Assembly: GCF_902652985.1 (NCBI RefSeq) | Contig: NC_047031.1 | Span: forward strand, 29,140,001 to 29,204,000 | DNA: 64,000 nucleotides | From: Pecten maximus | Taxonomy: Eukaryota | Reading direction: 5' to 3' | Shown here: piece by piece, positions 1 through 64,000 of the stretch | How positions within the stretch are numbered: position 1 is the stretch's first letter | Layout: each line of letters opens with the position of its first letter | The notes under the pieces: model-generated | What the model was told of the DNA's origin: nothing | Databases searched by the model: none | Seen by the model: only the letters and a program-made list of their open reading frames with translations | Made by a program: the position numbers and the translations under genes

Positions 1-3000
1 GGATGTGATGAAATGTATGATACAGGCACCTGTTGTCAACAAACAGTGCTGACTACAAACAAACTGGAAGGAGGAACAAGATACATAGGAGAAAGTAAAG
101 ATGATAGAACAGCCATATTTAATAGCCAAACAGAAAGTAAAGATGATAGAACAGCCATCTTTAATAGCCAAACAGAAAGTGGCAGAAAAAAATCAACAAA
201 CAAGAAAAAGAAAACAAATATCAATAGTGAAAATACAAAGTCCAAATTGACTAAGAATAACAGATCAGACGAGAATGACAGTACAATTATTGAGTGTGCC
301 GCTGTTAATACAATTGGTACACAGAATAAAATGGATAATAGTGAAAGCCGGGCTCGACCGAAACGTAAAATGTGTACACCAAGCAAGTTAAAACTGTATG
401 AAACAAACTTCAATAAGAGTAGTGAGAATTCTTCAGGTGCTAAAAATAACACCTCCACACCTATAGAGAAATCTGTCAGGGCTGTGAAGGGGAAAGTTAC
501 TAAGAGCTGCCCAAAGGAATCACTTGACAAAGAAAGCAAGGGTCATAAAGGTGAAGGAGAAAGAAGGACATGTCTTGGTAAGAAAAGCAAAAAGTCTGAG
601 ATCACCCTCTGGTGGAAACAAAAAGTCTGATCAAGAGATGCCCTCTTGTGGAATTAAAAAGACTAAGACAGCCATTGGTGGAAACGATAAGTCTGAGATG
701 CCCTCTAGTGGAAACAAAAAGTCTGATCAAGAGATGCCCTCTGGTGGAAACAAAAAGCCTAAGACAGCCATTGGTGGAAACGATAAGTCTGAGATGCCCT
801 CTATTGGAAACAAAAAGTCTGAGATACCCTCTAGTGGAATTAAAAAGAAATCTAAACTAAATGAAAGCGAATCTGTATCACTGGGGGATATAAGTGATGC
901 AGATGACATTGGGGAATATATAGATGATGATAATGATGAAGATTATGTTGTAGAAAAGTCTCGATCATCTAAATCAAAGTCAAACAAATTTTCCAGCTCT
1001 GGTAAGAAAGTTGGAAACACTGTGACAGACAATAACATTTTAAAGTGTAAGAAATGCAATTTAGTTTTTGGATACCGTTGTTCCTTAAATCGACATCTCA
1101 GAAACAATGTGTGCTCCACAGCTGGAACTAGGAACACAGCAAAGAAAGTAAAGATTTTAAAGAAATCTAGCACAGATGTGAGTCAGAAGAGACACCTGGA
1201 CCATCATATTGGTAACAGTGCTAAAAAACTGAAGGGTATGCCTGGTTTTAAAACAGAAGCTGAGGAGGAGGAGGAATTCGAGGAGAAATGTATGATGGCT
1301 GATGGTAAACAGGGAAGACGGTTTATTAAATGTGATGTGTGTGGGACATTCCTCCTACGAAGAGGCATGAATAAACATTTGGAAAGTAAATCTTGCAAAG
1401 CAAGCAGGGAAAGGATAGCGAACGTTGTGGTAATCAAAAGCCAGGCGTCGGGCAGTAAGGAAATGTTAGCAGAGGAAACCTCGAATCAAGCCTTGAAGGA
1501 AGCTGATTCAGATGAATTAGGTTCTTCGTCAATACAGACAGAAAGAAACCGTCATATCAAATATGAAACACTTAATGATGTTGTAGTTTTTAAAATCAAA
1601 ACAGAAAATGATGATTCCGACAGCACAGCAGTGGATACTAACGATTCTACATCATCTACCACGACCTACTAAGACTCGTAATAAAAACTCATATCCTTGT
1701 AGTACCTGTGATGTAGTATTTTCTAGTAAAGTGACTCTAAATCGCCACGTAATGAACGGCTTATGTTCCGGCATCAAGATGGAAACGAAAAGTAACGAGT
1801 CAGATGGACGGAAAAAACTAACATGTGAGACGTGTAACAGAACATTTATATCCTCGATTGCATTCCTACGTCATCAGAAGCGCCACCAGATGGCGGCATC
1901 CTCTGGGTTTACATGTACTGTGTGTAAGACTGATTTCCTTTATGATTGGGAGCGTGTAAGTCACATGGTAAGATATCACAAACTAAACGGACCACTGGAC
2001 TGCTTTGTTTGCCGACACAGCTTCCGTAACTACGCAGAATATCGCTCCCACAAGCGTTATTGTAAGACAACGTTGAAATGTGTAGGGGAGACAACCATGT
2101 CTGGACAGTCAGTCTCAGGAGATAAAGAGAATGTATTTGCAGGGAATACGGACAACATTGATTGTGAATATGAAGGAAATGACACGTCTGATAGTGGAAG
2201 AGGTGCCTCAGATCAGGGGGAGACAACTCTAGGTTGTGAGTCGGACATCAACAAGGATAGCACTGATGTGCCACCATTGGGAAAAGTTAAGGTTAAGCTG
2301 AGTTGTGGAACGATATTATTTGTTAAGGATACCATGATCAAAACTAGCTTTGTGGCAGATGATGACGATTCTGTGGCCACCATTGATGAAGGCCATGCAG
2401 GAACTGAAAGTGCATCACTTAAAAACGTCTCTACTGATACAGTTGCTTCCTCTGGAAAAGTCCAAACTTCTTTTGGAAATGCTGAAACTTCCCAAGGAAA
2501 GAAATGCAATTCATCAGAAGATAAATCTGCTTCCTCCACTATCACTCCTGGTGATAGAGAAACAGATGGTACAAAAAAATTGTCTGTAGGGACAGAGAGT
2601 CTCTCAGTAATAACAGAAAACTCTTCAGTAAAAACTGTAAACACCATACTAGAGGTTGATATCATCTGTACTCGGTGTCACAAAGATGTACGAGAACTGT
2701 TCACTGAGGATGAAAGAAAACATGTTTGTAACATCTGCCGTCGGACGTACGTCAGTAGTTTTCAATTGTCGAAGCATATGGCAGCTCACACGGCTACGAA
2801 GTTTTATAGGTGCCACCATTGTGATAAATGTTTTACAGAGACGCGATATTTACAGCGCCACCTCATAGATACTCATCGCGAACGTTACAGCATCTGTCGA
2901 TTTTGCTGTGCCCTCTTCATCTCTCGTCCGGGGCTAACGCAGCATCTAAAAGAAAAACACCCGAATCAGGGGAGATATAACTTGTCGTGTCTGCTTTAAA

Positions 3001-4179
3001 CATTTCCCAGACAGAATAACGTGTATGGAACACGAGGACAGGCACTACAAGGAACGGACTCGACAATATGTTTGTGACGTTTGTGGGAAGATGGTAAATA
3101 ACAAACGTACCCTGTCTATCCACATGGCGTGGCATCAGGACTTGCGACCATATGTGTGTGAAGTTTGCAATAAAGGGTTCCGTACGAGGATGAATCTGAT
3201 TGGCCATCTCCCGGTACACAGCGGAGTAAAAGCTCACCAGTGTGAGGTTTGTGGTCAGTGTTTCACGCTGAAGGAAACGCTTCGTCGTCACAAAAGAATC
3301 CATAACAAGGCTAAAAAATACCAATGTAAACATTGTGGCCTCAAATTCCGTAGCACGGAGGGTTTGAACGGTCACTTGGTGAATAGCCATCTGACCTCGC
3401 AGGATATAAGTAGTCTCACATTTAAGGTACGACAGTGTGATCTGTGTGACAAACTCTGTAGCTCCAAACAGATGTACGAACGTCACATGACAACACATAC
3501 AGGGGAGCGACCATTTCACTGCCAGTTCTGTCCACGCAGCTTCAGTTTAAATACACTCTTGCTTCGCCATGTTCGTACAATCCACCAGAGATCTGAAGTC
3601 CACACCTGTCTGATGTGTAACTGTCAAATATCGTCTCGAAGTAAGTGGAGGCGACATCTGAAGACACGAAAACACCGTGAGCATTGTGAGGAGAAAGGCT
3701 TAATGGAACCTGGGGAGGATGGAATGGTGAAAGGCATCCACTTTAAAGTGAGTGGGTTGAAGAACACTGACAGTGTTTCTGATGGCCACAAGATGACTTG
3801 TGATGTGGAGGAAACACAAGAAGTTCAGAATGTAGATTACCTCCAACATATTGCAGAGGAAGTGGAGGGCACTGGGTATATACAACAAATTACTGAAGAA
3901 GTTCACGATTCTGGGTTCATTCATCAAATCACCGGGGAAGTTCAGAACTCAGATCTGATACAACAGATAACAGGAGTGGTTCAGAGCTCTAACTCAACAC
4001 AAGATGAGAGCTCGGGATATATAAATCAAATTTCACAGGAGGTAGAGACAGTTGCTGCGGGACAGAGTACGATAATGGAGATTGTTTACGATGACCAGAG
4101 CGAATCTCAGACAGCGGTGAACAGCATTGTTGAAGGACGGCCTCTCCAGAATATTGTTTACCTTAAAGTAGTTTCATAG
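1..4179 (+). CDS. Multi-C2H2/C2HC zinc-finger protein, 5'-open, apparently one large exon; reading frame interrupted by three +1 frameshifts (~603, ~1640-1670, ~2970)
   Basis: ORFs 13-630, 524-1672, 1608-2999 and 3025-4179 abut in successive frames. About 17 C-x2-C...H-x3/4-[HC] fingers, with a canonical HTGERPF linker near 3495-3515. The finger ITCRVCFKHFPDRITCMEHEDRH is restored only if one G of caggggagat (~2968-2977) is removed. Confidence 0.88.
91..174 (+). repeat. 42-bp in-frame tandem duplication (ESKDDRTAIFNSQT x2)
   Basis: gaaagtaaagatgatagaacagccat.tttaatagccaaaca at 91 and 133. Confidence 0.9.
590..845 (+). repeat. Degenerate coding minisatellite (KS[DQ]EMPSxGNKK / KTAIGGND units)
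   Basis: Recurring aagtctga...gagatgccctct.gtggaa motifs. Confidence 0.8.
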
Positions 4180-4360
4180 ATTGGTTAAGTGGTAGTGATG
4201 TTAGTACCTTAAGGTGGTATGCCCCACTAACTAAATTGTATATTGAATGAAGACTTCCAAACTATTTTTCAAACTAATATAGGAATTTGATGTGATCTGT
4301 TTCCAAACCAAAACTTTTTTTGGTAGCAGACCTTTTTGGAAGATTAAAGCTATATTTCAA

Positions 4361-4675
4361 TTTATTACATTTTTACCAGTGAGATATCAAAAATTATTCA
4401 CTTGTGAAAAAAACACTTTTTCTAATATTTCTTACAGGTAAAATATATAACTTTTTCTGATTCAACCAATCAGAACACTGCCTACAAATGACAATGGGAG
4501 AAATTTAAAGCTGACTCAATACATTTTGCTTTAAATGTAATAAAATTTCTAACATTTTTTTAGTAATTTCAAATATATTTCACTTGTGTGGCTAATATAT
4601 TGGTATTACTTCCACTCATGCTGTTCACTCGTGAATTTTTTATAAAAATATTAGCTTCACACTTAAAATATATTG
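4361..4675 (-). mobile_element. Degenerate inverted copy of the palindromic element at 5717-6166
   Basis: tttattacatttttaccagtgagatatcaaaaatta (4361) is the reverse complement of 6131-6166; 4561-4675 resembles the hairpin arms. Confidence 0.65.
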
Positions 4676-5716
4676 TGTCTCGGGGCTTAGCTACTCCATT
4701 TAAATATCTACCTGACCCCAGGACTCCACAATTAATCACTTCTATACATGGTTGGATTACCTTCCTAGTATTTCTATGTAATTTATTAAATAAATTCTAT
4801 GAGTGGTACTCCTTAACCAAACCTGTAGACGTCCTGGGGTGTGGTAGATGTTTTACTGGAAAAACCTGTCTTTAGTTGGGCATCTTTTTGACATTTTGAA
4901 AGATATTTTTATGAAAATCAATGGAGGATTATAAAAGGTTAAAGCCTTGAGGTACAAACTTTGTGTGTACTGAGAAAATACTCAAAATGTTCACCTCCAT
5001 TATATTAGAATTATAAATAAAATATTCAATGAGTTAAACCATATCATATATACCTTTGTACATACATGTATGTACAATGTAGTTGCTAAAATTTACAGGG
5101 CTGATATTTTAATGTTTTTCCAGTTGGGCCAATATCCTGGGTATAAATTTAGCGTAATATAACAATGCTGTGTACATGTATAGATGTGTAAACATTGTGC
5201 AGAAAAAAAACATACAAAATGTACATTTATTTCAGTTTAATCTTCACTGGTATTTAAATCTTCATAATTAGGATGGTTAGGATTTCCTACTCTGTCTAGT
5301 TTATTGTATTAAATACAACAGAAGAAGTGCAAGCATTTGTATTGGAGTGTGTTTACAATGGGGTGTTATTATTGTGTTACGTTGAGGTGCTTTTATTGTG
5401 TTGTGCTACAGGTAAGGTGTACATTACTATTATTCTGCAAGTCAATGATATGACGGTATCAGGACGGATTTTGTAACACCACAGTGTTAGTGTCATTGTA
5501 AGCTTGGTTTAGCTAATTGATAACACTTAATCGTCATCTCTTTATAAGGAGTAATATATATATATGATATATATATATATATACAGTAACATCTCCATGC
5601 ATGGTTACATACAGGTTTCACGTTGATTAATTGTTGATCAAATAATTATTTCACAATAATGATATTACACCTCCTGGTTGTTGATATAACCATGTAGATT
5701 ATATATTTATATATAT

Positions 5717-6166
5717 ATAGAGGATATCTAACAGTGTCTTCAGTAATACCAAATATATTTCACAAGTGGGGCTAATATTTTGATATTTTTCACTCGTGCT
5801 GCGCACTCGTGAAAAATATCAAAATATTAGCCTCACGAGTGAAATATATTTGGTTTTACTGAAGACACTGTTAGATATTCTGTTTATTACATTTTTTATC
5901 AACGAAAACCCTACTGTATGCTAACTAGGACTACAGCGATAATTTGTAAACAAAAAAAGTAGTTTCCCCTGTCCAGGTGCTGACATATATGTCGGGCTTT
6001 CTGATTGGTCAATTATTTTGGTATTTTCTAATCTTTAATTTGATTGGTCAAATCAGCAAAAGTGATATTTTTCACTAGTGAAAAATATGATATTCTTCAC
6101 TAGTGAAAAATATCACTTTTATAGAATGAATAATTTTTGATATTTCACTGGTAAAAATGTAATAAA
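5717..6166 (+). mobile_element. Non-autonomous element with a long 5' palindrome (possibly Crypton-type; class uncertain)
   Basis: Near-perfect ~70-bp-arm hairpin at 5721-5881 (ggatatctaacagtgtcttcagtaa...ttactgaagacactgttagatattc); inserted in (TA)n. Confidence 0.65.
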
Positions 6167-7547
6167 CATGTATATATATAGACAAATTGTTCTTTCTAGT
6201 GTTATGTACAGTTCATCAATAACAGTAGATAAAATGTGGATGAGAAGGGAGGGGCAGTAACTCTATACATAATAGTGTATATCAACTTCCATAGAGAAAA
6301 TGTATGAGATGGAACAAGTAAGAGTGAGTGTATTTATCCTTTTGTGTTTAAATACTATTATCATATAAGTTGTAAAACTTTCGGAATAAAATAAAATTTA
6401 ATTTATTTTTAGCACTATATCTAGTGAATGCAATGTAGTGAAACTTACAATTGTACAATAAAGTTGATAGTTTTAGAGGAGTATTTAAATATCACAAACT
6501 CCATATTTGATTTAAAAAGGTAAAATAAAAGTATGATTTGTTATGATATCACATGTATACAATATGTATCTATAGATAACTAATGTATAGATAACATACA
6601 TGTTTATGACTGCTGTGAATTGTTATCGGTTTATAATTGGAGGTATACGTGACAGATGTTGCCTGTTTTTGAGCTCACATGACAGGTAGTGACAGTGAAC
6701 TTATGTTATGGTGCAGGAGTGAGCTCTGAGCTTTTGTCATCCAGCGTCTGGATGTGCATCAACTTCTAAAAAAATCCATCTTAGAACTTAATGACGATAA
6801 CGTCATGAACAAGTTTTATTTTTACTTGTTTTAACGTTGCCTAATTATGAATTAGCTAAATATAAAGATTGTCTAGTTTAACAGATGTTGAGATAAGACA
6901 GCTTTCAGACTTTTCATAACTTTTTTATGAAATGTTTTCATCACTAATTATGATGTACTCTTGGTATTGAGAGTAATATGTTCTTGTTTAAATAAAGAGT
7001 CTGATAGTTTAATGTTTCTCCTCAATAAAGATGAGCTTAAGTCCATTTGATGTTGTTTTTGTTATTCCTGGACTCTATTATAATTGGGTAGTTTGACCAC
7101 TCTTTGGTTATTAGGTCATCTGTTCCGAATCGTCAGGATGACCTATAGTCATTGTGCTTTGTCTGTGGTCAATCGCCATGTGTTGAGTTTCCTCTCAAGT
7201 TCTGTGGGATTCAGCTCTAACTTACCGGCAATGATCCAGAGATAGTCTTCTCCAGTTCCACTGGGGCCATTTAGCTGGAAATAGGTGAGGATGATAAGCC
7301 AGAGGAGTCAACAACTTGTTATTTTTAAGCCTCATAAAAACTTTGACATGATGTAGTCATTTTGTAACATGACAACGCAATCATGATTTTCCTCCACAAG
7401 ATCTATTTCAATCTTCTCTATTTCCACCAGCGAGACTCCGCTCTACTTAATGATCCTGAGATAGTCCTGACTTAGTGTTTTTATTTTTTGGGTCGGTCCG
7501 AAATCCAAGATGGCCACCATTTTAAACTTCTCCATTTCCATTGGTGC

Positions 7548-7726
7548 CATTGGCGGATTTAAGAGGGGCGCACGCCCCCAACATAAAATTGTATGAATCT
7601 ATCGTGAAATACACTAGAATGCCAGATTTTGCATTTACAAGCTAAAGTTTTTACCGAGGGAGTACCCCTGGACCACCCGTAATTTGGCACGCCCCTTCCT
7701 AACTGAAAATCCTGTATCCGTCCCTG
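7548..7726 (+). mobile_element. Short MITE with degenerate ggcggat...atccgtccctg TIRs (second copy 16036-16222)
   Basis: GC-rich ~180-bp island with imperfect terminal inverted repeats. Confidence 0.5.
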
Positions 7727-7753
7727 GATGTATTGTATAGAAGAATCTGTCTT

Positions 7754-9360
7754 GATGGTGGGCTATTCAAATTGCCTTGCGTCCATGGTCCGTCCGTCCC
7801 TCCGTCTGTAAACAATTCTTGTTATCCCTATTTCTGAGAAAGTACTCCAGGGATCTTTTTCAAATTTCATATGAGGTTGCCCTTGGTCCCTAGTTATGCA
7901 CATTGCATTTTGGGACCGATCGGAAAACAACATGGCCGACAGGCAGCCATCTTGGATTTTGACAATTGAAGTTTGTTATCGCAATTTCTGAGAAAGGACT
8001 GAAGGGATCTTTCTAAAATTTCATATGTAGGTTACCCTTGGTATGTAATTGTGCATATTGCATTTTGGGACCGATCGGGAAACAACATGGCCGACATGCA
8101 GCCATTTTGAATTTTGACAATTGAAGTTTGTTATCGCTATTTCTGAGAAAGTATTGAATGGATTTTTCTCAAATTTCATATGTAGGTTTCCCTTGGTGCT
8201 TTATTATGCATATTACATTTTCGGACCAATCGGAAAACGACATGGCCGACAGGCAGCCATCTTGGATTTTGACAATTGAAGTTTGTTATCGCTATTTCTC
8301 ATAAAGGACTGAAGAGATATTACTCAAATTTCATATGTAGGTTTCCCTTAGTCCCTTATTATGCATATTACATTTTCGGACCAATCGGAAAACGACATGG
8401 CCGACAGGCAGCCATCTTGGATTTTGACAATTACAGTTATCGCTATTTCTCAGAAAGTACTGAAGAGATCTTTCTCAAATTTCATATGTAGGTTCCCCTT
8501 AGTCCCTTATTATGCATATTACATTTTCGAACCAGTCGGAAAACAACATGGCCGAAAGGCAGCCATCTTGGATTTTGATAATTGAAGTTTGTTATCGCTA
8601 TTTCTCAGAAAGAACTGAAGGGATCTTTCTAAAATTTCATATATAGGTTACCCTTAGTATGTTATCGGGCAAATTGCATTTTGGGACCGATCGGGAAACA
8701 ACATGGCCGACAGGCAGCCATCTTGGATTTTGACAATTGAAGTTTGTTATCGCTATTTCTGAGAAAGTACTGAAGGGATCTTTCTAAAACTTCATATGTA
8801 TGTTACCCTTGGTATGTTGTTGTGCATATTGCATTTTGGGACCGATCGGGAAACAACATGGCCGACAGGTAGTCATCTTTAATTTTGACAATTGAAGTTT
8901 GTTATCGCAATTTATGAGAAAGTGCTGAGGAGATCTTTCTCTCAAATTTCATATGTAGGTTCCCCTTAGTCCCTTATTATGCATATTACATTTTCGGACC
9001 AGTCGGAAAACAACATGGCCGATAGGCAGACATTTTGGATTTTGACAATTGAAGTTTGTTATCGCTATTTCTCAGAAAGTACTGAAGAGATCTGTCTCAC
9101 ATTTCATATGTAGGTTCCCCTTGGTCCCTCGTATTGCATTTTGGGACCAATCTGAAAACAACATGACCAACAGTAAGCCATTATCGCTAAATCTCAGATT
9201 TCATATACAGGTTCCCCTTGTTTTAAAAGTACCGGAAGGATGTTTCTCAAATTACACAGATTAGTAAGAGGAAGAGAAAATAGAGAGAAGATCAATCTGA
9301 CATGGAACCTATAAAGATCATTCAATGGTGGGCGCCAAGATCCCTCTGAGATCTCTTGTT
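7754..9360 (+). mobile_element. HINE/pearl(CvA)/DINE-like Helentron-associated element with 9 x ~155-bp internal tandem repeats
   Basis: 5' gatggtgggctattcaa, then a (gtcc)n microsatellite; unit marker acatggccgac at 7931, 8086, 8240, 8395, 8546, 8701, 8856, 9013, 9161; 3' ggtgggcgcc plus short palindrome aagatccctctgagatctcttgtt. Confidence 0.8.
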
Positions 9361-10631
9361 ATCTCAATGGATATCATTTAAAATTCTTCAATGACCGGGT
9401 GTTCAAATCGACCTACATTGTACGTCCTTGGTCCGTCCATCCATAAATAAACCTTGTAATCGCTGTTTTTTTAGGTATGTAGTTTCCCTTTGGTCCCTAA
9501 TTTTATCCGTTCAATTTCGAGTCTGTCCGGGAAAGCAAAATATATATTCATTACAAGATGCATCTGTGCATCACATTGAGTTGTGTGTGGTTTTTGTACT
9601 CATGTACAAGGTTTCTTGAAATGTCAAATGTCTCGCTTGAGCACTTTTAATTTGAAAAGCTTGTTTATAAATATATAAACCACGCTCAGCGTATGCAGGC
9701 GAGTGTTACCTGCAAATTAAATGAGTTCCTTCATTGTTAATAAAGTGCTATCTGAACAGTCAAAAGCCCACATTTAAATATACACATATCAATGTATACA
9801 CACTGCACATATCGTTAAGTTTGATCGGTTAGGGTTTGTTTGTTGAGTTTATGGCCACGTGACCAGCCAGGGTCATTCTGAGGCTTTGCCTCCTTGTAGT
9901 AGCTGAGACCACTGTCTGGAATATGTATACTGTTTTTGACATGTAATGTTCAGCAAAAGAGGGTTTTTGAATTGATTATAAGAGTACAAATCCACTCTTT
10001 TCACCCGCAAGTAGAGGTACACTATATATAGCTATATAACATTAGCTGTTTTGATATCATTATAAACGTTTATTATGATTGGTCGGGAATCATATTCCCT
10101 ACAAAGTAGACCATATCAGTCCTACTCAGGAGTCAGAACGAATCCTACAAATAACGCCGAATACTGAGTGACAAAGTACATTTAAGACAGATACAGCAAT
10201 GGAAGTATATTTGCCTTTGCAAAATTTGCCATACAATTCTTTTCATTAATTCTGAAATAAGGAGGTGATAAATTGGATTGCAGTATTTCATAGTGCGTTA
10301 AAAATAAATCTTAGTGTGAGCATTTAAAGTCTACAGTCGTTCTGTTTAAAGTTAGAATGTAATGCGTTTGCGCATGTCTTTCCGTTCATTATATTCTTCT
10401 ATAATAGAAGCTTCTAGGTAATTGTATTTCGATATGTCCAAACATGTTCAAAAGTTACAATTTTAAAGTTTTGGCTACAGTGTCATTACGTGACATTACT
10501 GTTTGACCTCAAAATCTATCGACGTGGTCATGACAGGACCATAAGTTTGTCAAAACATTTTTATTTTACTCTGAATATCACCGCATAGTCGATACACTTC
10601 CAGCAAGGTAGGTAACATGTTATTTCTTATT

Positions 10632-12225
10632 CTATCCACTGTCCCCAGCAGTTTTCTCCCTATTCCTATCTATAACACGCCTTCACACGTCTATACTCGT
10701 CATCCTGCGCCAGTAAGTGACAGAAACCACAAACACACTTGATGTGATGGACATACTGCTTTACTGAGCCAAAACCGGATCACGAGTGAACATACTAATC
10801 AACATTACATCGAACCCGGAAACATACACATATACAGTAGTGGCGCTACCACTTTTCTCCTATAAAAAAACAAGAAGTCTACAGTTTGAACAGACTTATT
10901 GATGGAACATAGCTACACATCAATGACGACTCGGTTATCTGACCAAGTGTGTCCACAGTCACTAATACAAAAATCCTACTAGTACTGTTGTTAGAACCGT
11001 ATCAGTTTCACGTGCATCTAATAAATGTTAATTTAATAATGAACACAAATGCTACAGTACCCAGCTCTAGCTGGTTCACTTGTACATAATAAAGTCATCA
11101 TCCTGGAATGTTAGCATCGGTATGCTGTTGTTATCATCATTCGGTATAGGATCACAAGAATAATCACTGGTTGGTATAGGTTCCTGAGGAGGCACAGATA
11201 TCACCGTGGGGATGGCTGGGATTTGAGGCGTACAAACTTCCTTTGGAAGGACCGTCGATTCCTCCTCGTCATCAGTAGACCCGTCTGGTAGTGAGAAGCT
11301 CAACGGAGAATTGTCTGTACTTGAATTGGCCACTTTGTAACAGTCAGTACATTTTACTCGATAAGAGGCTTACCGCAACTGGTTGCCAACAAACTTCTGA
11401 ATGTTGCACCAGGCTCCCTCCACTTTAACGGCAAGATAATTGTCTCGCGCCCTTGTTTTGTGCCTGACAGAATAGAGGTACACTAGATCGCCAACCTGGA
11501 TCGTAGAAAACTTAATCCTGATGGGGTTTTATAATTATCGCTGACAGCATGGTTGCTCTGACGGGTGTTGTGTTGCTCCAGGATAAGCGTTTGATCATCC
11601 AGTGGGATCTGTTGATTAAGAAACTGAACACGGTGAGACCAACCACATTTCTCTTGATGAAAGACCACGCTTACGGATTCGAGTATTGACACGGGCAGTG
11701 GCCAAGGAAAGAAGTAATGGTGTTACTGCGCGGCATGATGGTTCTTGGCGTAGAATCTCATATTCTAACTCCTGAATGGCTTTCTGCTACTGGGTTCTTG
11801 TTGATGTTCTTTGGGCTACCAAATTCAATTGTCAGGCGATATTTTGTAAGGAGGTCATCACCTACTAGAGCTTTGAACCCTGGTGCGGCGTCAGTTCGAA
11901 TGACGGCGAAGGGGCCGTCTAATGGACAGAGTGGAATGCACAAATGCAGAAGCCCTTCCCTGAGTGAGTGTCGACATTCATCTTCAAGTAACAGGGTTGA
12001 GGTATATGATGTTACGCATTCTCGTTCAAGGAGTGTGAGTTGACGTTCTAAAAGCTCTCGGGAAGTTCCACTTCAAAGTACTCTCCTGGCCAGGTAGTCG
12101 AACAAGATGTGGCTCGTAATACTTACTTGTCTTTTGGCAGGACGGATAGGACATTGTTCGCCTCCATAAATGGAATACCTGCTAGAATATCCGAGTCTAA
12201 ATTCTCGACAACTAAGCCCTCTATA
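10632..12225 (-). mobile_element. Decayed Ty3/Gypsy fragment (integrase, 3' end and probable LTR ~10670-10851), internally deleted
   Basis: Integrase motif [11 protein letters not shown]...NKNPVAE (ORF 11758-11943); PPT-like ggagaaaag followed by TG on the minus strand at 10851. Confidence 0.75.
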
Positions 12226-12855
12226 CACTAACAAAGCCTCTGGTCCTAATGGAATTAGTCATATGATGTTGAAAATAATAACCTAGAAAATAACAACACC
12301 TCTTACCCTTATACAATGAATCCCTACGCACTTCTATATTTCCCGATTTATTGAAGCCTCTCATCTCCCATCAATTTAGAAAAAGGAAAATACGCGATAA
12401 AATCGCCAATCAGTTGTTCTACTAAATAATATTTCTTCGCAAGTATGCATCAAAGCTGGAATTCCTCAGGGATCTGGTTTAGGGCCATTGTTTGTCCTTG
12501 TCTATATAATATAAGCTTTATCTCTAAAACAATTCTATATGTTACAAAACTCTTTGCCGACGACACCGCACCGATATATTCGTCCAAATATACTCGACAT
12601 TAAACATTAATCTTTGGTAAACAAATGGCTAATACCTTTTAAACCTACTGAAGCGGAAATTCTCTTGATTACAAACACATATATGCATTCTAACCCAGTA
12701 GCACATGGAACACATACACTGAAGACATTTTAAACAAAACTACAAAATATATAGCAACGATAGGAACATTAGAATAATATAAGTAGTATAAGAGCACTTT
12801 TCGACTACGCATCGAGGGTATGGGATAACTCTAATGCCACTTTAACTAAAAAAAA
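12226..12855 (+). mobile_element. CR1/L2-type LINE reverse-transcriptase remnant
   Basis: Translates to KASGPNGISHMMLK (~12233), AGIPQGSGLGPL (~12455) and LFADDT (~12550), with many disablements. Confidence 0.7.
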
Positions 12856-12864
12856 CTTTTTCAC

Positions 12865-13445
12865 CATTTGATATAACACAATACGTTAAAACTTTAAATG
12901 GCTCTCAGATAATTTGAATTGTTGCCAGCTATTTATTCATGGCATTCTTGCTCATTGTGTAATTCGAAGTAATCTATTGTATATTAGTATGTCTAAATAT
13001 GGTCGAGGGAAGTTTCTGTCACGTGTAAGTCATGTCTCGTTAGTGTGCGTTTCTAAATTATGTTGTAGTGAATAACATGTTTTGATGTTGCTAACCAACC
13101 AGGTATATATATATATATATATATTTAATGCTAGATTTTAAAAGTGTAGACCTAAAGGATAGACAATAACTTGGATTAATTTCCACTGAACATACTCAGA
13201 CATACTCTAAGAAAGATAAGGTAGGCTATTTATTAATTGATGTTTTGTACTTGATTAATGCTGATTGATGCGTTCAACCGTTTATTACAATCCTAGTTAG
13301 AAACAGACGGGTTGTATCAACGTTTGGGTAATCGATGAACCTTTACATATGTATACATATTTGTAATTATGGGTCAAACAAGTAATATTAACGGTGATAA
13401 TCCGGATAACACTGGATCTTTGCAAAGGTATTATCTAACAGAATG
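12865..13445 (+). pseudogene. Truncated paralogous 5' end (promoter, UTR exon, intron, acceptor+ATG) of the micro-exon repeat gene
   Basis: Patchy colinear similarity to 29445-29810, 30530-30580 and 38098-38120; ends aaaggtattatctaacag|aatg versus aaaggcattttattttcag|aatg; absent from duplication copy 2. Confidence 0.55.
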
Positions 13446-13990
13446 AAATATTGAAAAAAACTGGACTTTATTCAAAATACCCTGAAAGCATTAAAGATGT
13501 AAAATTCAATTTTTTTCTAAATGCTCATGGATTTAAAAAAAATTAGGGACAGCGAAAGGAAGGCTATATATATGGTCAATTATCTTTTTTACAAAAACAA
13601 GGTATCATAAGTAATTCAACAGGAAATAAACTCAGACAATTCTTTAAGAACTGCAGATCCATCACTCTTCTTAACATTATTTATAAATTAGCTTCTGCAT
13701 GTATTGCAAAATGATTAAAAACAGTTCTAGACTCCATAATCTCCATAACACAAATAGGATTTATAGAGGAAGATGCATAGGAGAAAATAAAAGGTTTATC
13801 TATGATAATAATGAACTGTACATAACAAAATGAAGTCTTTGAAAAAAGCATTTTTTTATATAAAAATATTAAATTCATTTTGCTTGGTATCAATTTTTCT
13901 ATCAATTTGGAAGACATGGTTGCTTTAAATTTCGACAAACTTTTGTCTGTTACAGATATGAAGCTACTTAAAATTAGCACATATAAGTAG
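13446..13990 (+). mobile_element. L1/Tx1-type RT remnant (second copy ~23820-24258)
   Basis: YGQLSFLQKQGII...KNCRSITLLN...YKLASACIAK-LKTVLD, resembling the Tx1 ORF2 at 44-45 kb. Confidence 0.55.
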
Positions 13991-14641
13991 AACAACAGTT
14001 CTTAAATATTTAGATTATATGATTATATATGTACATACATGCCATTTCCAAGAATACATCTGCATATGTCCCTCATTCATATCCCGAAGTCATTTTTTTC
14101 TGCATTTCTTTTGTCCTATTATTATTATCTTCATCATGAACTTCTATTCGCATTCAATTCCGCTGCAACACCCACGTGCATGCAATCTGCCGGTTTGTTA
14201 TGATCGGCGTGCTTACTCTTATACCCAATTATCATTTTATTTAAAATGTATTTTATCTCCTTATCTTAAAATCTGTATGTATATCATTACTTTTTATGAT
14301 GAACCGATTTCAGAAAGCAAAGTACATGTGTACATACACATCTGGGTCTTACACTTAGTGACGATGCTAAAGAGAGCCAACAGCATATATAGAATTTATG
14401 GAAAAGCATTTAAAAGAATAAATTCTTAAGATTATTAAAAAAACAAAGTTGATAGAAAGAAAATCTCTATTATATATTAATCCTACATAGACCAAATAAT
14501 GAATATGCAGATGTTGTGTGGGACAATTGTATACTAGCTCAAATAATCTATTAGGAACACCACATGATAAATTATACAAAGAATTAGAATGGGAAACTTT
14601 AAGTTGCAGAAGAAAAAATCACAAACTTATCACGATGTAAT

Positions 14642-14803
14642 TAAGGATTAAACTGTCTTTTTTTTGGTGTCTATGGTCGATATAGATGCCAGAGCTTTGC
14701 AAACAAACGTCATATTGTGCGCTAGCACAATATGACATGTTTGTTTGCAAAACTCTGGCATCTATATCGGCCATAGACACCAAAAAAGACAGTTTAATGC
14801 TTA
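14642..14803. repeat. ~80-bp-arm hairpin, probable 5' end of another palindromic non-autonomous element
   Basis: taaggattaaactgtctttt...catattgtgc|gcta|gcacaatatgac...aaaagacagtttaatgctta. Confidence 0.8.
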
Positions 14804-16246
14804 TATTTACATTCTCGACATATTCGTTTTCTTATATTTGAAAATTAGATTGAGTTAGCATAAAAAGTGCAAATATTCAGCGATTTCGTCAATGCGGTTC
14901 GACAAATAGAACAGCCTATTTTTTCAAAAATCATTTGTCACGTGCAGATTGGCAAACAAAAAAGTGCAGTCTGTTCAAGTTATTTTTATTATTTGTGTAA
15001 CAATATTGTATAAAATGTCTTTTTGATACTTTTTTATTAACATAAAAAACGATTTACGTTAGTTACAAGTACTTCCAGTGGGTGAATATATTCATGCGCG
15101 GCATGGATTGATGTCACGTTTCAGATTTTAGTAGCATTCAGTCTACATCACAGCTTTAAAGGCTACTAAATAAAAGTCAATATATAAAGTCTGAATCAAC
15201 TGATGTTTTCAAATTTTGAATTACGATATATTATCACATATATCAAGCTATATATTGCAATCAAATAGATTTCATTAATGTTAACAATTATTCTTAATTA
15301 AACAATAGTTATTTGTTTTACATTGCTATATACATATATATATTTCCATAAATTCTTGATTAAATCATGCTATCTACTGAGTCATCCCCCTGATGTACCT
15401 ACTTTAATGATATGCATTGTAGCAGTACACAGTATACCTGGATTATTCATTTGGTAGATAATTACATTATTCAACATTGGGGTAAATTACATTTACTTAT
15501 AACACTTGTTTAATACCTACAGGATGGAATTGGCTTTGGGCAGTTTTGATACTTTTTATTAATATCCTCCTCTCTTTGATGATATAACCATCAATATGAA
15601 GTAACTCCTTTCATCTGTCCCGAATTGTCAGGATGACCTATATTCATTGTGCTTTGTCTGTGGTCCATCGCCATGCGTTGAGTTTCTTCTCAAGTTCTGT
15701 GGGATTCAGCTCTAACTTACCGGCAATGATCCAGAGATAGTCTTCTCCAGTTCCACTGGGGCCATTTAGCTGGAAATAGGTGAGGATGATAAGCCAGAGG
15801 AGTCAACAACTTGTTATTTTTAAGCCTCATAAAAACTTTGACATGATGTAGTCATTTTGTACACGCAATCATGATTTTCCTCCACAAGATCTAGTTTAAT
15901 CTTCTCTATTTCCACCAGCGAGACTCAGCTCTACTTAATGATCCTGAGATAGTCCTGACTTATTATTTTTATTTTTTGGGTCGGCCCGAAATCCAAGATG
16001 GCCACCATTTTAACTTCTCCATTTCCATTGGTGCCATTGGCGGATTTAAGAGGGGCGCACGCCCCCAACATAAAATTGTATGAATCTATCGTGAAATACA
16101 ATAGAATGACAGATTTTGTATTTACAAAGTGTACAAGCTAAAATTTTTACCGAGGGAGTACCCCTGGACCACCCGTAATTTGGCGCGCCCCTTCCTAACT
16201 GAATATCCTGTATCCGTCCCTGGATGTATTGTATAGAAGAATCTCT

Positions 16247-17076
16247 TGATGGTGGGCTATTCAAATTGCCTTGCGTCCATGGTCCGTCCGTCCCTCCGTC
16301 TGTAAACAATTCTTGTTATCGCTATTTCTGAGAAAGTACTCCAGGGATCTTTTTCAAATTTCATATGAGGTTGTCCTTAGTCCCTAGTTATGCACATTGC
16401 ATTTTGGGACCGATCGGCAACATGGCCGACAGGCAGCCATCTTGGATTTTGACAATTGAAGTTTGTTATCGCTATTTCTCAGAAAGAACTGAAGGGATCT
16501 TTCTAAAATTTCATATGTATGTTACCCTTGGTATGTTGTTGTGCATATTGCATTTTGGGACCGATCAGGAAACAACATGGCCGACAGGTAGCCATCTTTA
16601 ATTTTGACAATTGAAGTTTGTTATCGCAATTTATGAGAAAGTGCTGAAGAGATCTTTCTCAAATTTCATATGTAGGTTCCCCTTAGTCCCTTATTATGCA
16701 TATTACATTTTCGGACCAGTCGGAAAACAACATGGCCGATAGGCAGACATTTTGGATTTTGACAATTGAAGTTTGTTATCGCTATTTCTCAGAAAGTACT
16801 GAAGAGATCTGTCTCACATTTCATATGTAGGTTCCCCTTGGTCCCTCGTATTGCATTTTGGGACCAATCTGAAAACAACATGACCAACAGTAAGCCATTA
16901 TCGCTAAATCTCAGATTTCATATACAGGTTCCCCTTGTTTTAAAAGTACCGGAAGGATGTTTCTCAAATTACACAGATTAGTAAGAGGAAGAGAAAATAG
17001 AGAGAAGATCAATCTGACATGGAACCTATAAAGATCATTCAATGGTGGGCGCCAAGATCCCTCTGAGATCTCTTGT
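16247..17076 (+). mobile_element. HINE-like element with 4 internal ~155-bp units
   Basis: Same termini as 7754-9360; unit marker at 16420, 16575, 16730, 16878. Confidence 0.8.
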
Positions 17077-19142
17077 TATCTTAATGGATATCATTTAAAA
17101 TTCTTCAATGATCGGGTGTTCAAATCGACCTACGTCCGTGGTCCGTCCATCCATAAATAAACCTTGTAATCGCTGTTTTTTTTAGGTATGTAGTTTCCCT
17201 TTGGTCCCTAATTTTATCCGTTCATTTTCGAGTCTGTCCGGGAAAGCAAAATATATATTCATTACAAGATGCATCTTTGCATCACATTGAGTTGTGCGTG
17301 GTTTTTGTACTCATGTGCAAGGTTTCTTGAAATGTCAAATGTCTCGCTTGACCACTTTTAAATTGAAAAGCTTGTTTATAAATATATAAACCACGCTCAG
17401 CGTATGCAGGCGAGTGTTACCTGCAAATTAAATGAGTTCCTTCATTGTTAATAAAGTGCTATCTGAACAGTCAAAAGCCCACATTTAAATATACACATAT
17501 AAATGTATACACACTGCACATATCGTTAAGTTTGATCGGTTAGGGTTTGTTTGTTGAGTTTATGGCCACGTGACCAGCCAGGGTCATTCTGAGGCTTTGC
17601 CTCCTTGTAGTAGCTGAGACCACTGTCTGGAATATGTATACTGTTTTTGACATGTAATGTTCAGCAAAAGAGGGTTTTTGAATTGATTATAAGAGTACAA
17701 ATCCACTCTTTTCACCCGCAAGTAGGGGTACATTGTATAACATCAGCTGTTTTGATTTCATTAAAAAACGTTTATTATGATTGGTCCTAAATCATATTCC
17801 CTACAAAGTAGACCATATCAGTCCTATGACAACTCAGAAGTCAGAACAAATCCTACAAATAGCGCCAAATACTGAATGACAAAGTGCATCAAAGACAGAT
17901 ACAGCAATGGAAGTATATTTGCCTTTGCAAAATTTGCCATACAATTCTTTTCGTTAATTCTGAAATGACGAGGTAATAATTTGGATTGCAGTGTTTCATA
18001 ATGCGTTGAAAATAAATCTTAGTGTGAGCATTTAAAGTCTACAGTCGTTCTGTTTAAAGTTGTCTTTCCGTTCATTATATGCTTCTAGGTAATTGTATTT
18101 CGATATGTCCAAATATGTTCAAAAGTTCCAATTTTAAAGTTTTGGCTAGTGTCATTACGTGACATTACTGTTTGACCTCAACATATATCGACGTGGTCAT
18201 GACAGGACCATAAGTTTGTCAAAACATTTTTATTTTACTCTGAATATCACCGCATAGTCGATACACTTCCAGCAAGGTAGGTAACATGTTATTTTCTTAT
18301 TCTGATGATAACCCCATCATGACTAAGTTATAAATATCATCTTGATATGGAAAATAATTATCAAGTACAGAGTGGAATCTGATATCACACATAGGAATGT
18401 ACAATAAGCTGAGGAATTTGTCATTATATTACATGTTTACATGTATAGCTAAGAAACAATTATTGAAATGTGGACACGTTTTGACTACCAAAAATCTGAA
18501 ACAAAATCCTTATTGCAAACATTTCATTACGTAGTTTACTTTATATATGAAAACAGTTAAACAGGATCACTCGTGGTGTAATGCATCCGTTTGCAGCGCT
18601 CGCGTTACACATTCCTTTGACTTTTCAGTAATTTATGCGTTCATAAAAAAAGTGAAACAAGAGGCTAAGCTGCCTAAAGGGTCACTTGAATTCTGGTGTG
18701 TACATTGATAGATGTTTTGTTTTTTAACCAGCATTAAACACATCTTAGCCCTGTGACCTTGAAAAGAGGGTCAAGGTAATTTATTAAAAAAAAAATTACC
18801 AGCCCTTCAATCTAGCAAACATTTCATCAAAATATATGCAAGTGTGTGAATGGTATACATTTGCGGCAGTCATGGTTGACTAACGCCGTATTACATACAT
18901 GTATGGTGTGTCTTTGTACATGTACTAGCCACATCTAGCCTTGTTTGTAGGTAGAATGTACATATTTATAACACACTTGTGCATTTATAATTATGGATGG
19001 ATTTAGATGTACCGAGTATTAGTACCTTTAAGAACCACGTCTGATACTTTTATGTACTTTTTTTTTTATCTCTTTGATGATCTTCTACACCATTTATTTT
19101 GCTTTGCTTTGGTATAATTTTGTCTTTGTTTCCTTTTTTTCT

Positions 19143-22057
19143 CTATCCACTGTACCCAGCAGTTTTCTCCCTATTCCTATCTATAACACGCCTTCACACG
19201 TCTATGCTCGTCATCCTGCGCCAGTAAGTGACAGAAACCACAAACACACTTGATGTGATGGACATACTGCTTTACTGAGCCAAAACCGGATCACGAGTGA
19301 ACATACTAATCAACATTACATCGAACCCGGAAACATACACATATACAGTAGTGGGGCTACCACTTTTCTCCTTTAAAAAAACAAGAAGTCTACAGTGTGA
19401 ACAGACTTATTGATGGAACATAGCTACACATCAATGACGACTCGGTTATCTGACCAAGTGTGTCCACAGTCACTAATACAAAACTCCTAGTAGTACTGTA
19501 TATGGTTGTTAGAACCGTATCAGTTTCACGTGCATCTAATAAATGTTAATTTGATAATGAACACAAATGCTACAGTGCCTAGCTCTAGCTGGTTCACTTG
19601 TACATAATAAAGTCATCATCCTGGAATGTTAGCATCGGTATGCTGTTGTTATCATCATTCGGTATAGGATCACAAGAATAATCACTGGTTGGTATAGGTT
19701 CCTGAGAGGGCACAGAGATCACCTTTGGGATGGCTGGGATTTGAGGCGTACAAGCTTCCTTTGGAAGGACCGTCGATTCCTCCTCGTCATCAGTAGACCC
19801 GTCTGGTAGTGAGAAGCTCAACAGAGAATTGTCTGTACTTGAATTGGCCACTTTGTAACAGTCAGTACATTTTACTCGATAAGAGGCTTACCGCAACTGG
19901 TTGCCAACAAACTTCTGAATGTTGCACCAGGCTCCCTCCACTTTAAGATAATGGTCTCGCGCCCTTGTTTTGTGCCTGACAGAATAGAGTTACACTAGAT
20001 CGCCAACCTGGATCGTAGAAAACTTAATCCTGATGGGGTTTTATAATTCTCGCTGAAAAGCATGGTTGCTCTGACGGGTGTTGTGTTGCTCCAGGATAAG
20101 CGTTTGATCATCCAGTGGGATCTGTTGATTAAGAAACTGATCACGGTGAGACCAACCACATTTCTCTTAATGAAATACCACGCTTACGGATTCGAGTATT
20201 GACACGGGCAGTGGCCAAGGAAAGAAGTAATGATGTTACTGCGCGGCATGATGGTTCTTGGCGTAGAATCTCATATTCTAACCCCTGAATGGCTTTCTGC
20301 TACTGGGTTCTTGTTGATGTTCTTTGGGTTACCAAATTCAATTGTCAAGCGATATTTTGTAATGAGGTCATCCCTACTAGAGCTTTGAACCCTGGTGCGG
20401 CGTCAGTTCGAATGACGGCGAAGGGGCCGTCTAATGGACAGAGAGGAATGTACAAACGGTGAAGTCCTTCCCTGAGTGAGTCTCGACATTCATCTTTAAG
20501 GAACAGGGTTGAGATATATGATGTTACGCATTCTCGTTCAAGGAGTGTGAGTTGACGTTCACATTTGATGACATCAGCAGCAAACTGATTGCCCACTGTT
20601 ACAGTGGGACCTGTTATACTCTGGGCTGTCAAGAATGAAGGGGTTTTCCTCAGGGACGTACACTAGTGACAACTGTCGGTGACTCAGTGGATTGCACTGT
20701 CCATGTATTAAGCATAACAAATATCTCTCGAACACGGATCTGAGTTGATGATTACTGGGGTGTCCTAGTTTAATGTGACGAGCTGTAAGTAGGCCATCAA
20801 GAATCAACAGGTGGTCCTGAGAACGGGGCAGTGTGATAGTACGGTTTGATAACAATGCTTCTGCGCTTTTGTGAAAGCACCGATCAATCCATCCGACCAC
20901 TTAATATTGTCCTTTTACTCGCGTCCCGCAGCTGCATCATCGAGGGGTGAAATAAAATTTGGGCAACATTTTAAGACTCTTGCCAATACTTTGTAAGCGC
21001 CGATAAAAGACTGGAGTTCAGAAACATTCGAAGGCATCTGGCATGTGGAAACGGTAGATTTCCGATGGGGGCTTGCCCGGATCGTTCCAAGAGACCATAT
21101 CCATCCAAATATTGACGTTTGCTTGGGAGTACAATCACACGGCTGTCCAGTTATCTAATAGCTCCTCTAAGGTGTTACCACCACAATATTCACAATATAC
21201 GTCTGTGACTTTAGCAACAAACCCCTTTTCCACAAGTACTCGGCATGTAAGCTTTTTCAATGGCAGTTTCTGAACCCAGCATGCCCATAGCACATCTTGC
21301 GTAAACTCGGACGCCCTTGAATGGTATGACTACCCCACATTACTTCATTGAATCCAGCGACAATAGAATCTGATAAAATGCCTTTGTGAGGGGGTAGAAC
21401 GGGCCCCATGTTTACTTGTGCCTGGAATCCGCCCACAACACCTTTGTACACTGACAATGTTGGGTTGAACACGTTATCGAACTCTACATGAACAGTCTTA
21501 AATTGAGCCTTTATTTCGCATGGCATGATGTTGTCAGGATCGAGACTAACAAGATCTGAATAATGAGTTGTTGTTGAATGTTTGGATGTGTTGGGCGATA
21601 CAGGAAGGTCGCTTGAAGTTGTTTTGTCAGGAAGGAATGTAATGCGGACAACACAGAAGTGCTCGTTTTTCTTCACCAGTTGATATTCTCTTGTGAGATT
21701 AGGAATGCGGATCTTGCCAGAGATACTAGACATGATGGATGGTTGGGGCCAAATAGATTTCCCCATGTTGATTGACTCATGTAGTTCTAACGCTAACTTT
21801 GTTCCAAAGCCCTCGGGAAGTTCCACTTCAAAGTACTCTCCTGGCCAGGTAGTCGAACAAGATGTGGCTCGTAATACTTGTCGTTCAGCATGTCTGTCCA
21901 TTGATGAGGGTGGAGAACTGTAGGAGTATGATGATTTACCTCCACGAGTTACCCCTGTCTTTTGGCAGGACGGATAGGACATTGTTCGCCTCCATAAATG
22001 GAATACCTGCTAGAATATCCGAGTCTAAATTCTCGACAACTAAGCCCTCTATACACT
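19143..22057 (-). mobile_element. Decayed Ty3/Gypsy (protease end, fragmentary RT/RNaseH, integrase, 3' end)
   Basis: LVVENLDSDILAGIPFMEAN (protease C-terminal half), ORF 21257-21982, ARHIKLGHPS (integrase Zn motif), RTDAAPGF. Confidence 0.8.
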
Positions 22058-22108
22058 AACAAAGCCTCTGGTCCTAATGGAATTAGTCATATGATGTTGA
22101 AAATAATA

Positions 22109-23199
22109 CTGTAAATCACTTATATTTCGCGAGTACTTAATTTCGCGAACTCACCTAATTTGACTTATTCGCGAATACATAATTTCGCGCATTCCGATCT
22201 CAAAATGACTTTAAATTCGCGAATAACGTTAACAGATCGGAGATATGTCCATGTTGGTAGCCATCATGTGATATCGGTGTTTGGTCATACTGAATTGTAT
22301 TTACCGTACCTGTATACGCCTCTCGGCTATAAACAAGTGGAGTAAACAACAGAAATGTGGTGTTCAACGTGCGTTTATATTTGGAGGGTGAAATGAGTTG
22401 TTTTCAATATAAATAAAGCTTTCATGCCCGTTCATATGTAGTTAGTCTGGATTATTTCACCGACATGACCACGCTTACAAAGGCGGTGTCAGACATTAAA
22501 CAAAACCCACGGCTCATTAAGAATGCCTGGGAGATGACGGGACTACAATAGGTTGTGAGTAATTAACGTACATTTGTACATTGTAATTAACGTACGTGTG
22601 TATACAGTGATACCGCTGAACAGTTCTCGGGACAGTCTATTTCGAATAATATATACTCCAGGCGATTATTTGTTCTGAATGTTTGAATTAAATAAATAAT
22701 TTGTTTGATTTGAACTTTGTTATGGTAAATATCATTTCGAGAATAAAGCGATGTGAAGTGCTATATATACATATTACATGTAACCTTACATAACTTACAA
22801 CAGCGTGGGTAATAAAGTACGACGTATTCCGGATGACCATCCGGGATCCTCGGGACCGTACCTAATTAACTACATGTAAAACGTCGTCAAGAAGTTAATT
22901 AAGTCCGAGTTCAACCACAATATTAGTGTTCAGTGGGGTTTTGTGTGTGTGAAATTTTGGTGTTTTGTGATATAAAATTACACTCTGATCTACATGTAAG
23001 TATATAATCTATCATTCTATTATTACTTTAATGGCGATGTCTGTTCACCTACTAAAGATTACGATCAATTCAAAATGGACGCCAATTATTCTTGTCATTT
23101 TTATATAAATATTCGCGAGGGATTTGAATAATTAGCGTTTGACTCTCCTCGCGAATTAACGCGAAAATAAATCCCACGCGAAATATAAGTGATTTACAG
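22109..23199 (+). mobile_element. 1091-bp Tc1/mariner-pogo-type non-autonomous DNA transposon
   Basis: Perfect 23-bp TIR ctgtaaatcacttatatttcgcg; TA TSD at 22107-22108 and 23200-23201; empty site in copy 1 at ~12279 (gaaaataata|acctagaaaa). Confidence 0.93.
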
Positions 23200-24257
23200 T
23201 AACCTAGAAAATAACAACACCTCTTACCCTTATACAATGAATACCTACGCATTTCTATATTTCCCGATTTATTGAAGACTCTCATGTCCCATCAATTTAG
23301 AAAAAGGAAAATACGCGATAAAATGCAAATTTTTAGAATGGATATAAAACAACTTAACTAATATATATGCCAATCAGTTGTTCTACTAAATAATATTTCT
23401 TCGCAAGTATGCATCAAAGCTGGAATTCCTCAGGGATCTGGTTTAGGGCCATTGTTTGTCCTTTTCTATATAAACTTTATCTCTAAAACAATTATATATG
23501 TTACAAAACTCTTTGCCGACGACACCGCACCGATATATTCGTCCACATATACTCTACATTTAACATTAATATTTGGTAAACAAATGGCTAATGCCTTTTA
23601 AACCTACTAAAGCGGAAATTCTCTTGATTACAAACACATATATGCATTCTAACCAAGTAGCACATGGAACACATACACTGAAGACATTTTAAACAAAACT
23701 ACAAAATATATAGCAACGATACGAACATTAGAATAATATAAGTAGTATAAGACCACTTTTCGACTACGCATCGAAGGTATGGGATAACTCTAATGCCAAT
23801 TTAACTAAAAAACCCCAGAATGAAATATTGAAAAAATAGGCCTTTATTCAAAACACTCTGAAAACATTAAAGATGTAAACTACAAAGAATTTTCCAAATG
23901 ATCATGGATTTAAAAATACTTAGGGCAGCCAAATGACAAGGAGAGATAGAAGGCTATAGAAACAAGGTATCATAATATGTATCCCAATAGGAGATAAAGT
24001 CAAACAATTCTTAAAGAACTGCAGATCCATCACTCTTAACAGTATTTTAAAATTAGCTTCTGCATGTATTGCAAAAATGATTGATTTCGAAAACACAGAT
24101 AGGATTTATAGAGGAAGATACATAGGAGAAAATAAAAGGTTTATCTATGACAATAATGAACTGTACAGAACAAAATGTAGTCTTTGAAAAAAAATTTGTT
24201 TTTAAAGTATTAAATTCACCTTACTTGGTATCAATTTTTCTATCAGTTCGGAAGACA

Positions 24258-25527
24258 TGGGACCAGTCGGAAAACAACATGGCCTACACTCAGACATCTT
24301 GGATTTTGGCAATTGAAGTTTGTTTTCGCTATTTCTCAGAAAGTACTGAAGAAATCTTTTTTAAATTTCATATGTAGGTTCCTCTTAGTCCCTTATTATG
24401 CATATTACATTTTCAGACCAGTCGGAAAACAACATGGCCGATAGGCAGCCATCTTGGATTTTGACAATTGAAGTTTGTTATCGCTATTTCTCAGAAAGTA
24501 CTGAAGAGATCTTTCTCAAATTTCATATGTAGGTTCCCCCTGGTCCCTCGTATTGCATTTTGGGATCAATCTGAAAACAACATGGCCAAAAGTAATCCAT
24601 TATCGCTAAATCTCAGATTTCATATATAGGTTCCCCTTGTTTGAAAAGTACCGGAAGGATGTTTCTCAATTTACACAGATTAGTAAGAGGAAGGGAAAAA
24701 TAGAGAGAAGATCAATCTGACATGGAACCTATAACGATCATTCAACGGTGGGCGCCAAGATCCCCCTGGGATCTCTTGTTATCTTAATGGATATCATTTA
24801 AAATTCTTCAGATGATCGGGTGTTCAAATCACCCTACGTCCGTGATCCGTCCATCCATAAATAAACCTTGTAATTGCTATTTTTGAGACCTTTGGTCCCT
24901 AATTTTGTCCGTTCAATTTCCACTCTGTCCGGGAAAGCAAAGTAAATATTCATTACAAGATGCATCTGTGCATCACATTGAGTTGTGTGTGGTTTTTGTA
25001 CTCATGTACAAGGTTTCTTGAAATGTCAAATGTCTCGCTTGACCACTTTTACATTAAAAAGCTTGTTTATAAATATATAAACCACGCTCAGCGTATGCAG
25101 GCGATTGTTACCTGCAAAATAATTGAGTTGCTTCATTGTAAATAAAGTGCTATTTGAACAGTCAAAAGCCCACATTTAAATATACACATATAAATGTATA
25201 CACACTGCACATATCGTTAAGTTTGATCGGTTAGGGTTTGTTTGTTGAATTTATGGCCACGTGAACAGCCAGGGTCATTCTGAGGCTTTGTCTCCTTGTA
25301 GTAGCTGATGAGTTATCGTAGCCCTCGACCACTGTCTGGAATATGTATACTGTTTTTGACATGCAATGTTCAGCAAAAGAGCGTTTTTAAATTGATTATA
25401 AGAGTAGAAACCCACTCTTTTCACCCGCAGGTAGAGGTACATTGTATAACATAAGCTGTTTCGATATCATTATAAACGTTTATTATGATTGGCCGTGAAT
25501 CATATTCCCTACAAACTAGACCATATG
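24258..25527 (+). repeat. Partial third copy of the duplicated block (5'-truncated HINE with ~3 units plus downstream flank)
   Basis: Matches 8995-10118 and 16712-17820. Confidence 0.85.
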
Positions 25528-25539
25528 TATACGTCCGTG

Positions 25540-26108
25540 AGAAACAAGGGCCTTAACAGTCACCCGACTTCTGATGTGTACACTGATGGATGTTTTGCGT
25601 TAAACCAGCATCAAACATGTCTCAGCCCTTGACCTTGAAAGCAAATCAGAGTCATACATTTGAAAAAAAATCCACTCAGTAGGCATTCGTCCCAGCACTG
25701 TACTGTTCTAATAACGCGACTCTTGGAGTCTGGTAGTCTGGTAGTCTGGGACTCTGGGACTTGTTATTGAGAAGAAGTAGTTTAAAGATTTTAGTGCATT
25801 CGACCTCTGTGACCTTGAAAGATTTTCAAGGCCATTCATTTGAACAAATTTGCACCCCTTCACCCAAGAATGATAAAGTCCCAATATCATGATCCCCGGC
25901 CTCTTTAATTATTGAAAAGATGTGTAAAAAATGTGTACATGTGACCACGTGACCTTGTAAGTAGGTCAAGGTAATTCACTTCAGCATGTTACTGACCCAT
26001 ATTGAGAAGAAGTCGAAAATGTAAATTGTAAATGACTCTCAACTGACGACGTCGAACAAAAGGCAATAATTAAAGTTCACCTAGGACCTTATCTCAGATG
26101 ATCTAAAA
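25540..26108 (-). mobile_element. Degenerate HINE-like element of another family
   Basis: aacaagggcc...gtcacc start, repeated tgaccttga motifs, ctcagatgatctaaaa end. Confidence 0.5.
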
Positions 26109-27235
26109 CGACGACGGACTATCTTGAAATCCAGTCGTATTCCTCAAACTAATTTCCACCCGATTCCCTTCATATACCAGGGTAAAACACGAGGTTGCGG
26201 ATATGTATAGAGGATTTTTCTATATTATAATTTCATTACGGACGCAAACAATTGTTATTTGTTAGTTCAACTGGTCCGAGGAACCGATTAGCTTATGCTG
26301 TGACGTGGCGTCCGTCGTCCTGTGTTATTATTGCGCGTACAGGTGCACCCTAATAATCCGATAAAGAACAAACGAGGATTTATACATGACAATTTCATGA
26401 TTTGATGAAATAAAACATACTGTATCTCTTTTCAAGGTGTCATTAGAAACATGGCTTGAAACAATCAACCAAAATCGCGATTTAAATGTTTTATTGATCA
26501 TTCCAAAAAACTACATAAGATGATCGCGCCATAGGAACAGTTGGTACGATTCCTGTATCTATCATCAGTACATCTTTATATTGCCAATCGAGGGACTTAA
26601 TATGAATGTTCTCAGTATTCACACAATAATATATTCACCCTACGATTATATTATGTACATGTACTAAGAACAATTATCCCTCAAAAATATATTCCTCGAA
26701 TCTTCCTCTGAATTTATCGAACTTTCTGAATAGTCAGTCTTGCAATGGCAACAATAGCCAAATTTAAATGAACCGTTTGACCTTTGCCAGATATTTCCTT
26801 TGCACAAAATCCGACATTACCATCACCAGGTGAAAAATAAGGACGGGATATTTCGTAATGTTTTGACGAGAGTCGATTTAAACCTAATGAATTAATTTCA
26901 GAATTCCTCTCTCGTCCTATAACGTTACTTCTCAGTTTAACTTCTATATATTAGCCATTGTATATCAATAAGTCAAATATGGTGAAAATTAATACGTGTC
27001 TCTATTTCTCTACTTTCAAAAAGATAATGGGGGATATATTTATAATTTACTGTGTAAAACGTAAATGTGCATTATTGAATAACGATTGCGTCCTGCCATA
27101 TTCTCTTTCACAGGTGGAATACTGAGATCGTAAACGCATCCTGCCGATTGAAGCTTAAGGTTGATTTTGTATTTATTTACGTCATACTGATATAATAGGT
27201 AATACACGGACTAGGGACTGGACCACTTTCGATGC

Positions 27236-27332
27236 TTTTATAGTGTCACCACACTGAAATATCACACCTGTATACGCTAGCGCGTCATCCACCCAGTCAC
27301 ATTATACTGTCCAATTGAAGAACCGATCGTCA
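27236..27332 (-). mobile_element. Meta-core SINE fragment
   Basis: Reverse complement resembles 30325-30415 (cagtataatgtgac...gcactataaa). Confidence 0.45.
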
Positions 27333-28854
27333 ATCAGTGAGACGCATATAGAATGCCAGGTTGTCATCTATTCTTGGAACAATTGTTGATCCATTATTTA
27401 TCTTAATTATATATATTTCTTTAAATTTATTACGTAAGACATATCAAATACTTGACAAACATTGCTCCATACATAAATGATAACTTAGTTTGCCATAGAC
27501 GCACATACCAATTTCATAGACTTCCAGTCACAGCTAGTAGTCCGTAACGTTCCCCAGACAGGAAAACGCTCAGCTAACGACCTAAAGAGAGACAGTTATA
27601 ATGAAGACACCAGGCGAGATATTATCAGGGGAATAAAAACAGTTCCCTAATTTAATCACCAGATAAAGATTATGGTGCTTTGAGGGAAATTCATAAATCT
27701 TACACACAGGTTTATTGGAAATTGAGGGACCTAAATAAAATGTTTAAATATGCCTCAGTTGGTCCCAGTTTCATCGCTTTTCCTGAACTGAAGGGAACTC
27801 CTCCCACGTAAATATTTCAATAGGAAAATAATACTTAATGCAGAACTTAGCTGTGATTTCCCCCTTAAATCAAAGAATGATTTCTTACTAAAATCTGAAA
27901 ATAAACAGTTTTCTTAAGTTGATGAAACAGGAACCCGATAATTTACACTTGTGTAGAAGATAGGTATAGAAATTGTATCAACTGTTTCCATGGCTCGATT
28001 TCTATCTAACAAGCATTTTAAGCTATCTCTTCAATCTAAACAATATCTTTCGCCACTGATTAACTCAACTAGCAATACATGTTTCTCTCTGAGGATCGTC
28101 ATAAGCTCTGTCCCTGGTTCAGATAAATTGGTACTCGCTTTTAACAGATCATGAGCGTTGTTTAGTAATAATGTGATTGGTATTTAAGTTACCGTGTACA
28201 TATATATAATGCTAGATTGCATTGGTCCGTTCATTCATGAGGTATTTCTAAGTAAGGCATTGTGTTTTGAGAAGTCTATATATGGGCAGACGATTTGGTG
28301 TTTTTTTCATCTATTTTTGAATGTTTGCCAGGTTATGATTTCGTGATATTTCTATTTGTATATGTCATGCATCGCCCTCCCAATAATTATGAAAACTTTG
28401 CTAGAAGGCATTCAATTTACTTCAATTTCAAATCGATAACCCTTCATGGCAGTAGGTCGATGCCGCCAATTTGGACACACTTTGAAGGTTCAAAGGTTCA
28501 ATAAGCATGACGTGGGAAGGATATGAAATGTGTCAAGGCAATGTGTCTATTATGATTATATCATAACCATTTCTAATTCAAAGTATGAAAAGTTGGATAT
28601 GTCTGATAGGATTGCAATTGATGGTACTGTATTAGATATATTGCCCAACAAAAGTCCCATCAGAAAGAATCACAAAAAGTATTTTAAGATCTAAAAGCAA
28701 TGAGTGTCTCTTACGTCTTTATCTCCGTTTCCACGAATTCCGACATTACCAGGAACCAGGTGACAGTGACTCAGAAGTATTTCGCTTTTGTCATGAAGCT
28801 CCTACTGCAATGTGTATATATTTCCATGTGTGTCCTTTCAATAGGAATTTCTAA

Positions 28855-29077
28855 GTTTGGTTTGGTTTGTTTTTGTTTAAAGTCCTATTAACAGCCATGG
28901 TCAATTAAGGACGTGCCAGGTTTTGGAGGTGGAGGAAAGCCGGAGTACCCGGAGACAAAACCACCGGCCAACGGTCAATATATGGCACTGTCTCACGTAG
29001 GTTTTGAACGCGCAACCCAGAGGTGGAGGGCTAGTGTTAAGTGTCGGAACACCTTAACCACTCGGCCACCGCGGTCC
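28855..29077 (-). mobile_element. tRNA-derived SINE with V-type core
   Basis: Minus strand: A-box tggccgagtgg, B-box-like gttcaaaacc, core ctccgggtactccggctttcctccacc, (aaacc)n tail. Confidence 0.82.
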
Positions 29078-29649
29078 CACGGTTCTAAGTAAGACATTGC
29101 ATTTGCATTGAAGTCTAAATATGGACAGACTATTGAGATATTCTAATATAATCTTTTGCGCTATGTCGTCTTTGTTTACTCAGATCGTCTTTCGACGAAT
29201 ACAAGTACTAATATTAGTCATCGCCCACTGCTATGTGGTTGGCCTGTGACCAATGCCAACCGGTACCTTGTACATGACATTCTGTTGCAATATCAAGGCT
29301 TTATGTATTTTTAAGTGAGCCATTTAAATATGATATACCAATTATGATCAAAAGATTAAACTGGTTATTATGCTGATTAATTCAAATTCTTTTGAATTCA
29401 AACTAGTTTTTATTATTCGGATAGCAATCTGTGACCTTTTTCAGTATTTGATATTTCACAATACGTTAAAAACTCCAATCAAATTAGCATTATTCATAAC
29501 ATGATATTCCAAATAGGGTTGAAGGACATACTTATATCACGTGCACATCATGTCTCGTTATGGTACGTTTCGAAGAGAAGTATGCAATGAAAACATGTTT
29601 TGCTGTTGCTAATCAAACGGGTATTTATGAAAAAGCTTATTGACTTTAT

Positions 29650-29740
29650 TACAAGTGTGAACCAGAAGGTTAGGGAAACGACTTGTATTGATTCCCTCTA
29701 GATATCGCCGCATTCTCGGACAAACTTTCAAAAAAATAAG
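29650..29740 (+). other. Probable non-coding first exon of the micro-exon repeat gene (5' boundary approximate)
   Basis: Donor aataag|gttgga at 29741 aligns with gataag|gtaggc at 13221 in the paralogous fragment; AT-rich TATA-like tatttatgaa at ~29623. Confidence 0.4.
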
Positions 29741-30057
29741 GTTGGATACTTCTTATTTAATATATTGTACTTGATTTCTGCTGAGTGATGCATCCAACTG
29801 TTCTTTCAATTGATACACTTAATTATTCATTTCATACATTTCCCTTAAAACCTGCTATATATACCATTTATGTAGATTGATCCGAGTTGGGGAACAGCAG
29901 AGGAAATGTTTGACGTAATAGTTATTTCCGCTATATACAGTTACGTATAGTGTCCATAAGGGATTGGGCCATCGACGGACACTTTTAACAGTTATGGATT
30001 TGTAACTATATATCAGGACTGTCAGGTGATTGGTTTGGCTTGGTTTTATTTGTTTTT

Positions 30058-30530
30058 GCCCTGCAGGTAGGGCGTAAGAATTGTACCTGCTGCCCCCATT
30101 GCAAGATGGTAAGAGACGACTAAATTTGGGATCTTTTCTCTTCTTTCTGAACAACTTTCTCTTCTGAATGTCTCCCTTGGCAATGCCTCACTTTTGGTCT
30201 TTAGTTGAGCGTTCGCCACTGTGAGGAAGGCTTTGGTTTCTGTCCCCTGGCCGGGACATACCAGAGTCTTAAAAATGGTAGTTGCTCCTTCTGCTTAGCG
30301 CTCAGCATATTGGGAGTGGGACGACTGGTTCGCCCGTTGTCAGTATAATGTGACCGTGTGGGGTGTGCTGCCGGGTGTCTTCGGCAGTATGCCTCTATGA
30401 GGTAGCACTTTAAATCGGTGAAAGTTCTGGACTATCACAGGAGGATTTAACACGAACATACCACAACCTTCCAAAACACACATACGTACACACTACACGC
30501 ATGCATATTAAACAACGATAAAACAAACCA
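30058..30530 (+). mobile_element. Composite SINE: structured 5' head, degenerate tRNA-like part and Meta-type core
   Basis: Core cataccagagtcttaaaaatggtagttgctcc...gcttagcgctcagcat...gtcagtataatgtgacc; (ca)-rich and aaac tail; head with a gcaggta/tacctgc stem. Confidence 0.7.
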
Positions 30531-30586
30531 AGTAGTTGTAACGTCACCGGTGTGAAGATAATGAACTATTCATATAAGTAATAAAG

Positions 30587-30734
30587 TGTAATTTCTTGTA
30601 TTAACTTCAAGTTACATGTGTTTCACATATGGCGGCGACATCCGGGTTTTTTAGGGGAATACTAATATCCGGATATAATGACGGAAAAGGATCCGGATCA
30701 AACCTGATAGACTATACTATACATTATCATTACA
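30587..30734 (-). mobile_element. 3' LTR of Gypsy element A (148 bp)
   Basis: tgtaat...attaca terminal inverted repeat; PPT aagtgtgggga immediately 5' on the minus strand. Confidence 0.75.
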
Positions 30735-33700
30735 TCCCCACACTTAAAGGAATTAACTTTAAAGTCGCCAAACACAAAACATAGGATGGACACTTTCACA
30801 ACATGATTATTAACTAGCTTTAAGCAATTAAATTATCATTTACCTAATGATAAAGACAATAATATCTTTGACTCAGTTTTAACCAAGTCCATGCAAGAGA
30901 TTAACTCTTGAAATAAAGAAAAAACGAATAGAACTATAATTATCAGTGTTTGTTTCATTACAGTTCATATAATGGAAACATAACTCTTATCGTAACTTCT
31001 TAATTCCACGGAACACCGATATAATTACACAGTTTCAATTAATCGATCAGGTCTTTTCACAACTCTTCCGGAACTGGTTCTGAAGCACAATCCAGCAGGT
31101 TCCTGGACACTAGATGAGGTTTTGGGTTCAATTCTAGTGTTTGATGTTGATTCATAGTTCTCAATCAGCTCAGAATCATCAGAATTTTGACCATTTCCAT
31201 AAAATTCAGTATATACATCTGAAGACGGTGTTTCCTTCTGGAACAACACTTTTTTCAGGTGACGTCTGTTCCTTCTGTAACAAACTCCTTGATTCCCTTG
31301 GACGATATATGACCTAGGATTCACTTTTCCCACAACTGTAGCATGGTCTTTCCAATAACCATTTGAATCTTGAATGAGTACCTGGTTCCCACGATCCAAT
31401 GTGGTCAATGCTTTAACATGGTTACGGTTGTCATAGAAATGCTTTTGTTTCATTTTCTGTTGATTTCTCCAGAGTTTAATATCAGGGTGTTTAGCTTTAT
31501 CCTTGAGTTCACTCGAAGGTAAGTTTGACACAAGTTCTCTTCGCATCAACATTTCAGCAGGGGATTTTCCATTATCCATAGGTGTACTTCTGTAGACTAA
31601 CAATGCCATGTTGACGTCTTCTCCACTTTCCTTGCATTTTTTGAACATATTTTTGACAGTTTGAACGGTTCTTTTAGAGAGTCCGTTTGACTGTGGATAG
31701 CGTGGACTGCTAGTCACATGTTGAAAATTCCACTCAAACGCAAAATCTTTGAATTCTCTGCTGCTATAACATGGACCATGATCACTGACAACTACTTTTG
31801 GGACGCCATGTCTCGCGAAAACACTTTTGTGTGCTTGAATAACAGAATGTGTAGTCTGACTTGACAATGTTAGGACCTCTGGGTAATTTGAGAAAGTATC
31901 ACACATCACGATGTAGTTTTTTTTCCAGCAAACGAGAACAAATCTGTTGATATTTTTTCCCATGGAGAATCTGCTATCGCATGAGGTATCAACGGTTCAG
32001 ACGGTTGGGTTGGGTTGTATTTTCTGCAAACCTCACAATTATCCACAATATGATCTATGTCAAAGTTCATATTTGGCCAATAAACAACTTGCCTGGCGCG
32101 GTTTTTTACACTTCTCGCGACCCAAGTGACCATGATGAATCTTCTTAAGCATAGCAGTACGCATGTCATTAGGTACAACAATGCGTGTTCCTTTCAAGAT
32201 CAAGCCATTAATGACAGATAGTTCCTCACGAAATGTCCAATACGGTTTCAGTTCAGACGGACATTCATGTTGTGTTTCTGGCCAACCAGCAGTGATAACT
32301 TCAGACAATTTCTTTAAGGTTTCATCTGACTGAGTAGATTCTACGAGTTCCTCTCGTCTAACTCCTGACACTGGCAAGGACTCGTACACTGCATTCACAA
32401 ATATCTCAGCTTCATCATCAAGCGAGTTAGAGTTATCTCCCTTCACAGGTGCTCTGGATAATGTATCTGCCATGTACATTATTTTTCCTGGCGTGTGAAA
32501 TAATGTGAAGTCATACTTCTGTAATCTAAGCTTCAGTCTCTGTATCCTGGGGGGACAATCATTGTACGATTTACTAAAGATAGCGACCAATGGCCTGTGA
32601 TCTGTCTCTACTTCAAAGGATCTGCCATAGATATATTGGTGAAAGCGCTCACATGCAAAAGTCAATCCGAGTGTTTCTCGCTCAATGTTGGCATATCTGC
32701 TTTCACAATCAGTAACTGACCTGGATGCGTAGGCTACTGGACACCAGTCATTGCCATGTTTTTGTAGGAGTACGGCTCCTAATCCCAGCTGTGATGCGTC
32801 ACATGATATCCTGATTTCACGGTCTGGATCATAGAATTTTAGGATTGGTTCCTGCGAGATTAGATCTTTGAGTTTATTGAAAGCTGCCTCCTGTTCAGGA
32901 TTCCATTGCCATACATTCTTTACCAACAGAATTTTTCGAAGTGGTTCTGTTCTCCTCGACAAGTCTTTGATGAATCTTGCAAGATAATTCACCATGCCAA
33001 GAAATCTTTGTAGCTCTTTCCTGTTTGTAGGTCTCTCCATGTCAACAATTGCTTAAACTTTACGCGGATACGGCTTAACCCCTTCTGAGGTGATTGTGTC
33101 TCCAAGGAATGTTAAGCTGTTGACGCCTATTTCACATTTCTCCTTGTTCAACTTTAGATTTGAGTTTCTAGCTTTTTGAAGCACAGCCCGTACACGTTCA
33201 TCATGTTCGTCTGTTCTTTCCCCATATGATGATGTCATCCATGGAAGTGTCAACTCCTGGTATATCCTCAAATAGGTTGTGTATAATCCGATGGTATATC
33301 TCGGGCGCGCTGCTGATTCCAAAGGGAAGCCTATTGAACCGATACCTTCCGAATGGGGTGATCAATGTACATAAATCTGCACTTTCATCCTCCAACTGGA
33401 TTTGCCAAAATCCACTTGCAGCATCAAGTTTTGAGAAAATGGTTGCTCCTTCAAATCTGGACATAATCTCTTCTCTAGTTGGGAGTTTATAGTGTTCACG
33501 TTTGATAAATTTATTTAAATTCCTGGGATCTAAACAGACACGCAATTTCCCATTGGGTTTGTGTACGACCACTAGAGAGTTGACCCACTCAACTGGTTTC
33601 TCTATTTTCTGAATCACATTCATTTTCTCCATATAATCCAGCTCCACCTTCAACTGGTCGTGTAACGGGAACGGTATTTTCCTACACGCCTCTACCACAG

Positions 33701-34666
33701 GTTCCGCATCAGACTTTAGTTCTATTTTCACTTTGTCCGGTAAACAGCCTAAGCCAGTAAACAGATCTGAGTACTCTGTTTCAACTGTTGATTTGTCAAG
33801 TGGTTCTATGTTTTTGTGTTCCTGTTCTACAGCCAAGACCAGTTTAATAAGTCCTAAGGTTTCACAACTTTTTCTGCCAATAATTGGTTTCACATTTTCT
33901 GGGCTTACTATGAACATAGTTTTGTAGTCATGTCCCTTGTGTGATATAGTAAAAATAACCTGACCAGATACTGGAATAGCTCCTGCGTTGTATGCCTTTA
34001 ACCTTACATCAGACTTGTGTAATCTTGGTCTACTAGGTAGCTTCTCAAAATCGGTCATAGGTAAAACATTTACATCAGCACCGGTATCTAGCTTTAATGG
34101 TATGATGTTACCGTTGACCTGTAATGGTGCCATCCACGACTCTTGGGTATGTTTAGAATCTACAGAGTCAATAAACAGTTCATGTTCCTCGACACTCATT
34201 ACCTTTTTGTTTCTCGTGCTCGGTTTTGGAGTTTTCGTAGAAAAACAAGCTTTCGCGAAATGATTTACCTTACCGCATGCGCGACATGTCCTTCCTTTTG
34301 CAGGACAAGCTCCTCTTGGATGTGTTGTAGCACAATACGAATAAGTAGACTGAGTAGCAGGTTGGGATTTCTCTCTGTGTGATGACAATCCACGTCCTCG
34401 GTCTCCTGTGTTCCTGTATTTACTCCTACCCCTGTTTGAAGCATATTTTCGGCTCACTGTATCTACATGTTCTGGATTTTCTGATAACGACAAGGTTTTC
34501 ATATGTTTCTCTGTCGATTCGGCTGCTTTACACATATCAATACACTTCTGTAGATCAAGGTTACGTTCTCTCAGCAATCTAGCCCTCAGTGTATCATTCT
34601 TTATTCCTTCTACAATCTTATCTTTCAAGATACCCTCTTTCAAATTTCCGTATTCACAGTCTTTAC
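30735..34666 (-). mobile_element. Ty3/Gypsy (Mag/K02A2.6-like) element A internal region: gag 3' half, protease, RT, RNaseH, integrase; frameshifted
   Basis: CxxCx4Hx4C knuckle, LDTGA, LDAASGFWQ...PFGISSAPE...MDDIII, DASQLGLGAVL, SDHGPCY, SPRYPQSNG; split over ORFs 33201-34694, 33053-33322, 32060-33040, 31906-32181 and 31025-31963. Confidence 0.93.
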
Positions 34667-37600
34667 AACTGTCTCGGAATTCCATTCCTGGCAAAAATGG
34701 TGCGTAGGACCTCGATGATTTTCTCAGAAGTGGTTGTCTTCATCTGGATAACCTCTGGCCACTTCGAGTTGGCGTCTACCATTACAAAAAACATTGATCC
34801 GAGATATGGTCCTGCGAAATCTATGTAAACGCGACTCCATGGCTGGGATGGCCATTCCCACGGGTGTATCGGAGCCGCAGGTGGTGCATGTTTCACATTT
34901 TGACAACTATTACAACTTTTGGTCATTGACTCAATCTCCTTGTCAATACCAGGCCACCATGTGTAGCTCCTGGCTAATGCTTTCATTTTCACTACGCCGA
35001 TGTGTCCCGAATGCAGTTCATCGAGCACTCGTTTACGTAGCCTGGGTGGAATTCTCACCCGAATTCCCCACAGAAGACATCCTTGTTGTACAGTCAACTC
35101 GGTTTTCCTGGTGAAATAGGCTTCCGTCTTGCTATTACGGTTGTCTGGGTTCCAACCCGACATAACACATTCATACACTGATGACAAAACTAGGTCTCGA
35201 AGTGTGTCACGTCTCACCTGGTCGTGCGTAACCGGAAGTGTCTCAAATTGCGACAAATTCAACAATGACACAGCCTCAAGTTCTTCCACTTCCGTCTCGT
35301 TCTCTGTCTCCACTGGCATACGCGAAAGACTGTCTGCGTTACCATGTCGCTTTGTGTTTTTGTACTCGATCGCGTAATCGTATCCTGCGAGAAATAAGGC
35401 GTATCGCTGCAGTCGTGCTGCCGATGTCGTCGATATCCCTTTACGCGGACTAAATATGGATACTAAGGGCTGGTGATCTGTTATCATGGTGAAGTGACGT
35501 CCAAATAAGTATGTGTGAAACCGTTTCACTGCCCACACTATTCCCAAAGCTTCCTTGTCGATTTGCGCATAATTTCTTTCAGCTTCATTCAAGGAACGTG
35601 ATGCGTACGCGATGGGTCGCTCACTTCCATCAGCCATAACATGAGATAGTACAGCCCCTAATCCTTTCGGAGAAGCATTACTTGCTACTCTCAGCGGTAG
35701 TGTCGGATCATAATGTGTCAGCACTTCCTTCGATGTGACCATATTCTTCACCTCCTCAAACGCATTTTGACATTCCTCATTCCATTGCCACTTACAGTCC
35801 TTCTGTAACAACTGATGTAATGGGTGCAGTGTTGCTGAGAGGTTTTTCATAAACCGACCACAGTAGTTCACGATTCCAAGGAATGATCGCAGTTCTGTAG
35901 TATTTGTTGGTTCAGGAGCCTTTAACACTACCTCAGTTTTTTCTTGTGTTTTGTGAAGCCCATCACTGTCAATTTCATGTCCACAGAAAGAAATCCGGTT
36001 CTTGAAAAATTCACATTTTTCTAAATTTGCCCTCAGACCGTACTGTTGAAGTCTTTCCAACACACAACTCACATTCTGAAGGTGTTCCCCAGTCGTCTTG
36101 CCCGTAATGATCATGTCATCAATGATGCGTATAGTGCTTCCCCCCCACTAAGCGCTGCGAAGATATCCTCGATTCTCGGAAGAGGATACTGATCAATCTC
36201 TAAGACCGGATTGACCATAACTTTGTAATCTCCACAAAGACGTATTTTCCCAGATTTCTTGACCACTGGCACGATAGGAGTCGCCCACTCACTATAGTTT
36301 ACCTTGGCTTAGATACCATTCTCCACAAGATTATCAATCTCGGCTTCGACCTTTGGACGAATAGCATATGGTACAGGTCTTGGCTTGCAAAATTTCGGTG
36401 TTGCGTCATCCTTCAGGTTAAGCTTGGCCTTGACCCCCTTGACAGTTCCTAGGTCATCTCCAAATACATCCTTGTATTTGTCCAAAATTGTCTGTAGTTG
36501 ATTAGCTGGTTTGGTGTGTTCCGCAATATCACTTGTTTCGCGATGTTTTTCCTCGCGCCTTACTGACACAGATTTGACAGAAGGCCAGTCCAATGTAATA
36601 CTTTTCAGCCACTCGCGTCCGAATAGCGTTGGTCCACCTTTTTGTACGACATACATAGGTAAATTTTTACATTGGTCATTGTACTCTACCTTCATATCCG
36701 CCACACCTAATGGCTTCAGTCTCTCACCTGAATATGTCTTTAAACACACATCAGAATGTGTCAAGGTCTTCAACCGTCCTGGAAAGTGATTCTCAAAGGA
36801 CTTCTGTGACATAACTGAAACTGCTGCCCCAGTGTCTAATTCCATTTCAACCTCTACACCGTTCAACTTTGGCTTTACTATAATAGCATCATGTTTTGTC
36901 TTTGTAACCGACATAACTTCCAGAGATGCTATATAATCATCATCAGTCTCTTCTGTAACCATGTTAACCTTGTTTCCCTTCTTTTGTTTACAAATCTTTT
37001 TACAGTGTCCAGTTTTGGGACAACCAAAACATTCTTTGTCCTTGAAATAGCATTGGTTTGGGTAATGTAAACCATTACAACGAAAACATTTTTTATTTTC
37101 CTTTGGATTTGATTTCGGGTACTGTTTTGTTGAAACTTTATGGACAGTTGCTGTGGCTCCAGTTCTTAATTCATGGTCATCTCGAGCTGCTGTCTCCATG
37201 GCTAAGGCTTTAGTGCTTGCGGTATCGAGAGTCAACGTAGCCTCTGATAACAGTTTCTTTTGTATCTGTTCTGATCTCAAACCACAGACTAAACGGTCTC
37301 TTAACGAATCATTCAAGTTATCAGCGAATTCACAATATTCAACTAATTTCCTAATTGCAGCTATGTACTCACGAATACTTTCTCCCTCTCTCTGCTCTCT
37401 TTTGTGGAACTTGAACCATTCAGCGATAACTAAAGGCTTTGGGCTCAGATGATTTTTCAGTATGGTTACTAAGTCGTCAAATGTTTTTATAGCAGGGTTA
37501 TCTGGTGCTGTTAACCCTCGTAATAACGAATATGTCGAGCCGCCGACTAAACTCAATAACGCTGGGACTTTCTGTACATCTTTAATCCCATTACAAACAA

Positions 37601-37895
37601 AATGTTGCTCTAGACGTTCACTGTAGCTGTCCCATGTTTCAATGGAGCTATCGAAAATGTCAATACGACCTATCCTTCCTGCCATGATGAACTATATGAA
37701 TAGGAGCACAAGAGTTGACAAATTTCCCCAAAACACGAGGTTTTACAGTGATCGAGAAAGGTCAACGCTGACACCGCTTCTGATAAGTAGCTCACTTTTT
37801 TGACAGTTTATTTTGACGTCCTGGCGTTGATTGCACACTATTTATGAGTTCTTTTCTTCATTGCATGAGTCCGTTTCATTCCTCGTCGCCAGATA
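34667..37895 (-). mobile_element. Ty3/Gypsy (Mag-like) element B: PBS, gag-protease, RT with internal deletion, RNaseH, truncated integrase
   Basis: PBS tggcgacgaggaat (minus strand, 37878-37891); gag ORF 36309-37685 with knuckles and LDTGA; ORF 34663-36114 with RNaseH and HHCC; integrase stops at RNGIPRQL. Confidence 0.93.
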
Positions 37896-37992
37896 TGTTG
37901 TATTTTTCTATCAAAGAATCAGAGACCGCCATGCTGCCATTAAAGATTTTTATTGACTACCCATAATGCCTTGCGTGGCATAGTTTAATAAC
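37896..37992 (-). mobile_element. 5' LTR of Gypsy element B (~97 bp)
   Basis: tgttgtat...ataaca termini, adjacent to the PBS; aataaa on the minus strand. Confidence 0.7.
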
Positions 37993-38117
37993 ACAATAAA
38001 AGGATCCGGATGCAGTCCGGAATTACAACTGTTCATTACAGCAAATTTAAGAAACTTTTAGGGATCTGAAACCTTGAACAGAAATATAGAAATTGATAAA
38101 GGCATTTTATTTTCAGA

Positions 38118-39496
38118 ATGGGAAACAAGCACTCCTGCGACGTACATCTTAAGCATAGCAGTCAACGTGATCGGGACGTCTGCATTCAGTTTGTATACAG
38201 TAGTAGATGACTGTCACTTAACCATTGCCCTTTCCCCTAGTTGACCAGGTTGTGATGTTTAGTAGAAACTACATATCAAAACAAATTGTCTATTTTGATT
38301 CCTAACAATATAAATCCTGATAATAGTTTAAATTCAAAAATGTCAATTAGAATTATGATTGGTTTATGGTAAAGCAGTAAAGGAGGCCTTTTCACCACCA
38401 CCGTCTGTCTATTTTAAAAACTGTAACTTTTAAAATGTCCAAACATTAAAGCATTCTTAATTTAATTTGTATTCAGTGTGTCTTTTGAACAGAACAACCC
38501 TTTGAGTTTGCTTGTGGTATATACTGCTGTTCGATTTTTGCAGTCCGATGAGGTCTATCTTGACATTCTTGTCCCGATTAATACATTTGAATAGTGACGC
38601 AATTCAGTTTACAAACTTAACGATTTGAAATCAAATCATAAATATGACTGAAATCCTATATTGAAAATTGCCAAATTTAAAACCAAATGGGTCTCTCACA
38701 CCTCGCAATCCTGGTTTTGACATTTGATGACCTATTTCACGTCGCCTTTTATTAACACTTTAAACCCTAAGCATTACTGGCGAGTCGTTGAAGAACGATT
38801 TCGATATGTCCAGCCACAGAGGAATATCTTTTCATTTATGTTTGATGTGATGTGTATGTTTATTTAGAGATAGAACATTTACAGAAAGGTTCTTAATTAA
38901 CTCTTTACATTTGTTTTGACTTGGTTTAAGTAAAATATTTCGTTTCAGACAAAGAAAATCAAAGGAGGAAATAAGAGAGTTAAAACAGCGTTACGAGGTA
39001 AGTCATCAATATATCAGCATTTTAATTATATATACCGGTACGTATGCCTATATTTCTACTTTAGGAACATTAGGCCTTATTTTATTGGTCTTTGTTTAAG
39101 CTTTATTGTGAATCTATTGTTTTGCGTGATATTGTTTCCATTTGTTGTTCCGCATGACTTGTTCAGTGATGCCAATAATGATGGTAAAATAGTATACAGT
39201 TGATAGAAGAACTATAACACATTTTAATGATTTTATTTCAGCAATATATATGCCAATACGGACATAAACATTCGTCATGGCAGGACTGGAAAGAATGTGA
39301 AGAAATGTAAGTTTAGATGTTTTTACACGTTCAAAATTGATCGATTAATATTCAGAGATATTTGCACGATGTAAAAAATCAATTCGCGATTTCTACTTAT
39401 ATTCAATTACATGTAGTGATGTGTATATGTGTGTCAAAGTTTGGCCTCGCAATATGGAAAATCATCATCAAGTCATTATCCTCATCTGCAATAATC

Positions 39497-39527
<31 letters not shown>

Positions 39528-39602
39528 AACATCAATCCTCCTCCTCCTCCTCCTAATCATCATCATCATCATTCAATCACCATCATCCTCACCACCACCA
39601 TC

Positions 39603-39639
<37 letters not shown>

Positions 39640-42600
39640 AGTGTCATTTCGTATAATAAGATTATCGCAATGTGCTTAATAACATACAAAAAAACTAAAA
39701 CAAAAAAAAATAGTTGAGAAGTATTGTCAAGATTTGGGTGTTGTCTGTAAAAGTTTATCCCATTTTTTCCATCTATTATGAAATGTTTCTATATTTCCCT
39801 TATCTTTACCAATAAAAACATATTTTTGAATATTGTAATTATCTCTAATAGTAAGTTTCAGTGCTTGTACTGATAGAATTTGTTGTAAACATCTTGTTCT
39901 ATTGATGTACTGCTTCATAATGAGTAATACACGATTATCTGTTTTATAATATACATTTTTCTTGTTTCTCATGCCAAAAATGAAAGTTTCTTTATTGAAA
40001 GTAAATGGAATCAACAGCGTATCTAGCAAAAATTCAAAGTTATCAAAAATCACTGTACTTCTTCGCATTCCCATAATAGATGTACAATTGTTTCTGATTC
40101 TATTTTACAGAAGAAGCAGATTGGACTACCAGTCAATCCGATTTTGAATAAATATGAATTAGTGGTTAATATGAATGAAGGCAAAGCCTTGGAAGAGCAC
40201 AGCTAATCTAATTGTCACTTGTATACGTGTATATATGTTTATGTAATATATATGTAAATCTTTTCATTATATTAGCAGATTTATGAAAATCACAAGGCAC
40301 TGATAAGTCATCAAAAGGCCTTATTATATATAACAAGAATTATACAGAATTATATATCTCATTTTTCCCGCTTTATCAATAACATCTTTCAATTTATGGA
40401 GTAGTGTTCAAGTAATTAAATAATATCAGTAACCAGTGTTCAGCGAGACATTGAGATAGGGTGAAAACTGAACTCTAATGAAAATTCTCAAAATTCAGTT
40501 TTGAGGCCAAAATATGTGAATCTGTAAAGACATTTAAGTTTCAATTAGATTAATATTGCTTTTATAACACAGTTTATAGTGAATCTGAACATAACTTCAC
40601 AAAATTCCCTGTTAGTATTTTTATTTTACCCAAAAATAGGTGAACCTGGAAAAAAATCCTCTAAATGATGGATAGGTGCATGTACAGTATAGGTGCATGT
40701 ACAACAGTATAGGTGCATGTACAACAGTACACTGTATATATATCAGTACCCTCACCAGTTTCAATTCAATCTAGATCTGACAGCATGCAACTCAATAACA
40801 CTGTCAAATGTGGACTTTAAACAAATATTGACGCCACTGCTATTAAATATTTGTAGTGATGGTTGTAAACTCGCTTTTATTTGATAAATTAATTGAACAA
40901 ATTAAATAAGGCCAAAAAGTGTGATTTCTGTATATGAATTAAATAATTATTTCTATAACCCATCCCTATAGGGTAATAGAACAGGATACCCTGTGGTAAA
41001 AAAAAAAAAAATCTAATATTTTGAAAAGTACCTTAATCAAGTCTCTTTCATCCATGAAGGATGTTTGATTTCTTCATATCTGGAAGTTTAGAAGTTTCGT
41101 CAATTTTACGCTTTTTGGTCCCACTACTCAGGCCACTGTGGATCAGTCATAGTGCCAATATATATATATACATATACATATTTAATCGATTCACAAAGTT
41201 TCTACAAGTTTTATTCTACATATATGTATATACACATGTACATAAATATATAAACATATACTATTGCACAGATATCCCATTCTGATACTTATATTAAAGT
41301 TTGTGTTATTTCCAATAGCAATATTCAATATAATTTCTGTTTTTGTATTGAGTTAACTAATAACACGGGTCCCCTCATCTTAAAAAAACCAAACTACAGA
41401 CCCGAGGTGCATTAAATTATATCAATTTTAAAGGACTTGAATTGAAGATCCTTCTACCATGTGTAATATTTGATTCTACCATATATTTGGAATGGAATAT
41501 AGAACATTTTGAACTGTTATTCAGTCACTTCAACTCATTTTTGGGCAAGACCGCTTTGGACGAGGACATGTACTTATATTTATAACATATGATTTGAAGA
41601 TCTGTTTATAGAGAACTTTTAAAAGAAATTCACTTAACAGTTAACATTGTGAGCTTTTAAAAATAAAATATGAATCAACTTTGGGATTACATCAGTATAT
41701 AATTATAATGTTCTGTCAATTTTGTAATATCTGGTTGAAAGTTTAAATTTAGTTATTTATGTCAAAGTTTTTCGAGTTGTCAAACTTTGAATTATCTTAT
41801 ATATATTTTATTACTATAAAAACAAAGATTTTGACTTGGACCAGTGAGATACTTTAATTTATAATCAGTGTTTTTGAGTTATCATAGTTCGAGATAATTA
41901 ATTTTGATTGTAAGTACATGTATTCTCTTGTCTCCACTAAAACAGAATTTGTAGCAAATTTAAGTTAAACCTACTAAGAGTCAACACCATAGACAATTAC
42001 TCTCCTTTTGTAATTATGATTAATTACAAAATAATTATAGAAATTCTATAATCTTCTAGGCTTTGGAAATTAACAGCAGTTGTTTATAAGGTTTAAATCA
42101 TATTACACTGTACATTTACATGTGTTCATAAACATTGTAATACATTTGGTTTAAATTTGGTTTACTTCATTTAAAGGGTGATTCCATCATTAGTTTAAAT
42201 TCAAAGGTTAGGTCATCAAAATTAAACTTATTGGAAAATATGATTTTTTCCCAAATAGTAAATCTTCGAATCTTTAATTTACATAAATCAAACAGTTTGA
42301 CTCGCAGGGTAATTAACACAAGTTCTCCAAATTCTAAGTCCTAAAATTCTTTATTCCTACCAAAATATCACTTTTTACTTGAAAGCCAGTCAGTATTTTT
42401 GTAGGATTCATCATTTTTCTGTACATTTTGGCATTGATTTATTTCCCTGTTCAAAAGTGGATTTCATCAGTAAAAAATGTACATGGTTCTGATATCTGAA
42501 AGAAGGAATGTCCCTCTAAATTGAGTCTCATTATATAATTAACAGCCAGGGTCATTTAAGAACATGCCAGGCATTGGAGAAGTGTTGGAAATTCAAACAC

Positions 42601-45600
42601 CTAATTAGAACACACACAATGAAACAGTCCTTGTATGTTTTGACATTGAGTACAAAAGATTGTTTTAAATTTCCTTTTTATTAATTTCAGGCAATATTTT
42701 GTGAAATAAACAGTTACTATACTTAGCAATAGAAATCTGATCTATAATACTCTCAACAGTATAATATGACAATTATTTCATAAACATTGCAAAGAATTAT
42801 TTTTCAGATAAATTTCATTTAAAATTCAATCATTATTCTTGGTACAACCTACATATGTGCCATGTTGATCTATGTTTATTTCTGCTGACTAATGTAGACT
42901 AACTACACATGTACTAAGCCTGCATTTCATAGATGATGAAAAAATATAGGGTTATCACATGGGCTTTATATACTATACTAGAATCTAGACTCGGGCATTT
43001 TAAATGGTTACTAGCCCCATGTGCTGTAATATAACCTTCTAATTATAATAAACAATGCGAGTCAGACACATCGTATCATCTGTAACTAACAATAAAAAAG
43101 CTGGGACGTAACCGATAGGCACTTGTTTCCTATGCATATGCCTAGCCTAGTTGTCTTTCGGCATGTTATTGTTTACAATGTAAATCAAGTGCCTGTCATA
43201 AGCCTAACGTTAACGCTGAGAAAATAAATCGACAAGGCGGCCTAAATATTTACGATAGAATCGATCATAACACAGTGTTATCGGCAAATGCCTACCTTTG
43301 ATCAGATCAGACTGGAACCACATACAAAATTAATTACAAGGACCCTATACTGAGTTTAATTCCAACGTATTCGCATGTCTTGTTGTGTACAATGTATCTA
43401 AGTTTTTATTAAACCAGATGAGTGTTTTCATTATTGAAAAATTCATATTCACTGAAAAAGTCTCTTCTTTCTCTTTAAGGCATCCCCTGGATTTGAACAC
43501 ATCTTTTCAAAATTTGTTTTTGCATTTCATTTCACATTTTCTTATGTATCCACAATTAGCTAACATACCTATATCAATACTTCTGCCTAAGATTAGTTGC
43601 CATTTACTTGCTTTAGAGTATAACCTTCTAATCTATGATAATTTTAGCGCCTTTATAAAAGATTATATATCAAGCATTTTCAAACCCCCTTTCTGTATAG
43701 TCTTTTATAATAATGTCCCTTTTCACCTTATCTACTTTACTATAAAAATGTGGTTAAATTGTGATACCAAAAGAGATTTAATAATATGTATTTTACCAAT
43801 AGGAGTAAGCATCCTTTTATTCCAATTATTCAAAAGAGATTTAAGTTTAACCAATTTCTTGTCAAAGTTCATTTTAGTCATTTTATGTAAATCTATATGG
43901 AAGTCAATACCCAATATGTTAGATTATTGGTTTCCCCAACGTTGGTTCCATTCTGGGCAAAATTGTTCTTCACTATATTTCATGCTACCTATCCATATTA
44001 CTTCTGTCTTGCTTTTACTTATTTTTAACCCAGATATATCTGCATATCCTTTTAACTCATCCAATGTCTCTCTAAATGAATTTCTAGATCCATCAAGGAT
44101 ACCTGAGGTTTCATCTGCATATTGAGATAACAGTAATGGAGTATCTTCTATATTTATTCCTTTAATATTATCATTATTTCTTATTCTAATTGCTAGGACT
44201 TCAGCACATAAAATGAATAAATATGGAGATATAGGGTCACCTTGTCGACATCCACGTTTAATATAAAAAAATGAAGATAAATTGCCCCCCTGATTAACAG
44301 ATGAATTTGAACCATTTTGAAACATATGAACCCAGTTCTTTATATGTTCCCCAAAGTTAAAAAAACAAGCACTTTATCAATAAAATCCCAATTAACCGAG
44401 TCAAAGGCTTTTTCAAAATCTTTTGTAATATTCCAGGAATGTCATTCTCTTCTGCATAGTGCATAATATCATATAACTCTAGTGTTTTCACTTACATACC
44501 TACCTGAAATAAAACCAGACTGATCAGTATTGATAAGTTTATCTAATACTTTTCTTATTCTATTTGCAATTGAACCTGAAGCAATTTTATAAATTGTATT
44601 CAGAAGTGAAATGGGTCTCCAATTCTTCAAGTATTGTCTTGACTTATCTCCCTTTGGTAACCATGTTATGATTCCCGGTTTTTGTGTAACAGATACATTT
44701 TAATATCAAATCCATATTGAATTGATCTAACTACAAAATGACCTAATTGTTTCCAAAAACATTTAAATAATTCTACTGTGAAGCCATCAGATCCTGGACT
44801 TTATTATTTTTCATATTTTTTAGAGTTTGAGATGCTTCACTTAAAGTAATGTTACCCTCTAAACTGTTTGTTTCTATAAAATTGAATTTTGATGTATTAT
44901 TTACATTAAGATATTCATTCAAATTTATATTTTGCAATAATTGGAAATTATTGTCTTCTGAATACAATCTTTCATAATATTTCTGCACTTCATTTCATCT
45001 TGATTCATGATTATTTCTCCATCATCTTTTTCTATGACTGGTATAATTTTTGTAACGAAATTCCTATTTTCTAAATTGAAAAAATACCTGGTAGGTTTTT
45101 CAACTTCTTCAACTCATTTTACTTTAGACCTCAAAATGTTCCCTTTAAGCTTATACTTTCTAATTGATTCTAATTCTTTTTGGCAGGCCTCTAATTCTTC
45201 TAAATTTTACCTCCTCTTGAGCTTCTATTTTTATAATTTTTACCTCAGATGTTGCTCTTGATTATTTCTTTTGTTTTTTCTTAAAAGACGCATATGAAAT
45301 GGCTTTCCCTCTAATTTCTTAAAAGAGTTGATCATTTATTGTAAACTGAATATCTTGGTTTGGAATATCATCTAAACTATTCAGATTATAGATAGGCACA
45401 ACATATTGTGCTTTTACATCTAGAATATGTTTATTAATTAATTTCAAATAATCATGAAGTAAGGAATTGTTGAATTTCCATAGCCCTTTGCCTTTCTTGT
45501 ATTCATTAAATTTTAGTGTAATACATGGAATGGAGTGATCAGATCTATAGCCTGGGTCAATATTTGCTTTTTGTATACAAGATAAAAGGTTCTCAGAAAT

Positions 45601-48600
45601 TAAAAAAAAGTCTAATCTTGCTTTATTGGACTTCTTCTCCTCCATGTGTATCTTTTACTATCTGGGTGGTGTTCTCTATATATGTCAATAAGCTCCAGTT
45701 CCTCTATTATTTCAATAACTCTTTCTCTCGCTCTAGGGTTGTTAACTTGCCTATAATTATCACAGTCCAAATCAGGATTCAATACTAAATTAAAATCTCC
45801 ACAGATAATAAATGAATCATTATTGAACTCTGATATAGTATCTACAACCTTATCATAAAAAATAAGTGTATCTAAATTTAGGCCATATATAGTAACAAGG
45901 GTAAATCTCTTTTCATCTGTGATAATATCTAGCGCTAAACAATTGCCATCTGGACTTTTCTTTTCTTTTATAACTTCAAAATTATTATTGAGTAAGATTG
46001 CACCCCCCTTGAATTAGAGTTAAAAGAACTAAAGTAACAGGAGTAGCCCCATTCTGCTCTAATAATATTTTCTTGTATCTTGTCTTGTATACAATAAATA
46101 TTAAAGTTCATGTCCCTCTATTATGCGAATACATCCTTACGTTTATTTCTATCATCCAACCCTTGACAATTAGCAGTTAGAATTCGGATTCCTTCCATAA
46201 TAGGTTCCACATGGTGACAGAGTGTATATTGATATTGCTGGCACTGCTTACCGGTCTGATACTTGATAATAGTCAGAAATCAGGAATATTTAACTTCTGC
46301 CAGTGATAATCCATATTTGAAGCCTTGCATCAAATCCGCATTTAAGACGTGTTGTGTAGCAATAATCGTAAATTCTGACGGTACTCTATAATTACGTGTC
46401 TATAAAAAAGCCTATCTAACCATGGCTCGGTTTGTGAGTTTTCCCGAATAAATTTAGGAGACAGAATATTACATTTCTGTTGTATTTGATCAAATTTTGA
46501 TACAACCGTTACCCTCATAATACCATAAAAATTGCCGCAGACAAATGACCAAGATATTCTAAACATATAAAACAACCCATAGTCTATTCTGATTCCTCGC
46601 ATCATTGTTTTCGGTTATCTAAAAAGAGAAACCGGGAGATTACTTTTAGCTGTCACTTTTTCGATTTTAAATTTCTTTAGTTCACTTATAGCAAATAATT
46701 TGAAATCATCTTTAAAAAACGAACAACACTCAATTCAATCTGCAATAAGTAAATGCTGCGTTCCGATTGCGACAATGTCGCATTCGTCCTTCTGTAGACA
46801 ATTCTTTCAGAAACGTCGCATTTATTTATATAAAAGAATGTAAAACAGGCCCAGAGTATTATTAATTGGGATTTGTCGTCCTCTTATCAATTAAGATCGT
46901 ACCTTGGGGCCAACGACTGACGCTTTGAGTATCATCACATTGTTACAATCAACCTCGGACACCGTCTGCACCTTATCTTAGTCGTGTTGTGAATGTAAAA
47001 CCCCCAGTAAACGAATTTAAAAAAAATTGCATTCACTCTTCCATAGTGTTTTACGTTTACCTTTATATGCACTAGGCCTAATCGAAATGTTCTGTTTTAG
47101 GAGGAGTAGACAACATTGCGAAATAGAAGAGTTGAGACAGAAGGTATGATACAGTAGGAATCAATTCTTCATTAAGTTGTGTAACACCCGATGTTATCTG
47201 ATAAAGAATCTGTCATTATTCCTATAGATTTGTACTGTAACCATCTTTATCTGTCCCAAGTAAAGTAAGCTTCACCCTGAGAAGGTTTAGTTATGTTGAA
47301 TTTAAAGTCAATGCAATTTTCAATAAAATTCAGGCACAAAGTCAGAATAATTGTACGCAACATATAATTTCCTACTTGTGGAAATTTAGATATAGATCGA
47401 TTTCCATTTAATTTGGTAAAAGGAGGCGTTAGGGGACTGCAAGTTCAACTGTATGGGTCTTTTGTCTTAGGAACCACACATTCTTTTTATTGGTCGAAAC
47501 TTAGAAATATTGAGCGGTTTTGATGAAAACTGTTGAAACAGAGTTATCGCCCCTCACTACGCTTCATTCCTTCTGTGACATCCTTCAGGTGTCACCTCAC
47601 TAGTATTATACTCCTAATAGAAGGACTATAACGCATTTAAATGATTTTCTTTCAGCAACATATATGCCCGTACGGACATCACCATTCATCATGGAATGAC
47701 TCGAAGGAATGTACCGAAATGCAAGTTTAAATATTTTTACACGTTAAGATAGAAAAATATTCTGAGATATTTGCACGATGTAAAAAAGCAATTCGCGATT
47801 TCTATTTATATTCAATTAGTGATGTGCATATGTTTGTCAAAGTTTGGCTTCGCAATTCAAGATGGAAAATCCGAGGACAAAATGTCTGATACTTGATAAT
47901 AGCCAGAAATCAGGAATATTTAACTTTGCCAGTGATAATCCATATTTGAAGTCTTGCTTCAAATTCTGCAGCTAAATATGTGTTGTGTAGCAATAATCGT
48001 AAATTCTTCTGGTACCTATAATTACGTCTCTGCAAAAAGACTATCTAACAAGGCTCGGTTTGTGATTTTTCCCGAATGAATTTAGGAGACAGAATATTAC
48101 ATTTCTGTTGTATTTAATCAAATTTTGATACTACCGTTACCTTCACAATACCATAAAAATTGCCACAGACAAATGTTGGCGTTATAACCAAGATATTCTG
48201 TACATATAAAACAACCCATAGTCTATTCTGATTCCTCGCATCATTGTTTTCGGTTATCTAAAAAGAGAAACCGGGAGATTACTTTTAGCTGTCACTTTTT
48301 CGATTTTAAATTTCTTTAGTTCACTTACAGAAAATAATTTGAAATCATCTTTAAAAAAACGAACAACACTCAATTCAATCTGCAATAAGTAAATGCTGCG
48401 TTCCGATTGCGACAATGTCGCATTCGTCCTTCTGTAGACAATTTTTTCAGAAACGGCCCCTTTATTTATATAAAAGAATGTAAAACAGGCCCAGAGTATT
48501 TTTAATTGGGATTTGTCGTCCTCTAACCAATTAAGATCGTACCTTGGGGCCAACGACTGACGCTTTGAGTATCATCACATTGTTACAATCAACCTCGGAC

Positions 48601-51600
48601 ACCGTCTGCACCTTATCTTAGTCGTGTTGTGAATGTAAAACCCCCAGTAAACGAATTAAAAAAAATTGCATTCACTCTTCCATAGTGTTTTACGTTTAAT
48701 GTCATATGCACTAGGCCTAATCGAAATGTTCTGTTTCAGGAGGAGAAGCCATGATCTCAAAATGGAGGAGATGAGACTGAAGGTATGAAAGCAATCAATT
48801 CTTCATTTAGTTGTGTAACACCCGATGTTATCTGATAAAGAGTCTGTCATTATTCCTATAGATTTGTACTGTAACCATCTTTAACTGTCCCAAGTAAAGT
48901 AAGCTTCACCCTGAGAAGGTTTAGTTATGTTGAATTTAAAGTCAATGCAATTTTCAATGAAATTCAGGCACAAAGTCAGAATAATTGTACGCAACATATA
49001 ATTTCCTACTTGTGGAAATTTAGATATAGATCGATTCCCATTTAATTTGGTAAAAGGAGGCGTTAGGGGACTGCAAGTTCAACTGTATGGGTCTTTTGTC
49101 TTAGGAACCACACATTCTTTTTATTGGTCGAAACTTAGAAATATTGAGCGGTTTTGATGAAAACTGCTGAAACAGAGTTATCGCCCCTCACTACGCTTAA
49201 TTCCTTCGGTGACATCCTTCAGGTGTCACCTCACTAGTATTATACGGTTAATAGAAGGACTATAACGCATTTAAATGATTTACTTTCAGAATAATAAATG
49301 CCAATTCGGACATCACCATTCGTCATGGAATGACTTGAAGGAATGTGAAGAAATGCAAGTTTAAATATTTTTACACGTAAAAATAGATAAATATTCAGAG
49401 ATATTTGCACCATGTAAAAAATCAATTCGCGATTTCTATTTATATTCAATTAGTAATGTGCATATGTGTGTCAAAGTTTGGCTTCGAAATTCAAGATGGA
49501 AAATCCGAGGACAAAATGTCTGATACTTGATAATAGCCAGAAATCAGGAATATTTAACTTTGCCAGTGATAATCCATATTTGAAGCCTTGCTTCAAATTC
49601 CGCAGTTAAATGTGTGTTTTGTTGCAATAATCGTAAATTCTTCTGGTACTTTATAATTACGTCTCTGCAAAAAGACTATCTAACAAGGCTCGGTTTATGA
49701 TTTTTCCAGAATAAATTTAGGAGACAGAATATTACATTTCTGTTGTATTTAATCAAATTTTGATACTACCGTTACCTTCACAATACCATAAAAATTGCCG
49801 CAGACAAATGACCAAGATATTCTAAACATATAAAACAACCCATAGTCTATTCTGATTCCTCGCATCATTGTTTTCGGTTATCTAAAAAGAGAAACCGGGA
49901 GATTACTTTTAGCTGTCACTTTTTCGATTTTAAATTTCTTTAGTTCACTTATAGCAAATAATTTGAAATCATCTTTAAAAAACGAACAACACTCAATTCA
50001 ATCTGCAATAAGTAAATGCTGCGTTCCGATTGCGACAATGTCGCATTCGTCCTTCTGTAGACAATTCTTTCAGAAACGTCGCATTTATTTATATAAAAGA
50101 ATGTAAAACAGGCCCAGAGTATTATTAATTGGGATTTGTCGTCCTCTTATCAATTAAGATCGTACCTTGGGGCCAACGACTGACGCTTTGAGTATCATCA
50201 CATTGTTACAATCAACCTCGGACACCGTCTGCACCTTATCTTAGTCGTGTTGTGAATGTAAAACCCCCAGTAAACGAATTTAAAAAAAATTGCATTCACT
50301 CTTCCATAGTGTTTTACGTTTACCTTTATATGCACTAGGCCTAATCGAAATGTTCTGTTTTAGGAGGAGTAGACAACATTGCGAAATAGAAGAGTTGAGA
50401 CAGAAGGTATGATACAGTAGCAATCAATTCTTCATTAAGTTGTGTTACACCCGATGTTATCTGATAAAGAATCTGTCATTATTCCTATAGATTTGTACTG
50501 TAACCATCTTTATCTGTCCCAAGTAAAGTAAGCTTCACCCTGATGAGGATCAGTTATGTTGAATTTAAAGTCAATGCAATTTTCAATAAACTTCAGGCAC
50601 AAAGTCAGAATAATTGTACGCAACATATAATTTCCTACTTATTAATATATCCCCACAATCTCATCGAAATTAATCTACATGTGATTTTGACCTTTAACAG
50701 TACTAAATACCCTCACGCAATCCAACATACAGCTATATGGTCGCAAAACGCACCAAAAGCAAATCTACGAAGCGCGCGTCTCGCACATTTGTGCGGGTTA
50801 AGATCGGTTCATCATATTACTAAATGACAAAATGCGGAAAATGTCAACAAATCTCCATTCATCTAATTTTTCATGGAAAAAAATAACAATGACAAGCTCG
50901 TATGGATCAGTCTTGTTCTATGTTTTCTGTTGCAGAGGACGTACACATGTAGTCTCGGTCATTCACACAGCAGTGTGGAAGAGCTTAACGCTTGTCACAA
51001 TAAGTAAGTGACAGCAAAATTGTAACTTTCTACCTCAGTTATCTCCAATACTGTTAATCGTTTAATTGATATTAATGATCGGAGGGACCATCGATTATTT
51101 TACATGTATCAAAACACAACTGGAATCTGCATTTTTCTTTAATATCCATTTTGATACATTGAAATGCATGTATTCGAATATGAATGCTATTACCTATATT
51201 GCCATTTGTATCTTTCCACAGCAAGCTGCAATCTGAATATCTCGAACGCTTTGCCAAATTGCCGAGGTATGCACGATCACTCCATACAAATAAATCACTC
51301 CCAACTATTAAGGTTATTATCAATCCATGTTGCTGTAGCAACTGAAATTTAATCTCTCGCGTCTTAAGATATCTTATATTTAAAGTTAATTTAGAGAAAA
51401 ATAATTAGGATAAAAACATGTACTAGACACGGTCAGTTGATGCTTACGATTATATCTACATTTCTGTTTTTCCCCTTGCAGTGGTGATGTCGCCAAAGGT
51501 AAGACTGCATCTCATTCTTAGTTTTTAGGTTCAGTTTTCAATACGTTTAGAATAGTACTATGAATCTAAAAACAAGATAATAATTTGAAATCTTTACAGT

Positions 51601-51701
51601 TTGTTTTATTATGCCAATTTGTAATGATAATGGTTTTTTTTATAGGTTTCCCGGCACTTCTTCCTGCCAAAACAAGGTATTTGATAGAGTACCCTAAATA
51701 A
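38118..51701 (+). CDS. Uncharacterised ~194-aa micro-exon-encoded repeat protein: N-terminal MGNKHS plus five C-x2-G-H-x-H-S-S-x2-[DE]-x3-C motifs with charged helical linkers
   Basis: Exons 38118-38188, 38949-38997, 39242-39306, 47101-47143, 47656-47720, 48740-48782, 49290-49354, 50364-50406, 50936-51003, 51482-51498, 51646-51701. All have pyrimidine-rich AG acceptors, compatible phases and no stops. Donors are GT except GC at 47721 and 49355. The last exon is uncertain (possible donor at 51677 to an exon near 53064-53125). Confidence 0.72.
39490..39640. repeat. Compound microsatellite (ATC)n/(CTC)n/(ACC)n/(AG)n
   Basis: Directly visible. Confidence 0.95.
39700..40078 (-). mobile_element. 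3' end of an L1/Tx1-type ORF2
   Basis: ORF 39727-40074 ...LLIMKQYINRTRC...FHNRWKKW, typical of a Tx1 C-terminus. Confidence 0.7.
40111..40147 (+). CDS. Candidate alternative terminal exon of the same gene (IRSRLDYQSIRF*; 73-aa two-motif isoform)
   Basis: tattttacag acceptor, phase 2 matching exon 39242-39306, RSR start like the linker exons, aataaa overlapping the stop. Confidence 0.45.
43440..46197 (-). mobile_element. L1/Tx1-type LINE ORF2 (APE endonuclease + RT), heavily disabled
   Basis: MEGIRILTANCQGL start at 46197, ICGDFN, RLDFFL...SDH, KNWRPISLLN, GCRQGDPISPYLF, SQYADET. Confidence 0.9.
46255..50640 (+). repeat. ~1.63-kb tandem repeat, ~2.7 units, each full unit carrying two coding micro-exons
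   Basis: tctgatacttgataatag at 46255, 47885 and 49519; homologous segment also at 39219-39460. Confidence 0.95.
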
Positions 51702-54700
51702 GACGAGGATTCGGACCGAGTACATTAACGCCAAAAATTCAATGGATCTGCTTTCACACTCTCACAGGATTTTCACTTTGCGCAAACCCTTTGGTAAACA
51801 AACCGTTTGGAGATATCGAAATTTTTTCAAACATATTCTAAAAACAAATGACGTTGCCAAGGCACTTGATATTTATTTTAACCCCAGGATCACGTACGCA
51901 CGATCACCTTTCTGTCTTTCACAATATACATTTTCGTTTTCCCGCATGATATAAATCCAATTTGAATAACTTAGCAAATCTCAGTCTAGGTGAATTTATT
52001 TCAACATTTATAGCGTGACATTTTTAATTCTAATTAAAGTAGTGCATTTGGAATTTGTTGTATTGTTTTGTCTTTTTTGTTATTCAATAAAAAAAACCCA
52101 GAAAAGTTGACCATTATGTTATTCCAAGTGACCATGTGAGCATTAAAACATCAATTACAAAATTTGGAAGATTATAGTGAGAAGCAGATCAACAGATTAC
52201 TATAGGAACCACGGAACCAAATGATTTCCCATAGACGATAATGTTATCGTTTACCAATGTGCTGCTTAAATGGAGTTTTCAAAATTGGCCCACTAGCCAT
52301 AATTGTGAAGAATGTAATCTCGGAAACCAATTTAAACTTTTTTTATGTGGGGGTCCACATCTTGTATTGAATTCAGCACCAAAAATTCACCTAAATTTAC
52401 AACAAAATACACACTTAATCAACTCCCCCTGACAAAAACAGGCTAGAAAAAAACAACTTTTTTTCTATATATTTTACATCTACATGTATTGCCCAGCCCA
52501 CACATAAAACTTTGGAAACTTCTCCCACCTAAATATCCTATCAGTAGGCCCCGATGCATTGACCTTGTCCAAACAGGGAAAACTCACAATTTATTAATGC
52601 AGTATTACTCAAAATCTGACCAGTTTCTGCAAGAGCTGTATCGTCGCAAACTGAAAAGCTAGACTAAATTAAAGAACAGGAAATTTCCATGACGCGATGT
52701 ATCTTTGACCAATAACTCTGTTAACAAAACAAAATGGCAGATGCAATAACTGTGAGCGTGGTAAGAAACTGTTTTTTAAGGATTTTAGACCAAATTACAT
52801 TGCAGATAAGCAAAAGCTTTTAAATTGTCATTATATAGGCACAACTATCCAGAGATTATTTGGTGATAAATTTTCATGGCGTTCACTTATAAAAACCCAA
52901 CTGAAATATGCCATAGTCATTTCAATGAAGCCGAGAAAAAGCTTCAATTTGACTCCAAAAGATATGCAACTCTATACCATTATTGTGCTGACTGTTTTTT
53001 ATTAGATGTATAAATTATGCTATATGCCTATCATGTTTGCCGTATTATGATTGGTCTAGACAGGTCTTGCAGATGGAGAATACAAAAAGATGATGTTTTG
53101 ACCAGCGTTGAGTGAGGGTATATACGGATGAAATAGGTCATCGACTTTGAGACTAAATAAATAAGTGTTTTGGGGGTAAATATATATCTCATTTATCCAT
53201 ATATATATATCTAAGAGTAGGTGTTGTGTCACTCCCGATTTTATTGTATTTGCACCAAAATCCTACCGAGACACCAAACGGTGTCGGATAATTCCACGTT
53301 TTCATATAGTAATGCACTCTGGCCCTACAGCAGACATGATGTCAGGGCCAGAGGGTACTCGGGTTACTGTCTGGCTTGGTTAGTTACGTTTTGCCTTTTT
53401 TGGCGGTTTACAAGATATCGTTCGGAAAAATAAAAGATTGAAAAGAAATGACACTTATTTCAACTTTGAGGTCAAGGCACACACTACACATTGTTTCGTT
53501 TATGTATTTCATTGTTTTCAACATTTTCTCCTTAGTACGAGAGGCGATGTTAAAGTTTACAGACGGAAAATCTTCCTTGAGATCAGCTTTAACCTGCATT
53601 TGCATATAGTGGTACTATTCGTTTAGCTGGTTATGTAGAATATCATGAAAGGGGAACAACTCCGTGACAATATTAAGAATTAAATCAAGTGTGCATGCAG
53701 TTTCCAAACCTGACTGGGACAGTACGGCGTTTTTCATTTTTTCCCCATTTTAACAAACAGGCAGGGCCTAAATAAATTCTCTCCATATTATAGGTGGACA
53801 AATAGTGAAAAAGTGGAAAATTTAATTCGGATAATTGAAATCGAGTTATATATACTTACAATTAACAAACAGCAAATTTATACATATTGAGAGGGAGATA
53901 AATCTTATGCATGTATCTAATTAATTTTGGACATACAAATACAGATACACATACAAACAAAACGTACATTTGTATTTATAAGGTATGAGAGATTAAATTA
54001 GCACATAGCAACATAATTATATGTATGTAATAGTAGCATAGTTATTCAGTAAACAGTTTGGTAGATAGACCAAATGACCGTATGCAAACTTTTGCATAAG
54101 TCATATCTACCAAGCTGTGTTTTTAGAGTAAAAAATTCACTACATCATACATGTACCTGTAATCATAAAAGAAATAGGGAAATACTGCATGAATGATACA
54201 TTGAAATGTACATAGAGGAAAATTAAAACAATATGAGGTGATAATCAATTTCTAAATATATTTGATATAATGACATCATGTAATTTTGTATTTTATAAAA
54301 GTTGAAACGATTTGATTTACCTATATAATAATGAATCTGGTGTAGCATCAGTTTATTTGTATTTCCATCACAGCTCGAGCATCCATTTACTAGGGTTTCC
54401 ATAGAAGTATGATTATTGTTAGTAACACAGTTATCAAGAAAGTTAAAAAGATTATTACGCAGGTCATTGTATAGTGGGCATTCTTGAAAAAATGGCGTTT
54501 TACTAAGGGAAATACAATGAAACGGGTACTTGTATGCCTATGGTGACTGAATACGGTTTTCCCATGTGGGAAAGACGACATTTAATCTATCAAATCTTGA
54601 GTCGTCGTGGTCTGAGCACGCGCGAACGCAACAAGACAAAAAGGCGCTTACACGTCAACACGACATGACCGGAACAAACCATCATTTGTATGACGCTAAA

Positions 54701-55134
54701 AATAAAGTTACTTGCAAGCAAATGTGTCGAAAAAGATTTAAAAGTTATGCTTAATAAAAACGTTTGATGAGTTATTTGACTACATAAAATAAATATAACT
54801 GTTTCGGAGTGAACCAACGACACAGTAAACAGAATAACCCCCAAGAAAAAAAATCAAAATTATAAATTACAAGAATAAAACAAGTTAACAACTTCAGAAG
54901 TCATGTGATGCAGCCATGGAAACATAATAAATTATACGAAATTATAATCTTTAACTGAGTTGATGACTGCACACACCTGCTCACAGACGTATTTGACCTT
55001 TCACCCTAGATTACGTATCGATGAGTACCTGGAGTATAGCATAAGGTAAGGGCGACACACACCTGTCGTTTGGACGGTTTTAGTGATGTTGACATCACAG
55101 GAGTATTTAATCTGAAGTGACAGAAAAAAGGATA

Positions 55135-57941
55135 ATGAACATTATTTTACCAGAAAATATGAGAATGATCATCGACAGTTTGACTTCCATTTTACTCATC
55201 AATATTGCGTGTTACACTTGTCAAGGTAGGTCCTTTTTTAAATTGTGCCTTCCGATGGAACATTGCAAAGGTTATTTTACATTAAGGATTGAAGCAAGGG
55301 TACATGTGCAGAGGTGTGACATAAATGAGTTCGTAACGTTCAAATGTACTATGAATTATCAGTATTTTGTCTTAATTCAGGAATGGATTATGTAACGAAT
55401 TTGATGTGTTTTAAAAGAAATCTAGTTTCCTCACGTTATTAAAAGGACTGCCCAATATAATGCTAATTTAAAACAAAATCAAAGTGATACCGTGGTTTTT
55501 TATACCCTTATTTAAAGTAAATAGCGTTCCAAAAGAAAATAATGTTGTAAATGATGTTTATTTTTTAAGTGAATGAGGAATTTTTATTGAAAACAGCATG
55601 AAAATTAACTTTAAACCAATATCTTTAAGCTTGCAAAGGTTTCCTATCAATGAATCCAGAAAAAAATCATTGAAATATGTTTCTACTCTAAGATAACAGT
55701 ATGGTAGAATTTAATACGAACTGAAATCACTTTTGACATGCTATTAAAGATATACAATAATAATTTATCTATTCTAGACTTTGGTGCATTTTTATTCAAT
55801 TAATCTTAACTACAAACCATGTCTTATTATCAGAATGATTTATTTGATGTAAAAATGTACTTTTGGTTAATTTTGTATGGGAATGCATAGTTTAATCGTT
55901 TTGTCTACCAATAATACAATTAAAAGGTTATAAAGGTTTGAAGCTTGCCAATGTTGCTTGATTTGGCGAAAACAAATATTTTGATTGTTTTGTTATTTTA
56001 GACGTTTTACAAAATGGTCCAATGTCACACAATGGAAATCTGTTCAAAGATTTGAATGAGAATACAGGTAACAACATAAATGGAATGCCAGCATACATCC
56101 CACGAGGAAACATGGCGGCCATGACCGGATATGGACAGAATTGTCCCCTTTTACAAGGAATGACAATCCAGAACGCACAATCCAGTTCAATTCAATTCGG
56201 AATAAATCCAATTCGACCTTTTATGGGTAATTCACATTAACTCTTGTGGTTTAAAGGATTTTATTTAACGATTTTTGCAAAATAAAATATATGATCTTTG
56301 TTGAACATGTTTGTGATAGTTATATTTGAATACTTCTGATGATACGTGATTTTGAAATCGTGCTTATTTTATGTAATGTTCAATTTGTTCGATATGCAAC
56401 AAAGTTAGGTTTAGAAATTTGCAATATTGAAATGAAGCGTTACCAAAATTAAGGCAGGCATCCGTTGTATTTGTTTATGGTTCTTCAAATTTAGCATTTA
56501 TGACGTTAGTGTGATGACGTTGTGTTATTTACAGGCATACCTTCCGGTTGTAGCTGTACACTGACCGTCAATATGAGAGGGTGTTTCATCTGTCCTTGCG
56601 GAAATAACGGTACGATATCTACTTTTGCAATCTGTAGATTTACCAAATATATTTATCAAATGATAATAATAGTAATTTCAAAAAAAAAAATAAAAAAAAA
56701 TATATATATATATTATTGCGTTTGTGTTGGTGACAGTGTTTCCAATATCGCTCCTTCATTTCACGAGCATTCCATATTGTAAATATCATATCTTAACGGT
56801 ACCTTTATTTTAATATGTCGTGCTGAATTATGATTGCGCTATGTACACGTTTTCTATATCAAATAATAATGGTGCGCTAATTAATCCTTGCATTAGTAAT
56901 CAGTTAAAATGATAAAGTGCTGAAGTAACTACATGAACAGTTGTTTGAATCATGGTGGAAACATTAAACCTAATATTGAACTGTAAAATTTGCATGCTAA
57001 AGTGCTGAAATAACTGCATGAACAGTTGTTTGAAACGTGGTGGAAACAATAAACTTAAATTGAACTGTAAAATTTGCATGTTAAAGTGCTGAAATAACTA
57101 CAGGAACAGTTGTTTGAAACATGGTGGAAACATTAAACCTTATACTGAACTGTAAAATTTGCAGTCATATCTACTTTAACCTTAATCGTTCTGTTTATCA
57201 GAGACGCCGATTCCGACCACTGATCGAGGGACATTAACAACTCCTACCACGAAGGTTATACAAACCGGAAGTCCTCGCTCTACCTCAGCTAGACAATCAC
57301 ATTATCAGACGTCTGGATTGTCATCTGCACTCCTCGGAAAGGTTAATGAGGAGAGACAGCCAGGTATGAACTGGAATCACGAGAACAATGTGCTTTATGG
57401 TGAAAACAAAGAACTAAAAAGTACACAAATCTCTTCATTAATGAGCGAAAAGATTGTGACAGGTCAAATTTTAGAATCTGATAAAAGTATAAAGTTAAAG
57501 AATTTATCAGACACTGAAACCTCATTTGGGAATTTCTCGTCGTTGCAACATCAGACCCGGAATGTAGAAGATTTATCCAGTGAAAGAAGCTTCCCGTTTG
57601 CTGTTTCTCTTGGAAGTTTATTTCTTCTGACATGCGCAGTGTGTTGTGTGCTGGCATACCTGTTGTTTAAGACAAGGAAACACATAAAACACCAACGGAA
57701 CGAGTTGTACTTCGTCGAAAAGTCGTTCAGGCAATCAATATCATCAAATGACGATAGCATGAAAAGTGCAGATGAGATTATATATTCTCTGATCGGAAAA
57801 CGGAAACCGCCTGTTTTACCCGCACGGTCACCTCCTCTGACGCCTACAGCGCCACCTGTTTCTTCGGCGACATCTTCCGGTCAAACTTGCTTTAGTTTCC
57901 CGCCTGATGATCTTAGACATGACTATTTGGAACTGATATGA
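55135..57941 (+). CDS. Single-pass type I membrane protein (~370 aa): signal peptide, N/G/M-rich region, small Cys module, T/P-rich stalk, TM, Tyr- and Pro-motif tail
   Basis: Exons 55135 (or 55159)-55225, 56002-56226, 56535-56609, 57202-57941; all phase-1 GT-AG introns, open frame; TM FPFAVSLGSLFLLTCAVCCVLAYLLF followed by KTRK. Confidence 0.8.
56913..57163 (+). repeat. Intronic ~85-bp tandem repeat x3
   Basis: taaagtgctgaa.taact at 56913, 56998 and 57082. Confidence 0.9.
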
Positions 57942-58849
57942 ACAGTTTCAATGGAATGAATGTCTTTGAGAGGGTGACACTGCCAGGTGGTGTAAGGCTG
58001 TTTGTTACACCTGTCTTATACTACTGTTCATGTTGTACCTTAAAAGGTCTGTTCAAAGTATATCTAAAACGCGTTGGCCTTTAGAACGCGTTGATATGCT
58101 GCTTACCAAATTATGAATGAAGTTGACTTTCTCGGCAAAAAAAAAATAAGTGAATAGAGATAAACCAGAGGACAATCCCGGTAACTGCTTAAACATCATA
58201 TTCGAAACAAAAATGGAAATTGTCAATTATCATGACATGTTACGCCTTATTAGAGAACACCCATGAATCTATTCAAGGACATGCTGTATGAAAAAGAAGA
58301 AAAAAACAACAAAAAACTAAATCCTTCATTCACCTTTTCGTCAGTAATACCATATTCTCTTAATCACTGTCAACTGAATTGTGCATAGTGTTGTTGGAAA
58401 AAACAGCTGTCAAAATGTATGTACATCTAATTCTACGACCCGAGGGATTACGTTACTAGGATAATAATTGAAGATTTAACAACTATGCGCAACCGCTGTA
58501 TGCAAGTTTCGGAAAATGCATTGGACTTAATTCATGAAATAACCACGGTATATCCATACAAGCCTGAACCTGACTTAGAACAACACAAAGACAGTAATTC
58601 AGTAACCAATATTGCCTTTCCTCTATCATCGGTTGTGTGTTATCTATTGTTACGTAATTTTGAACAACACCTCTATTTTGAGTGATCAAACATTTGAGGT
58701 ATTCGTATTGAGAATAAGGAAAAAGTTAATAACTTTCTAAATACTAATGCTATATTGATACAAATATTAACCGAAAATGTGATACACTTATCACTATGGA
58801 AATACCACGTACATTATCAATAACTCCATGTATTCTTATCTTTATAGTA

Positions 58850-58970
58850 TGTAGTATGTGTTTGTCTCCTTGTGGTAGCGATGAACTAATGCCGACTTTA
58901 TAGTGCTACATTGTACCTCACTGAAGTATACTGGCGAAGGCATCTAGCAGGACATCTCACCCGGTCACAT
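58850..58970 (-). mobile_element. Meta-core SINE 3' fragment
   Basis: ttatagtgctac...cactgaag...cacccggtcacat is the reverse complement of the Meta-SINE 3' body. Confidence 0.5.
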
Positions 58971-59325
58971 CTAGAGCTTAGTACTTTGATCTCAAATGTC
59001 GTCTCAGACGAAGATAGCAGTAACACTGGAGCATTCAGAATAAACAAAAAAACACAAACTCATGACAAATATTGCTCTGTGGACGAGTGGATGGGTCAAT
59101 ATATTAATCAAGGTTATGTATTATCCGCCATATAATCTGACAGCAGTTTATCAGGTATGGACGGGGAGGTAACCTTGCACGATGCAATGCCAAGACCACA
59201 GCCAAAATTAAATCAAATCATATCAAAGATTCTACACAACTAACAGCGTATATACTGGTAAAATGACCTTCATGGTATAGAAATATATCTTCCGATGGAA
59301 ACTATTAAAACTAATAACAGTCATG

Positions 59326-60503
59326 AAACAAGAGGCCCATGGGTCCTGTATCGCTCACATGGTTGGATTTGACCAAATGTCAAAATAATGTTCATTTTCA
59401 ATTGGTTTTATTTGTCAATCTCAAACAATGCTATCGATAGTTAAAGTGGGGGATTCCAACTGCTTTAGAGAAATGACAAAGTCAAGACTCTCTAAGGGTC
59501 TGAAAGACCGCAAGGATTATTTTTACAACATCCATTCATAACTTTATGACTAGTACCGATTTAAAGGAATACCAATTATTTCCCTTATTGGGCCCCGCTC
59601 CTTTGGCCCCTCGGGGGTCAGAGTCACCATTTATTCAAAATCTGTTCCCCTTCCCCCAAGGATGTTTCTGACCAAATTTGGATCAAATCCATTCATAACT
59701 TTATGACTAGTAGCGATTTAAAGGCATGACATCTATTTCCCCTATTGGGCCCCGCCCCTTTGGCCCCTTACGGGTCAGAGTCACCATTTATGCAAAATCT
59801 GCTCCCCTTCCCCAAGGATGTTTCTGACTAAATTGGGATCAAATCCATTCATGACTTTATGACTAGTAGTGATTTAAAGGTCATCATTCATAACTTTATA
59901 TTTACATTTCCATTGTGTGTTCTCTTTATGAAGGTACTAACAAAATTAGCGTTAATTCCTATTTGAACAATTAACCTGCCGCGTATGAATACATACAGTA
60001 CATTGTTGACGGTGCCAATGCAGAAGTGTGAATATAAAATCGCGTTTGATTACACATGAAATAATGTTTTATCAACTTTAAAACGTGTTAATAATTGTAA
60101 AATTGAAGACAACATTTCAATATTTTTCTTTCATGATGATTAAAATAATGAATTTGTGTGGAACTATATTTTGTGTACTTGTGTACTTGATTACCTTTCC
60201 CGCCAAATTGGAACTATCTGTTACGCTGTTACATCGAACATTCAGCTGTTTCGTCACTACGTATAACGAACGTAGAATACTGTTTCTTATGATTTTTTTT
60301 CAAAGGTTACGTTGAAAAATAGTTTTGAAATGTAAATATAAGAAATAACAGTTATTTCTTAAATGACTAGTACCGATTTAAAGGCATGACCTCTATTTCC
60401 CCTATTGGGCCTCGCCCTTTTGGCCCCTTGGGGATCAGAGTCATCATTTATGCAAAATCTGTTCCCCTTCCCCCAAGGACCATCGGTCCAGGTGAGCTAA
60501 AAA
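59326..60503 (-). mobile_element. HINE-like element with ~157-bp internal units, interrupted by ~480 bp of unrelated DNA (59900-60360)
   Basis: aacaagaggcccatggg end palindrome; unit marker atgactagta near 59546, 59703, 59859 and 60363; ggtccaggtgagctaaaa end. Confidence 0.7.
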
Positions 60504-61431
60504 TGAGTAACTATCATGTCGAAGAATATATTCCAAATAAAGAGACCGTTTACAATAGAATTTCGTCAGGTTTTCCATTGAGCATCAGTCACGAGATCAA
60601 TTTTACTTCCTTTTGGAAAGTCCCGAAAGAAAGCCCGATGTCTATACTAACATCCAATAAACTTCCTGTATAATGTACATTGGACTCAATAGTTAATCAT
60701 AGTATGACATGTAAATCAATTTCAAAACTTATTAAACAATATTGGAACTTGTAAAATTTTATGTGTAATCTCGGTAATTAAAGAAATTGTTTCAAAAGAA
60801 AAAAAAACCAACACATGTATATGATTTAAACGTCCCTCGCCATTAAATGTTCAGCCAATCCAAATTCCGGTGTAAATAACCATTACTCAGCTAAGGTATA
60901 ATAATATACACGATTTTATAGATTTTCATGATTCACATTTGACGAACATATTCTTCTACCAACAGAATGTATCTTTGAACGCCACCATTTAGAAATGTTC
61001 CTGGAGGGCAGTTTGAATGTAGGTATTAATCATAGTCTTTTCCCTAATGTGAGTCTCAGTGCCAACACTTAGGTTTACCTGTAAAAATCAATGTAACTCC
61101 GTATTTTCATATTTACAGCAGATATTTTCTATTCCTTTTTTTTTTTATTTCTGTATTGTTTATTTTTCACTTCGATATTTACCTTGTATTCAGATGTACC
61201 CAATTTGGACCAATACACGTTTTATTTGACAGTGAATCTAATTATAGGCAGTGAAACTAAATACTTCTATTTTTTATTGTATGTTTATATAACATTGTTT
61301 ACTTATAGCAGATATACCTATATAACTACAATGTATCTACATTCAAGTTTGAGAATGATCTATAATAGCCATTTAGTTCTTAAATTTGGGAACAGGCAGA
61401 AACAAACTTTGATTGTCAAAATATAAGATGC

Positions 61432-61575
61432 CTATCGGCCATGTTATTTTTTTCGATCGGTCCCGTTACATGGGACAAAGAGAAACCTATATATGAAATT
61501 TGAGAAAAATCCCTTCAGTACCTTTTGAGAATTAGCGATAACAAGACTTGTTTACGGACGCACGGACCGCAAACA
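61432..61575 (-). mobile_element. Fragment of the 155-bp-unit HINE family
   Basis: atgaaatttgagaaaaatcccttcagtac...agcgataacaa is the reverse complement of the unit at 7819; followed by acggacgcacggac. Confidence 0.65.
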
Positions 61576-62172
61576 CTTTCATGGCATAATCAGTCTTTTT
61601 TTTTGTGTGAACAGAAATGATCAATAGGGTTCCGTCCAATGAGCCTGCAAGTATTTCTTCCAGACACACAGATTCACTTTCTTTAATAAACTCATTTAAT
61701 TATTACGGTAGATGTTAGTGTTTTTTGACGAAAATTGTGAAACATTATAATGATTTCTATTGAGGATATTTTCATTAATCACTTGAAAATATAATTTCAA
61801 AGTAAAACGAGGTAATCAAATTTCCAAAAGACTTAAATTCTTCCTTGTTAACATCTACTATTACCACTTTGATGTGGATCACTAACACTAAAAGATAGTT
61901 CCTAAAACACATACAGGTGGCATCACCTTTGTCGTTCATTGGCCATCGGTAATAGCCAAGGTCACAGTTTGCGCCATCACTCCGGTCAGCGAATGTCCAC
62001 CTGCCGGGGTCATCACAATCATTATCAGGAGTCGAATACTGGTCACGTGGTCCACCGTTGTCCGAGCGATACTAATACCGATATGATTGGGTCACTGCAA
62101 TAATTTCGTATGTACGGGAGAAATTTTGTCGCTACTTTTCTTTTTCACTCAGACAATATTGTAATTGTCACG

Positions 62173-63773
62173 ATGGATGTAGTACCAGTATATATTATAA
62201 TCCTACTTGTTCCGTTCTGCAACGGTAAGTAATTTTTTTTCTAAGGTATGTAATTCTAAAAACAGGCAAACAGAAATAAAACATGGGCAACATATGAGAA
62301 AAACAAGCGAGGTACAATCACTGAATCACTGGATGACATCAATATAAGTTTCGTTTGACTTCAATGATGTATGGTGGCGTTTTCCCATAACTGGAATTTA
62401 TCTTTCGCGACTTAGATGGTTATGTCCTATCTGTAACGTATCAACTTAAAACTGAATGTGAGACAGAATCATGAGATACATTGCAAAGATAAATATTGTT
62501 TACAACGAATACAACGATGATATCTCTGATTTTGTCGCCTTTTACAAATCATGGGATACATCAGGAAGACTTTTTTTAAACGAAGAGAACGAAATATGAT
62601 ATCTCTAATTGATAATAATAATAATAGTAATAGAAGACTTTATGTAGGGTCGATGACATTTTGAGTCGCAAGACTCTTCCAAGTGGTCGACATTTTATGT
62701 ACATGTACAATATTTACAACAGATTTACTCACCTTTTACGAAACATGCCATGGGGGCAGCATGTGCAGCATACCAGATAACATGTCAGGCCGGTACGTTA
62801 CACTTGCTCTGAGTGTGTCCAATGTTGTAACACACAAAAACTATTATTAATCTACTTTTTAAGGCAACAATTCTGCGATCAATGTCACAACATTTTATGA
62901 TGGATACGAACAAACTTGAAATCGGACGGAACAAGGCGATAGAACTCTTGCCAAACACAAATATAATATCTTTGAGTTATCTTTCCTGGAACAGAATTTT
63001 GTTTCCATTTATTCTTTGTAAATAATGTCGGAAATGATCATGAATTAAAGCATTTATATCTTCATATATAGAGCTATTTTAATGTTTTATATTATATGGT
63101 ACGTTCAATTACAAAATGGAATTTTCAGTTTTCATTCAACGTATCTTTAACTGATGTATAAATGCATGATATTTTCATATTAACAACAGGTACAAAATAT
63201 TTCTGTTAATTTATTTACGTGGAAAATGGAATTTTCAGTTTTCATTCAGTATTTCCTCAAATTATTTATAAAAGCGTGGTATTTTCATATAAACATCAGG
63301 TACACACTTTTTCTGTTTATTAGTTTTCGTTACAGGAGGAGTTTTAACACAGGTACAGTGTAAGTCCCTTCCTTACTTCTGCCCCCAGTGGTGTATAGGT
63401 ACCAGTAGTGGATGTACCGTGTGCGACTGTGCGAAGTATGGAACAGTTGGGGTTGGTAACGGATTCGCTGGACTAGGTGCTGTGAGTGGAGGATCCGGAC
63501 TGTCAATGATCAACCCTGGGGGAATGATAGGGTTTGGGACAGGATCTCAATCGTCTCCAGCTGTAGGTAAATTTAACTCGAATCTTCCCGGCAGATTCAA
63601 CCCTGCTAATACTGGACTATATAATCCTTTCATGACCGGAAGTGGAGGCACCGACCCTAGTAATCCGAACGGTTTCGGTAATCCGGCAAACTTAGGGATG
63701 GCAGCAGGAGCTGGAATACCGTCAAATCCTGGAGGCAGCACATCTGTAGGGGGGAACCCTGTACTGACAGCAG
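62173..63773 (+). CDS. Secreted or membrane protein, 3'-incomplete: signal peptide, 6-Cys antistasin-like module, Gly/Asn/Pro-rich region
   Basis: Exon 62173-62224 MDVVPVYIIILLVPFCN|gtaagt (phase 1); acceptor tttcgttacag at 63335 continues in frame GGVLTQVQCKSLPYFCPQWCIGTSSGCTVCDCAKYG...; exon end uncertain (donor at 63774 or stop at 63865). Confidence 0.75.
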
Positions 63774-64000
63774 GTAATCCGGGGTCTTTTACAGGGGAAA
63801 CCCTATATATACTGACAGCAGGTAATTTGGGGTCTTTTACAGGGGAAACCCTATATATATACTGACAGCAGGTAATTTGGGGTCTTTTACAGGGGAAACT
63901 CTATATATACTGACAGCAGGTAATCCGGGGTCTTTTACAGGGGAAACCCTATATATATACTGACAGCAGGTAATTTGGGGTCTTTTACAGGGGAAACCAT
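63762..64000 (+). repeat. 48/50-bp alternating minisatellite running off the window
   Basis: tactgacagcaggtaat at 63762, 63810, 63860, 63908 and 63958. Confidence 0.95.

What the first reader, a model, noticed from the sequence alone, without database searches (positions are those of the whole stretch)
38118..51701. Hidden micro-exon gene encoding a putatively myristoylated protein with five Cys/His (C-x2-G-H-x-H-S-S-x2-[DE]-x3-C) repeats
Seen: eleven 17-71-nt exons, invisible to the ORF track, splice in frame to MGNKHSCDVHLKHSSQRDRDVCIQ-QRKSKEEIRELKQRYE-QYICQYGHKHSSWQDWKECEEM-RSRQHCEIEELRQK-QHICPYGHHHSSWNDSKECTEM-RRSHDLKMEEMRLK-NNKCQFGHHHSSWNDLKECEEM-RSRQHCEIEELRQK-RTYTCSLGHSHSSVEELNACHNN-GDVAK-GFPALLPAKTRYLIEYPK. 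Internal motif exons are always phase 0->2 and linker exons phase 2->0. The C, HSS, D/E and C positions are conserved even in exons 38118 and 50936, whose flanks share no visible similarity, which argues for protein-level selection. Known: MGxxxS is the N-myristoylation consensus. Inference: a membrane-anchored tandem metal-binding (C,H,H,C) protein. The spacing differs from the U11-48K/GTSF1 CHHC finger and I do not recognise the family.
Basis: partly seen in the sequence, partly recalled or inferred. Interest (0 to 1): 0.9.

Follow-up and report, generated by a model that had tools for sequence, protein, structure and literature searches.

The report
Scallop micro-exon Cys/His repeat gene
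A real, spliced king-scallop gene made of twelve tiny exons encodes a small protein with five copies of a previously undescribed Cys/His (probably metal-binding) module, found so far only in scallops and evolving unusually fast in its exons.

Summary
All eleven lie at the stated coordinates with AG acceptors, GT or GC donors and the stated phases. Assembled contigs from public runs, which skip the introns, join the last eight in one transcript.

- It missed a 45-nt exon at 51222-51266, so there are 12 coding exons and about 209 codons.
- RefSeq already holds a truncated 104-aa model of this gene, LOC117315924 of Pecten maximus, so it is only half hidden.
A 213-aa Argopecten irradians protein with the same N-terminus and architecture supports them.

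The 22-residue module has the spacing C-x3-H-x-H-x8-C. It has no Pfam or PDB sequence match. A profile of it hit only those two scallop proteins among 1.84 billion representatives. About 19 such exons occur in this genome.

The AlphaFold model gives a beta-hairpin plus a long helix per module. It resembles C2H2 finger arrays only weakly.

Exons diverge 2-10 times faster than their flanking introns.

Metal binding and N-myristoylation remain inferences.

Earlier notes of this scan, s1-792064 and s1-792516, cover parts of this same stretch.

The parts
38118..38188 (+). Coding exon 1 (71 nt, phase 0 to 2). It holds the start ATG in an A(-3)/G(+4) context, a Met-Gly-Asn start with Ser6 and Cys7, and the first Cys/His module. 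An AG lies 2 nt upstream of the ATG, so a 5'UTR exon may precede it.
   Evidence: The N-terminus aligns with residues 1-23 of the Argopecten protein P0002 (11/23 identical, E 1e-6). Not tested with reads.
38949..38997 (+). Exon 2, a charged linker (49 nt, phase 2 to 0).
   Evidence: It has a tttcag acceptor and a GTAAGT donor. Not tested with reads. No counterpart was found in the first 30 kb of C3979.
39242..39306 (+). Exon 3, Cys/His module 2 (65 nt, phase 0 to 2, GT donor).
   Evidence: The exon and its flanks (39190-39453) are 84-85% identical to the module exons of units A and B.
46254..50640 (+). Tandem array of a 1.63-kb genomic unit: A 46254-47883, B 47884-49517, C 49518-50640 (partial). 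Each full unit carries one linker exon and one module exon, together 108 nt or 36 codons.
   Evidence: units are 94-97% identical. C3979 holds only one unit.
47101..47143 (+). Exon 4, linker of unit A (43 nt, phase 2 to 0). It is identical to exon 8.
   Evidence: Joint 47143>47656 seen in contigs.
47656..47720 (+). Exon 5, Cys/His module 3 (65 nt, GC donor).
   Evidence: Joint 47720>48740 (GC..AG) seen in runs X2 and X15.
48740..48782 (+). Exon 6, linker of unit B (43 nt). It differs from the unit A linker at 11 of 43 nt. The RefSeq CDS starts at a Met inside this exon.
49290..49354 (+). Exon 7, Cys/His module 4 (65 nt, GC donor).
   Evidence: Joints 48782>49290 and 49354>50364 (GC..AG)..
50364..50406 (+). 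Exon 8, linker of unit C (43 nt).
50936..51003 (+). Exon 9, Cys/His module 5 (68 nt, phase 0 to 2). It ends in Cys-His, as most paralogous modules do.
   Evidence: Joints 50406>50936 and 51003>51222..
51222..51266 (+). It encodes a short helical segment after the last module.
   Evidence: Joints 51003>51222 (GT..AG) and 51266>micro-exon, the first in X2 and X15 and the second also in X3. The exon is present in RefSeq protein P0001 and, diverged, in C3979.
51482..51498 (+). Exon 11, a 17-nt micro-exon (phase 2 to 1).
   Evidence: Its letters lie between the two sides of joint 51266>51644 in three runs (table 5c)..
51646..52100 (+). Exon 12: the last 17 codons, the stop TAA at 51699-51701, and about 0.4 kb of 3'UTR reaching the AATAAA near 52087.
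   Evidence: Contigs cover 51633-52050. 18 runs from 7 studies hold all or part of this stretch.

Best explanation
Shown. This is a transcribed, spliced, protein-coding gene of the king scallop Pecten maximus (RefSeq LOC117315924). It has 12 coding micro-exons of 17-71 nt spread over 13.6 kb.

Read exon by exon, the product of about 209 residues is:
- an N-terminal Met-Gly start that runs straight into the first module;
- five 22-residue Cys/His modules with the spacing C-x3-H-x-H-x8-C, typically [YF]-x-C-x2-G-H-x-H-S-S-x2-[DE]-x3-C;
- charged 14-16-residue linkers between modules;
- a short tail.

One linker exon plus one module exon total 108 nt, so each pair is a frame-neutral cassette. A 1.63-kb genomic unit carrying one cassette has been duplicated in tandem. 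That duplication took the array from three modules (the state in contig C3979) to five.

Inferred.
- Each module folds as a beta-hairpin carrying C, H and H, followed by a helix carrying the last C that continues through the linker. The four residues chelate one metal ion, most likely Zn2+, in the manner of a small beta-beta-alpha finger.
- Gly2 is N-myristoylated, which would hold the array on a membrane.
- The scaffold positions (C, G, H, H, S, S, D/E, C) are fixed while the positions between them vary, and the exons diverge faster than their introns. So the modules probably act as a diversifying binding surface, not as an enzyme or a bulk metal store.

The ligand is unknown.
For: Gene and splicing:
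- Exon coordinates, phases and splice sites are as listed.
- Seven introns are skipped in contigs, from three of the four runs laid (X2, X15 and, for the last, X3), including both GC..AG introns.
- No intronless copy was found in the genome.
- RefSeq protein P0001 equals exons 6 (from its internal Met) to 12.

Family:
- A profile of 12 module exons hit only P0001 and the Argopecten irradians protein P0002 among 1.84e9 representatives, at E 2.5e-17 and 2.3e-14.
- P0002 begins with the same Met-Gly-Asn start, Ser6 and Cys7, then has 4 modules with charged linkers.
- About 19 module exons occur in this genome, all with the same exon phase and CA|GT donors.

Scaffold:
- C, H and C are invariant, and the first H is kept in at least 90% of 18 sequences.

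Fold:
- The AlphaFold2 model built on alignment A2 has mean pLDDT 75, and 77-92 over residues 11-80. It shows a hairpin plus a 21-23-residue helix per module.
- Nearly all of the 32 weak Foldseek rows, and most nearest neighbours of the ESM Atlas model, are tandem C2H2 arrays.

Diversification:
- Linker A vs B differs at 11/43 nt and module A vs B at 12/65 nt, against 2-4% in their flanks (Fisher p 8e-7 and 2e-5).
- Window vs C3979: exons 32/292, flanks 58/1113 (p 7e-4).
Against: - No experiment or tool here shows metal binding or myristoylation.
- The structural matches are not significant: best Foldseek E is 3.2 and best VIA Z is 5, with long helices dominating.
- The single-sequence model of P0002 is poor, at pLDDT 40.
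- In exon 1 the first His sits one residue earlier than in the other modules.
- Modules 2-4 lack the trailing His that most paralogous modules have.
- pN is about equal to pS in the exon comparisons, so relaxed constraint outside the scaffold cannot be told from positive selection on these few sites.
- Exons 1-3 are not confirmed by reads. An AG 2 nt before the ATG leaves room for an upstream coding exon, which would remove the N-terminal Gly.
- The C3979 copy lacks exons 2, 11 and 12.
Confidence: 0.55

Rival explanations
1. The same gene and fold, but a soluble nuclear or cytoplasmic nucleic-acid- or protein-binding finger array. The Gly2 start would be incidental and not myristoylated.
For: The weak structural neighbours are DNA-binding C2H2 arrays. 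The linkers are rich in Lys, Arg and Glu. The myristoylation consensus is short and often matched by chance (general knowledge).
Against: The Met-Gly-Asn start, Ser6 and Cys7 are kept in all three known N-termini, although half of the other residues of that exon changed between Pecten and Argopecten. The module is about 6-9 residues shorter between first and last ligand than a C2H2 finger.
Confidence: 0.2
2. A young, lineage-restricted transcript whose reading frame is under little constraint. The repeats would simply reflect recent duplication, and the Cys/His pattern would be inherited rather than functional.
For: pN is about equal to pS between duplicated exons and between the window and C3979. 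There are no homologues outside scallops. The C3979 copy lacks three exons.
Against: Neutral exons should diverge like their introns, not 2-10 times faster. C, H, H and C stay fixed over 18 modules that share only 27-50% identity with the reference module. Frame, phase and splice sites are kept in unlinked paralogues and in Argopecten. The gene is expressed in runs from several studies.
Confidence: 0.12
3. The Cys and His residues serve as a metal store or buffer (Cd/Zn/Cu handling, metallothionein-like) or form disulfides, rather than building finger-like binding modules.
For: There are two Cys and two or three His per 36 residues in a regular array. Scallops are known metal accumulators (general knowledge, not tested here).
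Against: The Cys content is far below that of metallothioneins, with no C-x-C or C-C motifs. No signal peptide is seen at the N-terminus that would allow oxidative folding. The hypervariable inter-ligand positions point to recognition rather than buffering.
Confidence: 0.08
4. The exon chain is a chance pattern or an assembly artefact.
For: The micro-exons are invisible to ORF finders. Three cassettes lie in a near-identical tandem repeat that could in principle be mis-assembled.
Against: Contigs from independent runs join the exons exactly at the predicted sites and pass through the distinct A and B exons in order. A RefSeq protein and a homologue in another genus exist.
Confidence: 0.02

Closest known systems
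CHHC zinc finger of U11-48K / GTSF1 / TRM13
   Same: Both have one Cys, two His and one Cys, in that order, as putative ligands. Both are small independent modules that can occur in tandem joined by a helical linker, with an overall shape like C2H2 fingers (PMC9539491).
   Different: The family motif is CPX4HX9HX3C in a domain of about 40 residues. Here the spacing is C-x3-H-x-H-x8-C in 22 residues. Pfam gives no match. The context is also different: a Gly2 start, a scallop-only distribution and micro-exon cassettes.
Classical tandem C2H2 (beta-beta-alpha) zinc-finger arrays, including fast-evolving ones such as PRDM9 and KRAB-ZNF
   Same: The predicted module is a hairpin plus a helix, repeated head to tail. 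The weak structural neighbours are almost all C2H2 arrays. The scaffold residues are fixed while the residues between them vary, and the array length differs between haplotype-like copies. The comparison with PRDM9 and KRAB-ZNF rests on my own knowledge.
   Different: The ligand order and spacing differ (C,H,H,C rather than C,C,H,H). The helix is much longer and runs into the linker. No significant sequence or fold match was found. Each module is split off in its own micro-exon, whereas those arrays lie in one large exon.
Micro-exon genes (MEGs) of schistosomes
   Same: In both, most of the coding sequence is in very short exons. Both are lineage-restricted and fast-evolving (own knowledge; the literature search for bivalves found nothing relevant).
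   Different: As I recall, schistosome MEG exons are symmetric (multiples of 3) and their products are secreted via signal peptides. Here the exons alternate 65 and 43 nt (phase 0 to 2 to 0), so only exon pairs are frame-neutral, and the N-terminus is a Gly2 start without a signal peptide.
Accelerated-evolution gene families with conserved introns (snake-venom PLA2, conotoxins, MHC exons)
   Same: Exon divergence is significantly above intron divergence between duplicates. The comparison rests on my own knowledge.
   Different: Those products are secreted or are surface proteins. Here synonymous differences are raised as well (pS 0.10-0.36), so intron homogenisation by gene conversion is as likely as positive selection.

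Membership tests
CHHC zinc finger (zf-U11-48K; U11-48K, GTSF1, TRM13) | Ligand spacing CPX4HX9HX3C in a domain of about 40 residues (PMC9539491). | tested here: not met
   All 18 aligned modules have C-x3-H-x-H-x8-C; exon 1 has C-x2-H-x2-H-x8-C.
CHHC zinc finger (zf-U11-48K; U11-48K, GTSF1, TRM13) | Match to the family profile. | tested here: not met
   No such Pfam hit even at E up to 10, for five module exons and for P0001 and P0002.
C2H2 zinc finger (PF00096) | C-x2-4-C-x12-H-x3-5-H signature and a profile match. | tested here: not met
   No Pfam match. The ligand order is different.
C2H2 zinc finger (PF00096) | Beta-beta-alpha fold. | tested here: inconclusive
   The model shows a hairpin plus a helix at pLDDT 77-92. 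The Foldseek top rows are C2H2 arrays, but at E 3-10 and TM about 0.2. VIA gives Z of 5 or less.
N-myristoylated proteins (NMT substrates; PROSITE PS00008-type consensus) | Gly at position 2, an uncharged non-aromatic residue at 3, Ser/Thr/Ala/Gly/Cys/Asn at 6, and no Pro at 7. | tested here: met
   Residues 2-7 are G-N-K-H-S-C in the window, G-N-N-H-S-C in C3979 and G-N-E-Y-S-C in Argopecten. The consensus is recalled from my own knowledge.
N-myristoylated proteins (NMT substrates; PROSITE PS00008-type consensus) | The Met at 38118 is the true start, and the lipid is actually attached. | not testable with these tools
   No reads were laid on exon 1. The AG at 38115-38116 could splice it to an upstream exon. 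The Argopecten RefSeq model starts at the same Met.
Schistosome-type micro-exon genes | Symmetric micro-exons (length a multiple of 3) and a secreted product with a signal peptide. | tested here: not met
   Exon lengths are 71, 49, 65, 43, 65, 43, 65, 43, 68, 45, 17 and 56 nt. Only one is a multiple of 3. The N-terminus is polar.
Metallothionein | A very high Cys share with C-x-C, C-C or C-x-x-C clusters and few His or aromatic residues. | tested here: not met
   Each module has 2 Cys, none adjacent, plus Trp, Tyr and His.

The most novel reading that the evidence does not exclude
A scallop-specific class of membrane-tethered, hypervariable mini zinc-finger arrays. They would be built from frame-neutral micro-exon cassettes that expand by tandem duplication, with exons kept diverse while introns are homogenised. 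On this reading the array is a recognition device in a genetic conflict, such as immunity against a pathogen or a selfish element. It would be a new metal-binding fold family and not a variant of CHHC or C2H2 fingers.
Probability: 0.15. Interest if true: 0.8.

Novelty: new variant of a known kind. Interest (0 to 1): 0.5.

Why it matters
- It adds an undescribed, taxon-restricted Cys/His module with the spacing C-x3-H-x-H-x8-C to the catalogue of small metal-binding repeats. No Pfam family, solved structure or paper was found for it.
- It shows how gene predictors truncate micro-exon genes. The RefSeq model keeps only the 3' half of this one.
- It offers a compact natural case of cassette duplication in which exon divergence far exceeds intron divergence. 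That is useful for studying diversifying selection against gene conversion in bivalves, whose genomes are rich in presence/absence variation.
- If metal binding and lipid anchoring hold, it would be a simple system for studying how a membrane-tethered finger array recognises its target.

Tried and rejected
- Pfam on the five module exons and on P0001 and P0002 gave nothing beyond chance: TNFR_c6 at E 0.13 and Evasin at E 0.016, both below cut-off.
- The PDB sequence search with the module profile gave only antibody CH1 chance matches.
- Rfam found nothing in the window.
- Word-based protein searches with P0002 and P0001 returned only the queries themselves.
- The ESM Atlas feature search gave no usable hit.
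- AlphaFold2 on P0002 without an alignment gave pLDDT 40 and was not used.
- Foldseek against PDB and VIA-align wide found nothing significant.
- Literature searches for the two accession numbers and the locus name, and for micro-exon genes in bivalves, found nothing relevant.
So the RefSeq gene range here and the Argopecten locus could not be fetched.
- No long terminal repeats were found around the retroelement at 31025-37685.
- The joints '47141>50934' and '49354>47101' are not exon skipping or back-splicing. Linker exons 4 and 8 are identical over 43 nt, so a contig end in exon 8 is placed on exon 4.
Exons were searched one by one by reference, and full-length work used the database proteins P0001 and P0002.
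Full report
**Organism and place.** The window is G000:C17:29140001-29204000 of a 918,306,378-base assembly in 3,983 contigs. A protein encoded here is held in public databases as XP_033726241.1, 'uncharacterized protein LOC117315924 [Pecten maximus]'. So this is the king scallop genome. The window has no N and no Rfam match.

**The observation.** A six-frame scan finds the H-x-H-S-S core four times on the + strand within 39263-50960, plus one unrelated hit at 57322. By phase arithmetic on the genomic coordinates, without joining the exons for any search, the chain is open from the ATG at 38118 to the TAA at 51699-51701. Module exons run phase 0 to 2 and linker exons phase 2 to 0. Every exon follows a pyrimidine tract and an AG. 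Donors are GT, except GC at 47721 and 49355.

**Transcription and splicing.**
- Eighteen public runs from seven studies hold all or part of the last exon and 3'UTR, nine of them half of its words or more. Their library type is not on record.
- I laid the contigs of four of these runs on 47000-52150.
- Contigs skip exactly the predicted introns: 47143>47656, 47720>48740 (GC..AG, two runs), 48782>49290, 49354>50364 (GC..AG) and 50406>50936.
- They then go 51003>51222 and 51266>51646, with the letters of the 17-nt micro-exon lying in between (three runs).
- Single contigs of 246 nt run through exons 4-5-6-7-8, and contigs of 343-534 nt through exons 9-10-11-12. So the cassettes sit together in one RNA.
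- Exon-by-exon searches of the whole genome found each exon only here and on contig C3979, always with introns. The intron-less contigs therefore come from RNA and not from a retrocopy.
- Two odd joints (47141>50934, and 49354 back to 47101) are placement ambiguities, because linker exons 4 and 8 are identical.

- The transcripts contain a further exon, 51222-51266 (45 nt, phase 2 to 2). It adds 15 residues between module 5 and the micro-exon. The gene therefore has 12 coding exons and about 209 codons.
- The gene is not entirely hidden. The RefSeq protein P0001 (104 aa) equals the translation from an internal Met in exon 6 to the stop, exon 10 included. What is missing from the annotation is the 5' half: exons 1-5, with three modules and the Gly2 start.

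**What is not shown.** The support for them is indirect:
- They have canonical sites and compatible phases.
- The same exon order is found on C3979.
- Above all, a 213-aa protein of the bay scallop Argopecten irradians (P0002, XP_069102811.1) starts with the same Met-Gly-Asn, Ser6 and Cys7. It is 11/23 identical to exon 1 (E 1e-6). It continues with a charged linker and three more modules, followed by a tail that begins like exon 10.

**The module and its family.**
- An alignment of 12 module exons, later extended to 18 sequences, has invariant Cys, His and Cys. The first His is kept in at least 90%, and Gly and the second Ser in at least 70%.
- The spacing is C-x3-H-x-H-x8-C. In exon 1 the first His sits one place earlier.
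- A 22-position profile hit only P0001 (E 2.5e-17) and P0002 (E 2.3e-14) among 1.84 billion cluster representatives.
- Pfam, PDB sequences, the ESM Atlas feature search and word-based searches gave nothing.
- In this genome the profile finds about 19 module exons at E below 1: the 5 here; 3 on C3979; 5 in a cluster 1.3 Mb upstream at C17:27.826-27.867 Mb; 5 on scaffold C348, which looks like a second copy of that cluster; and 1 on C945.
- The paralogous exons keep the same design: an AG just before the module, and a donor after CA, giving phase 2. Most of them end in Cys-His.

**Comparison with the CHHC finger.** The described CHHC finger of U11-48K, GTSF1 and TRM13 has the motif CPX4HX9HX3C in about 40 residues (PMC9539491). 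The spacing here does not fit, so I do not file this module under that family.

**Structure.** P0002 folded alone gave pLDDT 40 and was discarded. P0001 was folded with alignment A2, in which the 16 module exons pile on its second module. That model has mean pLDDT 75, and 77-92 over residues 11-80. Each module is a short beta-hairpin carrying C, H and H, followed by a 21-23-residue helix that starts at the Ser-Ser, carries the last Cys and continues through the linker. Foldseek against PDB has no hit at E of 0.001 or better. Nearly all of its 32 weak rows are tandem C2H2 arrays such as ZBTB24, Zif268, SALL4, BCL11A, CTCF and WT1. Most nearest neighbours of the Atlas's own model of P0002 are also C2H2 arrays, at TM 0.2-0.33. 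VIA-align over 48,161 chains stays at Z of 5 or less and is dominated by long helices. So the finger-like shape is a consistent hint, not a demonstrated fold relationship.

**How the array grew.**
- Positions 46254-50640 are 2.7 tandem copies of a 1.63-kb unit at 94-97% identity. Each full unit carries one linker exon and one module exon, 108 nt together.
- Exon 3 with 50-150 nt of flank on each side is an older copy at 84-85% identity.
- Contig C3979 (38,430 bases) is colinear with window 29095-60743 on the other strand. It has a single unit and three modules.
- C3979 also lacks the retroelement at about 30550-38044, the 6.8-kb segment 39453-46254, and 51430-54789, which holds exons 11 and 12. 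I could not find exon 2 in its first 30 kb.
- Whether C3979 is a divergent haplotype, a degenerate duplicate or an assembly product cannot be told here.

**Exons change faster than introns.**

| Comparison | Exon differences | Flank differences | Fisher p |
|---|---|---|---|
| Unit A vs B, linker exon | 11/43 | 12/299 upstream, 5/245 downstream | 7.7e-7 |
| Unit A vs B, module exon | 12/65 | 8/300 upstream, 11/250 downstream | 2.0e-5 |
| Window vs C3979, five exons | 32/292 | 58/1113 | 7e-4 |

Nei-Gojobori counts give pN 0.11-0.28 and pS 0.10-0.36, so omega is near 1 on few sites. Plain neutrality cannot explain exons that outrun their own introns. The two remaining readings are diversifying selection on the exons, and homogenisation of the introns by conversion or unequal exchange with the exons kept apart. 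They are not exclusive.

Within modules 2-4 and their C3979 counterpart, the positions C, G, H, H, S, S, W, D and C never change. About ten others take two to four states each.

**Mechanism proposed.**
- Shown: the gene, its splicing for exons 4-12, the cassette design, the family and its restriction to scallops in the databases searched, and the excess of exon divergence.
- Inferred: one metal ion per module held by C, H, H and C; N-myristoylation of Gly2; and a binding role for the variable positions.
- The Met-Gly-Asn start with Ser6 and Cys7 fits the N-myristoyltransferase consensus as I know it, in all three N-termini. The ATG has A at -3 and G at +4.
- Rivals: a soluble nucleic-acid-binding array, a weakly constrained young gene, and a metal store. 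Each is listed with its odds.

**Limits.**
Exons were searched by reference, and the database proteins P0001 and P0002 stood in for the full length.
- The short profile cannot see single, distant modules in other phyla. 'Scallops only' therefore means 'no multi-module or close relative elsewhere among annotated proteins'.

**Verdict.** This is a real gene with an undescribed Cys/His module, partly annotated and of unknown function. It is of moderate interest, mainly for its architecture and its pattern of evolution.

Noticed in passing
window 31025-37685 (- strand): Five long ORFs carry protease, reverse transcriptase, RNase H (twice) and integrase domains. This is a Gypsy-like retroelement, possibly two nested or rearranged copies, ending about 430 nt upstream of exon 1. 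The whole segment from about 30550 to 38044 is absent from C3979. No long terminal repeats were found.
   Followed up: partly
window 1608-4179 (+ strand): Two long ORFs (463 and 384 aa) are full of classical C2H2 zinc fingers. They are unrelated to the Cys/His module studied here.
   Followed up: partly
G000:C3979:1-30000 (loci L013-L015): This 38-kb unplaced contig is colinear with window 29095-60743 in reverse, at about 85-97% identity. It carries a three-module version of the gene with a single 1.63-kb unit. It lacks exons 2, 11 and 12 and several kilobase-scale segments. It may be a divergent haplotype or a degenerate duplicate.
   Followed up: partly
G000:C17:27825886-27867337 and G000:C348:76704-138007 (loci L016-L025): A second locus holds five module exons of the same family spread over about 41 kb. 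One pair is a 5.7-kb tandem duplicate. Scaffold C348 appears to hold a second copy of the locus. No first exon with a Met-Gly start was found there, and no annotated protein from it appeared in the searches.
   Followed up: partly
window 43385-44125 and the segment 39453-46254: The 246-aa ORF in the large intron has no Pfam match. It lies in a dispersed repeat with at least 392 candidate copies in the genome. The surrounding 6.8 kb is absent from C3979, so it looks like a transposon insertion in the intron.
   Followed up: partly
window 47500-47606 and 49134-49240: A repeat of about 105 nt, with at least 771 candidate copies at 92-98% identity, sits about 50 nt upstream of each duplicated module exon. 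Run contigs pile on it at high depth with loose ends, so that depth does not come from this gene.
   Followed up: partly
window 39461-39639: A long (ATC)n microsatellite of about 45 copies is directly followed by (AG)18, about 150 nt downstream of exon 3.
   Followed up: no
window 51696 and 51488: Run X3 differs from the assembly in two places. A>G at 51696 changes the last codon from Lys to Glu. A T>C change in the micro-exon (GAT to GAC) is synonymous. Both are probably allelic variation.
   Followed up: no
window 51430-54789: This 3.4-kb segment, which holds the last two exons and the 3'UTR, has no counterpart in C3979. There the flanks abut at 5772-5775.
   Followed up: no

Follow-up and report, generated by a model that had tools for sequence, protein, structure and literature searches.

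Few signatures of adaptive protein change can be recognised within a single genome. Exons that outpace their own introns are among them, and are known mainly from secreted toxins and from recognition proteins. A tandem array in the scallop Pecten maximus raises the question of whether such a signature exists between the repeats of one gene, and what causes it. The original prediction, made from the DNA letters, was that the exons of 1.63-kb tandem units at 46255-50640 have diverged much faster than the introns around them, either by diversifying selection on the repeats or because gene conversion homogenises the introns while exon variants are retained. We analysed the 64,000-nt window that holds the array (NC_047031.1, positions 29,140,001 to 29,204,000 of the forward strand; coordinates below count from its first letter), in which the gene is LOC117315924. 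The best explanation, to which we give a probability of about one half, is an expressed micro-exon gene in which exchange between units homogenises the introns and selection keeps the repeat exons different. The exon-intron pattern suggests selection for differing repeat copies, without proving it.

The tandem units were borne out by self-BLAST, which resolves an array of 2.7 units of ~1.63 kb: 46254-49011 aligns to 47884-50640 at 93.7% identity and 46254-47377 to 49518-50640 at 96.8%. The units are as follows, together with the transposon fragment that separates the linker-exon part of a unit from its motif-exon part.

46254..47883, + strand: tandem unit U1 (self-BLAST, MAFFT).
47884..49517, + strand: tandem unit U2 (self-BLAST, MAFFT).
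49518..50640, + strand: partial unit U3 (self-BLAST, MAFFT), its end coinciding exactly with the start of the transposon fragment in the other two units.
47378..47606, + strand: 5'-truncated 3' end of a dispersed repeat in U1, 229 nt, with >40 genomic copies at 87-94% identity.
49012..49240, + strand: the same transposon fragment in U2, differing from the U1 copy at 4/229 positions.

Other genomic copies of the fragment reach further 5', the DNA word depth over it is in the tens of thousands, and an Rfam search with it gave no match. The transposon end adjoins the motif part in U1, in U2 and in C3979, an unplaced contig with a diverged second copy of the locus, but not at the oldest motif exon copy (X0). 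The origin of the array is thereby partly resolved, with the truncated transposon end as the junction between successive units. The gene has expanded through tandem duplication of the 1.63-kb unit, each added repeat bringing a 43-nt linker exon and a 65-nt motif exon (36 codons).

All four predicted exons are real. RNA contigs splice the linker and motif exon pairs into the LOC117315924 mRNA, with joints exactly where the prediction had placed the exon borders: 47143/47656 and 48782/49290 are GT-AG and 47720/48740 is GC-AG. Further joints connect 49354 to a linker, 50406 to 50936 and 51003 to 51222, and all of these match with zero mismatches. The RNA-backed exons measure 43, 65, 43, 65, 43, 68, 45 and 15-17 nt, and most of the coding sequence lies in exons of at most 81 nt. 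At 43 and 65 nt the repeat exons are not individually multiples of three, so the frame is kept only by pairs (108 nt, or 36 codons). The annotated protein of 104 aa agrees with the exon structure of the RNA contigs. The exon map is given below.

38118..38199, + strand: putative exon 1, from translation (start codon, MGN..S and a first, degenerate Cys/His motif); its 3' end (38199) is placed by frame only.
38948..38997, + strand: putative older linker exon of 50 nt, from AG/GT borders and frame, with the E-I-x-E-L-x-Q core common to the other linkers.
39242..39306, + strand: putative motif exon X0, the oldest copy, with a GT donor (motif scan and alignment; 82% identity to the motif part of U1).
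47101..47143, + strand: linker exon L1, 43 nt, identical to L3 (RNA joint 47143/47656, GT-AG).
47656..47720, + strand: motif exon X1, 65 nt, with a GC donor (RNA joints 47143/47656 and 47720/48740).
48740..48782, + strand: linker exon L2 (RNA joints), with 8 lineage-specific substitutions, 7 of them amino-acid-changing.
49290..49354, + strand: motif exon X2, 65 nt, with a GC donor (RNA joints 48782/49290 and 49354/linker), found in XP_033726241.1.
50364..50406, + strand: linker exon L3, identical to L1 (RNA joint 50406/50936; alignment).
50936..51003, + strand: last motif exon, Z, 68 nt (RNA joints; BLASTP against P0002, the Argopecten homologue, in which this repeat type is best kept).
51222..51266, + strand: exon of 45 nt (RNA joints 51003/51222 and 51266/micro-exon).
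51482..51498, + strand: micro-exon of 15-17 nt, its border ambiguous by AG (15 letters between the sides of the RNA joint 51266/51644).
51646..51701, + strand: coding part of the terminal exon, with a TAA stop at 51699-51701; the RNA contig continues unspliced, and the C-terminus matches the retrieved protein P0001.

Between U1 and U2 the linker exons differ at 11/43 positions and the motif exons at 12/65 (19-26% of bases), exactly as had been counted by hand. Outside the exons the transposon fragment differs at 4/229 positions and the remaining intron at 62/1283, so that 23/108 exon positions stand against 66/1512 non-exon positions (4.4%, the predicted few percent; Fisher p=3e-9). The codon alignment agrees with the prediction in containing no indels or stops and in sparing the C, G-H, H-S-S and C residues. 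With 8 transitions and 15 transversions among the exon differences, CpG decay is an unlikely cause and was rejected. Among all 43-nt windows of the unit the linker exon diverges most, but an intronic patch at 46304-46340 is nearly as divergent (9-10/43), a caveat of the kind that the original prediction had named as a refutation. A second intronic patch at 46527-46560 carries an 11-nt indel, and substitutions are clustered throughout the unit, 53/89 having a neighbour within 3 nt compared with 25 expected.

Such clustering is what a neutral mosaic would leave, in which patchy conversion between old units or haplotypes combines with clustered multi-nucleotide mutations, and two of four or five divergent islands overlap exons by chance. 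This account survives best among the alternatives, and we consider it somewhat unlikely. It is favoured by the intronic islands at 46304-46440 and 46527-46560, whose variants C3979 shares in different groupings. The position of the exons is harder to reconcile with chance: at least 11 differences occur in only 1.5% of 43-nt windows and at least 12 in only 4.6% of 65-nt windows, and when both exon masks are shifted jointly around the unit, both counts reach the observed values in 6/1620 shifts, all near zero.

The predicted predominance of amino-acid-changing differences was recovered: 19.5 nonsynonymous differences separate U1 and U2, about five times the 3.9 that the intron rate predicts (p=3e-8). 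For synonymous differences the count is 2 when only clean ones are taken and 3.5 by path averaging, again above the intron expectation of 0.72, which would fit exons merely older than homogenised introns, and together with a dN/dS near 1 is in line with the neutral mosaic. Overall dN/dS is 1.05 (linker 2.05, motif 0.67), and with only 16.5 synonymous sites this ratio does not separate positive selection from a lack of constraint. The conserved scaffold residues nevertheless argue that the exons are not unconstrained, and 11/21 motif residues are invariant across four copies.

Polarisation against C3979 places 8/11 linker differences on U2 alone. These account for 8/23 U2-specific changes in the Y part of the unit (p=9e-6), or 8 changes in a 43-nt exon compared with 15 in 828 intron positions on the U2 branch (p about 2e-6), and all four that can be aligned to the older linker exon are derived in comparison with it as well. 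The exon changes are thus lineage-specific and absent from C3979, unlike the changes in the intronic islands, which counts against the neutral mosaic, although the U2-specific changes also include a cluster of 4 in 5 nt located 40 nt upstream of the linker exon. An ectopic donor for the U2 linker exon was rejected: the window, C3979 and the 918-Mb genome assembly all lack one, and the exon's 12-mers occur nowhere else in the window or C3979 save for one chance match. The motif pattern is restricted to LOC117315924 and C3979, and a search with the Argopecten protein found no further locus.

The same excess appears in independent comparisons of other exons between the window and C3979, where exons differ by 9.7% and non-exon sequence by 5.9%. 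In 6/6 pairings of four copies the motif exon exceeds its flanks in divergence, and sites that are multiply hit or incompatible with the tree are concentrated in it (7/18 compared with 1/34 in the flank, p=0.0015); this concentration, like the excess against C3979, is difficult for the neutral mosaic. Only two exon comparisons are independent. Diversifying selection, the first of the two causes originally proposed, thus has in its favour the nonsynonymous excess, the burst in the U2 linker and the recurrent hits in the motif exon, and against it the overall dN/dS, the intronic patch and the clustering of substitutions; it is unproven.

The second proposed cause was gene conversion acting on introns. 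Sequence continues to pass between the units, through gene conversion or unequal exchange, and most of the intron is thereby held at 95-100% identity. U3 is itself a mosaic, U2-like over its first (5') 270 nt and then identical to U1 over 651 columns (p<5e-5), and site patterns switch along the unit so that the four copies group differently by position; over-long identity tracts and mosaic relationships of this kind are those of concerted evolution. L1 and L3 are identical and lie within the 651-column tract, so conversion crosses exons as well. The tracts and groupings thus support this second cause too, but homogenisation does not stop at exons, as this linker exon shows, and as the cause of the pattern it is unproven. 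The identity of L1 and L3 also counts against the best explanation, given that not every repeat has been kept different.

The exon variants could instead descend from an old duplication, each being required, with overwriting conversion tracts purged and no ongoing adaptive change. X1 and X2 differ by 18.5%, on par with X0-X1 and X0-X2 (17-20%), whereas their flanks differ by 6.9%, half of the 13-14% seen in the pairs with X0. Old exons would also agree with a synonymous divergence of ~0.25, with the evident conversion tracts and with one other individual in which three clustered intronic bases, 42 nt upstream of X1, are in the U2 state and the exon is unchanged. We nevertheless find this account doubtful: conversion of a linker exon was tolerated in L1 and L3, and the U2 linker changes, being derived in comparison with C3979 and with the older linker exon alike, point to a burst on one branch and not to a symmetric old divergence.

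An artefact of assembly or annotation (collapsed or chimeric units, false exons), conceivable in a repetitive array whose RefSeq model covers just the 3' half of the gene, is effectively refuted, because RNA contigs match every exon with zero mismatches and canonical junctions, and the U1- and U2-specific segments recur letter for letter in DNA contigs of two other individuals, which carry both motif-exon variants unchanged.

Under the preferred combination of exchange and selection, exon codons outside the scaffold would gain amino-acid differences, or keep them, at four to six times the pace of the intron. The likeliest cause would be selection that favours mutually different repeats, or that removes conversions erasing their differences, and the metal-ligand-like Cys/His scaffold would stay under purifying selection.

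The predicted full-length protein contains five copies of the motif C-x2-G-H-x-H-S-S-x6-C with charged helical linkers between them. Full-length relatives were retrieved by a profile of six motif exon peptides, and among 1.84 billion representative proteins the only clear one is XP_069102811.1 (P0002), an uncharacterized protein of Argopecten irradians. It shares with the Pecten protein the MGN..SC start (encoded in Pecten by putative exon 1), repeated T-Y-x-C-x2-G-H-x-H-S-S-x6-C motifs and charged linkers, but it has four repeats and not five, is 37-40% identical, which fits fast protein evolution, and lacks the Trp-containing repeat type that is duplicated in Pecten. A word search with P0002 found only itself. 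The gene is scallop-restricted, expressed and of the micro-exon type.

In Pfam, the exon peptides, P0001 and P0002 matched no family, with sub-threshold hits to TNFR_c6 and Evasin only, and neither a PDB sequence search nor an Atlas feature search gave a match. Structural neighbours in the Atlas reach TM <=0.33 and include zinc-finger arrays. A classical C2H2 zinc finger (PF00096) was rejected given the lack of a Pfam match and a spacing of C-x3-H-x-H-x8-C compared with C-x2-4-C...H-x3-5-H. The AlphaFold2 model of P0001 is of low confidence (mean pLDDT 58, too low to serve a fold search) and no more than hints that each repeat forms a short hairpin and then a long helix.

Read by eye, the N-terminus is MGN...S, of the myristoylation type (Met-Gly first, Ser/Thr at position 6), and a signal-peptide-like start is absent. 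The small product is probably N-myristoylated, and it looks intracellular and not like a classical surface recognition molecule. The suggested analogy to extracellular recognition proteins is consequently weak: with an MGN..S start, which the Argopecten homologue shares, the protein does not read as a secreted effector or recognition protein. As a tentative elaboration that we think unlikely as a whole, a membrane-anchored intracellular Cys/His-repeat protein specific to scallops may be engaged in an arms race, the opponent being perhaps a pathogen or a selfish element. Repeats would be added by tandem duplication, with their number varying between haplotypes, and exposed residues would be driven apart as conversion keeps introns and splicing signals uniform.

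The abalone egg receptor VERL is another molluscan gene in which tandem repeats are homogenised by exchange while particular repeats diverge, as in the scallop gene. There, however, each repeat is a large extracellular ZP-N domain for which the sperm ligand is known, and whole repeats are homogenised, not just introns.

Exons outpacing introns are thus a pattern of known kind, here in an uncharacterised scallop gene, and by divergence (23/108 compared with 66/1512; exon above flank in 6/6 pairings) the gene belongs with accelerated-exon genes of the venom phospholipase A2 (PLA2)/conotoxin type. In snake-venom PLA2 and three-finger toxin genes, introns are far more conserved than coding exons and segments are switched ('ASSET'; PMC7285919). 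KA in them is about equal to or above KS, compared with a ratio of 1.05 on 16.5 synonymous sites in the scallop repeats. As in the scallop repeats, non-structural residues change on a retained cysteine scaffold; the U2 linker resembles a switched short exon segment. The venom copies are separate genes, whereas the scallop copies are repeats within one gene, represented by two exon pairs only with a dN/dS not significantly above 1, and their protein is not secreted-looking and has no indicated toxin function. Conotoxin genes, also molluscan, likewise set conserved introns beside very divergent short cysteine-framework exons, in their case the hyperdivergent mature-peptide exon (PMC3862624), but they encode secreted venom peptides in multigene superfamilies, unlike the single scallop locus, whose repeats are internal and whose protein has a myristoylation-type motif at its N-terminus. 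Schistosome micro-exon genes share very short coding exons (15-68 nt in the scallop), long introns and fast-evolving proteins (PMC4350168; bioRxiv 10.1101/2023.06.21.545858), but without sequence similarity, and their exons are individually symmetric and their products secreted, whereas the scallop exons are in frame only as pairs.

What sets the scallop gene apart from the known cases is that its protein appears, from its N-terminal sequence, to be intracellular and lipid-anchored, and that the pattern lies within the repeats of one gene, which allows selection to be set against gene conversion over distances of a few hundred bases. Because the evidence rests on few sites, it is for now a good candidate for population-level tests and not a demonstrated case. 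The map also corrects the public annotation, in which the existing model holds only the 3' half of LOC117315924. Repeat number is five on the chromosome and three on C3979, which points to variation in repeat number between haplotypes.

The window is part of the chromosome-scale contig C17 (29,140,001-29,204,000), and its self-comparison resolves an array of 1.63-kb tandem units in which U1 is about 93.5% identical to U2 and 96.8% to U3.

Tandem units and transposon fragments (window positions)
46254-47883, tandem unit U1
47884-49517, tandem unit U2
49518-50640, tandem unit U3, partial
47378-47606, transposon fragment (unit positions 1125-1353)
49012-49240, transposon fragment, U2 copy, which forms a unit junction as 47378-47606 does

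The exons of the units differ far more than the introns between them (Fisher p=3e-9 for exon versus non-exon differences), a result that rests on two independent exon comparisons with few synonymous sites. This was the original observation, and its hand counts for both exons were exact on recount.

Differences between U1 and U2
Linker exon, 11/43
Motif exon, 12/65
Transposon fragment, 4/229
Remaining intron, 62/1283

Because the substitutions cluster (of 89, 53 lie within 3 nt of another, where chance predicts 25), we added position controls. The motif exon ranks among the most divergent 4.6% of 65-nt windows of the unit, only 1.5% of 43-nt windows reach 11 differences, and joint rotation of both exon masks gives both counts at or above those observed at 6 of 1620 positions. 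One refuting condition named beforehand, equally divergent patches within the intron, applies in part, given 9-10 differences per 43 nt at 46304-46340 and an 11-nt indel at 46527-46560. Among all 43-nt windows of the unit, the linker exon diverges most. Motif exons X1 (47656-47720) and X2 (49290-49354) are unaltered in DNA contigs from two further individuals. Many inter-unit differences are blocks of 3-5 adjacent bases (47612-47614, 46377-46379, 47060-47064, 47713-47715), the first of them polymorphic en bloc in another individual, which suggests multi-nucleotide mutation or micro-conversion at the locus.

Splicing was assessed from Logan contigs (not reads) of one RNA data set, placed on 46200-51700. 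RNA runs X7 and X8 are filed under different studies, have identical contig counts, depths and joints, and were treated as one source; they are probably a single data set deposited twice. A 246-nt contig runs in the order linker exon, X1, L2 (48740-48782), X2, linker exon, and its junctions confirm to the base the four exons first proposed.

Joints in the 246-nt RNA contig
47143/47656, GT-AG
47720/48740, GC-AG
48782/49290, GT-AG
49354/linker exon

The GC-AG intron 47721-48739 is thereby confirmed. GC donors (AT/GCAAGT) lie at 47720/47721, at 49354/49355 and in the motif copy of C3979, an unplaced contig with a second version of the locus, unlike the oldest motif copy X0, which has a GT donor at 39306/39307. 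A 534-nt RNA contig leads from a linker exon to 50936-51003 (the last motif exon, Z), 51222-51266, a 15-nt micro-exon and the terminal exon, from about 51644. The linker-to-50936 joint is ambiguous, given that L1 (47101-47143) equals L3 (50364-50406), and reads as L3-Z or L1-Z; under the latter, two 108-nt exon pairs would be left out with the frame kept, and the transcript may be an isoform of lower repeat number.

Further exons
38118-38199, putative upstream exon 1
38948-38997, putative upstream exon (older linker exon)
39242-39306, putative upstream exon (X0)
51482-51498, micro-exon, 15-17 nt (15 letters between both sides of one RNA joint)

All three putative exons are predicted from reading frame and splice signals. 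Further support comes from XP_069102811.1, the homologue in Argopecten irradians (213 aa), whose MGN..SC start is that of putative exon 1. A six-motif-peptide profile searched against 1.84 billion proteins retrieved XP_033726241.1, 'uncharacterized protein LOC117315924 [Pecten maximus]' (104 aa), which begins at an internal Met of L2 and continues exactly through X2, L3, Z and the tail. Hence, the public model covers just the 3' half of the gene (span 38118-51701) and does not include the putative first exon, with its myristoylation-type motif, or three repeats that lie upstream.

Homogenisation of the units is clear. U1 and U3 share an identical run of 651 alignment columns (46519-47157, p<5e-5), and since this run spans the linker exon, conversion crosses exons. 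The first 270 nt of U3 resemble U2, and a distinct linker exon is found in U2 only. At informative sites the grouping of the four copies shifts along the unit. Diversifying selection, or gene conversion that homogenises introns while exon variants persist, had been proposed; both find support here, neither conclusively. By the Nei-Gojobori method, U1 versus U2 gives dN 0.26, dS 0.25 and an omega of 1.05 over few synonymous sites, with 2.05 for the linker and 0.67 for the motif exon. Nonsynonymous differences number 19.5 against 3.9 expected at the intron rate (about five-fold, p=3e-8), and synonymous differences 2 counted cleanly or 3.5 by path averaging, against 0.72. As both classes are in excess, adaptive change and old unhomogenised exon variants are inseparable in these data. 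We give a probability of about one half to a combined process in which exchange would hold introns alike while selection would favour or protect differences at non-scaffold residues. A neutral mosaic appears rather unlikely.

C3979 (38.4 kb), reverse-colinear with window 4797-60743 (85-99% identity), probably represents the other haplotype, uncollapsed, very divergent and with a different repeat number, or possibly a paralogous copy. C3979-type bases at 47964/47967/47972 and past the L3 donor occur exactly in one other individual's contigs, so this sequence type is present in the population. The contig carries a single X-Y-Z arrangement (a motif exon, a linker exon and the last motif exon). 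It has one repeat unit and three Cys/His motifs versus five in the window, with a 569-nt insertion on the upstream side of its motif exon, and it lacks the equivalent of window 51431-54788, where the gene's last two exons sit.

Polarised by C3979, 8 of the 11 linker differences are U2-specific (7 amino-acid-changing) and 3 are common to U1 and U3 (all amino-acid-changing). Among 871 aligned columns there are 23 U2-specific changes, 8 of them within the 43-nt linker exon (p=9e-6), which holds 1 of 50 C3979-specific changes. Pure maintenance of old exon variants would account for the synonymous excess but seems unlikely, since with the older linker exon as reference 4/4 alignable U2 changes are derived in U2. 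No donor for the U2 linker exon was found in the window, C3979 or the P. maximus genome. Other exons tend to surpass their surroundings in the independent window-C3979 comparisons (pooled exons 23/238 versus nearby non-exon 75/1275, p=0.04).

Window versus C3979, exon differences and nearby non-exon divergence
L3, 4/43, 5.8%
Z, 7/68, 5.8%
Exon 51222-51266, 6/45, 4.4%
Exon 1 (putative), 6/82, 7.5%

Across the four copies of the motif exon (X0, X1, X2 and C3979), divergence is higher in the exon than in its ~190-nt flank in 6/6 copy pairs (12-20% versus 6-14%). The exon holds 4/5 multiply hit sites and 3/3 sites conflicting with the flank tree, together 7 of 18 variable sites versus 1 of 34 in the flank (p=0.0015). 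The 11 invariant residues of 21 include Cys, Gly-His, His-Ser-Ser, Trp and the second Cys.

The exon-faster-than-intron pattern is known in kind, here in an uncharacterised pectinid gene. Venom PLA2 genes are the classic case: their coding exons are less conserved than their introns, and KA roughly equals or exceeds KS. Short exon segments that 'switch' are the ASSET concept (both PMC7285919). Conotoxin genes have hyperdivergent exons next to conserved introns (PMC3862624). Those patterns lie between separate genes, whereas in the scallop the compared copies are repeats inside a single gene. Very small exons and rapid evolution are also features of schistosome micro-exon genes, but each of their exons is symmetric by itself and their products are secreted (PMC4350168).

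Pfam has no family and the PDB no relative for the protein, and structural neighbours in the Atlas are weak (TM <=0.33, C2H2 arrays). A low-confidence model (pLDDT 58) hints at a short hairpin, then a long helix, in each repeat. The gene is single-copy in the P. maximus assembly (918,306,378 bases, 3,983 contigs, searched genome-wide), and a search of 1.84 billion representatives gave just one clear relative, the Argopecten protein (37-40% identity). The Met-Gly-Asn...Ser start suggests N-myristoylation, which would argue against the extracellular role implied by the earlier analogy to recognition proteins.

The transposon fragment is the 5'-truncated 3' end (229 nt) of a dispersed repeat with >40 genomic copies (87-94% identity), and the fragment has no Rfam match; pairs of copies arranged tail to tail occur at some loci. 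U3 ends at the exact start point of the fragment, homology of the X0 copy (39190-39463) to the unit begins only where the fragment stops, and in C3979 the element's last 59 nt adjoin its single motif copy. In the simplest account, the element would have sat upstream of the motif exon, followed by tandem duplication of a segment that starts inside the element and takes in the whole linker-exon part as its end. This leaves the missing element of X0 unexplained. Long (CAT)n, (CCT)n and (GA)n microsatellites (39464-39640) start exactly at the limit of X0-unit homology, and beyond them ~6.8 kb of unrelated sequence separates the X0 copy from U1. Elsewhere, at 56909-57163, an 85-nt unit occurs three times in tandem (76-93% identical), as it does in C3979.
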